From the NCBI RefSeq assembly GCF_036588685.1, contig NC_086376.1:94715630-94779629 (forward strand): DNA of 64,000 bases, in the 5' to 3' direction. Below are positions 1-64,000 of this stretch, piece after piece. The notes under the pieces were generated by a model, which saw nothing but the letters and a program-made list of their open reading frames with translations, did not search any database and was not told the DNA's origin. Both the position numbers and the translations under genes were made by a program. Source of the stretch: Mytilus trossulus. Taxonomy: Eukaryota. Numbering within the stretch: position 1 is the first letter of the stretch; each line of letters opens with the position of its first letter.

Positions 1-32
1 ATTGTTGAAACAGACTGTGATTTCAATGGTGT
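1..32 (-). CDS. Possible start of anosmin-1-like exon 6, running off the window
   Basis: ttcattgcaaaag|ACA CCA TTG AAA TCA CAG TCT GTT TCA ACA (TPLKSQSVST), phase 0 as required. The acceptor is weak and the segment is too short to verify. Confidence 0.25.
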
Positions 33-595
33 CTTTTGCAATGAATAGAAATAAGCAGATGTGGTATGAGAGCCACTGAGACAACTCTTCGTCCAAGTCA
101 TAATCTGTTAGAGGCAACAATTATATACCTGTACCAAGTCATGAATATGACAGTTGCTATCCATTTGTTTGATGTGTTTGGACTTTTGATTTTGCCTTTT
201 GAATTTGGACTTTCCTTTTTGAATTTTCCTCGGAGTTCAGTATTTTGTGTTTTTACTTTTTATAGGTCATAGTACGACCTTCAACACGGAGACTATGCTT
301 AAACCGAATAGCAAGCTATAAAAGGCTCTAACATTTATTATCATTTTCTCCACAGCCGGGAATTTCTTCAACTAGCTCCTGTATTAACTTATCTTGTTCT
401 TCAACCGAAATGTTTGAAACGTTGATTTTGTTAAATTGCTTTGTCTCATTTTCCCTATAAATTGCACTTTCGCTAGCGATAGATACATATTTGAGCCGGG
501 TTAATAGTTTACAGAAGCAGATCGGAATCAGTTATGACGTAGACAGTAATCATTCTAATCGTAATCATGTTCATTGACCATAACGACGATGAAAG

Positions 596-1150
596 CACAT
601 CATATAATGATGTTTCGACATCATATAATGAAGTAAACCTAACCACACAAGATAAGATTATAAGCACATAATATAATGACACAACCACATCATATAAAGA
701 TGTTTGCACGTAATATGAGGAAAACTGCACATCATATAAGGATATGTACACACCATATAAGGATCTTTGCACATAATATAAGTTCATTTGCACATCATAT
801 AATAATGTTTGCACATCATATAATAATGTTTGCACATCATATAAGAATGTTTGCACATCATATAAGTATATATGCACATCATATAAATATACTTGCACAT
901 AATATAAGTATATATGCACATCATATAAGTATGTTTGCTCATAATATAATGATGTTTGCACATCATATAAGGATATTTGCACATCATATAAGGATATTTG
1001 CACATCATATAAAGATATTTGCACATCATATAAAGGTGTTTGCACATCATATAATGACAAGTGCACATCATATAAAGGTAAAAGCACAGCATATAAAGGT
1101 TAATGCACATCATTTAAAGGTAAATGCACATTATATAAAAAAAAATGGTC
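596..1150. repeat. 21-bp minisatellite (gcacatcatataaggatattt-like)
   Basis: Period-21 gcacatcatata motif. It explains ORFs 509-1087, 676-1197 and 784-1113. Confidence 0.95.
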
Positions 1151-1936
1151 ATAACAAGACAGTGTTGGCGTTCCATATCTGGCGTACTAAATTATAATCC
1201 TGGTGTCTTTGATAACTATTGACTCTCTTAAGCTCACGTTTTTCATTGGTATTGTCCGTTTCCAATAACAATTAAACTGAAGACGGAGTATCGAAGCTTC
1301 GAACTTTTTATACACAATTATTGTTATCTGGACAATATAAAAAGTTGCTGTTAATATGCAGTGGTTTGCAGCATCTGCAATGCATCAATTGCATGTTCCA
1401 ATGTTTCCATACAATTGATAAAATTAAGAAAGGAAATGGCGAATGTGCTAAAGCGACAACAACCCGACCATAGAGCAGACAACAGTCGGAGGCCACAATG
1501 AGTCTTTATTGTAGCGTAAATCCCCGCACCCGTACAAATATGTATAATAGTACAGTGATAATGGATGTTATACTAAACTCCGAATTATACACAAGAAACT
1601 AAAATAAAAAAATAATACATGACTAACAAAGGCCAGAGGCTCCTGACTTGGGACAGGCGAAAATTGCGGCGGGGTTTAACATGTTTATGAGTTGTTTAGC
1701 TTAATTATTAGGAATCTATTTAACATTATATATCAATTAACTTACATCAACACCAACTTCTCAAACAAAAAACATCCAAGTCAAGAATTAGCAGTCACTG
1801 ACGAGTCTAAGAGTTGGGATGGGCAAATTTAAAAGTTGGGAGTCTTACAATTGTATTTTCTATCCGTTCTCATTTCACGTATACATATATATATATTGAT
1901 AAATTTTAACTATAAATTAACTAAGATATATATTAC

Positions 1937-2103
1937 CTGTCCAAGAGTTTTCCATGTCTTCGATAATTGTCCACGAATCATAGAAACAACAAAAACAATA
2001 TCCGTATGATATTTGAGCTGAACATTCCAATAAAGATACAAAGTTACTGTTCCTTTGACAGCGATATGTTGGCAGGTTGATCTAATTGAATTAATATGGG
2101 CCC
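1937..2103 (-). CDS. ANOS1-like: Anosmin-1-like exon 5 (first half of an FN3 domain)
   Basis: Acceptor tttcaaaaaatag|, 167 nt, phase 1-0: (G)AHINSIRSTCQHIAVKGTVTLYLYWNVQLKYHTDIVFVVSMIRGQLSKTWKTLGQ, donor CAG|gtaata. The LxW...VFVV...WKTLGQ pattern resembles anosmin FN3.1 (VKW...VIYVVQ...WQTVAQ, recalled). Confidence 0.85.
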
Positions 2104-2632
2104 CTATTTTTTGAAAGACAAATAATTAAAAAAATGATAAACTTCTACATTCTACATAGTATCTGAACTATTCGAAGTGCAATAGAATTTACAGTACCAG
2201 AAGTTTTTTTCAAATGTTAAAACCAGGTTCAACCCACCATTGTTTTTCTTTAAAAAAAAACTGCCCTGTACCAAGTCCGGAATATGGCCATTTTTATAGT
2301 ATAGTTCGTTTCGGTGTGTATTACATTTTAACGTTGTGTCGTTTGTTTTCACTTATTTTTTACTGTAAATATTTATATTATACTTCTTCGTTTCTGTGTG
2401 TGACATCGATAGACATCGATAGACATTTATATTTGCAGCAGTTGGATTAACACTTTTATTTTACAAACAACATCATACTAGATTGTGACGTATTGGATGT
2501 AATATTCTAATTGGATTACCGAGAAGATTTCCGGATAAAGAAAATATAAAAGATCGGACATATGTTTGGACAATTGAGTTGAAATTTCTTTTTGTGTAAT
2601 ACTTCTTGTAAACTTGTGTATAAAAAGAGTAG

Positions 2633-2997
2633 TTAAGGATGTAAAATTTTAAAAATCAAGAATTCAAAATTGTTTCGTTTAGCTGGAAAAGTATTACGAC
2701 AGATCAAAAAGGCTAATAGGCCACGGAGCTACTTTTAAAGATATTTGATTTATAAAATAGGGCGGAAAAGGCTGACTCGGACTTTTACTTTATACTTGCA
2801 TTGGTATAATTTGGGTCTCAAATCAAAAGAAACAAATCAAGAATCTGCTCAAATTTTGTCAAATGACCTTTTATGAGCTATTAAGTCTTAGGTTAATTGA
2901 TAAATAGGAGTTATGGGGCAAACTATTTTACCTTGTATTGTATGGGAAAACACCAAGGAGTTCGAACATTTGACACTCATTCCAAAAACATCCTTAA
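2633..2997. mobile_element. TTAA-flanked MITE (Kolobok-like)
   Basis: Termini ttaa|ggatgt ... acatcc|ttaa. Homologous copy at ~34239-35192 and a related end at ~27870-28197. Confidence 0.7.
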
Positions 2998-4498
2998 ATT
3001 TTATTATTGATTTGTGTCTTTTGTTGTCAACAGTTTGAAGGTGATTCTGGCCGTAACAGTGTGTACTGAATTATAAGTCTTGTTAATATGCATATACGAT
3101 GGAAGAAAAAGCATATTAAAACTCTAATGAATAACACACCTTAAATCATCTTTAACTCAGATAATATCCATAGTAACGATTACATAAGTTATTTATCATG
3201 AAAAGATTAAGGGAAAATGTTTTCTTTTTTATAACCAATATTTTATTTTACGTAGCACTCATGTACTTTAACTTATTGTGTATATTCCATGGAGCTTTTA
3301 TAACGTAATAATACGAGATTTAAAAGTAATAAAATATAATGACATTTTAACAAACTAAGTCAGCGACAGTTGTGAGTACATCGTTGGCATGAGTAATGAA
3401 GAATTATGTAATTATTGTGTGTTAATTCATAGATACTATCATGTTTTTTTGACTGAGGGTTGCTGTTTATAAGGAAGCATTCACACTTTGATTTCCCTGG
3501 TGTGATGTTGAAATCATTCCTTCGTAAATTTTACGGACGCAATAACGTGTTGGTTGATTGGTACAGACTATTCGGATGATAGCGAATATGTTCCAACTAT
3601 TGTAACTTCGAACCCGTTCCCTTTTCCCCGAGGGTGAGCTACCGAATTAGACTTATTATCGGGTTTTTACTAACATCGGTGGAACAAGACAATGGATTTT
3701 CCAACTGATATCATCACCCCCCTCCCTTAAGCGCTATAAAACCAGATTCAATCCACCATTTTCTACATAAGAACATGCCTATTCCAAATCAGAAATATGA
3801 CAGTTGTCATCCATTCTTTTGATATGTTTGAGTTTTTGATTTTACTAATACATAAGGAATTTTCCATTTTAATTTTTCTTCGAAATTCAGCAATTATTTT
3901 ACTTTTGTTTTGTATTGTTGTTTGCCTGCATGTCTCATTTTCTTCTTTTTTAGCCATAACGTTGTGAGTCTATTTTCGACTTATGAGTTTAAATGTCCCT
4001 TTTTCATCTTTCGCCTATCTTTAAAAAGTAACAAATTCAGTCATTTTAATCACGGCGTTAAAATACAAGATTTTCTTTCACATATCAATTTATTTTCAGA
4101 CAATGACTTAATATTTATAACAATTACAAAAATGATATCATTTATTAAATAGAGACCGCTCGAGTCAACATATGTTTCGGATATAGCAATCAGTTACTCA
4201 AGTTCATTGGATTGCCATCATAATGAACCATCCATTTTTTTGTTATTATCAATGCAGTACAAATAATTTATAGCACAGTTATAGGACAACTAATCGAAGA
4301 ATTCAATAAGACAAAATATTCAACAAGTGACCGAACACCACATTAGTGCATGGATGGCTTTTATGTCCCGGGAAAATCAATGTACGTCATTGCAACCAAT
4401 GTAATAAGCCTTATAAATGATAATAAAACAGAAATTGGACAATAAAGTATAAATAGTTTGTATAAACACAGTGTTTGATTCATTAACAATATATTTAC

Positions 4499-4583
4499 CA
4501 TTATCAAAAGCAGATACCACAGAGGTATTTCCGGTTGTTAGGGCAAACTCACAGCTACTCATACAGATGATTCCATGTGGCAA
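4499..4583 (-). CDS. ANOS1-like: Anosmin-1-like exon 4 (end of Cys-box; no WAP)
   Basis: Acceptor ctttttaag|, 85 nt LPHGIICMSSCEFALTTGNTSVVSAFDN+G, donor G|gtaaat (phase 1). CMSSCEF matches anosmin CLTSCEF (recalled). Confidence 0.85.
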
Positions 4584-5146
4584 CTTAAAAAGATTATTAA
4601 AGGATATTATGTAAAGCCGTTGCACTCCTAATGATTATGTTAGCATTGACCTCCAGTTATCTTGTTTTTAAAATAAATTCAATCAGGTGATATTAACCCA
4701 TTTAGCCCTAGATAGAAATATACACCCTTCCCAACACGATGAAAGGTTTAGACTATCTGTTCTCAGTTTTTTGTTGTTATCAGTTGTTATTGATTGTGTA
4801 TGTAAAAAGATGTTCCTCATGCTGCAAGTTTTATATCTCGCTTTGAAACACAAGTTGTTAAGTGCCATACATGTTTATATAATACGCATGTGTCCTAGTT
4901 TACTTTTCTAAATGCTTTAATTCTAATAATTCATTGACATTTCATAAATGTATACGATTTAAATGTCACAACATAATGTTTTTTGAGTATAATCTACATT
5001 TCATATCAGACATCATCGCATCTTTAACTATTTAACATTTAGAATAATAGATCAAGTGAGTTCAATGTATGTTAGATGAAACTTCAACACAGACATAATA
5101 ATGTTCAAACTGTAAAAATAAGAAATGAGAATGTTTTAGTACTTAC

Positions 5147-5209
5147 ACATTCGTCCGCACAGGTTCTGCTTTGTTCAATAAACGTTATATTCCCACACGG
5201 TATGACACA
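5147..5209 (-). CDS. ANOS1-like: Anosmin-1-like exon 3
   Basis: Acceptor caatttcag|, 63 nt CVIPCGNITFIEQSRTCADEC, donor |gtaagt. The other two frames contain stops. Parallels anosmin CLEPC...CQSFCE (recalled). Confidence 0.9.
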
Positions 5210-6671
5210 CTGAAATTGAAAAATGTGAGCTTTCTTTTAAATATTGAAAGTTGAGGGTATTTGTCCTTCCGTTATTGACAACACTGTAAAATAAATGTTG
5301 AAATTTAATAAAAAAAAAAACTAAGGTTAAAACTTCTTTAGCCAAAATATACCTAAGTTTAAATTATATTTTTTAAAGTCTTTTCTAGCTCTAAAGCTCT
5401 TCAACGGTTTCGGTTTTCCTGCATTCATAGCTTTGAAATTTTCGGCTTTTAACATTCCTGATGAAGGTTAATCATGGAAAGCACTTTGGATGCATGAACT
5501 TTAAAACATATTGTTTCATTTTTTTATAAATCTATTATATCAACTTCAAATATATCACATAACATAATGCAGACATGTTTTACTTAAAAATCATAGAATA
5601 GCTTTTACTAACAGAGAATAATTAAAATTATATGATAACAATTACAGAAAAATAACTTAATCGTAAATTACAGATATTTAACAAAACTCTTATCTAGTCA
5701 TGTTTGTAAAAAAAAGTAAAAACTGGCATAAAAAGTTCTAACAACTTATTGCTAAAAATAACACCGAAATTTGAATAATAAATTAATATTGGAACAAAAC
5801 ATATCTATCATGAATCATGAAGAAAGGTAAGCATCGATAACTTCAGGCTTCTTTATAGTGTCAGAAAGCTGTGACCTCATTGTTAATCTAAGATTTGAAT
5901 CATCATTAGAATTCATGACCAAATAGCAATGATTTTCGAATGAGTTTTCAAATTGTTGTATTATCTTACTCATTCTTGAATCATTTTCTAAAACAGTACC
6001 AAACTCATTTATCAGTTACCAGAAGTTATTCTGTCTATTGATGGACATGAGAATTCGATATTGCGTTCAACACTTGTGTTAGATAATGTAGGTATTAATA
6101 TCACTTCACCTTCGACTAGATATTTTACCAACACTATCAATTGTTAAGTAAGGATAGTTGTTCCTAGTTCTCTGTTACAGAATATTTTCTTTGTACATGT
6201 AATCGATATGGCTTACTTAATTTGGGATTATTTGTTTAATGATAGTTTTTCACTACAATCTTATGTTTTATAGAAACTTCGAGCTTGAGGGAGTGTTCAT
6301 AAAATAAATGTATTTGTTTTCGGGATAATCAAAATCCGACTAGTGATTATTCATTCTGTCGTTAGTATTTGTCTGGTTTCACCAACATACTTAGTCTACA
6401 AAAAAGTGCACTAAATTATAGAATCAATACAGATCCCCATGACTTCATGCATTGTAACAGTTGGTAGCCAAGTAACTATGTAAACCAAAAGTATTGAAGA
6501 ATTTTTCCCACCATAGAACCAAAAATTTTTCCGAATTTTTTGGTACAAAGAAGCGATATTAAGACTGCACGAAAGTCGTTTTGAAGACATGGTTAAAGAT
6601 GATTCTATATTTCATACAGCAGCTCTGAAAATTTGTTCAAAACCATGTAAAACTACCTTATTAACTGACAA

Positions 6672-6925
6672 TAGAAATAGGAAGATGTTGTGTGAGTGCC
6701 AATGAGACAACTCTCCATCCAAATAACAATTTAAAAAAATTAACAATTATAGGTCAATGTACGGCCTTCAACACGGAACAACAATATATAAAGTGCACCA
6801 AAATAATCAGTGTAAAACAATTCAAACGGGAAAACCAACGGTCTAAGCTATATAAAAAAACGACAAACGAGAAACAGGTATAAATTACATAAACAAACGA
6901 CAACTACTGTACATCAGATTCCTGA
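6672..6925 (-). mobile_element. Dispersed 5'-truncated SINE-like tail (subfamilies A/D)
   Basis: Fixed end ...gttgtctcattggca-tcataccacatcttc. Copies at ~45-330, 10672-10937, 36680-36940, 48825-49040, 57046-57187 and 62545-62686. Longer copies reach the twister P4 hairpin (cctgtcctaagtcag). Confidence 0.75.
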
Positions 6926-8334
6926 ATGTATCGCCAGGTAGTAGGATAGTGAGGAGCGACTTTATATTTCATAAATTGAAAGATCTAGTTCAACACATCA
7001 TGTAATTTCTAGACAAAGTAAACATGCATATATAAAAGATGAAGTAGCGACAAGATGTATCCCTAATTGTATAATCACTTTCCTTTACGTTATTGATACT
7101 TCAACAGCATCATACTGATGAAAATAAATAGAAGGATTGAAATAGGAAATCGTGCTACAGGTAACGACTACATGAAGAATGTTCAATTGGTTTTTTAATG
7201 ATTATGTAATTAATGCGCATATTGTGCAACACATGAGGGCTTATAGCTGTAAATCAATCCATCACTTTTTGTGTTCAATCTCATCTTTATATAATGGCAA
7301 ATGCTATATTGGTAACAGTTTCATTATTTAAACTACGTTAAGTTGGATAACTACGATCCAGAACAATGGATTGACAGAACATAGCAATGCGGGCCTCAAT
7401 GTTCTAATTATTCCCTGAATAGTATAACAATATTCTAACAAGCGTAAAATAATTATTAATTTAATTTTTTGAAACGGATGGAATGGGGTATCAATTCCTT
7501 GATGGAATAAAAAATATTCTATGTTACAAGCACTTAATAAGTTCATCATAGATATCACGATAAAGAATAGAAATTACCAGTACTAGATTTTGCATTGAAA
7601 CCTGAGTTTTGTCTCAAATTGTAAAAAAAACATATTTTCATTCCAAAGCAAACGCACACAATAATCCTACAATTTAAGATTCTAGTTATCATCATTATAA
7701 GACAATGTTAAATGGTTGTTATTAATATTTACCAACTATTTGTTCATAATAATCTAACACCTAGACATTACTATTGTGCAACCTTTTGGCTTCTTATAAG
7801 TTTTTAAATATGTTAAAAATACATTGAAAACAACTCACGAATGGGTTGATTGGTATAATGTTCAAATATAGAAACTCGTTACGAATTCTCTGTAATGCAT
7901 CCTTGATATTGGAATACTTTTTGAACTTTATCGTATAATTCTGAAACTGGCGTTGGAATACTATATATACTAAACATAAATAACAGGATAGAAATTGTTT
8001 ACTCAAGACGGGTATTTCGTCTTCACAAGACTTATTAGTGAAACCTTTATGAAATTCCGACAGCCATACCTCCATGCTTCAGATGGAACAGTACTTTAAC
8101 AATGTTTTATAATGGTTCAATCCGAAAATATGAAAACCATGTAAAAAAACTAGGATAATTTCGAAACGTCACGAGGTCCTCCGAAGTGAAAACTATGCGT
8201 CTCCTGCAACGTATGCTATACCCGCAATATGACTCTAGACTATGTATGCACATCACGTAATAGATCATAATATGTTAGTTTACAGTTTACATCATCACAA
8301 AAACAAGGATTTAGTATAATTGCATACTAGACAT

Positions 8335-8424
8335 CGTTAGAGATATAGGGGGAGGGTTGAGATCTCACAAACATGTTTAACCCCGCCGCATTTTGCGCCT
8401 ATCCCAAGTCAGGAGCCTCTGGCC
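8335..8424 (+). ncRNA. Putative twister, second copy of the same subfamily (element ~8330-8657)
   Basis: Nearly identical to 37108-37198, with one P4 mismatch (CCUA/CAGG) and two P5 mismatches. Confidence 0.72.
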
Positions 8425-9699
8425 TTTGTTAGTCTTGTATTATTTTAATTTTAGTTTCTTGTGTACAATTTGGAAATTAGTATGGCGTTCATTATCACTG
8501 AACTAGTATATATTAGTTTAGGGGCCAGCTGAAGGACGCCTCCGGGTGCGGGAATTTCTCGCTACATTGAAGACCTGTTGGTGACCTTCTGCTGTTGTTT
8601 TTTATTTGGTCGGGTTGTTGTCTCTTTGACACATTCCTCATTTTCATTCTCAATTGTATCTCTCTGCTAAGTTATCTATTATAGGTCAGATTGCGACCTT
8701 CAACACTGAGCAAGCTAAAATAAAAGACCCGACATGACAAATGAATTAAGTTTTTTTTCTTTACAACACCCATGTTATTTAAGACATTGTAATATGAACG
8801 TGCACGATTGACATGTTTCAATTACAATATAAAACCAACGCACACTTTTGTATGGCAGTTCTGAGAAATTAAAACTTGGGAGCTTTGCCAGATCTTGTTA
8901 TTCTGTTTCTTTGGGAGATGGTAATTTGATATTTGGAATAAAATACCTAATGGCATATTTACATATTTATCCTTTACTCTACAATATTCAATTAGTAATT
9001 AATGAAATAAAAGTGGGCGTCCATTTCATTTTAGTAACGTTTATAGTATTACATGTATCCCGAATTCAAAGGAAAGACGAATACATAATGTTAATAAATC
9101 ACACGAAATAAAAGATTATACGATTTCTGTTCAATTAACACGTTGAATGAAACAACAATATATTGCATCTTAATTAAAATCACAAAGGGATTTAATGTTA
9201 AGACTTCAAAAAGCAAGAATATAAAACATATCTATGAAGAAGAAAAATGCAAATTCTTACAAACAGGTTTGCCGTTCATGTAATCCAAAGTAAAACAAAG
9301 AATTTGAAATGAATCAAAATAGCACATGGAATCATCTACTTCAAATCTTAAGAAAATGTTTTAACAAGGCATTGATGACTTAACATGTAATCCGAAAATA
9401 TACGTACGTTTTCAACGACGAAAAACTAATTTACTTTTAACTATATACATCTTTGTAAAAAAAGTCGATTGTCCATCAAAAGAACATGGTCGAGATTAAC
9501 ATATAGTTTTATAAAATGTGCCAATAAATGTTCTCAAATTTTAAAGTCACCGACTACGACGACGGAGTTCAGGATACTTATTTCTCGTTTCCGTAAAGTT
9601 ACAGATTCGACAATGATAATGATACACTTTTATTGATGTAAATTCAAAATTGATTTATAATTCCCCTGATTCGTTGTATGAATATTTATCCTCACCAGT

Positions 9700-9965
9700 T
9701 TCTGTGGTGTACCCTGTTTTACCACATTTGGTTAATGTAATCTGTTTTTCTTCACAAGATTCGGTCGTGTAATCAGTTTTTTTCTACTAATGATTCAGTA
9801 GTGTTATCTGTTTAACCACATTTGGTGGGTGTGATATGTTTTTCTTTACAAGATTCGGTCGTGTAATCTGTTTTTTCTACAAATGATTCAGCGGTTTTAT
9901 CTGTTTAACCACATTTGGTGGGTGTCATATGTTTTTCTTCACAAGATTCGGTCGTGTAATCAGTT
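9700..9965. repeat. ~93-94-bp tandem repeat built of ~31-bp subunits
   Basis: caagattcggtcgtgtaatc at 9755, 9849 and 9942. Confidence 0.85.
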
Positions 9966-10094
9966 TTAATTAGGGTTATTTTTTGTCAATTTTGACAATT
10001 GAATCATCGAAATTATTACGTTTGTTATATATTCAATATAAAGATAAAAAAAAGTGGTTCGAATGGTAGTGATACAACTCTCCAACAAAGACCA

Positions 10095-10617
10095 AATGAT
10101 GGAGCAATTTATAACTATAGATCACCGTAAGGCCACCATCAACACTAGTTTGAATGATGGAGCAATCAATAACTATAAATCACCTTAAGGCCACCACCTA
10201 CAATAGTTTGAATGATGGAGCAATCAATAACCATAGATCACCGTAAGGCCACCACCAACACTAGTTTGAATGATGGAGCAATCAATAACTATAAATCACC
10301 GTGAGGCCACCACCAACACTAGTTTGAATGATGGAGCAATCAATAACTATAAATCACCTTAAGGCCACCATCAACACTAGTTTGAATGATGGAGCAATCA
10401 ATAACCATAGATCACCGTAAGGCCACCACCAACACTAGTTTGAATGATGGAGCAATCAATAACTATAGATCACCGTAAGGCCACCACCAACACTAGTTTG
10501 AATGAGGGAGCAATCAATAACTATAGATCACTGTAAGGCCACCACCAACACTAGTTTGAATGATGGAACAATCAATAACTATAGATCACCGTAAGGCCAC
10601 CACCAACACTAGTTTGA
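10095..10617. repeat. 58-bp tandem repeat, 9 copies
   Basis: aatgatggagcaatcaataactatagatcaccgtaaggccaccaccaacactagtttg at 10095, 10153, 10211, 10269 and onward. Confidence 0.97.
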
Positions 10618-11811
10618 AATCGTCCATATATGTCAATCCCTAAGATATATATTTATATAGGACATACATAGATATAGGAGGATGTTATATGAGTGCTCTT
10701 CATTCAAATAACAATTTTAAAAATATACAATTATAGGTCAATGTACGGCCTTAAACACGGATCCTTAGCTCACACCGAACAACAAGCTACAAGGGCCCAA
10801 AAATTACTAATGTAAAACCATTCAAACGAAAACCCAACGATCTAATCTATATAAAACAAACAAGAAACGAGATACACGTATCAATTACATAAACAAGCGG
10901 CAACTACTGTACATCAGATTTCTGACTTAGGACAGGACTGGTGCAAAACATATAGCCTTCGTACATTAGTGAGTTTTCTTTATTTTGAAGTCCCTGAGAT
11001 AGATAAGATATAAACAATCATTGAAATGAGAGTTATTGAGAGACATAAAATCATTCCTATATGTTAAAACAAACTTTAAGAACTTTGCAAAACGCTTTTT
11101 TTCTTTTTTCTCTGGATGAATTCCACCTAAACGTGCACAAGAATAAGCAAGAAAGTAGGTGTACACAATTGTTATATCAACTGTGTGCTGAATTAATAAT
11201 CCATCATATAAACTCAGCAAATATAATTTGACGTTCAGCAATTTCTGGATATCATTTTTGATGTATTCTTTTGGTTGAAATCACAAATCTAGGTGTGTAT
11301 ATTTTCGTTGACTCTTATTGCATAGAACAGATGTAAATTTAACGTGCAATTGAACAAACATTAAACATTTTGAATTTGAATATTTGAGGAATCTTTTCTT
11401 TGCTATATGGAAACTTGCAAATAAAACAATTCAAATACGTTTTCCTTTGTATTTCTTTATCATGTTGTATCATATAGCGCATAATACCTTTTAAAGCCTT
11501 GGCACTGGGATAAGTATACTTTAAAATCGGTTGTGTTTTGCTAAACTGTGTTATATTGTAGACCAAGAGGACTACATTACTTAAGATTATCTCATTTAAG
11601 AATACAAAACTCCTAATTGGGGAAAGGATGACCGGGTATACACTCTATTCATTTACCAAACAATACATCGAATAAGTCACACTTTGATCTGTGCTTACAT
11701 GAATACACAAGAACAATGCCTGCAAAGTCGAATGGAAACGTATTCGCAAATACTATTTATATAATATATGTGTAGATGTTTTGAGTGAATACTGATAAAA
11801 CTTAAACATAC

Positions 11812-11898
11812 CTTTTTACATTCCAAACTGTTACAATCATTAGCTTGGTAAACATGGTATAACTCATCTTGTAGACTTTTTGCCAGTTTCTGTCCATA
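11812..11898 (-). CDS. ANOS1-like: Anosmin-1-like exon 2
   Basis: Acceptor gtttcag|, 87 nt YGQKLAKSLQDELYHVYQANDCNSLECKK, donor AAG|gtatgt. Phase 0-0 joins exons 1 and 3 in frame and gives anosmin-like Cys spacing. Confidence 0.85.
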
Positions 11899-13424
11899 CT
11901 GAAACAGTAATTGGCATCACTATCATTATTGCACAAAATGTATATGATAATTGAAATTGAGATAAAATACGAACAGCTCTAAAGCAACTTTAAAAATGCG
12001 CAGCAACTTGACCAAGAGACAAATAGTATCCTAAATAGTTGACTGTATTTGACAAGAATTTTCACCAATTTGTGTCGGTTCATTAATGCTCGACATCAAC
12101 ATACTTCAATATACAAAGCATATATATATATATATTCGACAAGAAAAGTATAGCCAAACACGTGAAAGGAATCTAGGCTATGCATTACTAAATTTAAAAA
12201 CATTTTTCCAGATTTAAAACAGCAAATTAAATAAGATACCATCCAGTTATTTTTATGTCCATAATTGCTGACCACTTGGGCTGGTGATGTCTTCAGAGAC
12301 TTATAGTCTTCAGCCGAGGTTTCGATGCAGTGATATTAACAACAGTTTTTTTTAAATAAATATGCACCAGATTAGCATTTCAACATTTAGGTTCTCTTCA
12401 ATGTACCAACGAATTAATGAGTCATTCAAAGAAAAGAAACCAAACACAATCAGAACATAAAAGGATGTCCGGATATCAATTACCTGCTTGGTACCAACAT
12501 AACTGACGTAATATATAATTGAGGGTTTGAGCGAGCTATAACATCCTGACTCCACTGACTTATACCACCCCCAGTTTTTTGGTAGGATTCGTGTTGCTCA
12601 GTCTTAAGATTCGTGTTGCTCAGTGTTTTGATTTTTTATGTTTTTCTTTTTCTTTTTGTCTTTGTCTTTTTTTCCATGTCATTTTAGTTCATTTTAGACT
12701 AATGTGTTTGAATGTATTATGATATATTTTATAATTATGACCATAAACTCATCATATATTTAGATGTTATAATAACGCGCGTTTCGTCTATAAAAAGGCT
12801 CATCAGATCAATGCAACTTCATATCAACTTTGAAGTGCTGACTACTGGGTAGATGATACAACCGGGAAGAAAATTTGTCTAAAATAGACGTGAATCATTC
12901 TGAAATCGTCAATGTATCTATTACGCGTCTATGTAATGCAGAACATATCGAACTGTCTGACTATAGACTAAAACGTAACTAATTTACTACAGCCAAATGA
13001 CTGAACAGTATTGAGTTTACCGGAGGAGATAAGTCTGAAAATTGATCAAAATACGACGTTAACTTAATAATTTATTTTTTAGTCTTAAAAGAGATGTCCG
13101 ATCAAAATGACCGTTTTAGACTAAAAATTGATATACGAGTAAAAGTAAATCTTATAACTTATTTGAAGACATTTGCCCTTGAAAAATAATGCAAAAGCAA
13201 AAGGACTTTGTTTTAAGATTTTAATCATAGATTTCACATAGCTCATATTGTGACTCTTTTACTTATAATGCCTATTTTGTTCCCACATCATTGTAAAATA
13301 ACGAAATTTGTTGCAAATGTCGTAAAGTGAGAGGTTTGGCAATATAAAACCAGTTTCAATCTACCATTTTCTACTTATGAAAATGCGTGTACCAAGTCAG
13401 GAATATGACTCTAGAAATTGACTA

Positions 13425-13740
13425 TCAGGGTCGGTTGAAAACAAAACTAAAAACCAAAGAGATGATTTCAGCTGTCCAATTTGAAACCACGAGATCCAAA
13501 TATTACGGACGCCCTCATTATTTGTTGAACGTTATGGAATATTCGTTATAAGATGATATCGGATATGTTCCTTAAGTTGTAACTACAATCCCCTTCCCTT
13601 TTTATGAATGTGACCTACCGAATTAGACTATTTACCGGATTTGTAACAACATGAGCAACACGACGAGTGCCACATTTGCAGCGGGATCTCTGTCCCTTTC
13701 AGTAGCACTTGAAATCATCCATAATTTGTGGGGACGTCCA
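13425..13740 (+). mobile_element. Degenerate PLE 3'-end fragment
   Basis: Matches the RT end and 3' UTR (gatatcggatatgttcc...gtgacctaccgaattagactatttaccggattt). Similar fragments at ~3455-3720 (+), ~21215-21360 (+) and ~27188-27350 (-). Confidence 0.8.
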
Positions 13741-13804
13741 TGTTTAGTTCTCCTATTTATGACATTTTGGTCATGCATCATTGTCAATATAATGGAAAAT
13801 GATG

Positions 13805-13906
13805 TGACTGTCGTAAAAGTGAGAGGTTCAGCGCTATTAAACCAGGTATAATCCAGTATTTTCTACATTGGAAAATGTCTGTACCAAGTCAGGTATATGA
13901 GAGTTG
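13805..13906 (+). ncRNA. Putative twister, subfamily B (GAGGU/UACC pseudoknot), partly mutated
   Basis: ugacugucgua...GUGA GAGGU...UAAUCC...uauuuucu/ggaaaaug hairpin, UCUG UACC AA GU CAGG...uaugagaguug. A further copy lies at ~13313-13410. Confidence 0.65.
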
Positions 13907-15227
13907 TTGTCCGTTCGTTTGATGTGTTTTATCATTTGATTATGGACTTTCCGTTTTGTGATTTTATTTTTTAATAAATAGTTCATCACAAATGTAAGAT
14001 AAAAGATTTGCGAGAAAGTTTTGAAGACAAGCCATGCCATTTATTTTACATAAAAAAAATTTTTTTATATTTATATGATGCAAATCATCTCGTTATCATA
14101 TGCAAAACTATAGAAAACTGCAAATCATTTGTAATGACTTATTACATGTAAATTCATTTTAAAAATAACTCAAAGGAAAATTCAAAAACGAAAATTCATA
14201 TATCAAAAGGAAAAATCAATAGCTCAAACACATCAAACGAATGGTAAATATTGTCGTATTCTAGACTAGGCCAATGCATTTCATTTTGTAGAAATGAAAA
14301 GGTTGGTCTGTAGAAATTAGAATGTTGTGGCGTTTGTGTTTGTTAAAAGTTTCAAATCCTGTTCTGCAAAAAATCTTAAAATATGATGAGTCTTTTGCAT
14401 GCGTAACCCGAGTCCGGCTTATACAATTTGGATCATGGTACCTATGATGAGTTCATTCAAAATACGTTGCAGGAAAATGATTTCCATAGGGGCTTTTTAA
14501 ACATTCTAGTACCGTCTGTTCGTGTTTGAGGTTTTTTTCAACAACCGTGATAAAATGTGGCTTTCATTCTTAAGCCTTGCAATGAATATCTTGCTGACAA
14601 CGTCGTTTTCTTAAATATTATCAATCAAACGACGATCAAAATTACTCTGCAGCAAGGATGATTGTTATTCTTTTCAATTATTGACGGTGTGGTGTCACAA
14701 CTTGTAAATGCATAAACTGATGGCAAAACTGTACACAAGAAGGGTGTATTGCTGGTTATTGTCCAGGAACCGCAGTTTTTGTGTGTGTTTTATTATTAGG
14801 GAAAATGCACACATGAAATATGTTTGTGGAGACTATCACAAAACGACCCATTTTTTGTTTTTACTTTTAAAGGCGTTACAGCTATCATTGTAGTTAGAAT
14901 CATTCGCCATCACGCCTCTTCGTTTGTGCTGGGGAAATCATGCAACCCCTTCAGAGAATTTATTTTTGAAACAGTTGAGTGGAAAAACATGTATGTTAGA
15001 CTGTTTTTACTCAGCTGCGTATATGCAGCATCGAAACGGGATTAATCAATGAATTATAGACGGTTTTTTCTCGCTTTGACGTTTGTTCTATATTGTAAGG
15101 ATTTACCTTCTGATAGCAAAGTACAATTTGACAAAAATTTACATCGATATTTGAGCATATTATAAAAATATTTTCGTGTCGATTCTGTCAAAGATTTCAA
15201 CATTTTAACAAGCATTAGCAAAATCTG

Positions 15228-15260
15228 TGTTTGTTTGTTTGTTTGTTTGTTTGTTTGTTT
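15228..15260. repeat. (GTTT)n microsatellite
   Basis: About 8 consecutive gttt units. Confidence 0.95.
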
Positions 15261-17639
15261 CTGTATGGGGTCTATATTATTGTTACCGGAGAAGTTTCAT
15301 GTTTAGTTTGGAAAGTTTTTCTTTTATTTTAGGTACAGCGCGCGCCACATCACGTGACACGGGTTTATAATAACGAAAAGATAGTCTTTTTATTTTATTT
15401 TAGGTGGGGACGTTAAACAGACAACATCTATAGAGATGGAATGTACACAATGTAATTTCTTTTGTCATTGTAGGAAATTGACATTTAAATGACAGTTCAC
15501 AAGCAGTGCATGTTTTGGATTTAATTGATCCGGTGTAACTTTAAAACACATTTATTGATTATTTTCTGATAATGTACATTTTTGAATAAAATGTAGAGCA
15601 CAGTCTCGTAAGATTGTACTGATAGGTACTCCGAAGTGCGACAGACGGATACGTAGCGGAGGCGTTTTTGTGTAAAAATAACCGATACATAATGTTTGAT
15701 AGACTAACAAGCAATATCATGTTCAGTTTAAAGTGTTGATTTTTGTATATATGCTTCTAAATGCATGCAGGTTAGTACACCACTGTTAACAAAAGTATAT
15801 ACAATCGGAATTATATTTAAAATGGATAAATCATTTCGTTCATGTACGCATCATTATAATATTTGTGTAGTTAGATCTCTTTTTTTAAAGCTTTGTTTTA
15901 CACAAAAAATTGAGTTATTGTCAAAATACCACATATTGTGGGTACACGTGTGTTTTAAGTTTTTCGCACACTTCACAACAAAGAAACATATGATCAAAAA
16001 CACAAGAAACTATTCAATAAATCAAAAATAGTGTACACAATCAACTCGAAACTACCAAAATAGTTTTTTTTAGAAAATACAAATGCGCTGAATTTCACAC
16101 TTAAAGACACGCAAAGTGTTTTAATTGATTACGAATAGTTTATCTATTTATCTAAGCATTACGATGACCCTTAATGGTATGTTCACTCAAACGATTAAAG
16201 CCTGTAATTAAATACATTTACTTTTTGTAAAGTGGCTTCCTAAACCATAAATCGAGGGATACCCATTAAACCGTCAGAATAGTTTAAATTTTTTATGACC
16301 TGAAAAAATTGAAATATAGAAATCATCAACATACTACAACTTTTATCAATTTCTAGTCGTCTGTTATTCTGGTATCTAAAACTCGTTTATTATGCGCCTA
16401 TTTCGAGGTCAGTGAAAACCGATTTCTTAAGAAATCATTCGTAGAACTATTTGCGCAACTAGTTTTTAAAGATGGCATTTGTAGAAATATAAAGACGACC
16501 AGTTTCTAAAAGTGGCAGTTGTAGAAATATAGAGACAACCACTTTCTGAAGTGGTTCTTTAATTTCCGTTGACAACAATGAATACATTCACCTATTTCAG
16601 TACATTTCTTTGCAGTTCAAGTATGATATCTTTGGTTTTGTTGACACTATTACCCTTTTACAAATCAATCGTTTTGGAATATATATGATAAATATATATA
16701 TAATAAATTATTTAATAAGGCTATTAAGATTTTCGTACTTTATTGTCCTTGACATACGAGAAATTATCATTCCACCTATCTAAACTTTGGTTGATATATG
16801 ACTTATAGGCAATCTTACTCTTGTCTTATCAATAAAGAGATAGAAATTTTAAAGACGAAATGTTACGCTTAGTATCAGTAATCGAAAAGACAATCTGTAA
16901 TCCAGTTAAAGTTAAAAAGAACACATAATTCTTACATCACGATAAGTATTAGGTTTTATCATATCGAATTTTCATTCAATTTCTTTCATTTCGGATTGAA
17001 AAAAAAAGTTTGGAACAGATTAACTAGATATATATAGAAAAAAAAGCGAGACCATAAAACGATCTATTATGCGTAATGCCCAGTCGAACCAATTAAAACT
17101 AGAAACAAACGATCAATGCAATTATATTGTTAGTGTCGTTAACCTTCCATGGTAGGATGTAAATAGTAGAATCTAAAACAAGATGGCAGCATTATGATTA
17201 TACATGTAGCCCACTAACAACTTTGTTATGTGAAAAGTATAAATATGTATACAAGGCTAATACATAATTTGTAATACAAATTTGAAAGATTTCTGATGTC
17301 ATATTTCATGACATTATACCAATTAAACATCCTATTTTACCATTAACTAAGACAAACAACTATTCACAATTCAATCAACTGGTGGAATAATCATTCAAGT
17401 ATACTAACTTATTATGTACGTTGCAGTAAATACTGTATGATTCTAATCGATCGGAAAGGACAGTTTTAATGACCAGACAAAAATTAAAATAGATATAATA
17501 CTATAATTTTAAACAATGTCTAGTCTTGTGTTATTCCGGTACATTAAACTCTTTGAGTTAGCGTCTTTCTTTTTTTGGTCAATAGCAGTATTATATAGAC
17601 AACCAGTTTCTAAAGAGGTCATTATTGCGATAAACTTTA

Positions 17640-18510
17640 ATAGTTATCCCACAAGGACGCGGTGTGTCAGTGATAGATCACCCCGATGGCCGGAGGCCAG
17701 AGGGTGATCTAATACTGACACACCAAGTCCGAGGTGGATTGTTATTTTACATCCCGGCTGTTTTGTATTAGACGAACAACCATTTACAATTCATAAAATC
17801 CGGTAGAACGCCACACAACCATTACATAAGATGTAAGATTTGAGGGCCTCAGGGAAGATTAGTTTATTGTAACTAACTGAGTTTACCCTCTTTAAATAAA
17901 GAATTTATTATTATTATTATTACATATTACTTTATGATGTATACCCTTTTTGACCCCCAAACACGATGAGTAGATATCAAACAATGTCAACTCGCCACAC
18001 TTGTCAATCGACCCACACTTTATCGCCAATTTATAAAACGAATCGCCCCACTCTTGTTTACCGACTTGCCCCGCTTTTGAAAAAAGTGTAAAATCAAATT
18101 GGAAAATCAGTCTCAAAACTGACTTATTAACAAAAAAGGTTTAACCCCCACTGAATAAAGGTCTGACAATTGCCCCACTTATAAAAATATGTGGCTTCCT
18201 TTAAGTCTGTCAAATTACTATTAGTTCGTATCCAGTCATCTGGTGTAGTGGTATGTGTCGTGGCTTGAATTGCTAAATGTCTTGAGTTCGAATCCCAGCA
18301 TATACACTGGATTTTTTCTACGTGAATTTTGATGGATAGTCTTTACCGTATAATTAATTAAAAGTGTTATAGTGGAGTTGACATTCCCGCCAAAATGTTA
18401 CAGAACAAAGGAAATCATGCATAACAAAGAATCTAAACCTGGGGTGATCTGGTAGGGGTAATCTGGCTAAGATCATCCCTGTTAGAACAAAGGAGCTGGG
18501 ATGTAATTTT
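17640..18510. mobile_element. Palindromic non-autonomous element (Crypton-like, inferred)
   Basis: ~90-nt hairpin at 17647-17738 (tggcc-gga-ggcca apex). ttacatcccggct (~17747) is inverted with agctgggatgtaa (~18494). Absent from the duplicated copy. Family assignment is a guess. Confidence 0.5.
18231..18311 (+). pseudogene. tRNA-derived / Pol III promoter-like segment
   Basis: A box TGGTGTAGTGG (18241-51), B box GAGTTCGAATCC (18284-95), closed by tccagt/actgga. No clean cloverleaf. Confidence 0.6.
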
Positions 18511-21500
18511 AAATAACAGTATTTACTAAGTTAAGTTAGATTTTATAGTTATTATTGTGAATTCTTCAAATACATTATTTACTAGGTTAGACTTGTGGTC
18601 ATTATTGAAATATATTTACAAAATACAATATTCGCTGTGTCAGACTTTAGGATTAATGAATTCAAATATGTCTGTTCTTTAGTTCCATTTACGTTACAGT
18701 GTCTAACAGTTCATGTATTGTATCATTGGTTCAGTTGACACTAGAGTTTTAAAAATTGCAATAGTTTTGGAATATGATAAAACGTTATGTAATAAAGTAA
18801 TGCACATTTTCATTCATAATTGTCCTTTGTTAGTCTTGTATATTCTTTTTTAATTGATTAAATTTATACGTTTAGTATGACACCCATTACACTAAACTGG
18901 TACACATTTTTGTTCAGGGGCCAGCTGATTGTTTTGCTGTGATGAAGACCAATTGGTGACCTTTGGCTTTTTTAAAACTCTATGGTCGGGTTGATGTCTC
19001 TTTGACACATTCCCCATTTCCATTCTCTATTTTATTGTTGGATGAAATGAGTGGAATATCAAATATACAAGCAAGCAAAATTTAAACTTTATTGTGTGAA
19101 AAGTATTCAAATATTTGTATTGTGTTCATAAATAAACTCATCAGAGATACCAGGACTAAATTTTGCATATACGCCAGACGCGCGTTTCGTCTACATCAGT
19201 GACGCTCGAATCCGAAAAAGTTAAAAAGGCCAAATAAAGTACGAAGTTGAAGAGCATTGAGGACAAGATTCCTAAAAGATTTGCCAAATACAGCTAAGGT
19301 AATATATGCCTGATGTAGAAAAGCCTTAGTATATAAAAAATATCAAAATGCCATTACACCACATGGCGATATTTGAAGTCAAGTTTTACGAAATTATACC
19401 AATGTGACATTTTAAATCTTGTTTTATCAATTACTAAGACAGTTAAACCAAAGTATAACGCAAACAATTCACCACACAATTTATTGTTTGAGTATTTATT
19501 ACATATTTTCTAACCGATGATGTCCGTTTGAGTACTAGTAAATGAAGAAACATCGAGTGTCCAAATAGCTTATAAAAAATGCATGACAGTAGTATACCGT
19601 TGCTTAATAGTCATAAATCAATTAACAAAAAACAAATCCGGCTTACAAATTAAACCCACTTATAAGAGGAAGCCACACAACAACAAAAACGTTGAACTGA
19701 TCACAAAAAAACAAGGACCAATATCCATAGACACCACAAAAGCGTGGTCCAATATTTTATTCTAAGTAATTTGGGCAGATTTTTAGTGGACCTATTGGCA
19801 GACTCATTACAAATGCGTTTTGACAATCATCCCGAATTAATTAAACTACTAGAAGTTACTGAAGAAAACGAAATACAAATTTGAAAAAAAGCCATATAAA
19901 AGTGATTGAAAGAAAACAATAAAGTTTTTAAAAGAATCAGTAGAGAAGTTTCAACTATTCGGAGTTAATTCATTGTAATATGCATGCAGTATCTCAATAC
20001 TTATTTTAGTCATTAAAAATAAGAAAACATATATATTTTCCTGTTATAAAAAAAAAGCACTAAATTTTCTATTTTAGCATTCCTATGACCAGTACCCTTA
20101 GTGGTATGTGCATCCAGCATCGAAAGTCTGTACTTATATAAAACATTTATTTTTTATTTATTTTAAAGTGAATACTCAAACCAGAAATCGACGGTACTAA
20201 ATAGTTTCAACTTTTAACGACCAGAAAAAATTGAAATATAGATATTATACTATAATTAAAATAAAACATTCTAGTCGTTTGTTGACTGTCCCTTTGATAT
20301 TTTTCGTCTCTCTTTTATCATGGTACCTGAAACTAGTTCAAAAGAGCCTTTTTTAAAGTCAGTTGCAGTATTATAGAGAACCAGTTCCAAAGAGGTCATT
20401 AATAGAATTAAACAAACAACCAATTTCCAAAGTGGTCATCTGTTGAACTGTAAAGACAACCAGTTTCTAAAAATGTCATTTCCGAGGATAATTCAATCGG
20501 AAAGTCCCTAATCACATGGCAAAATCAAATGACAAAACACATCAAACGAATGGACATCAACTGTCATATTTCTGACTTGGTACTGGCATTTTCAAATGTA
20601 GAAAATGGTGGATTGAACCTGGAGTTTAGAAACAACCAGTTTTTAAAGACGTCCTATGATTTCTTTTAACATCGATTAATACATTCACCTATTTCAGTAA
20701 AATTCATTACAGGTCAAGTACAATATCTTTTCTTTAGTTAACACTTATACCATGTTACCTATCAATCGTTTTGGAATACATATGATAAGGTATTTAATAA
20801 GGCTATTAAGATTTTCGTAACTTTATCATCTTTGATAGACGAGAAATTATAAAATCTTTTGTAGATATTACACAACCATACCATTTCTTATTATGTTCAT
20901 ATTCATAATGTAATAGGAATTTTAAAGACGAACTTTTACGGTTATTATAAGCAATCAGAGACACAATCTGCAATCAAGTAAAAGTAATGAAGTACACATA
21001 ATTCTAACATCACGTTTAAAGGTAACCTTCGGTTTGATCTGCTCATATTTCCATTCTATTTTTTTGATTCCGGATTGAAACAACAGTTTGGAACACGTTT
21101 AATAGATAAATCAAATAAAAAGAAATTAACAAAACAAGCATAAAACGATTCATAATTCGTTATAGTCTAGTAGTACAAATTAAAACTAGAACATAAGGTC
21201 AATTCAATAATGTTGTTGGTTCGTGTTGTTTAGTCTTTGGGTTTTCTATGTTGTATCTTCTGAACTATTTTTTGTCTGTTTGTTTTTTTATTTTAGCCAT
21301 GGCATTGTCAGTTAATTTTCGATCGATGAGATTGGCTGTCCCTCCTGTATCTTTCTTCCACATTTGGTGTATAAAGTAGGGTCGTTATGTGTTCAATAGT
21401 CGGATGTAAATAGTAGAATTTAAAATATTCAAGATGGCAGCATTGTTATCATACATGTAGCCAACTCACAACTTTGTTATGTGAAAAGTATGAAAACGTA

Positions 21501-21880
21501 ATGAAGGTCTTAAATACTCTAAATGAATCAATGTGACAGATTTCTGATGTCATATTTTATGAAATCAGACCAATGGGACTTCATTTCTATTTTACTATTC
21601 ATTAAGACAGACAACTATTCTCAATGCAATCAAAAAGTGTGTAATCATTCAAGTATTCCAACCGATGATGTACGTTGTAGTTAATATTTTATGGATCTAA
21701 TGTATCGGAAAAGACAGTTTTTACGACCAGACAAAAAATTAAAAATAGATAATATTATATCATTTTAAACAATTTCTAGTCGTGAGTTATTCCGGTACAC
21801 TAAATTTGTCGATTAAGAGTATTTTTCTCGGTCAATAGCAGAACTATATAGACAACCAGTTTCTAAAGAGGTCATTATTT

Positions 21881-22156
21881 ATAGAATAACTAATCGAAGA
21901 ATTCAAATAGAGAAAAATATTCAACGAGTGACCGAACAACACATTAATTCACGAATGCGCGAAGCGCATGAGTTAATTATCAGTGTTTTTCGGTTGTTTT
22001 TCATACGCATGTTTTGATCCGACGTTATCGACGTCTTGATAACGCTTATTGTTGTATGACGTCAGAGATTGAAATAACCACGTTTATTTCACATGTGAAA
22101 TTATCGGTTTTTATTTAACTGGGAAATCAGTTTTATTCATTTCAACCAATGCAATA
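21881..22156. mobile_element. Short element with an atgcgc-gaa-gcgcat hairpin; internally deleted relative at 4281-4405
   Basis: Both loci share aactaatcgaagaattcaa...gtgaccgaaca and caaccaatg-aataa ends. Confidence 0.65.
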
Positions 22157-25100
22157 ATTCAATACATTTTTTTAAAAACATTATTCACTGAGTTAGACAT
22201 ACTGGTAATTGCGATATTTTTAAAATACAGGTTTCATTAAGTTAGACTTTATAGTCATTATTGCGATTTATTTTCAAAATACATAATTCACTGTGTCAGA
22301 CCTTTTACACAGAATTTACATATGTCTGTTCTTTAATTCCATTTAAAATAAATGAATTCATTCGTCTATTTCAGAACAGTGTCAAACAATTCAAGTATGT
22401 TACCATTGGATTAGTTCACACTAGTACTTTAGATATAGCATGGTTTTTGAATATAATAAAAGTTATGCTATAAAGTAATACAGATTGTCATTCATTGATT
22501 GAAAAATAAAGAAATTATTATTTTTACTAAACTGAACTTTGTAGAAAATTGTGTCATTGACATTTATACCATATCGAATTATGCTAAAGAAAAGTGTATT
22601 ATAAATGACATATAGACGAAATTAAATGCTTGGAATCAGTTAAAAGAGAAACAATCTGCCATCAAGCAAAAAATGAGAAAGTACATATATGTTTTACAGC
22701 ACGATTAAGCTCAATCTTCGCTTTTATCTTATCGCTTTTCCATTTGATTTATTTTAATTTGGATTGAAACAAGAGGTTTGAACATATTTATTAAATAAAT
22801 CAAATTAAAAGAAAAGAAAACGAGACGATAAATCGATTCACAATTCGAAATAATCCAGTAGAACAAATAAAAACTAAAACATAAGGTCAATTCAACAATG
22901 TTGTTGTTTAGTAGGATCATTAAAGTGTCCATGGTAAAATGTAAATAGTAAAATATTCAAGCCGGTCGCAGATAACTATAGCCTAATTTAATCTTGAATG
23001 TGTGGAAAATAATCAATTGAGGGGACTACAGCTGGCCTCTTAAACAACAAGTGTATTAGTTCAATGAAAAGGGACGTCATTCTGAACTCAAAAACATATA
23101 AATGAACTAAAATTAAAACAACATATTAGACTGACATAGGCCAGGGTATCTTGATGTGGGACGGGCGCATGAATGCATCGAGGTTCAAAATGTTTTGTGC
23201 GATAGCAACCCCTATCTTAACATCAAGCCAATGTAGTTTAAACAAACACATAGCAATACACACAGTAAAACTCAGCTTAAGATGAGTCCGATTTGAGGTC
23301 AGAAAAGGTTACAAAAGAAATTAAGTAAAATGGCAATGAAACATAAATTAAAAAAGGACTACATGCAGTTACTGATATGCCAGGTCCAGACCATAATTAA
23401 ACTGATTGAAAGAATATGTCTAAAACTATCGAACAGATGACTTTAACATTATCATCGATGATCTTAGTGAAATAATGTCAGTAGTATTTGAAAAATAATG
23501 CCCAAGAATAGGATATCAATTCTGAGTTTTCTACCTAATATGCAAATGCTACTATTATGATGCAAAGTTGACTGTCCATCTGGTATCTTTCGCCCCTCTT
23601 TTAAGATTAAAAAATTCAGATTATCTTCATTGTCGTAAGCAATAATCTCTCTTCATCACAGCTGACAGTTTTTGAATGAATATCACAATTGATATAGGAC
23701 TCTTAACTGTATTTTTGTTCTTTTATATTTCAAATTGTATGTAATAATTGCGATCGAAATGTGAGGTATTGCCTTTAAACCGGTACATAAAATAAAAGGA
23801 ATATGAGTCTGACCTATACGGATTGTAAAAAAAGACTTGAGAAAATATTTGTTTGTCCATTCAAGATCCGTCCAACAAACCTTATAAATATTTCGTTCCT
23901 TATCAGATCAAGCTCAATGATTATGGCAATGTAAAGAAACCTTTTTCTGGAATTGATTTATTAAACATGGTAATCTTTTTCCTGTCCTTGTTGTGTATAT
24001 CTTTAGTCGTCCTTTTTGTGAAAAAAAACACGTTTTTCTTTCCAATTCTTGTTCAAATTGAAGTGAAAAATGGAAAGATATAAGCAATTAAAATTGTAGA
24101 AAAAAAGTGTTATCGACCTAGTGCTATCAAATGAAATAATTATATCGTGAGTGTATTAGTAATTATATATAAACAGCTGTGTAATAGTCGTAACTCGATT
24201 AACCGAAAATAAAATCAGGGTCTCAATTCAAAACCAAAGAAAACACATCAACTACAACAGAAGAATATGATCACCTAAAATGAACAAACTTAAAGGCAAC
24301 GAAAGTGTGGTCCAATATTCCATTTTAAGTAGATGCGTTCGATTAGGATCTTAGTTGAAAAGAATTTCAGTTTGCCTGCCTATTGTCAATTGTTTTCATT
24401 AGGCAATCCAACAATAAAACTTGCCAAAAACTATAACCAATAGTACTTAACATTTCGTTAAACAACATCAATAAACAAATTAAAATTCACACATTTTATA
24501 ATCAGGATATTGATATTCAAATCAATATTACCTGTTTGCTTTGTTTTTAATGTACATCAATTTACAGTTCAAATCTATTCTTGTCGAATGTCTGATGTGA
24601 TGAACTATATTTTTTCGAAATATATTTCAAATTTTAAACGATGTTTCTGTTATAATAAATACTGATAATCATAATTTTTAATTAAGAAGGTACTTCATTA
24701 AACACTTCATAAAAAATAAACCAATCAACTTATTCTAGGTCAAAGAAATAAAAATTCCCTCGAGTAATTTAAATACAGTTAAGAAAACTTTAATGGGATT
24801 GTAAATTCTAATAGAACCGACGGTTCAATCAGTTTTGACAAGAAAAAGCTATTTCTGCGTCAATTAAAAATCTGTTTTCTAGTAACATATCGGAGAACAT
24901 TTTGTATTTAATTATATCTGTTACAGATCTTTTATTTTCGAATACATCAGTTTTTATTAATGCAAACGTTTTCTTCGAGTTTTATAAGTCTTTAAATGTA
25001 TAAACTTTGTTTTAGAAAAATGTGCAATATTAACATTATTCTACGTATTTTGATTCTACATTTATTCGGTTGTTTCCCTTTTACACATCAATCTGATAGG

Positions 25101-25276
25101 ATATGATATGTGTAAGGCATAAGTGTTTTTCTTGTTTTTGTATGATTGTTTTTGTTTTCTGTTGCTCAGTCATTGGACTTAAGTGAGTTCCCAGTCAAAA
25201 AAAAATTATGTTTTTTTTATGGTCGGGTTGTTGTCTCTTTGACACATTCCCCATTTCCATTCTCAATTTTATGATA

Positions 25277-25556
25277 ATTTCAACTAAAATCGATATTTTT
25301 CAAAAAACATTATTACGAAGTAACTGTATGAGCGATTATATAGACACCAAAAGATGTAGAAATGTCTGAAGTTTTATTGTTTATTAGGTTATAGTAGTTT
25401 TCATGCTCATTTTCATTTTCTGACAAGATGAACATAAAGAAAAATATACAATAACACTTCAGACATTTTTACATCTTTTGGTATCTATTTTATAAAAATC
25501 GCTCATTCAGTTGCTTGGTAATATTGATTTGAAAAATATCGATTTTAGTTGAAATA
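25277..25556. mobile_element. Fold-back MITE-like long inverted repeat
   Basis: tttcaactaaaatcgatatttttcaaa...caccaaaagatgta-aaatgtctgaag is inverted with cttcagacattttt acatcttttggta...tttgaaaaatatcgattttagttgaaa. Confidence 0.75.
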
Positions 25557-28500
25557 ATAGAACATTTTTTAGTGAGAACTCACTTGTCCCATGGCTGTAT
25601 AGTGTTAAAAAGTAAGACAGACAGCGGTATAGGAAGGAGTTAACTTTATTATGGGAAAAAATTAACGTTGATTTGACTCATATTAGAACTGTTAAATGTC
25701 CCTATTCAATTCCACTTTCACCGATTTCTTACAATAGCTCGATTTGCACCTAAACGGATTAAAAACGAATGGAGCTGTTGCTTTAGCTGTAGTTTAGTTT
25801 GTATTTTTTAAAACATTTGTATGTGAATATTCTTTTGTTGTCAGTTGCAAAATTTTGTTAGCAAGTAAACTAAACCCCTCAGATAATTATTGATAATGAA
25901 TAAAGGCATTTTTTTTTAAATGCATGTGTGCACACCCACAAACGATATATTGTTAGATCTATTATTGCGTGTACAACAAGATATTATGGATATTTAAAAA
26001 ACCTGCATTTTGACGTCATAGACTTGACCGACATCTGTAATTAAATATCGACAAAGCGTGGTTGATATTACCACTTTCAATGTGATTTCCTCCTCTGCTT
26101 AGAAATCAAATGTGAGGAAGAACATCAGTGAAAAGCTTCATATAAATCAGAGAATTTAACACCATTCTTACTGAGTTTTTTTTAAATAATTTTCTGAAAA
26201 TAAGCTCAAACTTAAAACACAGAAACGATAATTACTCACTAAAACTAAATCTCTTTTTAGTGACAATATAATGATAATTGCATTTTTACAAAATGTTCAG
26301 ATTGAGACATACTTAAAACTTATACAATTAAGTATAATGTAAATCGTTATAAGATCGTAGTACTTTCTTAAATCACTATGACATCTTAACCAATAGTGTT
26401 TATGATCAATCATGTCAGGCAATGAATGGTCTTGAAAATGTCACTCAGACACAATGACCTTTAATTACAGTCAAGGAGATACGGAAGATACCAGAGGGAC
26501 AATCAAACTATAAGTCGAAAAAAAGTGACAACGACATGAATAAATCAATACATTAATGAGAAATATTGTCTACTTGTAGTCGCTTGAGACTTACTAAAGT
26601 TATTTTGCCCCCCCCCCTATCCCACCCCGGACAAAAGGATACACGTATAAATCTATTTTAAAGATAAGTGGCAAGATTCAAAATTACCTGTAATTCGCAT
26701 ACTCATCAATCAATTAGTTATATAGTGGGAAACATTATGTTCCATCAAAACCATTTTTTTCCAAATTGATACAATTATTTCTGAATATAAAGTTCGTATT
26801 ATTATATTACTAGCGTGGTGTCTGTCTTATCTAGAAAACGGCAGAAGAATGCTAATAAGGATAATCTTTAGAGCCGTTTTTGTATAAATATAATATCGTA
26901 TTGATGTAGCAAAATTACTTAGAAACTGTAAGTAAGAAACAAAATTACCGAATTCCTAGACAAGTTCACAAAGTGAAAAATTGTCTATAAATAAAAGCAA
27001 CAGTTGTATACCGCTGCTCCATAGTCATTTAACGAATCCGGGTCACAAACCAAAAACGATGGAAACACATAAAATTTAAAATCTGAACACATCAAACTTT
27101 AGACTTAATCATCCAATGGAACGAAGGGAAAATAATACTGTCATAACTCTGACTTTACACATGCATTTTCAAGAAAGAGGTGCAAAACAGGGACGAAAGA
27201 TACCAGAGGGACAGTCAAACTCATAAATCAAAAATAATCTAACAAAAACATGGCTTAAAATGAAAGAGACAAACTGACAAACAATAGTTCACATGACACA
27301 ACATAGAAAACTAAAGAATAAGCAACAGGAACCCCACCAAAAAACTAGGTGTAAATAATGGGTTTATAGAAATAAGAAGACGTGGTATGCTTGTCAAAGA
27401 GACAACTCAATAAAAGTTGACAAAAAATGCTCTCAATCAATGGAATAAGTGAAAGCCTACTGTCATATTCATGTCTTTCTACAGGCAATTTCCTAACAAC
27501 CTAGTATGACAGCTAGCTAAACCTTCTACCTGCATAATACTTTTACAGTTGGGATCGAGGTATTGTCAAGATAAATTGTATATGTGATCAAATGTCAACC
27601 TCAATGCTCTCATTCATGTTGATGGCCTTACTCTTGTTTGAAATGAAATGCAACAATGGCAGTTGGAAAGGAAAATGTTTGATAAAATCCTTTTTTGGAT
27701 TCAAAAATCTTTAACATAATCTACAAAATAAAATCCTTCAAAGGTTTGTAAGATATGTTGGACAACGATCAGTATTTATAGTATTGAAATTACTAAATAA
27801 GGAAGTTTGCTGCTCAGTTTCAAAATAAATAAATTTCCGTGACACCAGTTTATATTGATAAGGGACTAATTGAGGAGTCAAAAAAGCAACAAAAATATAT
27901 TGGGGTCAATGTGTTTGTTTCCGAGATATGAGCCATCAAAATAATCATCGGGATAATATTCTCTCTTGATTTGTCATAGCTTTACCAATGGCCATTTAAA
28001 GTTCCAAAAAACTAATAAAAAATAAATAAGGTTTCAAAAGACTTTTAAAAATGGCTTATAATTATACATGTAAAAGATTTATGAATAGAAAAATGGAGGT
28101 CCATTGGCAAAATTTGTTAAGTCATTCAAATGGATAAATCTAGAGGATTTCGAAAATCTGACAAAAATTTCAAAACCTGACAAGCAAACATCCTTAAACT
28201 TATGAAAACAACCTTTATTTAATGTTTTGTTTCATATATTTGGAAATGAGCAGCAGCTTTAAGCAAAACTATATATTGCAATATGTTTTTAACACAAATC
28301 ATAATGTGACTAAAATATGTTTTTTGTTTATCCATTCGGTCCAAAACATGTGCGAAAATAGACAATATACAGTAAAGTAAATTTCGACATGTTTACGACA
28401 CCATAGTGACTTCAAAATTGATTTTTTGCACTCACAGTTCTAGATTATGTTAGCATGTTAATTTATTGGTAAAATAAACATTTCTTTTGCAATTCTGGTA

Positions 28501-29112
28501 TAGTCTCACTATGTTTGGAAATTGAGCGGTCATTTATTGGCTCTTTTTATACTCTATTCTTTCTGTCATAAATGTCTGTACATTGCCCCTTCTTTTCGCT
28601 TGAGGATGAGTTACAATACGACAAGCTAAAAAATTGGGAATATTTCTTTACTGATTGTCACAGTTCATATATTTAGTTTTTAGTATATCTTATTCTCAAT
28701 TGTTTTTGAAAAAAGTCACTTAAAACATCAAGGGATACTCAAATTTAGTATTTTTGATTGGTTTTTATTTGTTCTTACGTAATTGTTAGTTTTGAAATGT
28801 TGTTCCAAATTATATGGTTTTATTCATTTTTTATTACTGAATTATTATCATTTTATTTACTTAAGTTTTAGATTCTATTTTTGAGTATTTGCGTATATGT
28901 AACGTTACCTCATATAAATTGTAATTATCCCCGTTTTTTAGTTTGATGACGTTAAGCCTTTGATGAACGGTATGTTGTCTTGAGCTTATATTCATCTATG
29001 ATTTTGAACATACTAACAACTAATGTAAGTTTTGAACATACTAACAACTAATGTAAGTTTTGAACATACTAACAACTAAGTTAAGATTTGAACATACTAA
29101 CAACTAATGTAA

Positions 29113-31571
29113 AAGAGGGACGAAAGACACCAAAGGGACAGTCAAACTCGTAAATCTAAAACAAACTGACAACGCCAAGGCTAAAAACGAAAAAGACAAA
29201 CAGAAAAACAATAGTACACATGACACAACATAGAAAACTAAAGAATAAACAACACGAACCCCACCAAAAACTAGGGGTGATCTCAGGTGCTCCGGAAGGG
29301 TAAGCAGATCCTGCTCCACATGCGGCACCCGTCGTGTTGCTTATGTGAATACAAATCCGGTAAATAGTCTAATTCGGTAGGTCAAATTCATGAAAGGGAA
29401 GGGGATTGTAGTTACGACGTAAGGAACATATCCGATATAATTTGTGAAACGGTTATTCCATAACGGTCAACCAACTCGTGATGGCGTCCGTAAAATTTAC
29501 GAAGGGATGATTTCAACTTCACCATTTGGAACTCTTGGTTTAATAGCTTCCTTGTGAGCAGTAACCCTCTATCAAGAAAATCATGATAGGAAATGCAAGC
29601 ACGGGAATATCGTATCAATTGGGAGATATATACCCCGTATGCAGGTGCTGCTGGAATGTTGCTACTTAGAAATGGAAAGTTCACAATTGGAAAGCTGAAA
29701 TCATATCTTTTGTCGTAAAGTTTAGTCTTCAACCGACCCTCATTGTCAATTTCTAGATGTAAGTCAAGATATGAAGCCGACTTAACTGTATCTGTAGTAT
29801 CCTTTATCTCCAATTCGATGGGATAGATGCGATCCACATAGTCACCAAATTTTGAATTGTTTAGTGAAAGAACGTCATCTATATAGCGGAAAGTAGAGTT
29901 AAAGGATATTGCTAACTTCTTATCTTTCTTCCTAAGAAGTTCCTGCATGAAGTCAGCCTCATAATAATAAAGAAACAAGTCAGCAAGTAGAGGGGCACAG
30001 TTTGTTCCCATTGGGATGCCGACAGTCTGTTGAAAAACACGTCCTCCGAACGTAACAAATATGTTGTCAATCAAGAAATCAAGCATCTTGATAATATCGG
30101 TTTCAGAGAATTTTTTGTTTGAATCAGAATGGTTCTTTACAAAGTATGATTTATCCCTCCCTAAGACAAGATACTTGTATCTACGTTGGCCATTCTTTTT
30201 TATGAAGCAAAGTAATACCAACTCTTTTAATTTGTCTTTTAGTTTGGAATGTGGAATACTTGTGAAAAGAGTAGAAAAGTCAAATGTTTTAATACTGTTA
30301 CAAGATGAAAGAGAGTTAGATTGTATGTACTCTAAAAGATCTTTGGAATTTTTAAGTATCCACATCTGATTCACGCCACCTCTAGAATAGGCAGTTTCAC
30401 AATAACTTTGAAGCCCGTCTTTGATTGCTGATAAAATGGATGTTAATAATTTAGAAAGGGGTTTCGTGGAGCACTTGGAAGACCCAGTAATATACCGTTG
30501 TTTGTAAGGACACTTATGTAGTTTAGGTATCCAATACAGTGATGGAAGATCCAGTTCTTCATCTTTGGTTGAAATACCAAAGGAACAAAGAACAGACCTA
30601 TGATTATCCAGGATTTCCTCTTTGGTAAGTGTAGTGAGGGTATATGTTGTTTCCAAGTGAATTGTCTATACCTAATTCGTTTATCAAGCAATTAATGTAA
30701 TGACTTTTACAGATAAAAACGATGTTATTTGGGGCTTTGTCTGCGGGGACAACAACATATTCATCATGGAGGTCAGATAGGTGTTTAGTAACGTTTGGAT
30801 CTTTGAAGATTGACGTAGCATGGGCATTGATGGACCCATTCAGTTTCTTAATTCTGATTTGTATTAACGACCTCACTGCCTTAATCCATTCGGATAGAGT
30901 GTCTACGTCTTCCTTCTCGCGCTTAGCCCATTGCCTGGCATAATCCTCGACTGAATCCATCAAAATTTTAAAGTTGTGTTTTCCAATTGATGGATTTAGG
31001 CTCACGATATTTCGGACCTTTCGATAACACGTTTCGTAGAGAAGTGTTATTAACAATGTTTAGGTCGCCGGTAATAACGTGGCCAGCAGGATTGTGAATT
31101 GGGAAATAGCACAAGTGCAATCAGGAGGTTTAGACTTGAAGTCGTCAATATCGAGATCCTGAAAAACGCGTTTGTAATTGAAAATTTTAGTTGCAATAGG
31201 TTTGGTATAGGTATAAGAAATTATTGGTACAGACTGGTCTTTGAAATAAGGAGGTATTTTCGATTGAACTAATTTATGATGAAGGATATTGCCTAGATTG
31301 ACGCCATCGAGACCTTTGTTGGCAAAGGAAAGATTTAGAAAAGATCTTTTCTCTTTTTCATCTTTTCCAATGCGAACTGGCTTGAAAAGTCTGTGACTAG
31401 CAATATCCGAAATTATAGCTTGTAGTTTGTATTGGTTTGAATGAGGGTTTGTTACAGTGGATTCCAAACATAAATTGAACAGAGAATGAAGTTTTGAAAG
31501 GGGTAATGAATACAGTTTCGTGCGAATGTGATGAATACCTAACGGTTTTTGTATGCATGGCAGTAAGTGTA
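29113..31571 (-). mobile_element. 5'-truncated Penelope-like retroelement (Naiad/Chlamys-type) inserted in a 28-bp satellite
   Basis: Frameshift-split ORF (31397-31597, 31060-31467, 30604-31056, 29412-30656) with [24 protein letters not shown] and LYWIPKLHK motifs. No C-terminal endonuclease. ~300-nt 3' UTR ends in cctcttt. Apparent TSD AATGTAA at 29106-29112 and 31572-31578. Confidence 0.9.
29412..30656 (-). CDS. Reverse transcriptase domain of the Penelope-like element (disrupted upstream by frameshifts)
   Basis: RT motifs FDFSTLFTSIP, QTVGIPMGTNCAPLLADLFL, FRYIDD, ASYLDL, then KLYDKR..FPIVNFP thumb region. Confidence 0.92.
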   Translation of the reverse strand: METTYTLTTLTKEEILDNHRSVLCSFGISTKDEELDLPSLYWIPKLHKCPYKQRYITGSSKCSTKPLSKLLTSILSAIKDGLQSYCETAYSRGGVNQMWILKNSKDLLEYIQSNSLSSCNSIKTFDFSTLFTSIPHSKLKDKLKELVLLCFIKKNGQRRYKYLVLGRDKSYFVKNHSDSNKKFSETDIIKMLDFLIDNIFVTFGGRVFQQTVGIPMGTNCAPLLADLFLYYYEADFMQELLRKKDKKLAISFNSTFRYIDDVLSLNNSKFGDYVDRIYPIELEIKDTTDTVKSASYLDLHLEIDNEGRLKTKLYDKRYDFSFPIVNFPFLSSNIPAAPAYGVYISQLIRYSRACISYHDFLDRGLLLTRKLLNQEFQMVKLKSSLRKFYGRHHELVDRYGITVSQIISDMFLTS

Positions 31572-33266
31572 AATGTAAGTTTTGAACATACTAACAACTA
31601 GTTAAAGTTTTGAACATACTAACAACTAATGTAAGTTTTGTACATACTAACAACTAATATAAGTTTTGAACATACTAACAACTAATGTAAGTTTTGAACA
31701 TACTAACAACTGATATAAGTATTGAACATACTAACAACTAGTGTAAGTTTTGAACATACTAACAACTAGTGTAAGTTTTGAACATACTAACAACTAGTGT
31801 AAGTTTTGAACATACTAACAACTAGTGTAAGTTTTGAACATACTAACAACTAATGTAAGTTTTGAACATACTAACAACTAGTGTAAGTTTTGAACATACT
31901 AACAACTAATGTAAGTTTTGAACATACTAACAACTAATGTAAGTTTTGAACATACTAACAACTGATATAAGTTTTGAACATACTAACAACTAATGTAAGT
32001 TTTTAACATACTAACAACTAGTGTAAGTTTTGAACATACTAACAACTAATGTAAGTTTTTAACATACTAACAACTAGTGTAAGTTTTGAACATACTAACA
32101 ACTAATGTAAGTTTTGAACATACTAACAACTAATGTAAGTTTTGAACATACTAACAACTAATGTAAGTTTTGAACATACTAACAACTAATGTAAGTTTTG
32201 AACATACTAACAACTAATGTAAGTTTTGAACATACTAACAACTAATGTAAGTTTTGAACATACTAACAACTAGTGTAAGTTTTGAACATACTAACAACTA
32301 GTGTAAGTTTTGAACATACTAACAACTAGTGTAAGTTTTGAACATACTAACAACTAGTGTAAGTTTTGAACATACTAACAACTAGTGTAAGTTTTGAACA
32401 TACCAACAACTAATGTAAGTTTTGAACATACCAACAACTAGTGTAAGTTTTGAACATACTAACAACTAATGTAAGTTTTGAACATACTAACAACTAATGT
32501 AAGTTTTGAACATACTAACAACTAATGTAAGTTTTGAACATACTAACAACTAGTGTAAGTTTTAAACATACCAACAACTAATGTAAGTTTTGAACATACC
32601 AACAACTAGTGTAAGTTTTGAACATACTAACAACTAATGTAAGTTTTGAACATACTAACAACTAATGTAAGTTTTGAACATACTAACAACTAATGTAAGT
32701 TTTGAACATACTAACAACTAATGTAAGTTTTGAACATACTAACAACTAATGAAAGTTTTGAACATACTAACAACTGATATAAGTTTTGAACATACTAACA
32801 ACTAGTGTAAGTTTTGTACATACTAACAACCAATGTAAGTTTTTAACTACCTTGACTGGCTATACAGCCCTTGCACGGTCGGCTTATCGAGTTCATCTTA
32901 CTGTACCGTATGTTTTATTCATATTTAAAGGCTGGGTTTTCAGTGACCTGTGGTTTGTTAACATTTTTCTTTTGTCCTTAAGTGTTAATTATCACTGGTA
33001 ATCATATATTCGATTATTTTAGATCGCAATCAATAAACTGAGCATTCATATTAGAGGAATTATGCAACATGACAATTACCACGCAATGCCAATGGGTAAA
33101 ATCCCTAATTGTGTTTAATTTCTTAAATAAAATTAAGGTTGCTCTTAGTTATTTCCATATTTATCACAATATTCAAGATTAAATACAAAGTTCAATTCTC
33201 AAACACAACGAGACAGCAGAATGGGTTTAACATGAAACAGGTTCGGACCTCCAACATACGTATATA

Positions 33267-33913
33267 TTACATCTATAGATTGACAATGAGGGTCGGGTGA
33301 AAACAATACTTTAAGACAAAAGAGATGATTTTAGCTTTCCAATTGTGAACTTTCAATTTCTAAGTAGCAACATTCCAGCACCTGCATACGGTGTATATAT
33401 CTCCAAATTGACACGATATTCCCGTGCTTGCATTTCCTATCATGATTTTCTTGATAGAGGAGTGCTGCTCACAAGGAAGCTATAAAACCAAGACTTCCAA
33501 ATGATAAAGTAGAAATCATTCCTTTGTATATTTAGGACGCCATCACGAGTTTGTTGACCGTTATAGAATAACCGTTTCACAAATGATATCGGATATGTTC
33601 CTCACTACGTAACTACTATCTTCTTTCTTTCATGAATGTGACCTACCGAATTAGACTATTTCCCGGATTTGGTATAACATAAGCTAAACGACGGGTGCCA
33701 CATGTGGAGCAGGATCTGCTTACCCTTCCGGAGCACTTGAGATCACCCCTAGTTTTTGGTGGGGTTCGTGTTGCTTTTTCTTTAGTTTTCTATGTTGTGT
33801 CATGTGTTTTATTGTTTGTCTGTTTGTCTTCTTTCATTTTTAGCCATGGCGTTGTCAGTTTATTTTCGATCTTTGAGTTTGACTGTCCCTCTGGTATCTT
33901 TTATCCCTCTTTT
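33267..33913 (+). mobile_element. 3' fragment of the same PLE family, inverted relative to 29113-31571
   Basis: Reverse-complement match to about 29113-29762 (RT thumb plus 3' UTR), with substitutions and small indels. Confidence 0.9.
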
Positions 33914-34477
33914 ATTTAGAGTCTTGATTTCATGTTTTGATTTCATACAGTCCCTCGTATAAACAATGAAATATTTCCACGACTCCAGGTGTAGGATTTT
34001 TCGCTGCGTTGAAGACCCGTTAGTAGCCTTTTCTGTTTCGGCCCTTTATTGTCGTCTCTTTGAAATGTTTCCCGTTTTAATTCTTAAATCTATTCTATTT
34101 TGATTGGAATGTGATAATTTTCCTCACTAAATGAAAAGCTTAACAAACTAATTTGGAAGAAAGTACCGATTCACGTCATTAGTATGTAATCCAAAATTGA
34201 CTCACAGTTAAAGTTGAAATATATACAAGTAATTATACAAGGATGTACTTAGGTGAGAGTTTTTGAAATTAAAAAGAATCAAGAGGTTAAATATGATACT
34301 GTTAGTCAAAAGAGCAGGGAGAAAAAAAGGCTAAAAATATTGATAGGTCATGGTGCTCCTTATCCTGATATACGAATTTTTTTATAATTTGGCGGGAAAA
34401 AGCCGACTGAGACTTTTACATTATATTTGCATTGGTATGATTTGGGTCTCAAATCAAAAGAAAAAAAATCTGCTTAA

Positions 34478-35057
34478 AGGAGTAGGTCCGGTAAGGACCG
34501 ATTTTGGCCTCAAATTTCAGTTTCATCGGACGAAAGATTTTGACCAATTTTTAAACACTTAAGTGTCTATTTCATATGTTTCGATTAGTTTATGTGAAAG
34601 ATTTTAACTTATTTCGTCATTAAAAACGACCCGAGTCAAGCTCAAATATGAAAAATCTACCAAATATGCGAAAAAATGTAACTTTTCAGATGGTTTTTGT
34701 CCAAAACGAAAGTGGCCGCATCCGTGTTCATCCTCAACCTTTATATATGTTATGTATTATCATCAAATACAACTTCCATTTCAATATTTTGGATGAACAC
34801 GGATGCGGCCACTTTCGTTTTACACGGAAACCGTCTAAAATTTAGGTAAAATGCTGGAATTGTTAAGATTTCAGTAATTTAGCATGACTTTATGGTGCAA
34901 GTACCCAATATATGTGCATTGTATTGTCAAAAACAGACCATATTTATGTAGCAGAACCATTTTACTATCCAATAAATAACTAAAAGTTTACATTTTAACA
35001 ATTTTGTAAAACTGCCATATTTTGGGGCCAAAAAAGGGTCTTACCGGATCTTCTCCT
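34478..35057. mobile_element. TIR MITE (Kolobok-like) nested inside a copy of the 2633-2997 family
   Basis: TIR aggagtaggtccggtaag / cttaccggatcttctcct after TTAA. Internal perfect 31-bp inverted repeat at 34703-34733 / 34791-34821. The flanks rejoin to give the 2633-2997 sequence. Confidence 0.8.
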
Positions 35058-35289
35058 TTTGACAAATGGCCCTTAATGAGGTATTTAGTCTTATATGAAA
35101 TGATGAAAAAATTGGTGTTATGGTGCAGATTATTTTACATTTTATTGCATGGGAAAAAACAAGGAGTTCGAACATTTGACACAAATTCTTAAGACGACAA
35201 AGAACGTCATTACCTAATATCTATACTTTAGAACCATCACGTAATATGTGTGAAGCTGTTTTGATTTGTTTTATCAAAAAGGTCCTGAT

Positions 35290-35830
35290 ATCTTCCAATG
35301 AAGCAGGACGAGTCGTGGATTGGCATAACCGTGGCTCTTCAAATTTCTGCTTGAAACTGGTGACGTTTTATACAGTCTGAATACTAGCTGCAAGCTCTTG
35401 AATATAGAATTAAATGTCAAATGTATATCATATACAAATGTATACAGGTTAAGTTAGTGTGTTGCTGCTCAGATGTGGAAAATATTATTATAAAAATTAA
35501 AATCGTCTCGCTTGTCATAGATTCTTGTATTGAGATGAAAACTGAGGCGGAAGAAGTCGTGTCTGCTGTATCTAAAAACTCTAGTTTTTGGGGATATATT
35601 AATGGAAAGAACAGCATAGATATATCTATATCTGAAAGTGAAATTAAGTGATGGGGTTTCTTTGATTTCTTGTTTTTGACAAGTGTCTTGAAGGAAGAAC
35701 TCCCACTCATATGAAAATAGGAAGAGGTCCTCAACGAGAAGCGCATATATAGTTCGTTTCTATTGGAACGCTGATAACTCTTTGACAAACTTAACAACCC
35801 TGTAATCAATGGGAAACCACAGCATACCGA
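35290..35830 (-). pseudogene. Old degraded PLE RT fragment of a different subfamily
   Basis: Broken frames give DLFLFSYE, IYPQKLEFLDTADTTSSAS and YDKRDDFNF, collinear with the intact RT at 29412-30656. Confidence 0.75.
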
Positions 35831-37107
35831 CCACTTGTTCTTTTATGGAGCATGTTTTCTCATTCTTCACTGTTAACAAAATACATAAACATCACAGAAC
35901 AAACGAATATATTGATATCTATAAATACAAGTCCGCAAAAACATGCTGCTAGTGAAGTGAGACTCAGACAAAAAGTAGACAGGACAATGTTTGATCACGT
36001 TCATTTCATATAAATCTAAAATGAAATTCAAGTGATCATTTTCAAGTCAGATTCACCTAAAACTGGCTTAAACATGAAACATGGAATGACTAAAGGTTTA
36101 CAACACTTTTTGTCACTACGGAGGAAATGAGGACTGATTTTTGACTTTCTGACATATCATGTTTAGTGGAGATTTTTTAGTTTTGAGGTTCGACCAAAAA
36201 CATAAACATCCATTTTATTACTGTGTGCAATTGATAAATTGATAAAAATCGTTTCCACCGATGATGATTGCTCACTTTTTCTATTACTTCAAAACTTCAA
36301 ATAAATATTGTTTATACGTTATTAATTATTTTCATGTACACTAACGAGGACAAAACAGGGTTTCTTATTATTATGTTGACTTTTTCAATACAATCAAAAT
36401 AATGATAAAACAAAATTCATTTCAAGCAGTGTAATTTTGAAAAGTCAAGGTATAATGAATGACATCAATTCCAGTGTGCATGACAAGTTTTACCGGGACA
36501 ATTTAATCAGCTATGCTCGAGATTTATTGATTTCCTAAACATTGAAGCATCAATAGTTCTTACAGATAAAATGTTCACATCTGGTCTATCTCGAAGCCAG
36601 ATTATAATAAACAAGGAATTATGTAACGTGATTTAACTTTGTCCTCTTTTATTTAATTAAAGTGGATGTAACGAATTGAGCAACAATACGGCCTTGAACA
36701 ATGACATAAGCACTGTATCTTAAAGTCTACCATAAATGGCCTCGATATGAAAAATATGAAACAATTTAATGAGAAAACAAATCTATTAAAAAACCATTTT
36801 ACGAAATACAAATATGACAGACATAAACAAGTGACAACTACTGAATTACAGGATTCTAACTTGAGACAGGCACATGTATAATATGTCGGGTTAAATAATA
36901 CTCTCTTGTCCTTGAACAGTGGTGTAATGGCACAGTATAAGGACAAAATATAAACAGCAACTCAAAGAGGCTTAATCATCAGATCGAAACATGTATATCC
37001 GATTAAGATATATAAACACTGATCAAATAATTTGATTTGAAGGTTACATGTATATTGTTCAATCTAAAATTCAGCATTAAGGCAATTTAAACAAAGATTA
37101 CTACATT

Positions 37108-37198
37108 GGTTAGAGGTATAGGGGGAGGGTTGAGGTCTCACAAACATGTTTAACCCCGCCGCATTTTTGCGCCTGTCCCAAGTCAGGAGCCTCTGGCC
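37108..37198 (+). ncRNA. Putative P5-type twister ribozyme heading a ~315-bp dispersed repeat (37101-37420)
   Basis: P5 GGUUAGAGGU(37108-17)/GCCUCUGGCC(37189-98). P2 GGGG(37121-24)/CCCC(37154-57). GA-GGG(37125-29) pairs with loop CCC(37177-79). UAA at 37151-53. GC(37158-59) pairs with GU(37182-83). P3 CGCA/UGCG. P4 CCUG-UCCCAAGU-CAGG-A. Confidence 0.8.
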
Positions 37199-39283
37199 TT
37201 TGTTAGTCTTGTATTATTTTCTTATGTACAATTTGGAAATTAGTATGGCGTTCATTATCACTGAACTAGTATATATTTGTTTAGGGGCCAGCTGAAGGAC
37301 GCCTCCGGGTGCGGGAATTTCTCGCTACATTGAAGACCTGTTGGTGACCTTCTACTGTTGTTTTTTATTTGGTCGGGTTGTTGTCTCTTTGACACATTCC
37401 CCATTTCCATTCTCAATTTTAATTATATTTTGAGACTTAATTTGCTTATTCAAAAACTGTCCTTGATTCAATCACACGATACCGTTGTGGTTATGAGATT
37501 CTCTAATCACTTGATGTCTTTATTTTACACAAAAAAGCAATTCCTATAAAATTCGGTAGGACCAATTCGTTTATAAATGATTGAATATATTCATTGGTAA
37601 ATTAGTCTCACAATTCATGTGGGTATTGAACAAATGTTATTTTGTATTTCCTTTCATTGGCAGTGAGAGTCTTGTAATAACATGATCTTTGAAATATTTA
37701 AGGTGATTTAAATATCGATGACTACAATTATCAATGACAATAAAGTAAGTTATAAAAAATAAATGAAACTACAAGTCTTTGATAATTTTGCATTCACTCA
37801 TCCTAGTTCAATTAGAATAACACAAATAACAAAAAAGACAATGGTATCACAAGCATACACTCAAATTACGAAAATGTTCAATTCTATAAATGCTTAATAA
37901 GATTTCAGATAAATAAAATTCACTTGGAATAAAATTTTCTATAACAGTTACATTGATTGCTAATCTGTTCGATGTCACAAGTATAGAATTTGATTGATAA
38001 GCAGAGTAGATTCATAGTGTTCCAACAACAAATGTGCCGTACCCTACTTTTACTGTGTTCAAAGATGAGCTGTATATGATAACATTTAAATGACAGACAA
38101 ACAGACAAACAATAATACTCCTTCAGCTGACCTTAGATATAAAATGTGCACGGAAAATTAAAAAAAATAATCGACAACTCAATTTTCTTATCTATAATAA
38201 ACAACAAAACTCTTTACGCGAAAAAGTATTTCAATTATCGGAAAGTAATCAAGCTGTCCAAACTGTTGAATTAACCTGATTAATTAAGTATGTTATGTCT
38301 TACATAAAATAACCTAAGCGGAAGACACACTGTGTTATTATGTAATTGATGTCACCATTCTGTCTTTAATACCAACAAATGTCGTTAAGGAATTGATGAC
38401 TTGATTATTTTAGGAACATAATGCTCTATAGTACTACATTTTGCCTACACGAGCCAGTGCTGGTAGTTTTCGCAAACTAATGTCACCTCAACAAATACCT
38501 ACGATTTCCTTTAGTAAACTCAATTTGACATTAAGCAAACAAAAATATAAATACCATAACATTCAATTACTATGTATTTTAAATACTTGTACATCTTACG
38601 ATATCGATACAAAACGATTTCCATTTATGAATTAGTGTATGGTTCTCTTAATTCTGTGTTCAAATAATATGTTTAGGGAAATATATTTGTTAAAATATTT
38701 GATTTACCTTGATTTTAATATTTCGAAGTATGTGGTTTATCTTTTTCCTAAAATATGTGGAAAAGTTAGTGGTTTATCTTACTCCTAAATTATGCGTAAA
38801 AGTGAATGATTATGCTTGATCCTAAAGTATGAATTAAGTGTATGGATTATCTTGATCCAAAATTATGTGTAAAAGCGTATGGTTTATCTTGATTCTAAAT
38901 TATTAAAAGGATAATGTTTATCTTGATCTTTGATATCCCAATCACGCTTGGACAAAGAACCCCCTTAAACCTCAGAAATTATTAAAAAAAATGTGAAAGT
39001 CATAGTATGATCGTGGTGGTCGTAATTAGGGCGAGCTGATGTCGTTATGATGCAGAGATCAAAGACCAACTTTGAACATGATCAAAACATTCGTAATGTT
39101 TGCCGTCTTTAATACGACTTTACGTTCTATACGCAAAAATTTCAAAACGACTTTCTGTTGATATGAAAACGGCGGATGCACTAACATCTACTTGTTGTTA
39201 AATAATGGACATACATAGCAAACCTACTTCTGCAATCTTCAATCCAACTGCTGTGTATCGAATTGGCTGATCAGGGTAATTTT

Positions 39284-39445
39284 TTGAACAGAGTAAATCC
39301 TCGAATTACCAGAATAGACACACGATTCAGAAAGGTACTAGATCCTAGTCGTCTGAAAGTTGGTGTTACCTATGGGCATTTAGGTTCTGCCAATGAGTAT
39401 CCAACCATTGAGTACGATTTCAGCGTCACACGCTAAACTATACTC
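39284..39445 (+). pseudogene. Degraded PIF/Harbinger transposase fragment (HTH region)
   Basis: LNRVNPRITRIDTRFRKVLDPSRLKVGVTYGHLGSANEYPTIEYDFSVTR*TI resembles the Harbinger/HARBI1-type pattern VGPRITKQDTxFRKAL..GLKLAVTLRHLATG.SY..L.Y.F.V (recalled). Confidence 0.7.
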
Positions 39446-39603
39446 TTAGTACTGTGGTTTGCTAGACAATTATACAGGAATATAAAGATGAAAAATATCT
39501 TTTTCAACAGAAACAAAAGAATTACGAACTATTCCCGAATATTTATGGAGACGATGGAACGTGCAACAAGTTTGTCGCGAACTGAATTGACAGGGAATCT
39601 TGT

Positions 39604-39686
39604 TTCGTAATTATGTATACGTGTTTAAAGTTCGTAATTATGTATACGTGTTTAAAGTTCGTAATTATGTATACGTGTTTAAAGTT
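39604..39686. repeat. 27-bp tandem repeat x3
   Basis: ttcgtaattatgtatacgtgtttaaag at 39604, 39631 and 39658. Confidence 0.95.
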
Positions 39687-41765
39687 TTTAAGTATACATT
39701 TTAGATTATATAACATGTACATAGATGTTATTTATAAAGATAGATGTTATATAATTATTTAAAATGGGAGGTTTTTTTCTCATTTATGTTTTCCCCGACA
39801 AATGAGCCTGTAAAAAACGAGACCCCTTCGTTGCTTCCCCAGGCAGGATAGATGTAGGAGGATATGATTATATGTTAGGCGAGCAGATTTACATCTCGGC
39901 AGAAATAAAGGAGTGTTTGGAATATAAGACTATTTGATTTCCGGAGTCAGATCCGTTACATAATTCGTGGGCAACAACGCATTTAGTTTGAGTATTTTTT
40001 AACCACATTATAAAACGCAGTAACTACGTCATTCGATAAAAGTAAAATCACGAAAATACTAAACTCCGATGAAATTTCAAAAAGGAAAGTCCCTAATCAA
40101 ATGGCAATGACAAAAGCTCAAACACAAAACAATTTCCGATCAACAAATTTCAAATAATTTTCTATAATAAATGCATTGATGTCTTATCTTTTCGATAGCA
40201 TGTCAATAAAAAATAATAATACGTAGGGCCGATACATAGTGTGTTAACAAAAAGTGTGTCATATACTAATTTCACTGTGAAACATGAATTTGATCACTCA
40301 CAGATTAGCCAGATAGAAGAGCAGCAAGACCAAGATAAAAGCAATACAATAACTCAAAAGACGAATGTTGGAAAAAGCTCGTTTTATATCAAATGTGTAC
40401 AAAAAAGGAAACAAATGATTCGAAACAAAATTGTTATATCCACAATAACCAACAAAAAATGTATATGCGAAACAAAAATTCAATTATGCAAAAGTAATTA
40501 AGGTTTTCAAACTTTGGATTAACCTGATTAGTTTAGTATGTTATGTCTTTCAAAAAACAACGTAAGCGGAAGACACACTGTGTTATTATGTAAATGCTGT
40601 CACTATTCTGTCTTCAATACCATCAAATGACGTTAAAGAATTGATGACTTGTTTATTTTAAGGAACTAAATAGTCTATAGTACTACATTTTGCCTACACA
40701 AGCCTCTGCTGTTCTTTCATGTATTTTGATCTATTTATCTCTGGCAAACTAAATTTACATACGATCTTCTTTCTTAGACTCCATTTGACATTTAGCATTC
40801 AAAGATATAAGTCCAATTACGTTTAACTACTGTATGTTTTTTTAAAACTTGGACATCTTAATCTATTGATACAAAACTATTTCTATTAATGAATTAAAGT
40901 GTATAATTAATCTTAATACTGTTTTTAAAGAGTACGTTAGCATGTCGCCTAATCCAGTCGCGCTACATTTAGAGCCTCATTAAGTTGTCATTTGGATTGT
41001 TCACTAGTATTTAAAATAGTTTTACGAAGTTTGAACATCGATAATATACTCTTGCCCCTTATCTATATATATATTAATGAATCGGTCTTTAAACTTCTCT
41101 TTAATAATTGGTCTAGATAGTAATAAAATGTACCAGTTTTATAATTTAATACGCCAAGTTCGCGTTTTGTCTACATAGAACTCATCAGTGACGCTCAGAT
41201 CAAAATAGTTATAAAGCAAAAAAAATACAAAGTTGAAGAGCACTGAGGACCCAAAAGTTCACAAAGTTGAAGAGTCTACATCTGATCATCTAAAAACACA
41301 AGTAACAAAAGAAATTAAGAAATTGATATGCAGGTAGCATTGTTTAAAGCCCAACCAATAACTAGTTTTAATTACAATTTCTAACAATTACGGGAAACGT
41401 CATTTTGCTACCATTTCGACACAAATTAATAAATTATTCCAGATTGATTTCAGGTGTAAACACTTTGGTAAAACATTGTTTGTGTTACAAAACAACAATA
41501 CATTTTTGAGAAATCTTCTCTTTGTACAAGGTTTTCATCATTGATTTATCGATATGAAATGAAAACAAAACTGCATTTATATCGTGCGTTCGAAACGCAT
41601 TTTGGAAATTTAACTTCATCCGGAACGTTCAAACCCAAACTTTGAATGTCAAAGATGTATAAAATCGAACCAAGTGAAATACTATAGGACCAAAAGGAAC
41701 AAAAGGTATATCTAAACTCATCTACGATCTACACTGCCTGAGGCTATAATAATTGGAATTTGATG

Positions 41766-41869
41766 CGACTGTCATACAAGTGAGATGTTATAATAGCAAT
41801 AAAATCAGTTTTAATCCACCATTTTCTACATAGGAAAATGCCTGTACAAAGTCAGCAAAATGACAGTTG
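41766..41869 (+). ncRNA. Putative twister, subfamily B
   Basis: P5 CGACUGUCA/UGACAGUUG. GA-UGU(41784-88) pairs with ACA(41846-48). UAAUCC-AC. P3 CAUUUUCU/GGAAAAUG. P4 CCUG..CAGC (one mismatch). Confidence 0.65.
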
Positions 41870-41989
41870 TTATCCAATAGTTTAATGTGTTGAGCTTTTG
41901 ATTAGGGACTTTCCGTTTTGAATTTCCTCGGAGTTCAGTATCTTTATGACTTTGACTTTTTCTTACTTTATGAATTGAGAATATTAGAA

Positions 41990-42151
41990 TACTGTTAATT
42001 CATTAATATTCGTTGGATACCAATTTTCGTGGATTTCGTGGGTACAGGAGAACTACGATTTTGCTATTACCACGAAATTAAATATCCACGAAAAGACTTT
42101 TTTCTCAATCCACGAAAATTGGTACCCACGAAATTTAAAGGATCCACAGTA
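41990..42151. mobile_element. TA-flanked MITE (Tc1/mariner-like)
   Basis: Termini ta|ctgt ... acag|ta. Internal inverted ttcgtgg/ccacgaa repeats. Confidence 0.75.
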
Positions 42152-43599
42152 CTAAGTTGTATGTCCAACTAGTAGCGAAACACTGACCCTCTGAGTTGAT
42201 GTTATCCTTTAAGACAACCAGTCAAACAGCAGTGTTATCGATCTAGGTATCGTAACTAAAAATAATGCTCGACTAAATTTTTGCGTACAATATATTAAAA
42301 ATATGGTTGGAAGCCATTGCTGAAATAGCCAATAAGTATTATAATAGTTATCAAAAGTACCAGGATTATAATTAAGTACGCCATACGCGTGTTATAACAT
42401 GTCTTTCACGGAGAACACGTCATGAATAATGAATTTTACGACAAAATAATACCAAAACAACACTGGATTTTCTTATCTAAATGTGTTGCACTTTTTGCAT
42501 CAGAATTAGTCACACAAACGTTTTAAGCCTTTCTGACATTTCAGTTTATTAATTATACAATTATACCTTCGATCATTTCTTGGCATGTTTTCTTGATAAC
42601 AAACAAAAGCAGAATTATAATCTTTTATATCACAAACAATGACTAGATAATGTTTTGTAAGCTGCTCAGGAAAATTAGCTGATGTCACAAACTGTTAGAT
42701 TCATATCAATCGAGGTTATACTGTGCTGTTCAGTGCTGCTTCCTTTATATTGGCCCATTTCAGATTTTAGATTTTCTTTCAATGTAAAATATTTTTTAAC
42801 TTTTCTCTCCAATAATACATCCTTGCATATTACGATAAAAAAAAACGGAATCTGAAGTCCCCTATGATGTTGATAAAAAAAACAAATAACAAATGTTTAG
42901 AACGTCCCTGAATTAAATTAAAATTTTTAACTTCTTACAATATTCTCAACAAGATATGTTTTTATTTCTGTTTTGATTTTATTTATTTATTTATTCACAT
43001 ATTTTCAGAAGCTAACATACTTGGTGAATAATATAAGAAACTGTAAAAACCTTTTCTACTTTCGATATTAGACAAACATTTTTTTTGTTTCAATATTAGA
43101 CATCTTCACACCAAGATCTACAACAAATGTGAATATTTTACCTAATTCTTTAAAGGTGAATTTCACAAAATACTCGATATTCTTAAAGGAATACTAGCTA
43201 CAAGATCTTTAAAAAATCGAAATATGTTTTTGTATAGTGTTTATGAAAGTGGATTAATAAATCGGTATTAACATCCAGTATGGTTCAATTTGTTAAATAT
43301 AAGCTAACAAACATCAATGATAAAATATTCACTTGGAAGTGAATATTTCGACCTTATTTAATCTGTATTCATGTGACCTTTAATTTAACTCTTATATAAA
43401 GACGAATCAGTAGTCTTTGGAGGTCAACTCGATAGTTCATAACGTCTAGACTAACGTTACAATCAAAACTTTACGACAAAAGAGATGCTTTCAGCTTATG
43501 AACTTTAAATTTCTAAGAACTGTTTTGATGCATATACATACGCATCCATGCTCTCTGTTGTTACAATGTGATGTCCTCGGACAAACGTTATCAAATGTA

Positions 43600-43663
43600 C
43601 CAGGATTATAATTTAGAACGCCAGACGCGCGTTTCGTCTACATTGGACTCATCAGTGACGCTC
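43600..43663 (-). ncRNA. Hammerhead ribozyme motif (type I, minimal)
   Basis: CUGAUGA-GUC caaugua GAC-GAAA-CGC gcgucug GCG-UU. Damaged relatives at 41150-41188 (-), 19170-19208 (-), 12775-12806 (-), 44497-44535 (+) and 59322-59362 (+). Confidence 0.75.
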
Positions 43664-43977
43664 ATATCAAAATATTATAAAGCCAAACAAGTACAAAGTT
43701 GAAGAGTATTGAGGATCCAAATTATATTACTAAAGGCAGCTTGGCTTATAAATACGAAAGCACGTCCAGTAAGATTATAAATATCGTAACTGCATTTTCT
43801 GTTGGATTTCAAGTAAAAATCATTCAAAAAATTTGAAAATACGCAGTATGTTTTATTTATTATTTTATTGTTAATGTTTGTCTTTTGTAGATGTCTAACA
43901 AATTCTTGAGTGTTTTTGTATCCAGGATCAATGAGGTAAAAATGTTTTTATTTTATGACAGTGGTTTATATTTTTAC

Positions 43978-44147
43978 ATAAGATTATTGTTAATGGTGTT
44001 TTTTTTATAATTTAAAACATGCAGTACTTTGTTTATAACACATATTGTATGAAATCATTGATATAAGATTATTGTTAATGGTGTTTTTTTATAATTTAAA
44101 ACATGCAGTACTTTGTTTATAACACATATTGTATGAAATCATTGATA
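43978..44147. repeat. ~85-bp tandem duplication abutting the retrozyme array
   Basis: ataagattattgttaatggtg...gaaatcattgat present twice. Confidence 0.9.
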
Positions 44148-44152
44148 CACGT

Positions 44153-46140
44153 TGTATCTCCCTCATGCAAAGTTCTGATTCCTTTTACGAATTTGACTAT
44201 ACTTTTTGGACCCTTTGGATTATAGCTCTTCATCTTTTATATAAGCTTTGGATTTCAAATATTTTGGCCACGAGCATCACTGAAGAGACATATTTTGTCG
44301 AAATGCGCGTCTGGTGCAAGAAAATTGGTACCGTTGATTTTATTATTATTATTTATTATTTTATTGTTTGCAATAGTGTGAATTATTTTATATAATATGA
44401 ATGTTCTTATCCTGGGCATACAAACAATGCCGTATTTGGCAAAACTTTTTCAACTTTTGATCTTCAGTGCTGTACAATTTTGTATTGTTTTCGTCACTGG
44501 TGAGTCTCGTGTGGACTAGACGCGTTTTTGGCGTATTGAATTTTAAACCTGATGCTTTTTGTTATCTATTAATCATGCTTTTATGTCTTATATGTTCTGC
44601 TTTTTATTTGTATTGTAGTCCTGTAATATTTTGTTTTCATTTCAATGTTATATTTAACTGTGCCATTAAAGTGCGAGGTTTGGCATGCCTTAAAACCAGG
44701 TTCAACCCACCACTTTTATTCCCCTTTAAAAGTGTCCTGTACCAAGTCAGGAAGATGGTCATTGTTATAATATTGTTCGTTTCTGTGTGTGTGTTGCATT
44801 TTAACGTTGGGTCCTTTCTGTTTTCTCTTGTTTTTGAGATAAGACGTGGCACGGTACTTGTCTATCCCATATTTATGTATTTGGTTTTGATTTTATATTT
44901 GTTATTCTCGTGGTGTATTGTCTGTTGCTTGGTCCGTTTCTGTGTGCTGTTGCGTTTCGGTGTTGTGTCGTTGTTCTCCTCTTATATTTAATGCGTTTCC
45001 CTCGGTTTTGGTTTGTTGCCCCGATTTTGTTTTTTGTCCATGGATTTATGAGTTTTGAACAGCGGTATACTACTGTTGCCTTTATTTATTACTACCACTG
45101 GGTCGATGCGTCTGCTGGTGGACTATTAGTCCCCGAGGGTATCACCAGCCCAGTAGCCAGTACTTCGGTACTGGCATGAAAATACGGATTTTTTGTGTTA
45201 TTAAAATTTGCTGTAACAAAATATTAGAAATTATTATAAATTAAGGAATGTATCTCCCTCATGCAAAGCTCTGATTCCTTTTACGAATTTGACTATACTT
45301 TTTGGACCCTTTGGATTATAGCTCTTCATCTTTTATATAAGCTTTGGATTTCAAATATTTTGGCCACGAGCATCACTGAAGAGACATATTTTGTCGAAAT
45401 GCGCATCTGGTGCAAGAAAATTGGTACCGTTGATTTTATTACTACCACTGGGTCGATGCCTCTGCTGGTGGACTATTAGTCCCCGAGGGTATCACCAGCC
45501 CAGTAGCCAGTACTTCGGTACTGGCATGAAAATACGGATTTTTTGTGTTATTAAAATTTGCTGTTACAAAATATTAGAAATTATTAAAAATTAAGGAATG
45601 TATCTCCCTCATGGAAAGCTCTGATTCCTTTTACGAATTTGACTATACTTTTTGGACCCTTTGGATTAGAGCTCTTCATCTTTTATATAAGCTTTGGATT
45701 TCAAATATTTTGGCCACGAGCATCACTGAAGAGACATATTTTGTCGAAATGCGCGTCTGGTGCAAGAAAATTGGTACCGTTGATTTTATTACTACCACTG
45801 GGTCGATGCCTCTGCTGGTGGACTTTTAGTCCCCGAGGGTATCACCAGCCCAGTAGCCAGTACTTCGGTACTGGCATGAAAATACGGATTTTTTGTGTTA
45901 TTAAAATTTGCTGTTACAAAATATTAGAAATTATTATAAATTAAGGAATGTATCTCCCTCATGCAAAGCTCTGATTCCTTTTACGAATTTGACTATACTT
46001 TTTGGACCCTTTGGATTATAGCTCTTCATCTTTTATATAAGCTTTGGATTTCAAATATTTTGGCCACGAGCATCACTGAAGAGACATATTTTGTCGAAAT
46101 GCGCATCTGGTGCAAGAAAATTAGTACCGTTGATTTTATT
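44153..46140 (+). mobile_element. Tandem array of 350-bp hammerhead-containing repeats (non-LTR retrozyme), interrupted by a ~745-bp insertion
   Basis: Unit markers at 44153, 45249, 45599 and 45949 (period 350). Each unit has CUGAAGA-GACA/UGUC-GAAA-UGC gcRucug GUG-CA at 44280, 45376, 45726 and 46076. Retrozymes of about this size are known from mussels. Confidence 0.85.
44661..44761 (+). ncRNA. Putative twister, subfamily E
   Basis: GA-GGU(44675-79) pairs with ACC(44741-43). CAACCC-AC pairs with GU(44746-47). P3 CACUUUUA/UAAAAGUG. P4 CCUG/CAGG-A. P5 CCAU/AUGG. P2 is weak. Confidence 0.65.
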
Positions 46141-47999
46141 GAAGATGTATTTGAAGACAACGTTTCTTTGATTATTTGCAAATGAATAAATTTTACTAAA
46201 AGCAGTACACTGGTCTATTTGAAATGCAATATGACACTTTTGCTCCCAAATCACACTTCTATAATCCATCCAATAAATAACTATTGTGTTTGTCCATATT
46301 TTGTAATGACGCAGTGAATTGACGTACCTCAAAAAGCAAAATAATGCTTTCAATGGTTAGAAAAAGGGGACTGATATCCATTATGTTCTTAATGTTATGT
46401 AAAATGACTTTGTCTTACTAAGATGTTATGCAAACACTTTGTAATTTGATCCATACTTATAACAGAGATCTGTAATTGGAACTTTTGAATAAATCATGAG
46501 ATCAGCAGGACAGAATGATAAACTTTTGATAGCCGCTGACAAAACAAAACTCCAACTGCACCAAAACATGCATTGCATTCAGAAACCAAAGAAACCAATC
46601 AAGAGAGACAAGAACGATTATGGAAAATTTGTAAACGAAATATATAACTGAGTATTTGGATATTATAAGCTCCAAACAAAAGCTGAGATTGATTTAAGTT
46701 CGTCCGGAAGACTAAAGGATGCATGTTCACATATGTCACCTAACCAATTATATTACGGTAAAAGCTAATAAAATGTAAAATGAGGGTTCATTTTTTACTT
46801 TTGTACAGGGAAGTGACGCAGTTCGTTATATATAATAAAGATCATTCATTATACAAACCACATAGTTTGCTAATTTTTTTTTGGCTAAGATTTCCAAAAA
46901 AAAGAATTATATGTACGTATGAAATTGTATTCTAGAATGATTCCTGATGTCCAATTTTAGACCTAACTATGGTTTTAAAAACACATTAAATTATAAATCA
47001 CCGTTTTGGTATACTTCTAATCAAAGGTACCAGGATTGTAATTTAGTACGCCAGACGCGGGTTAAGACCAGACATGTGAGGCTAAATTTTTAAATATTAC
47101 GAGGCAGCAATGGTAAATTTATCAAAGGAGAATTTACGAAATACTTTTTTATAAATCAATGCAGTAGCGAAGCACATAATTATTGGTTGTGGTTATACCC
47201 TCTGAAACTATCATTTCACCATATGTGGTATCGACCAAGTGCTTGTAAAAGAAAGTAACACTTGATTAATGTCCAGCGTTCGACATAAACATATGCCATT
47301 CTTAATTGATTTCCTGTTTGAAGAAATATTGGTCAGCAAGCATTTCCTAAATAGCCTTCTAATATATATATATATAAATCCCGTACTTTCAATCAATGAC
47401 AAACACGTCTTGAATTAATTCGCTGGTGACCAAATAAAGTAAATTTGATACCTATTGAACACCAAATCACCTTCTTTTAAATGTATTGCTTTGTTTACGT
47501 CAGTATTTATCTCAAAATGTTCAAGCGAGGCCTTGACATATTTTCTAGATTATAATCAAACTTTAAATATAATAAGTTAAATTCTAATTCGTAAACTCAA
47601 ACGAACATAAAATATTTATCAAATAACCACAAACTCTTACATGGGAGACGCCACTTGCAGAGACAAGTGCTCTCGAAACACAAAGAACGGGAAAATAGCA
47701 TTGAATATTTATCTAATTTTTGAATTTCTATGAACAGATAACTGACTGTGCGGGAACGTCTTCTCTAACGTAACCATCGTTTTTTCTGGTCTGTTTTAAC
47801 CCGTTATGTTTCAGAAAAGATCTTATCAGAAGTACAGGTGTTAGCACTGGCTCTTGTATACGAGAGACGAAACCTATGAACATTTGACTACTTGTTGAAA
47901 GCTATTCTAACTAGATATCAATCAAGGTGTATAGCAGCATCTTTAATATAACTATTCAAAGAAATTAATTTTGTTAAATAATATACCAATATACATGTC

Positions 48000-50900
48000 T
48001 GAAATTCAGCCTTATAGCTTCAATAACAATCAGTATTGTCTAAACATTCGGACTAGTGACTTAAATAATAATATGCTAATTAAGTTACTTAAATAATAAA
48101 CAGCCTAGTTGCTTCATCAAAAGCCACATGCTTAGTGTCTTCAACAACAACCAGCCAAGTGCCGTTAATTAAAACTTGTCCAGTGTTTTCAATTATAAAC
48201 AGCCTAGTATCTTTAACAACCAGCCGAGAATTTGAACAACCAGCTCAGTGTCTTCAATAACTAAACAACCTGTCCAAAGTATTCAACAACAGTCAGCAGT
48301 GTCTTCAATAACAACATACAGAGTCTTCATCAACAACCTGCCATGTGTCTTCAACGAAAACCTACCCAGTGTTTTCAACATCGACATGCCGAGTGTCTTG
48401 AATAACTACCCGCCAAGTGTTTGTAATAACAACATGCCCAGTGGCTTTAACAACAACAAGCCAAGCCACTGCAAGTGTCATCAACATCAACCAGCCCATT
48501 GTCCTCAACACCAAGCCCAGTGTCTTCAACATCTATCAACTCAATGTCCTCAACAACAAGCTCGGTGTCTTCAACATCTATCAATCCAATGTCCTCAAAA
48601 CCAAGTCCAGTGTCTTCAACAACAACTACCCAATAGTCTGCAATAACTACAAGTCCAGTATCTTCAATAAAAACCTGGCCAATGGCGTCAATAACAACAT
48701 GTCGAGTGGCTTAAATAACTAACTATTAGCCTAGTAACTTTTATTACTAAATGCCGAGTGTATTCAACAACAACCCGTCAAGTGTCTTCAACAACATGCT
48801 GCCCACTGATGTCAATAAGAACATATAAAAAAGAAGACTGATGTGGTATGATTGACAAATGAGACAACTATCCACAAAACACCAAAATGACATAGTCATA
48901 AACATCTATAGGTCACCGTACTGCCTTCAACAATGAGCAAAGCCCATACCGCATAATCAGCTATAAAAGGCCCCGATAAGACAATGTAAAACAAATCAAA
49001 GGAGAAAACTAACGGCCTTATTTATGTAAAATAAATGAACCGTGCCCAATGTCTTCAAATACAACCGGCCCATTGGCTTTACAAACAACCTGTCCAGTGG
49101 CATTAATAACATGCCTGGTGTCTTAATATAACTATCAGCCTATATTTTAAAACGACATGACCAGTGGCTCAAATGACATCATGCCGATATGTAAAAATAA
49201 AAATATGTCCAGTTGCGTCAATAATAACATGTTCATTGGCTTAATTAACTATCAGCCCATTGGCTTTAACTACAATTTGCCAAGACTGAAGTTTCTTCAA
49301 TAACATAACGCCCGATGGCTTCAATTGTGGCGTCAACGACGACCTGCCCATGGGCGTCAATAAGAACAAGCCAAGTGTCTTCACCAACAGACTGCCCACT
49401 GGCTTCACACACAACCTCAAGCGGCTTCGATACCACTCCGCTCAGTTGCGTCTATAACAACCTACACAGTGGCGTCACATAACTATTAACCCATGGCTTT
49501 AATTACGAATTGCCGAGTGACTTCAACCGCCTCCTTTCCCTCGTCATTAATAATAATTTTCCCCCGTTGTGTCAATTACAACATGCTCAGTGGCGTAAAT
49601 ACTAACATGGCCAGTGGAGTCAATAATAACATGCCCAGTGGCTTAATTTAACAATCAGCATTGTGGTTTTATATATCAACTTGTCCAGTGTCTTCAATAA
49701 CAGCACGACCAGCTGCGTCAACAACAACCTGTCCATCGGCATCAATAACTACCAGTCCAGTGGATTCAACCATAATCAGCCAAGCGTCTTCATTAACAGC
49801 TTGCCAAGTGGTTTTACAAACAACCTGTCCAATGTTTTCAATACCAACCTGCCAAGTGGCGACTATAACAAACTAACAAACTGCCCAGTGACGTAACAAA
49901 CAACCTGTCCAGTTGCTTCAATACCAAATTGCCCCGTGGCGTCTAAAACAACAAACCAAGTGCGTCAATAACCACATGCCTAATGGATTAGCTTTTAGCC
50001 CATGGCTTGAATAACAACATGCCCAGTGGATTCAACAGTATCTTGCCCAGTGGCGTCAATGTCAACACGCCCAGTGGTGTCAATAATACCTCGCCGTGTG
50101 GCGTCAATAACATCACGCCCAGTGGCGTCAATACTACCTCGGTTAGTGTCGTCAATAATACCTCGCCCAGTGGCGTCAATAACAACACACCCAGTGGCGT
50201 CAATAACAACCTGCCCAGTGGCTTCAACAGCATCTTGCCCAGTGGCTTCAATGTCAGCCGGCCCAGTGGCCTCAATAACAACACGCCCAGTGGCGTCAAA
50301 AACAACCTGCCCAGTGGCTTCAAAATCATCTTGCCCAGTGGCTTCAACAGCATCTTGCCCAGTGGCTTCAATGTCAACCTGTCCAATGGCTTCAATAACA
50401 ACACGCCCAGTGGCGTCAATGTCAACACGCCCAGTGGCTTCAATAACAACTCACCCAGTGACTTCAATGTCAACCTGCCCATTGGCTTCAATAGCAACAC
50501 GCCCAGTGGCGTCAATAACAACACGTCCAGTGGCGTCAATGTCAACCTGCCCAGTGGCTTCAATAACAACATGCCCAGTGGCGTCAATAATAACTTGTCC
50601 CGTGGCGTCAATAACATCACGCCCAGTGGCTTTAATAACAACACACCCAGTGGCGTCAATGTCAACCTGTCCAGTGGCTTCAATGACAACACGCCCCGTG
50701 GCTTCAATGTCAACCTGCCCAGTGGCTTCAATAACAACACGCCCAGTGACTTCAATGTCAACATGCCCAATGGCTTCAATAGCAACACGCCCAATGGTGT
50801 CAATAACAACACGCCCTGTGGCGTCAATGTCAACCTGCCCAGTGGCTTCAATAACAACACGCCCAGTAGCGTCAATGTCAACCTGCCCAGTGGCTTCAAT

Positions 50901-51590
50901 AACAACACGCCCAGTGGCGTCAATAACAACTTGTCCCTTGGCGTCAATAACGTCACGCCCAGTGGCTTTAATGACAACACGCTCAGTGGCGTCAATGTCA
51001 ACCTGCCCAGTGGCTTCAATAACAACACGCCCAGTGGCGTCAATAACATCACGCCCAGTGGATTCAATGTCAACCTGCCCAGTGGCTTCAATAACAACAC
51101 GCCCAGTGGCTTCAATGTCAACCTGCCCAGTGGCTTCAATAACAACACGCCCAGTGGCGTCAATATCAACCTGTCCAGTGCCATCAATAACATCACGCCT
51201 AGTGGCATCAATAACAACACGCCAAGTTGCGTCAATAACAACACGCACAGTGGCGTCAATAATTTCTCGCTCAGCGGCGTCAATGACAACATACCCAGTG
51301 GCGTCATTAATAACACGCCAAGTTGCGTCAATAAAAACACTCCCAGTGACATCAATAACACATATATCTGTACAATGTCTTCAATAACAACACGAATAGT
51401 GGCCTCAATAAAACCCGCCCAGTAGTTTCAATGACAACAGTCCAGCGGTTTGAATAACAATAGCCAAGTTGCTAATATTACGACATGCCTAGTGGCTTCA
51501 CTTACAACTAACCCAGCGGCTCAAATAACAACCTGTCCAGTGGATTAAATTATTAATAGTCTAGTGCCTTAATATAACTATCAGTAGATT
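48000..51590. repeat. 24-bp minisatellite (cccagtggcttcaataacaacacg) with a homogeneous core at ~50010-51300 and decayed flanks
   Basis: Period 24 with four long open frames in the core. The left flank is interrupted by a dispersed repeat at ~48825-49040. Confidence 0.93.
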
Positions 51591-52244
51591 TAACTCAAAT
51601 ATGCTCAGCAATTAAGAAAAATAGTTACTCAAAAAGTAATAACTTAAAAGAAATGTACTAGTATCATTCCCAGTGGTAGATTATGCAACAATAATCAAAT
51701 TGAAACTCTTGGGTACTGTATAATAATATTTTAGTTAAAGCTCATGTTAACTCTATACTTTTTTAAATAGTTAGTACTCATTAAAAATCTGATGTATACT
51801 GAACTGGATACCATGAAAAGGAGAACTAAATTATATATTCCCAAACGTGTTGTTTAACTACATGTAGGTAAAAAATTATCCCCTTTTACAAATCCTTTCT
51901 CTGGATAAGCTTCTGAAACAAATTCCGCATTTTTATATAGTTCTTGATAAATATAACAGTTAAACTGGTTGAATCATAATAAACGGGATACAATAACCAT
52001 TATCAATCCTGTCTAAAACGAATGAATTTATATAATTTATCTTTCATATTATATATATATATGTTCTTCTCATTTCCCAAAACAGATCATGAAGAGGGAA
52101 TCTTTTTCATATTCAAATGGCATGTACTGAATTGTATCTAAATATAATTTTATATTCAATATGATGAAAAACTATACATTATGTAAACAATACTTATCAC
52201 CTTGATGTTTAACATGCTCGTGTTACTTGTTTTACTTGGTGCGT

Positions 52245-52400
52245 CAAGGTCCGTGTTGCAGCGGACCTAATCTTCTTCTCGTCATCGGAAACCTAAGCAA
52301 GCTCGTATGACAGGTATTCTTTAGCTGTATCCCTTCCTGCTGGTGACTTATCAGCAATCGTAATAAATTGTTCCGCTCAAGAAATTGTTCAAGGTTATGT
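52245..52400 (-). pseudogene. Degraded DIRS/Ngaro-type ORF1 (gag) fragment
   Basis: ITIADKSPAGRDTAKEYLSYELA*VSDDEKKIRSAATRTL resembles the LIKLADxS..GW..V.EY....LA.DSEDEKRIR.A motif recalled from invertebrate tyrosine-recombinase retroelement ORF1. Confidence 0.55.
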
Positions 52401-54692
52401 CTGCAACTTTGGTTAGCATGTCTCTATCTATTAAGTCAGTACAATAATGTCATAGAGGATCTTCACGTTCAAAACTTGCCATATTACGAAAAGAACAAGT
52501 TGGAGAGAAACTAATAAAATGCTACTGTACACTTTGACTGCAATGGCTCGAATGACTTTAAACCACCTGAGTTCATTCGTGCATGAACTCAATATCCCAA
52601 TCGAACCGACCTTACTATAATTACCCAAACACGTGTTAACTATAAACAACAACTTTACATGTTCGATTTTGTACAACTTTGATAAATACATTAGTAAATT
52701 AATCTTTTATATAACAATAATATAATGTTTTGTAATTACTGCCGTTTGTCATACTCTGTCGAGTCCGGCAGATATTGAAATTTGTTGTTCTGTTGCCTCA
52801 GAAACGTTTTCTAGTTCAAGGTTAAAAGCATAAAAGGGAATCAAAAGATACCAAAGAGATATTCAAGCTCACAAGCCGAAGTTAAACTGATTCAAACGAA
52901 TTAAGATTACTTTTTCATTCTCCTATTTGAAGTCCCACCTGATTTTGACAACATTCTGTAATTGCATTTTAGAACCCCACCAAAGTTCAGTGTATACAAC
53001 TTCTTACTAATTTCTCTCAAAAAGATTGTATTTTCTGGTTCAGTGGTTGGATTTTTTTATTTTTCGCTTTTTCGTTCAAAGTATTTTCTAAATTATAATA
53101 GAACAATAACATAATGGCGAGATGTTTAAAAGTACAGAGCCACGTCAAATGTTTCAAAGAAACACTAAAAAGTCTCACGTACAATGTTCACCAGCTACAA
53201 TGAAAGATAATACAAACAACACATTGACGGGATGCATATATATAAGTACTGAGCCACGTCAAACGGATACCACTAAAACCAGGCCTAATAGTAAAAGTAA
53301 TATTAACAATTGAACAAAGACAAATTAAAGAGGAATATAACACGTTATAAGATGGTAAAAAAAGTCAGTTCGCAGAATCTATACACCAAGACCATCGAAT
53401 ATTATTTGTGAAATTGATACGGAATATTTATTAACAAGGTCTTGATCCCTTCCGATGGTTTTTTTTTAGGAAAAGGACGAAACGGTCTTTGACATACCCC
53501 TGGTTCCTCAACTTTCTGCTCAGACTGCAACCATGCAATGAAATGTAGTGTTTCCAAACAACTACTCTTACCAACCGGCGAAAATATGTTTAGAATGTAT
53601 AAATACACAACAATGTGCAATAAGATTATAAGGCCCTAGTGATTACTCGAACAGTTACATCCTTAATGTATATACTGAGTCCTTTTTATTGCAGTGGTAT
53701 TTAATGAATTGTAAAAGAATAATCGTGATTAACAGTAGTATTCTGATTTCTCTGAAATACAATAGTACGTCGGTTTGCACCTTAATCTACACTTGACAAC
53801 ATCTAATATAATAACCACTACCTTATTTATTTTGCATTGATTTGGTGAACCACTTAGACAAACAAATTATTGAAGAATTCGTTGGTATGAAAAGGAAATG
53901 ACATTCATCATTCTATTAATATTATGTAAATAACCTTATAAAGATATTTTGAAAAAAAGAAGTTATGCAGAAAGTTTGTATTTGATCCAAAGTCATCACA
54001 GAGTTCCATGATTGGAAAAACCGAATAAATAATGAGATCACCAGAATAACATGATAGATGTGTCATTACTAGTGACAAGATACACAATACATCTGCACTA
54101 AAATAAGGAAGTCAGTAACCTCGCAAACCAATCAAACGGAATCAAGAGAGACAAGTATTTCGAGAGAAAAGTCGTACGAACAAACTATCAAACTAAATCG
54201 CGGGATAATACGAGCTTCCAATAAAATCTGTCACTGATAGCAGATAATCCGTAACATGTAATAATGTCACGTGTCACATGACAAGTTGGCGGGAGATATT
54301 AGCCAATAAAAGGTAGCCATTGGTGGGATCTATTATTTTGTGAAAGGAAGTGAGCAATTCGGAAATATAACAAAGATGATTAATTATATCTAACCACATG
54401 GTCCGTGGTCTTTATTTATTTATACGTCTTAGACTGCCATTAAAACGTTCAATTACTAGTATTATTTGACACTGGAAATGTAGGTATAAAAACGCAGTGA
54501 TCTAGATACATGAATATCAAATGAACTCGTCTACAAATGTCTTTTTGTATTTCTTTGTTACATATTTATTTGTGTTATAGTGGTTAAGATTATAACACAA
54601 TGTTGACTACTGTACTCCTATTTTTTATATGTTAACTTAACATTTTTGTTTGTTTTGTTAACACATCGTTGTCAATATATTTGAATTGTATA

Positions 54693-54801
54693 CGACTGTC
54701 ATACATGACAAGTGAGAGGTTTAGTTAGTTATAAAACCAGGTTTAATCCACCTTTTTCTACATAAGAACATTCCTGTACAAAGTTAGGAAACCGACAGTT
54801 G
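54693..54801 (+). ncRNA. Putative twister, subfamily B, mutated (element ~54540-54908)
   Basis: P5 CGACUGUC/GACAGUUG, GUGA GAGGU, UUUAAUCCACC, CCUG UACA AA GU UAGG A. One pseudoknot mismatch. Confidence 0.6.
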
Positions 54802-57233
54802 TTATCCATTTGTTAGATGTGCTTGAGATTTTGATTTTGCCATTTTATTGCGGACTGTCAGTTTTGAGTTTTTTCCTCAGAGTTGGTATTTTTGTTATTT
54901 CACTTTTTTATATAGCATTATCTTCTAAATGAGATATTTTGTAACATAGACGATGAATAAAACTTTATTTAATGGGGACAGATATAGAAGGTTTCAAGGT
55001 GCGTGAATGTTTTAATTGAGCAAAAACCATCCCTTGAATTAAAATATACTACAATGTACTAAAGAACACGGAAAGACAAACAACATCCAGGAAACACTGT
55101 ATAAAAATATTACTCTTAACAATCATGACCCTACTATACATTATACATCATAAATAACCCTTAAGGTATGATTTAAAAGTAAATAATAGTGTTGTTCAGA
55201 AATTAATTATATCCTGAAATAGTCTACTAAATAGCGTATAACATGACGAACGTGCGATATCAAGAATTCTTTAATATATCGTCTGCTGTCGGCGGTGTTT
55301 ATAAGAATCTGCAACACCAAGGAATCATTAGTTTGCGTAATAACACCTTATAGTATGGTCATTATAGTAAATGATCAAGTTCAGTCCGTCATTTTAAAGA
55401 TAGCAAACAAGTTCAGTACCAAGACAGGAATTATCCATATGACAATTGTTTTTCGTTCTTCGATGTTTTTCAGCTTTTGATTTTGCTATTTGATAACGGA
55501 CTTTTCGTGTTGATCTTGCTTTGGACTTCGGTATTTTTGTTATTTTACTATTTATTAAACCAAATTGTTTAAAGAAAATATATATTGTGTTATCATTAAT
55601 AACTGTATTTTGTTTGGAAAATATATAGATATATATTTTTATTACTTTTCATTTATATATGAGCAAAAATTACTCTGATTTAATTTTAAATTAGTGTTTA
55701 CTATAAATGTGTGTGATCTCCATTTTTTTTTCTATTTATCTTAAGTTTAGATTGAAAGATGACTTCTTATATTTTTATTTTACATGTTGATAATCAAATT
55801 TCTATCTCTATTACTAAAAAAAATGAAAACATGTTATGAATTCCATTCATCCGAGGTACTTTTTCTGGATTTAGCGTCAGTTTTGATTTAGGGAGTTAAA
55901 ACTTTTTTTTTAATTTCAGAAATAAATGTACAAAAAGGCCACCATTTGTTAATACCTAATTCTTAACGCAACATTATCCTTACTAGAGGAAGGGGTGAAT
56001 TGTCGGTTTATTTCATTCTGTTCCTTTGTGTCAAAGTAGCGATAAATTTCATCATTAGCTTAACAGTTTATAAAGATCACTCAGCCTCATACACAAAGAA
56101 TCAAAAGTGTCTTCATCTTTTTTTTTCAAAACTACATATCAATGGTATTAATTATTTATTTCAGAAGATGTGTTTTTGTTCTTGCTTTTAAAATTCTTAT
56201 ACATTATTTGAGTCAATGTTTATGAAGTGATGTAGTGTTATAACATCAGATTATCGGTAAAGGGATGTGGAGAAACATTCTTAGGCTGTGATATGTGTTG
56301 AGGAGGTTAGAAAGTTAATTCCTAAACTATTGAAGATCGATGTTTGTTAGGCTTCTTGTCAAATGTATAATTGAAAAACATGTCTCATTAATATATACTT
56401 CGTGAATTTCAAGTTTTGTCATCAACTTTTTGTCTTATGTATTTGAACTTGTATTTCCTATAATATACTTAATTAAATATTCAGTGCTTCGGTACTGACA
56501 TGACTTTTCTTCTTCTTTTGAATTTGATTGACTTTTTTTCATTTTAAAAATTTATGACGATTGAATGGCATTATCCGTGCTTAATAAAGTAAAAACATTT
56601 AATTTTCAGAAAAGAAAACTATTTCCTAACTAAAGGTAGATATTGAAAAATACCCATCAATATCAACAAAATGCATAAATGAAGAAAAAGGTTGTACTGT
56701 CGTGTGATTTATGCGTTAAATAAAATTGAGAATGGAAATGGGGAATGTGCCAAAGAGACAACAACCCGACCATAGAAAATACAACAGCCGAATGAAATTT
56801 TTATATTTGATAAATCATTTTGCTTGTGCGTAATAGAAGTAAATAAAATATCAGAATTCCTACATGCCTGTTCGAAAAATAGAATGACTCCGAAATGTTT
56901 TTCTTTATCTAACTATAGGGGTGATAAAATACCCGAATGTTTTCAGAATTGACGTATATCTGAACAATACATCATGACAAAAAAAATCTGAATAACAGTT
57001 GGCAAAAAAAAATCCTTCATCTTGCTATTTCACATGACAAATATATCAAAGAAGATGTGGTATGATTGCCAATGAGACAACTATCCACAAAAGACCAAAA
57101 TGACACAAACATTTTAAAACAACTAAAGGTCACCGTACGGCCTCCAACAATGAACAAAGCCCATATCGCATAGTCAGCTATAAAAGGACTTCTGACAATA
57201 ATAAGAATACTTTTAAAAATAATTCAATCTTAC

Positions 57234-57374
57234 CTGTGCATAACACCTGGCCATGCACCGTCCTTTTCGTATTTCCTGTGAATAGAACTGGTCATTCACA
57301 AAACTTATAGAATCGACACTTAAATTCCATGGAAACTCTAATATGAAAATAATCACGAAGAATACAAAGGCCAT
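57234..57374 (-). CDS. ANOS1-like: Anosmin-1-like gene, first coding exon (proximal copy): signal peptide + start of Cys-box
   Basis: ATG at 57374, 47 codons MAFVFFVIIFILEFPWNLSVDSISFVNDQFYSQEIRKGRCMARCYAQ, donor CAG|gtaaga (phase 0). Hydrophobic N-terminus. RCMARC resembles the anosmin RCASRC motif (recalled). Confidence 0.85.
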
Positions 57375-59960
57375 ATGTATTTTGAATTAGGAATGTAGAA
57401 AGTTTCGACTTTGTGGAATCAATATATAATACTTCTACTGAGTTACGCCTTCGTCAACGTTGTTGCTCGTCAGTGATTTGTCTCTTGAAAAAAATACTGT
57501 TTTTTATTATTTTATTTGACGTTAATGACTAAACAGAAATAATCAATGAAGGGATATAATTATAAAACTTATTCAAAGACAACAATGAGATGTTCATTTT
57601 CTATTTTCTATTTTTTTTTTGTCATTTTGTATGAGCATGCTGTTGTCGTTTGTTTCCATCCGATCGTAGGTAGATTAATTGGTTGGTAAGTGACGCTTTT
57701 AAAAAAACCGGATCAGCACAAAAAAAGCCAGTAAACTCAGATCCTAGATAAATATGTAATTAATACGCTTAATGAAGCAGTAGTTTAATCATGGGAACAA
57801 ATGTGAAAATGTGTTTGTAACAATAAAATAGCAGTGGAAGTCAGCGGAATTATAATATGCTGTGTACGATAAGTAAAATGCTAGGGTTGTAAAGCCAAAT
57901 TCTAATTACAACCTTGAAAATAAAATACATAGCCTTTACTCTTGTTAATTACATTAAAATTAAAATTACAATAATGTTCTAAAAGAGGAAACTAACAGAT
58001 ACAGTTAGAGACATGTGCTTTGAGAGACTGTTTCTTTGGTCAATGTCAAACTCCAATCAAATAATATAGCATGGCAGTTATTTTACAGACATTGATTAAA
58101 ATTAGACATCATAATTATTGTTTTCAATAGAAGGGTGCAAAACCTAGATTTAACTTAACCCACACTTTAAATAACTGCTTCGAATGAAACTCCTGGAATA
58201 AAACAATAGAAAGAAATAGTTGTAATACTGATAAGAATAATTTAACAGCCCCAAATTATAAATTGACGTTTAGTTAACAAAGTCGTCAGGTTTAATTTAA
58301 ATGTCAGGTGCCCAATACGACAAGTGAAGATACAGGCCAAAATATTTTAAAATTCAATATATTCAAAAATTGAAGAGGTTATAAACCGAAAGGGAAAAAC
58401 ATAACTCGCACATGGAATTTTCAGATTTTGGTTCGGAATAGATAAGTATGATCCCCACATAAAATGTAAACTGATATATGCATTGAACAATTTGTCAAAG
58501 TGGCTGTGTAATAAAGAGAATACAAACAGTGAATTCGTTTTGTAATTTACAAAAAACTAGGTCTATGTGTTTATTAATCTTTTCTCTAAATATATATTAG
58601 GATATTACTAATGTTCAGTCTTTTGTATTTGACAGATACTATATTCATTTTTTATTATCATCGTAATATCGTCCTTTCTATAACTTTGTATATGGTTTAT
58701 GAGAATAAAGGTCATTTATTCATTCATTCGTCTTCTTTGTATTTGTGTTATTGAAAACATAGGCACTAGGAAATGAATCGGTCGATCCAATATCAATTAT
58801 TATCTGATTTCGCCAGTTCCAATTGGTATTGTTTAGAAATATCATTTAAGAACTTTTTCACAAAGTTATTAGTTATAGGTCGACAATTCTCTTCAATAGA
58901 TATATATTTTTTTTTAAAAGGTGTTGTTTGATTGGCCATAAGACAACTGTCCACCATAGATCACATGAGATTGGCCTTTTTATCTTTTTATTCGAGTTCA
59001 TTTGTCTGGCTTACACATTTTTAATCCTGTTATCATTAATGAGTTTATTTACAACTGCTGGTCGGTGCCATTGTTTCCATCCCGATGGTATTAACAGCCC
59101 AGTAGTTAGCACGTATGTGTTGGCATGCATTAGTATTGATGTGTTTATATTTATAAATGATATGATTACAAAAAAAATTTAAAAAAATACTGACTAAAGG
59201 TTTTCTACCCAAGGAATAGATTACGTTAGCTGTATTTGGCTAAACCTATCGAAATTGTAGACGCTCAATGCTCTTTAGCTTGGTACTTTATTATACATTT
59301 TAATCTGTTTTAATCGAGTTTCACTGGTGTGTTTTCTGTAGATGAAACGCACGTAAGGCGTACAAATTTGTATCTTGCTATATATGATGAGCTAATTCAC
59401 TGATTTGCGCTTGAATCAAAATACCTGTTGGAACTTTTGTCAATAAACATAACATGTTTTACCTGTTACATTCAATATGGAATAAACAGGACTATTGTGG
59501 CACAAAGAAGAGTCTGAAAGTAAAATGACGTTTTATTCAGTTGAGAAGTAGACATCTGATTACTCATTGTATTAATTTGTCTATCACATCTGGATAAGGC
59601 CATTCTAAAAAAGTTTAGAGCGCCAATTACCTCAAAATAGGCATATAAAACAATGATAAAATTAACGGTATCAGAGGAACAACATACAAGCATCTGTTAT
59701 TTCAAAATAGTAAAGATGAAAACAAGAACACATTTAATAAGAAAGAAAAGTTTGTGTTTTGGTTTTTGAGAATTCAGAGAGTTTATCGGAAAACACAACT
59801 CTGCTTGTGAAATTGGCAGTATATATTTACATGTAGCTACATGTACTTCATGAAAATGTAATAGGCTGGACTAATAGTTATGTACAAATGTGACTATTTT
59901 GTTTATTAACAAACGCGGAGTTATGTATGTTTGCCTCGTTATGTAAATTCACTCTTGCAA

Positions 59961-60417
59961 ACACAGGCAAAATTAACTCACATCAATATCACGTGAATTT
60001 AAATTCATGTGCATGAATCTCACGTGAAATTCACATATATTTCACCTCAAACGAGCTTATACATGAAACTCACGTGAAATCAGTTTTTTTCAGTTTCATG
60101 TGAATCTCATATGAATTTCACATGAAAATCACTTAGATTTTTTCATGTGAAATTCACATGAATTTTTAAAATAGAGTATTTCAAATAGCATCCAAATTTT
60201 CAAATTTTATCAAAATCATGAAAAATATCAAATTTTGTTGTTGTTAGTTTCACGTGAAATTCATGTGAAAAATTACACATCAGACTCATGTAAGTCTCAA
60301 TTCACATGAAAATTTTCACCTGAGATTCATGTATATAAGCTCGATTGAGGTGAATCTCACGTGAAATTTTTTATGTGAATTTCATGTGAGATTCATGTGA
60401 GCAAATTTTGCCTGTGT
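59961..60417. mobile_element. MITE with TIRs and dense TCACRTGA repeats
   Basis: TIR acacaggcaaaatt / aattttgcctgtgt. Many tcacgtga, tcacatga and tcatgtga units inside. Confidence 0.8.
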
Positions 60418-60810
60418 ATACGAGAAGCAACTACGTGATATGCGCAACACTCGTGGGTAGACCTGACGTAAAAAACAGTGTATGCTGTCCCGTTACACCT
60501 TCTGCAAACTAGGATTGACAAGACGCTACGACAGGGTTTGCCTCCCTGTTACAAATACAGCACTCATGTGCATGTCAAACTCGATCGGCAACAGGGTATA
60601 CCTCTACATTTATAAACATGTCATTCGTAGAAAGACCCGACGTAACGACAGGGTGAGTATATTATATTATATATCACGCAATTATGGCAAAATTGAAAAT
60701 TGTAATCCAGTTTTAACAATTACATGTAAAGTCATGACAAATCTAAAGAAAGTCTACTGATGTTCTACTCATGTTCGTTTAATTGCCACTTGTCTTTTCG
60801 TAACTTTCTG

Positions 60811-60893
60811 TGATAGATCCAATGTGTTAACTACTTGATAGACCCAATGTGTTAACTCTCTGATAGACCCAAGGTGTTAACTCCCTGATAGAC
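60811..60893. repeat. 25-bp tandem repeat x3
   Basis: tgatagacccaatgtgttaact-- at 60811, 60836, 60861 and 60886. Confidence 0.9.
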
Positions 60894-61012
60894 TGTCATT
60901 GTGATTTTGTTCTATTATAGTTTTTGTATTCTTGCCTTTCAGTTTTTCTTATGTGCTTTGCATCTATACCTTTTGTGCTTCATTTTTTCATATTTGTTTG
61001 TTTTTATAATAA

Positions 61013-62120
61013 TTAAGAAATAATTCATGGAAGCCATAGATTATTGGAAATTCTAACATGACGTCCTTCAAACGCTTTGAGTACACACCCGTGGTAAAAT
61101 ATGAATATATTTCATGGGCTGTTCCCATTGTACCCCCACGTCATATGTTTTTTAATGAATGAGCGACTCGACGTCATAGAACAATGACGTCAGAATATAA
61201 GCAATTTACGGGAAAATACACGCTTGTGAAACGGAAAATCATCACAACAAGGAAACGTTAATAAATGATGCTAAAATGAGTTATATTAGCCGTTTTTGTA
61301 TATATATGAGACATATAAGTACAATAATAATTAGATTCATCTAAAATTATCTAAATATGTTATTATAAATAGTTTAAGCATCATCATTTATTCAGTTTGC
61401 TCCGTTATTTTACGTCAATTTAATAGTGCGTTTATATATTGGAACGGCAAATAATCATAAATGCCATCACCTAGAGCGCTTCGATCCAAAATAATTGCCG
61501 TATTTGTCCTATTAGAATCGAAATAATTCATGGGGGCTTGAATATATCTAGATTTTACCACGGGTTGTCCCTTTATGCCGATATTTTACCCCTCGCTATC
61601 GCTCAGGGTAAAATATTTGTCATAAAGGGCCAACCCGTGGTAAAATCACGATATATTCAAGCCCCCATGAATTATTTCTTAATTTACACATGGCCTGGGC
61701 CGTGATATTCGAATTTTATCCTGAGCGTTAGCGAGGGATTAAATCAACGAATATCACGGCCCAGGCCATGTGTAAATTTCCAATAATCTATGGCTTCCAT
61801 GAATTATTTCGATTCTAATAGGACAAATACGATCATTAAAAAAGCTGAAGCGAGGGTGGGTAAATCTGTGTGTATGGCTGTTCTTTTTTACTCCCTGTTA
61901 GATAAAGCTCATCATTTTAATAGATCCGTAGCTTGCACGGATTATTTCGTGAACAACCGCTGAAAAAAAATGTTTCATTCTCAAAACCAACAATTGTCAT
62001 GTTGATTTATATGTTTTTTCCCGTGAGCTACCGTCAAATCTAAAGTTGACATTTCGTAACCAATGAGCCGCCATGTTGACTTGCTGAAATCAGTACATAT
62101 GCGAATAATGCAATAGAATA
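61013..62120. mobile_element. Compound palindromic element(s) with two long hairpins (Crypton-like, inferred)
   Basis: Hairpins at 61520-61678 and 61681-61777. 61017-61051 is inverted at ~61775-61810, and 61500-61533 is inverted at ~61797-61830. Confidence 0.6.
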
Positions 62121-62735
62121 GAAAATCAAACATAACCTACCTTGAAAAATACCCATCAATATCAACAAAATGCATATATGAAAAAAAAGGTTGTACTGTC
62201 TTGTGATTTATGCGTTAAATAAAATTGAGAATGGAAATGGGGAATGTGACAAAGAGACAACAACCCGACCATAGAAAATACAACAGCCGAATAAAAGTTT
62301 TATATTTGATAAATCATTTTGCTTGTGCGTACTAGAAGTAAATAAAATATCAGAATTCCTACATGCCTGTTCGAAAAATAGAATGACTCCGAAATGTTTG
62401 TTTTTTTATCTAACTATAGGGGTGATAAAATACCCGAATGTTTTCAGAATTGACGTATACCTGAACAATACATCATGACAAAAAAAAATCTGAATAACAG
62501 TTGGCAAAAAAAAATCCTTCTTCTTGCTATTTCACATGACAAATATAAAAAAGAAGATGTGGTATGATTGCCAGTGAGACAACTATCCACAAAAGACCAA
62601 AATGACACAAACATTTTAAAACAACTATAGATCACCGTACGGCCTCCAACAATGAACAAAGCCCATATCGCATAGTCAGCTATAAAACGACTTCTGACAA
62701 TAATTAGAATACTTTTAAAAATAATTCAATCTTAC

Positions 62736-62876
62736 CTGTTCATAACACCTGGCCATGCACCGTCCTTTTCGTATTTCCTGTGAATAGAACTGGTCATTCA
62801 CAAAACTCATAGAATCGACACTTAAATTCCATGGAAACTCTAATATGAAAATAATCACGAAGAATACAAAGGCCAT
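62736..62876 (-). CDS. ANOS1-like: Duplicate of the anosmin-1-like first coding exon (distal copy)
   Basis: Same 141-nt exon with intact ATG and CAG|gtaaga donor. Two amino-acid differences (I23M, A46E). Lies inside the 56643/62142 duplication. Confidence 0.75.
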
Positions 62877-64000
62877 ATGTATTTTGAATTAGGAATGTAG
62901 AAAGTTTCGACTTTGTGGAATCAATATATAATACTTCTACTGAGTTACGCCTTCGTCAACGTTGTTGCTCGTCAGTGATTTGTCTCTTGAAAAAAATACT
63001 GTTTTTTATTATTTTATTTGACGTTAATGACTAAACAGAAATAATCAATGAAGGGATATAATTATAAAACTTATTCAAAGACAACAATGAGATGTTCATT
63101 TTCTATCTTATATATTTTTTGTCATTTTGTATGAGCATGCTGTTGTCGTTTTTTTCCATCCGATCGTAGGTAGATTAATTGGTTGGTTAGTGATGCTTTT
63201 TTTAAAAACCGGATCAGCACAAAAAAAGGTAGTAAACTCAGATCCTAGATAAATATGTAATTAATACGCTTAACGAAGCAGTAGTTTAATCATTGGGAAC
63301 AAATGTGAAAATGTGTTTGTAACAATAAAATAGCAGTGGAAGTCAACGGAATTATAATATGCTGTGTACGATAAGTAACAAGCTAGGGTTGGAAAGCCAA
63401 ATTATAATTACAACACCTTGAAAATAAAATACATAGCCTTTACTCTTGTTAATTACATTAAAATTACAATAATGTTCTAAAAGAGGAAACTAACAGATAC
63501 AGTTAGAGACATGTGCTTTGAGAGACTGTTTCTTTGGTCAATGTCAAACTCCAATCAAATAATATAGCATGGCAGTTATTTTACAGACATTGATTAAAAT
63601 TAGACATCATAATTATTGTTTTCAATAGAAGGGTGCAAAACCTAGATTTAACTTAACCCACACTTTAAAAAACTGCTTCGAATAAAAATCCTGGAGTAAA
63701 ACGTTAGAAAGAAAAAAAAGTTGTAATACTGATAAGAATAAGTTAATAGCCCCAAATTATAAATTGACGTTTAGTTAATAAAGTCGCCAGGTTTAATTTA
63801 AATGTCAGGAGCGCAATTCGACAAGTGAAGATGCAGGCCAAAATATTTTCAAATTCAATATATTCAAAAAATGAAGAGGTTATAAACCGAAAGGGACAAA
63901 CATAACTCGGCCTTGGAATTTTCAGATTTTGGTTCGGAATAGATAAGTATATTCCCTTCATAAAAATGTAAACTGATATATGCATTGAACAATTTGTCAA

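Follow-up and report, generated by a model that had tools for sequence, protein, structure and literature searches.

The window, the whole 64-kb stretch of DNA that was analysed, contains a 313-nt repeat whose sequence at 37108-37198 has exactly the order of parts of a type-P5 twister-like motif, and the parts read as the sequence-only reading had given them (Table 1). The 5' strand of P5 is followed by AUA and then by the P2 strand GGGG, and a 21-nt insert separates the GGG of pseudoknot T2 from the U^AA triplet at the predicted cleavage site. The loop of P4, L4, holds the partners of both the T2 and the T1 strands. The motif of this copy (37106-37205) is the sole fully intact one in the window.

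Table 1. Parts of the twister-like motif, the element copy that carries it, and related copies in the window.
Feature	Position	Strand	Basis or remark
Family-A 3'-end copy, about 320 nt, approximate boundaries	37101-37424	+	Alignment to longer genome copies from about 37102
P5 5' strand GGUUAGAGGU	37108-37117	+	Pairs with 37189-37198; MFE folding, covariation
P2 3'-side strand GGGG	37121-37124	+	Pairs with 37154-37157; Rfam alignment
Conserved GA	37125-37126	+	Matches GAGgG consensus of Rfam Twister-P5
T2 pseudoknot strand GGG	37127-37129	+	Pairs with CCC 37177-37179; compensatory variants
First palindrome h1, UGAGGUCUCA, with a G.U pair	37131-37140	+	Occupies position of P1 3' strand
Second palindrome h2, AACAUGUU	37143-37150	+	Directly 5' of cut-site U
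U^AA, predicted scissile bond 37151/37152	37151-37153	+	Aligned to UAA of Rfam Twister-P5
P2 5'-side strand CCCC (37154-37157), then T1 strand GC	37154-37159	+	T1 pairs with GU 37182-37183
Optional P3 hairpin CGCA-UUUU-UGCG	37160-37171	+	MFE folding, covariation
P4 hairpin CCUG/CAGG, loop L4 UCCCAAGU	37172-37187	+	Rfam alignment
P5 3' strand GCCUCUGGCC	37189-37198	+	MFE folding, covariation
3' tail of the element to its fixed 3' end	37199-37424	+	End common to genome copies; equals L057 tandem junction
Second family-A 3'-end copy	8333-8655	+	94% identity over 321 nt
Older family-A-like 3'-end copy	1420-1723	-	Twister 5' half lost or diverged
B-type twister-like motif, loop UACCAAGU with GAGGU	44659-44767	+	R2 match
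Similar B-type copies	13317-13416, 13804-13912, 41768-41872, 54704-54804, 2183-2296	+	R2 matches
Similar B-type copy	20552-20655	-	R2 match
Decayed A2-like copy (tail cagtagttg...)	36839-36918	-	R2 match
Similar A2-like copy	10903-11014	-	R2 match

Alignment to longer copies indicates that the 313-nt repeat represents the 3' end, truncated on its 5' side, of a Penelope-like element (PLE) of the Naiad clade that is autonomous, about 4.02 kb long and often arranged in head-to-tail tandems. The element has roughly 10,000 copies in the genome. Most of these run upstream of 37108 through conserved sequence and into the reverse transcriptase (RT) ORF, and they form a ladder of variable 5' truncations with a fixed 3' end. 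The truncation pattern had been noted from the window already; the accompanying view of the motif as the head of the repeat does not agree with the upstream continuation. The window copy is 92-93% identical to the 3' UTR of the units at locus L057, a tandem array of 4,023-nt units that are 99.6% identical and have one twister motif each, and a pseudo-LTR-like duplication is present at L046. The motif lies in the 3' UTR, where it is separated by about 310 nt from the stop codon upstream of it and by about 240 nt from the 3' end, and in tandem or pseudo-LTR arrangements it is also found upstream of the ORF.

The L057 frame (5683-8691) is broken by four in-frame TGA codons alone, and a SECIS_1 element (32.8 bits) is located 52 nt past its stop codon. 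GIY-YIG motifs (IIYLLT-U-NKPGCGIQYVGETGR...ELNWI...GLN) are present N-terminal to the RT in the same frame, which also contains the CxC motif as CNCSNS and the DKA motif as PADKAANNIIIV. In the homologous N-terminal region of two related loci, L122 and L121, Pfam GIY-YIG scores 29.6 and 26.2 bits, respectively (cut-off 22.6). The ORF interrupted by selenocysteine codons was searched as the pieces between them; no Pfam RT or GIY-YIG match was obtained in the family-A pieces, which for GIY-YIG is attributed to the splitting of the domain by the UGA codons. A PDB sequence search with the ORF gave no match, and an Atlas search gave only RT/HTH_animal leads. The GIY-YIG, CxC and DKA motifs, the RT, and the four UGA codons with a SECIS suggest that this is a selenoprotein-encoding Naiad PLE; the four codons are probably read as selenocysteine with the help of the SECIS just after the stop. 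The GIY-YIG region, a UGA in the place of the CCHH finger's first Cys, CxC, DKA, a unit of 3.4-4.4 kb, tandems, a SECIS right after the stop and very high copy number in bivalves are all shared with the clam and spider Naiad selenoprotein PLEs (Craig et al. 2021, PMC8557442). The body length of 3.4-4.4 kb, tandems or pseudo-LTRs, 5' truncation and lack of a canonical hammerhead likewise place the element among the Naiads, an assignment drawn here from motifs, unit length, tandems and truncation.

The Rfam Twister-P5 model (RF02684) aligns over 58 of 58 model positions to 37121-37187, with 23.0 bits and E=0.0027 for the 106 nt searched, which would be E of about 1 at window scale. GAGGG, UAA, GC and GUCCCAAG all agree with the Rfam consensus, and every conserved position is matched. 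The score is below the gathering score of 37.6 bits because stem P1 is absent and is represented in the alignment by a 21-nt local end; the proposed check against a twister covariance model thus gave alignment over the full length, but a score under the threshold. The related family A2 also aligns over the full model with all conserved positions (20.6 bits, again below gathering), and the Rfam twister-P1 model gives 23-24 bits against a gathering score of 67.2. No copy tested reaches Rfam gathering, and no Rfam family does so in the 64-kb window or in 10 kb of the L057 tandem array. A genome scan with RF02684 gave no match among the 79 of 26,711 candidates that were scored. A loose structural descriptor was unspecific, with about 0.8 matches in shuffled windows. 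MFE folding recovers P5, P3 and P4 and also gives a competing helix, GGGUUGAG/UUUAACCC, in which the cut site is buried.

In twisters about ten nucleotides of L1 and L4 are strongly conserved, the cut falls between a U of lower conservation and a conserved A, and an active-site guanine takes part in catalysis (PMC5408937). By alignment to the consensus, G37125 corresponds to this guanine, and the earlier assignments of G37125 and of U37151-A37152 agree with the twister consensus. The GA is present in 11 of 11 distinct relatives among the descriptor matches, the descriptor itself having required it.

To compare relatives, 80 related retroelement loci with 38-98% RT identity were fetched from marine metagenomes. 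Downstream sequence of 600 nt or more was available for 40 loci; in 28 of these the motif is downstream of the ORF and on its strand, 70-930 nt past the end of the RT protein match. The motif is the sole part of the 3' UTR that can be aligned at 66-70% RT identity, and its placement with respect to the ORF is retained in lineages as distant as 42% RT identity. Distant loci (40-47%) mostly have no detectable motif.

P2, P3, P4, P5, T1 and T2 all covary in 40 distinct sequences. Of all cells, 91.1% are paired, compared with 65.3% in shuffles, and the covariation score is 0.568 compared with 0.172 when shuffled; it was reached by 0 of 500 shuffles, and slid controls gave 0.045-0.065. All 10 pairs of P5 have changed on both sides across relatives, as have 4 of 4 pairs of P2 (GGGG/CCCC, GGGA/UCCC, GGGC/GCCC, GUGU/ACAC) and 3 of 4 pairs of P4 (CCG/CGG, GCAG/CUGC, GCUG/CAGC), and all 4 pairs of P3 covary. 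The proportions of paired cells in P2 (84.7%), P3 (95.6%) and P4 (93.8%) are inflated because the nested helices of alignment A3 were fitted to the model. The pseudoknots T1 and T2 were outside the model used for aligning. T2 is paired in 92.0% of cells, by GC, AU and UA types, with the compensatory variants AGG/CCU, AGA/UCU, GGA/UCC and GGU/ACC; T1 is paired in 90.8%, with GU 15, AU 10, CG 4 and GC 1 at its variable position. The conserved twister nucleotides are kept among the relatives, with changes in T1 and T2 compensated, and the triplet at the cut site is UAA or CAA. The middle of P2 holds a non-standard pair in about one third of the relatives, and in some T2 is down to two Watson-Crick pairs. 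At the level of sequence, this comparative evidence settles the fold as one of the twister class and supports the earlier suggestion of a genuine type-P5 motif tied to PLE retrotransposition.

The slot of the absent P1 has the layout UU, a palindrome of 8-10 nt (h1), a short linker and a palindrome of 6-9 nt (h2), and in the relatives P1 is always replaced by two palindromes of variable sequence. In most copies h1 reads UGAGAUCUCA; at least 14 different perfect palindromes of 8-10 nt occupy its position among the relatives. The h2 variants AACUAGUU, AACGUU, AACCGGUU and AACCaGGUU are all still self-complementary. The number of palindromic nucleotides is 13.7, compared with 7.6 in shuffles. The P1 region folds with about 0 to -3 kcal/mol as a monomer and -11 to -23 kcal/mol as a homodimer, and the energy gain on dimerisation is -13.4 kcal/mol compared with -6.4 in shuffles; these RNAcofold energies pertain to the P1 region. 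P1 is dispensable for twister cleavage, and a twister from which it is missing cleaves at a rate near that of the wild type (PMC5408937). Its replacement by two palindromes suggests that the ribozyme works as a dimer.

The core pattern has 552 matches in the genome, and its reversed control has 3. Exact 16-mers across the cut site number 9,783, compared with 9,468 just downstream, and the similar counts indicate that no class of copies begins at the cut site. Retrotransposition of the 3' cleavage fragment, with copies starting at A37152, was rejected on these counts. Since copies span the cut site, their templates were intact there when copied, which fits resealing or low activity of the monomer and equally fits no cleavage.

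In the window, the covariance model R2 has 14 matches at E<=1, in about three groups, and BLAST finds further fragments with only the tail; the previous estimate of more than 15 copies in at least four subfamilies was roughly right. The second family-A copy scores 91.1 bits at 8333-8431, where one substitution (CCUA) breaks a P4 pair. The B-type copies score 18.8-59.8 bits, and their P2 is interrupted midway by a C.U, C.C or C.A mismatch. No motif was found with the window's own PLE ORF (29436-31563, minus strand).

These data are probably best explained by a type-P5 twister in the 3' UTR of Naiad PLEs, with a core kept by compensatory changes, that cleaves itself, acts as a dimer and releases unit-length RNA. 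The RNA would cut itself between U37151 and A37152. Two copies, in neighbouring tandem units or in separate RNAs, would pair through h1 and h2, the dimer being the active form, and cuts at successive twisters would yield unit-length RNA with 5'-OH and 2',3'-cyclic phosphate ends. This RNA could then be ligated or circularised and reverse transcribed. Hammerheads of the other PLE clades have been proposed to process tandem transcripts in this way. A more tentative version, somewhat less likely than not to be correct, is that Naiad PLEs use an obligate-dimer twister. In that model h1:h1 and h2:h2 helices would bridge two cores, and family-specific palindromes would serve as a pairing code; neighbouring tandem units or two RNAs would be coupled, and the unit-length RNA set free by the cuts would be ligated or circularised and then reverse transcribed in a rolling-circle-like manner.

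A twister-like fold could instead be kept without cleavage, as a structural signal that might, for instance, guide RNA dimerisation, packaging, RT recognition or template switching. The palindromes of dimerisation type in place of P1 fit such a role, as do the retrotransposed copies that span the cut site intact, the imperfections of P2 and T2 in some lineages and the very slow cleavage of PLE hammerheads in vitro (PMC6765202). It is nevertheless unlikely: the guanine of GA, the adenine that follows the cut and CCAAG of L4 are kept across lineages, and structure alone needs none of these active-site nucleotides. The near wild-type rate without P1 also stands against it, and natural twisters tolerate many imperfections (PMC11662667).

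Quite improbable is the proposal of the sequence-only reading that the copies are short, non-autonomous SINE-like elements with a twister at the 5' head and RT borrowed from neighbouring PLEs. Many window copies are indeed short (about 100-330 nt), full-length parents were traced mainly for family A, and hammerhead retrozymes are regarded as PLE derivatives without autonomy (bioRxiv 10.64898/2026.07.22.740005). The family-A copies, however, are continuous upstream into the RT ORF with their ladder of 5' ends, the motif is in the 3' UTR of full elements at the 28 metagenome loci, and B-type motifs adjoin complete Naiad ORFs in L121 and L122. A tRNA-like head was looked for and none was found, nor do copies begin at or close to the motif more often than elsewhere. 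The 313-nt copy is better described as a 5'-truncated end of the autonomous 4.02-kb Naiad PLE, and the different tails, taken for SINE subfamilies, belong to different Naiad families. A chance resemblance to twisters inside an ordinary repeat hairpin might be suspected from the sub-threshold Rfam score, the E-value at window scale and the descriptor matches in shuffled windows, but it is scarcely credible given the covariation of several helices and pseudoknots in 40 distinct sequences, the conserved position relative to the ORF and the excess of pattern matches over the reversed control. As far as sequence analysis goes, the comparative data refute it.

Among known systems the closest is twister type P5 (RF02684; Roth et al. 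2014, reviewed in PMC5408937), with which the Naiad motif shares P2, P4, optional P3, open P5, T1, T2, GA-GGG, U^AA, GC, L4 UCCCAAG(U/C) and the order of parts of the P5 permutation. Type P5 has P1, whereas the Naiad motif is without it and below Rfam gathering; in many copies L4 ends in GU or GG instead of GC, and some have mismatches in the middle of P2. The twister variants of Schistosoma mansoni Perere-3/RTE (PMC8501958; PMC7761336) are likewise twister-class ribozymes used by a retrotransposon. They are 5'-terminal and of type P1, with part of P1 supplied by the target site duplication, and trim the 5' end of the LINE transcript, whereas the Naiad motif belongs to type P5 and lies within the 3' UTR, with its cut about 290 nt from the 3' end. 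The non-LTR hammerhead retrozymes of mussels and other animals (PMC7229834) share ribozyme-bounded tandem units, proposed circular RNA and PLE machinery; retrozymes are short, non-coding and bounded by hammerheads, whereas the unit here is a coding PLE with a twister.

The hammerheads in the pseudo-LTRs of canonical PLEs (Cervera & de la Pena 2014; Lunse et al. 2016; summarised in PMC6765202) differ in ribozyme class and PLE clade. They have in common with the Naiad motif a location close to the 3' end or pseudo-LTR of a PLE that forms tandems, a helix reduced to a palindrome, implying a dimer, and likely the same role in processing tandem transcripts. The loops of stem III in PLE hammerheads are palindromic, and these ribozymes function as dimers (PMC6765202). 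The canonical clades always bear hammerheads, and Naiad, a clade with an N-terminal endonuclease, and Chlamys are reported without canonical ones, an absence from which the ribozyme was suggested to be dispensable or merely parasitic (PMC8557442). Craig et al. (2021) searched Naiads for hammerheads only and reported none; twisters are not mentioned (PMC8557442). No paper linking twisters to Naiads was found among the searchable literature after that study. That Naiads have a twister in the corresponding position, preserved through compensatory change down to about 42% RT identity, argues against a dispensable ribozyme. Self-cleavage may, on this view, be a step that the PLE life cycle requires and that two unrelated ribozyme classes provide, each with one helix reduced to a dimerisation palindrome. 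A dimeric Naiad twister, if real, would be a convergent counterpart of the dimeric hammerheads in other PLE clades. With a twister in Naiads, a second biological setting would be added to that of the Schistosoma RTE, and thousands of twister-like sequences in bivalve genomes that are missed by Rfam thresholds would be explained. The palindromes that replace P1 offer a natural dimeric twister architecture for bench testing.

The repeat copy at 37101-37424 (+) contains a twister-like motif, and every sequence part that the sequence-only reading had assigned to 37108-37198 was found by direct reading. Rfam returned no match at gathering (acceptance) thresholds anywhere in the 64-kb window. In a search limited to 37100-37205, all 58 positions of the Twister-P5 model aligned to 37121-37187 and all of its conserved consensus letters were matched, with a 21-nt local end in place of P1 and P3 as an insertion. 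The alignment is end to end, but its score (23.0 bits, E=0.0027 for that 106-nt-scale search) lies below gathering (37.6), which was never attained in any copy scored, including those of A2, a second family. Minimum free energy folding recovered P5, P3 and P4, with an alternative central helix in which the cut site is buried. The Rfam match and the fold alone are suggestive and not significant at window scale.

Parts of the twister-like motif and its copies in the window. Copies are matches to the covariance model R2; P2 to P5 are twister stems.
Feature	Position	Strand	Remark
P5	37108-37117 with 37189-37198	+	GGUUAGAGGU with GCCUCUGGCC; read from sequence
P2'	37121-37124	+	GGGG, after linker AUA
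GA	37125-37126	+	
GGG	37127-37129	+	
Insert	37130-37150	+	21 nt
U^AA	37151-37153	+	predicted cut site
P2	37154-37157	+	CCCC
GC	37158-37159	+	
P3 hairpin	37160-37171	+	
P4	37172-37187	+	CCUG/CAGG, loop UCCCAAGU; then A37188
Family A	37106-37205	+	intact
Family A	8333-8431		one P4 mismatch
Family A	1624-1723, 23132-23231	-	decayed
B-type	44659-44767, 13317-13416, 13804-13912, 41768-41872, 54704-54804, 2183	+	
B-type	20552	-	
B-type	94		fragment
A2-like	36839, 10903	-	remnants

The core pattern has 552 matches in the M. trossulus genome, against 3 with a reversed control, and A2 and several minor families share the core while differing in their P5, P3 and insert sequences. An RT alignment was used to retrieve 80 Naiad-like loci of 38-98% identity from marine metagenomes, and all those with enough upstream sequence have a common N-terminal region. 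A descriptor scan found the motif in 11 distinct forms, on the ORF strand and downstream of the ORF. The variants were GGGG/CCCC, GGGA/UCCC, GGGC/GCCC and GUGU/ACAC in P2; CCUG/CAGG, CCG/CGG, GCAG/CUGC and GCUG/CAGC in P4; GGG/CCC, AGG/CCU, AGA/UCU and GGA/UCC in pseudoknot T2; and GC/GU, AC/GU, GC/GC and UC/GG in pseudoknot T1. P5 sequences are unrelated from locus to locus. Of the 40 loci having at least 600 nt past the RT match, 28 contain the motif according to covariance models R1 (family A only) and R2 (built on the R1 matches), in every case 70-930 nt downstream of that match.

Pairs were counted in 40 distinct aligned sequences and compared with 500 shuffles and slid controls. Standard pairs occupy 91.1% of cells, a value biased high for the nested helices, which were fitted by the aligning model, versus 65.3% in shuffles (none of the 500 reaches 91.1%) and 32-43% in slid controls. 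The covariation score is 0.568, versus 0.172 and 0.045-0.065, respectively, and 24 of 27 pairs have changes on both sides. T1 (90.8% paired) and T2 (92.0%) were unpaired columns in the aligning model and therefore provide an independent check. The observation is real, and the assignment as a putative ribozyme, already made in the sequence-only reading, is well supported by covariation across several helices and both pseudoknots. At 66-70% RT identity nothing in the 3' UTR but the twister core can still be aligned. Mid-P2 holds a non-standard pair in a third of the sequences, and in one group T2 has only two Watson-Crick pairs; these imperfections and the sub-gathering Rfam scores would account for the motif having escaped routine annotation and searches for hammerheads alone.

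The motif had been taken for the head of a SINE-like element, a reading that did not survive comparison with genome copies. In 30 fetched copies conserved sequence continues upstream of 37108; 5' ends form a ladder, 3' ends coincide, and longer copies reach an RT ORF with YLDD and DKA motifs. ARAGORN found no tRNA-like head. Locus L057 (M. trossulus, C10:32727000-32736999) consists of 4,023-nt units arrayed head to tail, with 99.6% identity and one twister per unit, and spacings of ~4.02 kb recur on several chromosomes. At L046 a twister-bearing region of ~600 nt flanks the ORFs on both sides, resembling a pseudo-LTR. The twister of the family-A unit (L057 9004-9097) lies ~310 nt past the stop and ~240 nt short of the element 3' end; this makes the window copy a 5'-truncated 3' end, starting by chance 7 nt before P5. 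In two metagenome loci (L076:3567-4505, L083:3387-3533) the N-terminal coding region of the next unit begins ~0.9-1.1 kb past the twister, so the tandem layout is common to other Naiad lineages.

L057 5683-8691 is a single frame whose sole interruptions are four TGA codons (5848, 5941, 5974 and 7249). It holds IIYLLT-U-NKPGCGIQYVGETGR...ELNWI...GLN, which is a GIY-YIG pattern, CNCSNS (CxC), PADKAANNIIIV-U (DKA) and the RT. The TAA stop is followed, at a distance of 52 nt, by a SECIS_1 match (32.8 bits, E=1.5e-4). Pfam GIY-YIG was not detected in family A, whose ORF was searched as UGA-split pieces, and exceeds the threshold in L122 and L121, whose ORFs are uninterrupted, over the homologous N-terminal region. 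Naiads, a clade of Penelope-like elements (PLEs), are defined by an N-terminal endonuclease, CxC, a change of DKG to DKA, a body of 3.4-4.4 kb and the formation of tandems and pseudo-LTRs, and are dominant in bivalve genomes; clam selenoprotein Naiads have UGA at the first Cys of a CCHH finger and a SECIS right behind the stop (Craig et al. 2021, PMC8557442). Family A matches this clade in its N-terminal GIY-YIG pattern, CxC, DKA, tandems, pseudo-LTR, in-frame UGA and SECIS past the stop.

Selenoprotein-type Naiads, previously known from clams and spiders, appear in the M. trossulus genome and in many marine-metagenome contigs. In-frame TGA codons are the sole ORF interruptions at L057:5683-8807 and also in L071, L075, L084, L088, L090 and L101. 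They fall at conserved Cys positions: in the CCHH finger, in CxC in relatives, and at the residue following DKA..IIV. SECIS_1 matches past the stop codons score 26.6-32.8 bits across loci.

The stretch from GGG to the cut site has one plan in every lineage: UU, h1, a linker, h2 and N^AA. The h1 segment is a perfect palindrome of 8-10 nt with at least 14 different sequences among lineages (UGAGAUCUCA, GGGAUCCC, UGGGCCCA, GGGCGCCC, GCAGCUGC, ACGCGCGU and GGCAUGCC are examples), the linker is A-rich (2-5 nt), and h2 is a palindrome of 6-9 nt of the form AAC..GUU (AACAUGUU, AACUAGUU, AACGUU, AACCGGUU, AACCaGGUU). Palindromic nucleotides number 13.7, versus 7.6 in shuffles. The segments are unable to form hairpins (monomer folding energy 0 to -3 kcal/mol), and intact copies have homodimer energies of -11 to -23 kcal/mol over the region, with a mean dimer gain of -13.4 kcal/mol versus -6.4 in shuffles. 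Pairing of h1 with h1 and h2 with h2, either between separate RNAs or between units within one tandem transcript, would yield two antiparallel helices of similar length with a ribozyme core at each end, spaced approximately as by a normal P1. The P1-less Naiad twister is probably dimeric. In PLE hammerheads stem III is very short and its loop is palindromic, and these ribozymes are thought to cut in dimeric form, helped by the tandem layout (PMC6765202); palindromes in place of one stem and tandem layout make the parallel close. Loss of P1 leaves twister cleavage close to the wild-type rate (PMC5408937).

The motif most likely self-cleaves between U37151 and A37152, with G37125 most likely the conserved active-site guanine. 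Cutting would convert tandem or read-through PLE transcripts to unit-length RNA, which could be resealed or circularised and then reverse transcribed; the same processing role has been proposed for PLE hammerheads (PMC6765202). The genome holds 9,783 occurrences of exact 16-mers across the cut site and 9,468 of a 16-mer 34-49 nt downstream. By these counts no class of copies starts at the cut, and the 3' fragment itself is not a favoured template. They fit resealing or low monomer activity, and fit no cleavage equally. A 16-mer 25-40 nt upstream, TAGAGGTATAGGGGGA, occurs 6,409 times, about a third less often than those at or after the site (~9,500-9,800), which may reflect G-run instability or 5' truncation within the ribozyme.

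RTE/Perere-3 elements are known to have twisters at their 5' end (PMC8501958, PMC7761336), canonical PLEs carry hammerheads and Naiads were reported without them (PMC8557442). In a 2024 survey, bivalves are one of the groups with predicted twisters, and no transposon context is given (PMC11662667). In the full-text literature searched, which leaves out most subscription journals, no twister is reported for Naiads or for any PLE, and the text consulted of a 2026 PLE/retrozyme preprint does not mention one. What remains is a P1-less twister as the putative resident ribozyme of Naiad PLEs.

R2 has 14 matches in the window at E<=1, and BLAST also found tail-only family-A fragments. B-type motifs have the loop UACCAAGU, GAGGU and a compensated T2 (ACC with GGU), and those at L121:113-217 and L122:3394-3497 adjoin complete, uninterrupted Naiad ORFs. 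Their T1 is kept as AC with GU, their P2 has three C and a mid-helix mismatch, and CAA stands at the predicted cut site. A more distant Naiad-like ORF lies at 29436-31563 (-), with 42% RT identity; the twister models have no match in its 3' UTR (~28900-29436), where a G+C-rich segment (~29245-29343) may be a different RNA element. In the family-A tail, between twister and 3' end, a G+C-rich, apparently structured block (37274-37350, ggggccagctgaaggacgcctccgggtgcggg...) is conserved among copies and could serve the RT in recognising the 3' end.

Follow-up and report, generated by a model that had tools for sequence, protein, structure and literature searches.

A twister-like fold beside a decayed hammerhead in the 3' UTR of a mussel Naiad retrotransposon: a candidate self-cleaving tail

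Naiads, a clade of Penelope-like elements (PLEs) described by Craig et al. 2021 (PMC8557442), are recognized by a CX2-5CxxC finger together with CCHH, CxC, GxKF/Y and DKA motifs. In the consulted sections of that paper, Naiads were searched for hammerhead ribozymes only, and the existence of Naiads without hammerheads is taken as a hint that hammerheads may be dispensable. Dimeric cleavage has been reported for the hammerheads of PLEs (Cervera 2014; Lünse 2017, both as cited in PMC7761336 and PMC6765202). Retrozymes of 350 bp have been described from Mytilus (Cervera and de la Peña 2020, PMC7229834), and a 2026 preprint treats retrozymes as PLE derivatives, drawing the link mainly in vertebrates, with mussels and twisters unmentioned in its accessible passages. 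We found no report of a twister ribozyme in a PLE in the surveyed literature, which is an incomplete set: none of the consulted passages of PMC10085705, PMC6765202, PMC7761336 and PMC13725137 places a twister in a PLE, the supplement of PMC8501958 contains no such match, and the word 'twister' occurs 0 times in the main text of Craig et al. Published twister lists may already hold mussel sequences.

The window (the whole stretch of 64,000 nucleotides of Mytilus trossulus DNA that was analysed) contains an array of 350-bp non-coding tandem units with a type I hammerhead in each, the features that define non-LTR retrozymes (Table 1). Within the array lies an insert of 746 bp (44345-45090), bounded by GATTTTATT, which ends at 44344, and ACTACCAC, which begins at 45091. 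It opens with (ATT)n filler, continues with 728 bp of a different element and closes with ATT; its Naiad tail ends GTTGCCTTTATTT at 45087. The word GATTTTATT that precedes the insert also closes the array at 46140, indicating that the insert lies at a natural tail-to-head boundary of the array. An earlier note on this DNA had described an insert of ~745 bp splitting a 350-bp unit; the insert and its TTATT junctions are as described, but the array is interrupted between units rather than within one, and the upstream piece is a 5'-truncated unit. Reads over the flanking array are strand-biased and contain joints that go back 350, a joint that tandem DNA yields as well.

Table 1. Features of the retrozyme array and its insert (positions in the window).
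Feature	Position	Strand	Description
Truncated retrozyme unit, family 1 (350-bp)	44153..44344	+	5'-truncated, 192 bp; 2-3 differences from the three full units
Type I hammerhead of the truncated retrozyme unit	44274-44317	+	Intact; Rfam Hammerhead_1, E 3.9e-05
(ATT)n filler, 5' junction	44345..44359	+	Missing from other copies of the element
TTATT on either side of the insert	44340-44344 and 45086-45090	+	Read from the sequence
5'-truncated Naiad 3' UTR (family A, last 728 bp)	44360..45087	+	Fixed 3' end, staggered 5' ends; EN-RT ORF upstream in long copies
Decayed second-family retrozyme copy within the Naiad 3' UTR	44360..44570	+	Stops at the natural 3' end of that retrozyme (CTATT, 44570)
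Dead type I hammerhead relic	44492..44533	+	Core CTGGTGA at 44497, TAGA at 44517
Type-P5 twister-like fold	44662..44759	+	Site C44703^A
Twister P1 region, two self-complementary blocks	44680..44703	+	GGCATGCC (44682-89), AACC-A-GGTT (44694-702); predicted dimer contact
Naiad 3' terminus (…CAGCGGTATACTACTGTTGCCTTTATTT)	45050..45087	+	Fixed end of copies; loose read ends at 45087-45089
Three full 350-bp retrozyme units	45091..46140	+	Exact tandem; hammerheads ~45370-45413, 45720-45763, 46070-46113
Hammerhead of a retrozyme-2 fragment, neighbour outside the insert	43618..43661	-	Intact; Rfam Hammerhead_1, E 7.4e-06

The insert is almost certainly the tail of a Naiad Penelope-like retrotransposon, an autonomous 4.76-kb element that is young and present in many copies and that we call family A. 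A genome search with the insert gave 3979 candidates, and all 40 scored matches are near end-to-end at 97-100% identity, so the motifs of the insert are not a product of chance. In 30 fetched copies the 3' end is fixed at GCCTTTATTT and the 5' ends are staggered, most copies extending beyond that of the window, and the long ones run upstream into a reverse-transcriptase (RT) ORF. This ORF, a 927-residue frame, encodes a GIY-YIG-type endonuclease N-terminal to the RT (VYGIECTLC…YVGET at about residues 59-75), shows RT motifs after residue 640 and closes after the RT; these domains were read by motif, Pfam giving a weak RVT_1 match (E 0.009). The Naiad motif set is present: CSISKCNRKNCKTC (CX4C…CxxC finger), CTLC…H…H, DCSC (CxC), GPKY and PADKAS (DKA). 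The best 150 RT matches are 93-100% identical, and one lies within the 927-residue open frame.

The organization of the copies is likewise that of a Naiad, with 5' truncation and partial tandems (pLTRs). At one locus, L135, the 4.76-kb unit stands in tandem with tail joined to head. Among 41 head matches, 30 were fetched, a set that includes some neighbouring or duplicated loci: 22 have a tail in front of the head (a pLTR), a single small tandem array of heads accounts for 6, and the remaining 2 lack a pLTR. The tail-head junction ending GCCTTTATTTATCA is exact at 18 of the 22 pLTR loci and one or two letters off at the other 4. The shortest pLTR of these 22 loci measures 26 bp and the longest at least 1494 bp, and 13 of the 22 are shorter than 390 bp; the pLTR seen at L135 reaches 3115 bp. 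Thus the full-length form, for which a hammerhead-spacer-twister-tail arrangement had been proposed, is a 4.76-kb protein-coding Naiad. Nor is the insert a non-coding retrozyme bounded by two working ribozymes: it belongs to a coding element, and its hammerhead is broken. The locus itself is one ordinary truncated Naiad copy among at least hundreds.

The hammerhead relic departs from the canonical core at several positions: CUGAUGA has become CUGGUGA (44500), GAAA has become UAGA (44517, 44519), and helix III with the cleavage site has changed from CGCGCGUC to CGCGUUUU, so that the type I pattern of a CUGANGA + GAAA core with an NUH site is absent. In hammerhead numbering we take the core changes to be A6>G at 44500, G12>U at 44517 and A14>G at 44519; G12 has a catalytic role in the hammerhead. 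An Rfam search of the insert returned no match to the relic or to the twister, though the same search finds the hammerheads of the array; at gathering level, Rfam has no match in the window. The earlier note had placed the degenerate hammerhead about correctly, at 44497-44535; its nominal cleavage site falls after 44528 and not at 44535. Across the hammerhead motif the window equals the majority of the 30 copies, indicating that the damage was inherited and is not a decay of this one copy. The subfamily consensuses read CTGGTTA/GAAG and CTGGTGA/GAGG in the sisters and CTGGTGA/TAGA in the young family. A hammerhead homolog lies upstream of 79 of 108 A-clade twisters (a count in which overlapping loci may enter one site twice); 66 have CTGGTGA, and both core halves are intact in 1 of the 79. 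Judged by its core, the hammerhead is dead with very little doubt.

The relic is derived from, or shares its origin with, a retrozyme: local alignment of a retrozyme-2 unit (from locus L172) with the family UTR spans 293 bases with a score of 215, against a maximum of 51 in 200 shuffles. The retrozyme-2 fragment that neighbours the insert in the window (Table 1) matches the relic region of the Naiad UTR at 71-73%. An intact hammerhead at this spacing before this twister was found once genome-wide; this locus, L172, was considered as an intact dual element and rejected, its hammerhead belonging to a retrozyme that had inserted later, downstream of a relic that is itself dead.

These data bear directly on the model of the earlier note, a non-coding element in which a hammerhead and a twister cut twice and release a ligatable RNA of ~170 nt. 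The two motifs are indeed linked ~175 nt apart in many copies and subfamilies, so that the linkage holds at other loci and in sister subfamilies ~20% diverged, and an ancestor may have had both ribozymes active just after capture. No subfamily consensus, however, has an unbroken hammerhead core, and double cleavage therefore cannot be the mechanism of the family. The linkage is also not general: two other twister-bearing RT families, C and D, carry the twister without any hammerhead core within their 3' UTRs, and a canonical core (CTGANGA…GAAA) is found in none of the 3' UTRs of families A, C and D. Finally, junctions of the proposed ~170-nt minicircle number 0 in the genome, in 259 sequences, and in reads and contigs (joints in four runs). 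With a coding Naiad as the full-length form, we regard the dual-ribozyme model as extremely improbable.

Both ribozyme classes had nevertheless been named correctly, a hammerhead homolog and, on the same strand, a twister at 44661-44761, where we recognize a type-P5 fold. Mapped onto the S. mansoni table of PMC8501958, the motif is the type-P5 permutation, made up of P5 (44662-67/44754-59), P2' GUGC (44671-74), G75 and A76, T1' GGU (44677-79), P2 CCC (44706-08, with a C-C first pair and one bulge), T2 AC (44709-10) with GU (44746-47), P3 (44711-34), P4 (44736-39/44748-51) and T1 ACC (44741-43), with the site at C44703^A. In the predicted monomer fold of the window twister, P3, P4 and P5 form (z -2.15), and that fold is a competing one, with P2' tied into a hairpin with the palindrome. 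A generic P4-L4 descriptor gave 76 matches on 464 kb, compared with 73-81 in shuffles; the descriptor alone is therefore not discriminating, and twister families were gathered by sequence similarity.

To compare the families we parsed consensuses of 51 copies of A, 34 of A2, 22 of B, 23 of C, 7 of D and 7 of E; B2 did not parse. The features of the type-P5 class, P4/L4, the T1 and T2 pseudoknots, GA before T1', and N^AA, are found together, with compensatory changes across families, in T1 and in P2. T1 pairs as ACC/GGT in A, A2 and B, as CCC/GGG in C and as CCT/AGG in D; family E was excluded from this evidence because it came from a search for T1 variants, which biases its T1 consensus (the search otherwise returned mostly single-mutant copies of known families). 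P2 takes the forms CCC/G(C)GG, TCC/G(T)GA, CCCC/GGGG and TCCC/GGGA, T2 is AC/GT or GC/GT, and P3 and P5 vary in sequence yet pair in the family consensuses. Beside the site, P2 has two pairs, a bulge and a C-C in family A and is fully paired in A2, B, C, D and E; the C-C form of the first pair is the commoner one, accounting for 1759 exact-pattern matches, whereas 314 have a different letter there. Family A has no match to Rfam Twister-P5 even at E 10, and family C reaches E 0.0046 and 23.1 bits, below the gathering score of 37.6.

The A, C and D twisters sit downstream of RTs that are 38-69% identical in protein, C and D being the 3' UTRs of other young RT families (C a full Naiad, D known from its RT end). 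When the UTRs of A, C and D were compared, the only significant cross-family match was the C-D twister core (E 8e-08), and the A-C match at P4/L4 was weak (E 0.26-0.68). Between A and A2, divergence is low at 44671-44711, a result built in by the search pattern; P4/L4 alone is free of that bias and shows 0 changes in 16 positions, compared with 19-23% upstream and 9% downstream. By eye, the published Naiad_Mgal, Naiad_Bpla and Naiad_Mphi consensuses, in the portions available, end in the same fold: the family B twister region matches the 3' end of Naiad_Mgal, and the Naiad_Mphi motif has P4 CCCG/CGGG and one U-U mismatch in T1. The end of the Naiad_Mcor consensus, also read by eye in the portion available, is without the motif. 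An upstream 206-bp piece and an inverted twister at locus L032 were considered as parts of the element and rejected as separate insertions. Taken together, the comparisons make it very likely that the twister fold is under selection.

The P1 region has an unusual and recurrent design. Between T1' and the site, all six parsed consensuses contain a perfect first palindrome of 8-10 nt, in five different sequences: GGCATGCC or its 10-nt extension (A, A2), TAGCTAGCTA, TGAGATCTCA, TGGTACCA and GGGATCCC. In young D copies the palindrome reads TGGGCCCA in 23 of 24. Second palindromes stand behind the first: AACC-A-GGTT, AAACATGTTT, AAACGTTT and AACATGTT. The chance of a first palindrome is 3.3% per 12-nt window, and the families are related, so the palindromes are not independent draws. 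Folded alone, the P1 linkers are weak (0 to -2 kcal/mol), and their predicted homodimer gain of 13-17 kcal/mol is equalled by 1-12 of 300 shuffles. A P1 region that is always a perfect palindrome while its sequence changes suggests dimer-dependent cleavage, as in PLE hammerheads. We put dependence of cleavage on a twister dimer somewhat below even odds.

The twister site is 384 nt from the Naiad 3' end. Among copies chosen by their tail alone (30 of 40), 19 of 30 run through the site and the nearest ends are at 394 and 364; a pile-up of 5' ends at the site was therefore rejected, 0 of the 30 stopping within 5 nt of it. Nine of the 22 pLTRs also run through the site. Since copies pass the site seamlessly, their template was either uncut or re-ligated, and a linear tandem left uncut would account for them as readily as a circle. 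In one run of RNA-seq, read ends did not pile up at the twister site of families A and C; the run is from a related organism or strain, a weak test because the known hammerhead site shows no ends either. In the X24 reads, coverage of the Naiad tail is ~2:1 first-mate-plus, opposite to that of the retrozyme. Such a bias is expected from passive transcription of dispersed copies and gives no evidence on the element's own RNA.

One explanation of this read-through is that the family A twister no longer cuts, or is a folded dimerisation or packaging signal, the RNA of the same Naiad being copied as an uncut tandem. The C-C mismatch and bulged P2, the missing Rfam match, the absence of read ends at the site and the seamless copies all fit this idea, as do the proliferation of Naiads without canonical hammerheads (Craig et al., PMC8557442, in the sections consulted) and the perfect palindrome that other published Naiad 3' UTRs hold in a different motif (by eye, in the portions available). 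It is set against the retention of both pseudoknots, GA and ^AA, with compensatory changes, across RTs 38-69% identical, since a mere palindrome needs none of these, and against the S. mansoni variants with weak P1, which, as described in PMC8501958, still cleave. We consider this explanation rather unlikely. The opposite possibility is an ordinary ribozyme active as a monomer, every Naiad template being a re-ligated circle. Families C and D, with a canonical core and a four-pair P2, would suit such a ribozyme, cleavage without P1 has been reported, if inefficient (PMC8501958, in part), and the wide range of pLTR lengths is also in keeping with it. It leaves the conserved palindromes unexplained, however, and at the 13 of 22 loci whose pLTRs are below 390 bp the single-twister transcripts would lose their tail; we judge it less probable still than a twister that does not cut.

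Our preferred reading, to which we assign a probability of about 0.6 as a whole, joins a truncated Naiad tail at a retrozyme-array boundary and a broken hammerhead relic to a conserved twister fold that likely cleaves Naiad transcripts standing in tandem, and that probably does so only when two copies pair through their palindromes. Some mytilid Naiad twister probably cleaves; for the twister of family A in particular, the odds appear even. In its proposed history, a retrozyme copy would have been captured into a Naiad UTR (or a retrozyme have arisen from such a UTR), followed by stepwise loss of the hammerhead, which may have been lost because the tail would be severed by a second, monomer-active cut. 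In the proposed cycle, two twisters on one read-through RNA (from a pLTR longer than ~390 nt, or from a tandem) would let it pair via the palindromes, be cut twice and be ligated to a unit-length circle, whereas a transcript with a single twister would stay uncut and usable. The RT could then copy the circle from the tail round past the junction, which would yield truncated copies as well as pLTRs of whatever length. Insertion would occur at TTATT^A, the site on which both elements end, through target-primed reverse transcription.

The retrozyme head (ACTACCACTGGGTCG…CTGCTGGTGGAC…GTCCCCGAGG) shares homology with the 5' head of the Naiad, and both retrozyme families begin with the head motif of family A and of the published oyster, mussel and hemichordate Naiads (in the portions available). 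This shared head motif, together with the TATT end of both retrozyme families, suggests that they are likely moved by Naiad proteins. Two histories of the locus can be compared. In the first, it arose from one event, a template jump of the Naiad RT from a retrozyme multimer to a Naiad tail and on to a retrozyme tail. Both junctions do coincide with natural ends of the RNAs, the one on the right, GCCTTTATTT-ATT-ACTACC, resembles the GCCTTTATTT-ATC-ACCACC junction of the Naiad itself, and at another locus, L100, a truncated copy of family A is likewise joined to a retrozyme tail. On the other side, the tail-to-retrozyme-head junction of the window occurs once in the genome, and the insert is flanked by a TTATT duplication; we doubt that a template jump took place. 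In the second history, the Naiad inserted at TTATT^A into an existing array. At locus L078 the same family is inserted at TTATT^AC within the RT gene of another element, and 24 of 30 copies have A directly after the tail, so that target preference suffices. Insertion is the simpler account.

A bolder synthesis, which we offer as a minority view, is that mytilid Naiads replaced the PLE hammerhead with a dimer-activated type-P5 twister, the first natural one, that makes circular unit-length templates, and that the same machinery moves hammerhead retrozymes, which would be mini-Naiads sharing the head. If mussel Naiads do keep a twister in the same place, then self-cleavage, and not the hammerhead, would be the conserved need in PLEs, and other Naiads would deserve a search for other ribozyme classes. 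The palindromic P1 offers a simple test case for a dimer-gated twister, and the family A UTR holds its own control, a decayed hammerhead beside an undecayed twister. The shared head names Naiads as the likely mobiliser of the abundant retrozyme circles of mussels. The lead worth pursuing is the conserved, palindrome-bearing twister of mytilid Naiads.

It is instructive to set these elements beside the known systems, beginning with the Naiad clade as presented in the consulted sections of PMC8557442. Family A shares with it the N-terminal GIY-YIG, CxC and DKA motifs, the C-terminal RT, 5' truncation, pLTR tandems, the 5' head motif and the lack of a working hammerhead. It is a family different from Naiad_Mgal, with a protein clearly divergent in a comparison made by eye in the portion available, and its unit of 4.76 kb exceeds the usual 3.4-4.4 kb because of a longer UTR. 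The flanking array shares the 350-bp unit, the type I hammerheads and the presence of two related families with the mussel non-LTR retrozymes of PMC7229834, a likeness to the published description in its consulted parts; here, the head is homologous to a Naiad head. The minimal PLE hammerheads of pLTRs, as described in the passages cited above, have in common with the Naiad twister a position in the 3' UTR or pLTR, a weak self-complementary stem and a double occurrence in tandem transcripts; the twister belongs to a different ribozyme class, and its cleavage as a dimer is a prediction.

Among twisters, the type-P5 class (Rfam RF02684) has the same order of parts, P5-P2'-GA-T1'-P1 region-N^AA-P2-T2-P3-P4/L4-P5. 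The Naiad motif differs from it in three respects: T2 ends in GU and not GC, P2 has three pairs and a bulge in families A and B, with a C-C in A, and the P1 region consists of two palindromes instead of a stable hairpin. The S. mansoni twister variants on Perere-3 (Liu et al. 2021, PMC8501958, in the parts consulted) resemble it in being retrotransposon-borne and in having a weak P1. There, a type-P1 twister stands at the 5' end of an APE-RT non-LTR element and defines the end of the insertion. In these Naiads, by contrast, the fold is of type P5 and sits 270-390 nt in from the 3' end of a PLE, and the copies do not end at it.

Comparison of the 5' ends showed that both retrozyme families, the 350-bp hammerhead array and a second family, have a 5' head in common with the Naiad Penelope-like element (PLE), with the arrangement ACCAC…CTGCTGGTGGAC…GTCCCCGAGG. 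The same head opens the published Naiads of oysters, mussels and hemichordates, and corals carry a looser version. It is possible that the head is a promoter or a structure recognized by the reverse transcriptase (RT). We also observed the Naiad head alone as a 77-bp tandem array (loci L213-L218; G000:C7:84508045-84508843), directly 5' of an RT match to family A, the young ~4.76-kb Naiad.

Within the window, twister-like Naiad tails occur at 13 sites, approximately one per 5 kb, and are mostly decayed; examples are listed in the table, together with remnants of another PLE RT. The 24-bp repeat arrays show raised GC content and a strong C skew, and are possibly a repetitive coding exon.

Coordinates of the features discussed (window positions unless a fetched locus, L, is named)
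Feature	Position	Strand	Remark
Twister-like Naiad tails, examples	2265, 8398, 13386, 13878, 37172, 41841, 54773	+	
Twister-like Naiad tails, examples	20586, 10936, 1657	-	counted along - strand
PLE RT remnants	29418-30401	-	64-68% identical to family A
PLE RT remnants	33267-33606	+	64-68% identical to family A
5' head	45091-45180; L172:1220-1300; L135:5038-5110		
Family C, long copies	L257:5104-8121; L258:4884-7907		
Family C, short copies	approximately 8336-8660; 37098-37420		
Family D	L233-L256		third young RT family
24-bp repeat arrays	48264-51543		64 copies at 49998-51543
84-bp direct duplication	43978-44147		immediately 5' of retrozyme fragment

In family D, the twister T1 is CCT/AGG and the 3' end is CTTCCTATATCTA; the most canonical twister is that of family C. 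A distinct conserved motif, containing a perfect 10-nt palindrome whose sequence varies, was seen by eye in the oyster and hemichordate Naiad 3' UTRs given in the supplement of Craig et al. 2021 (PMC8557442); this motif is possibly a further ribozyme or a signal for dimerization.

Family C is a very young Naiad of 4.0 kb, with an ORF of 1006-1008 residues that contains four in-frame TGA codons, each at a conserved cysteine position: in the CxxC finger, before GIY-YIG, in CCHH, and 8 residues after DKA. Its 3' UTR gives a SECIS-like match with an E value of 0.24, below gathering. Judged from these sequence features, family C is likely a mussel selenoprotein Naiad; selenoprotein Naiads have previously been reported from clams and spiders.
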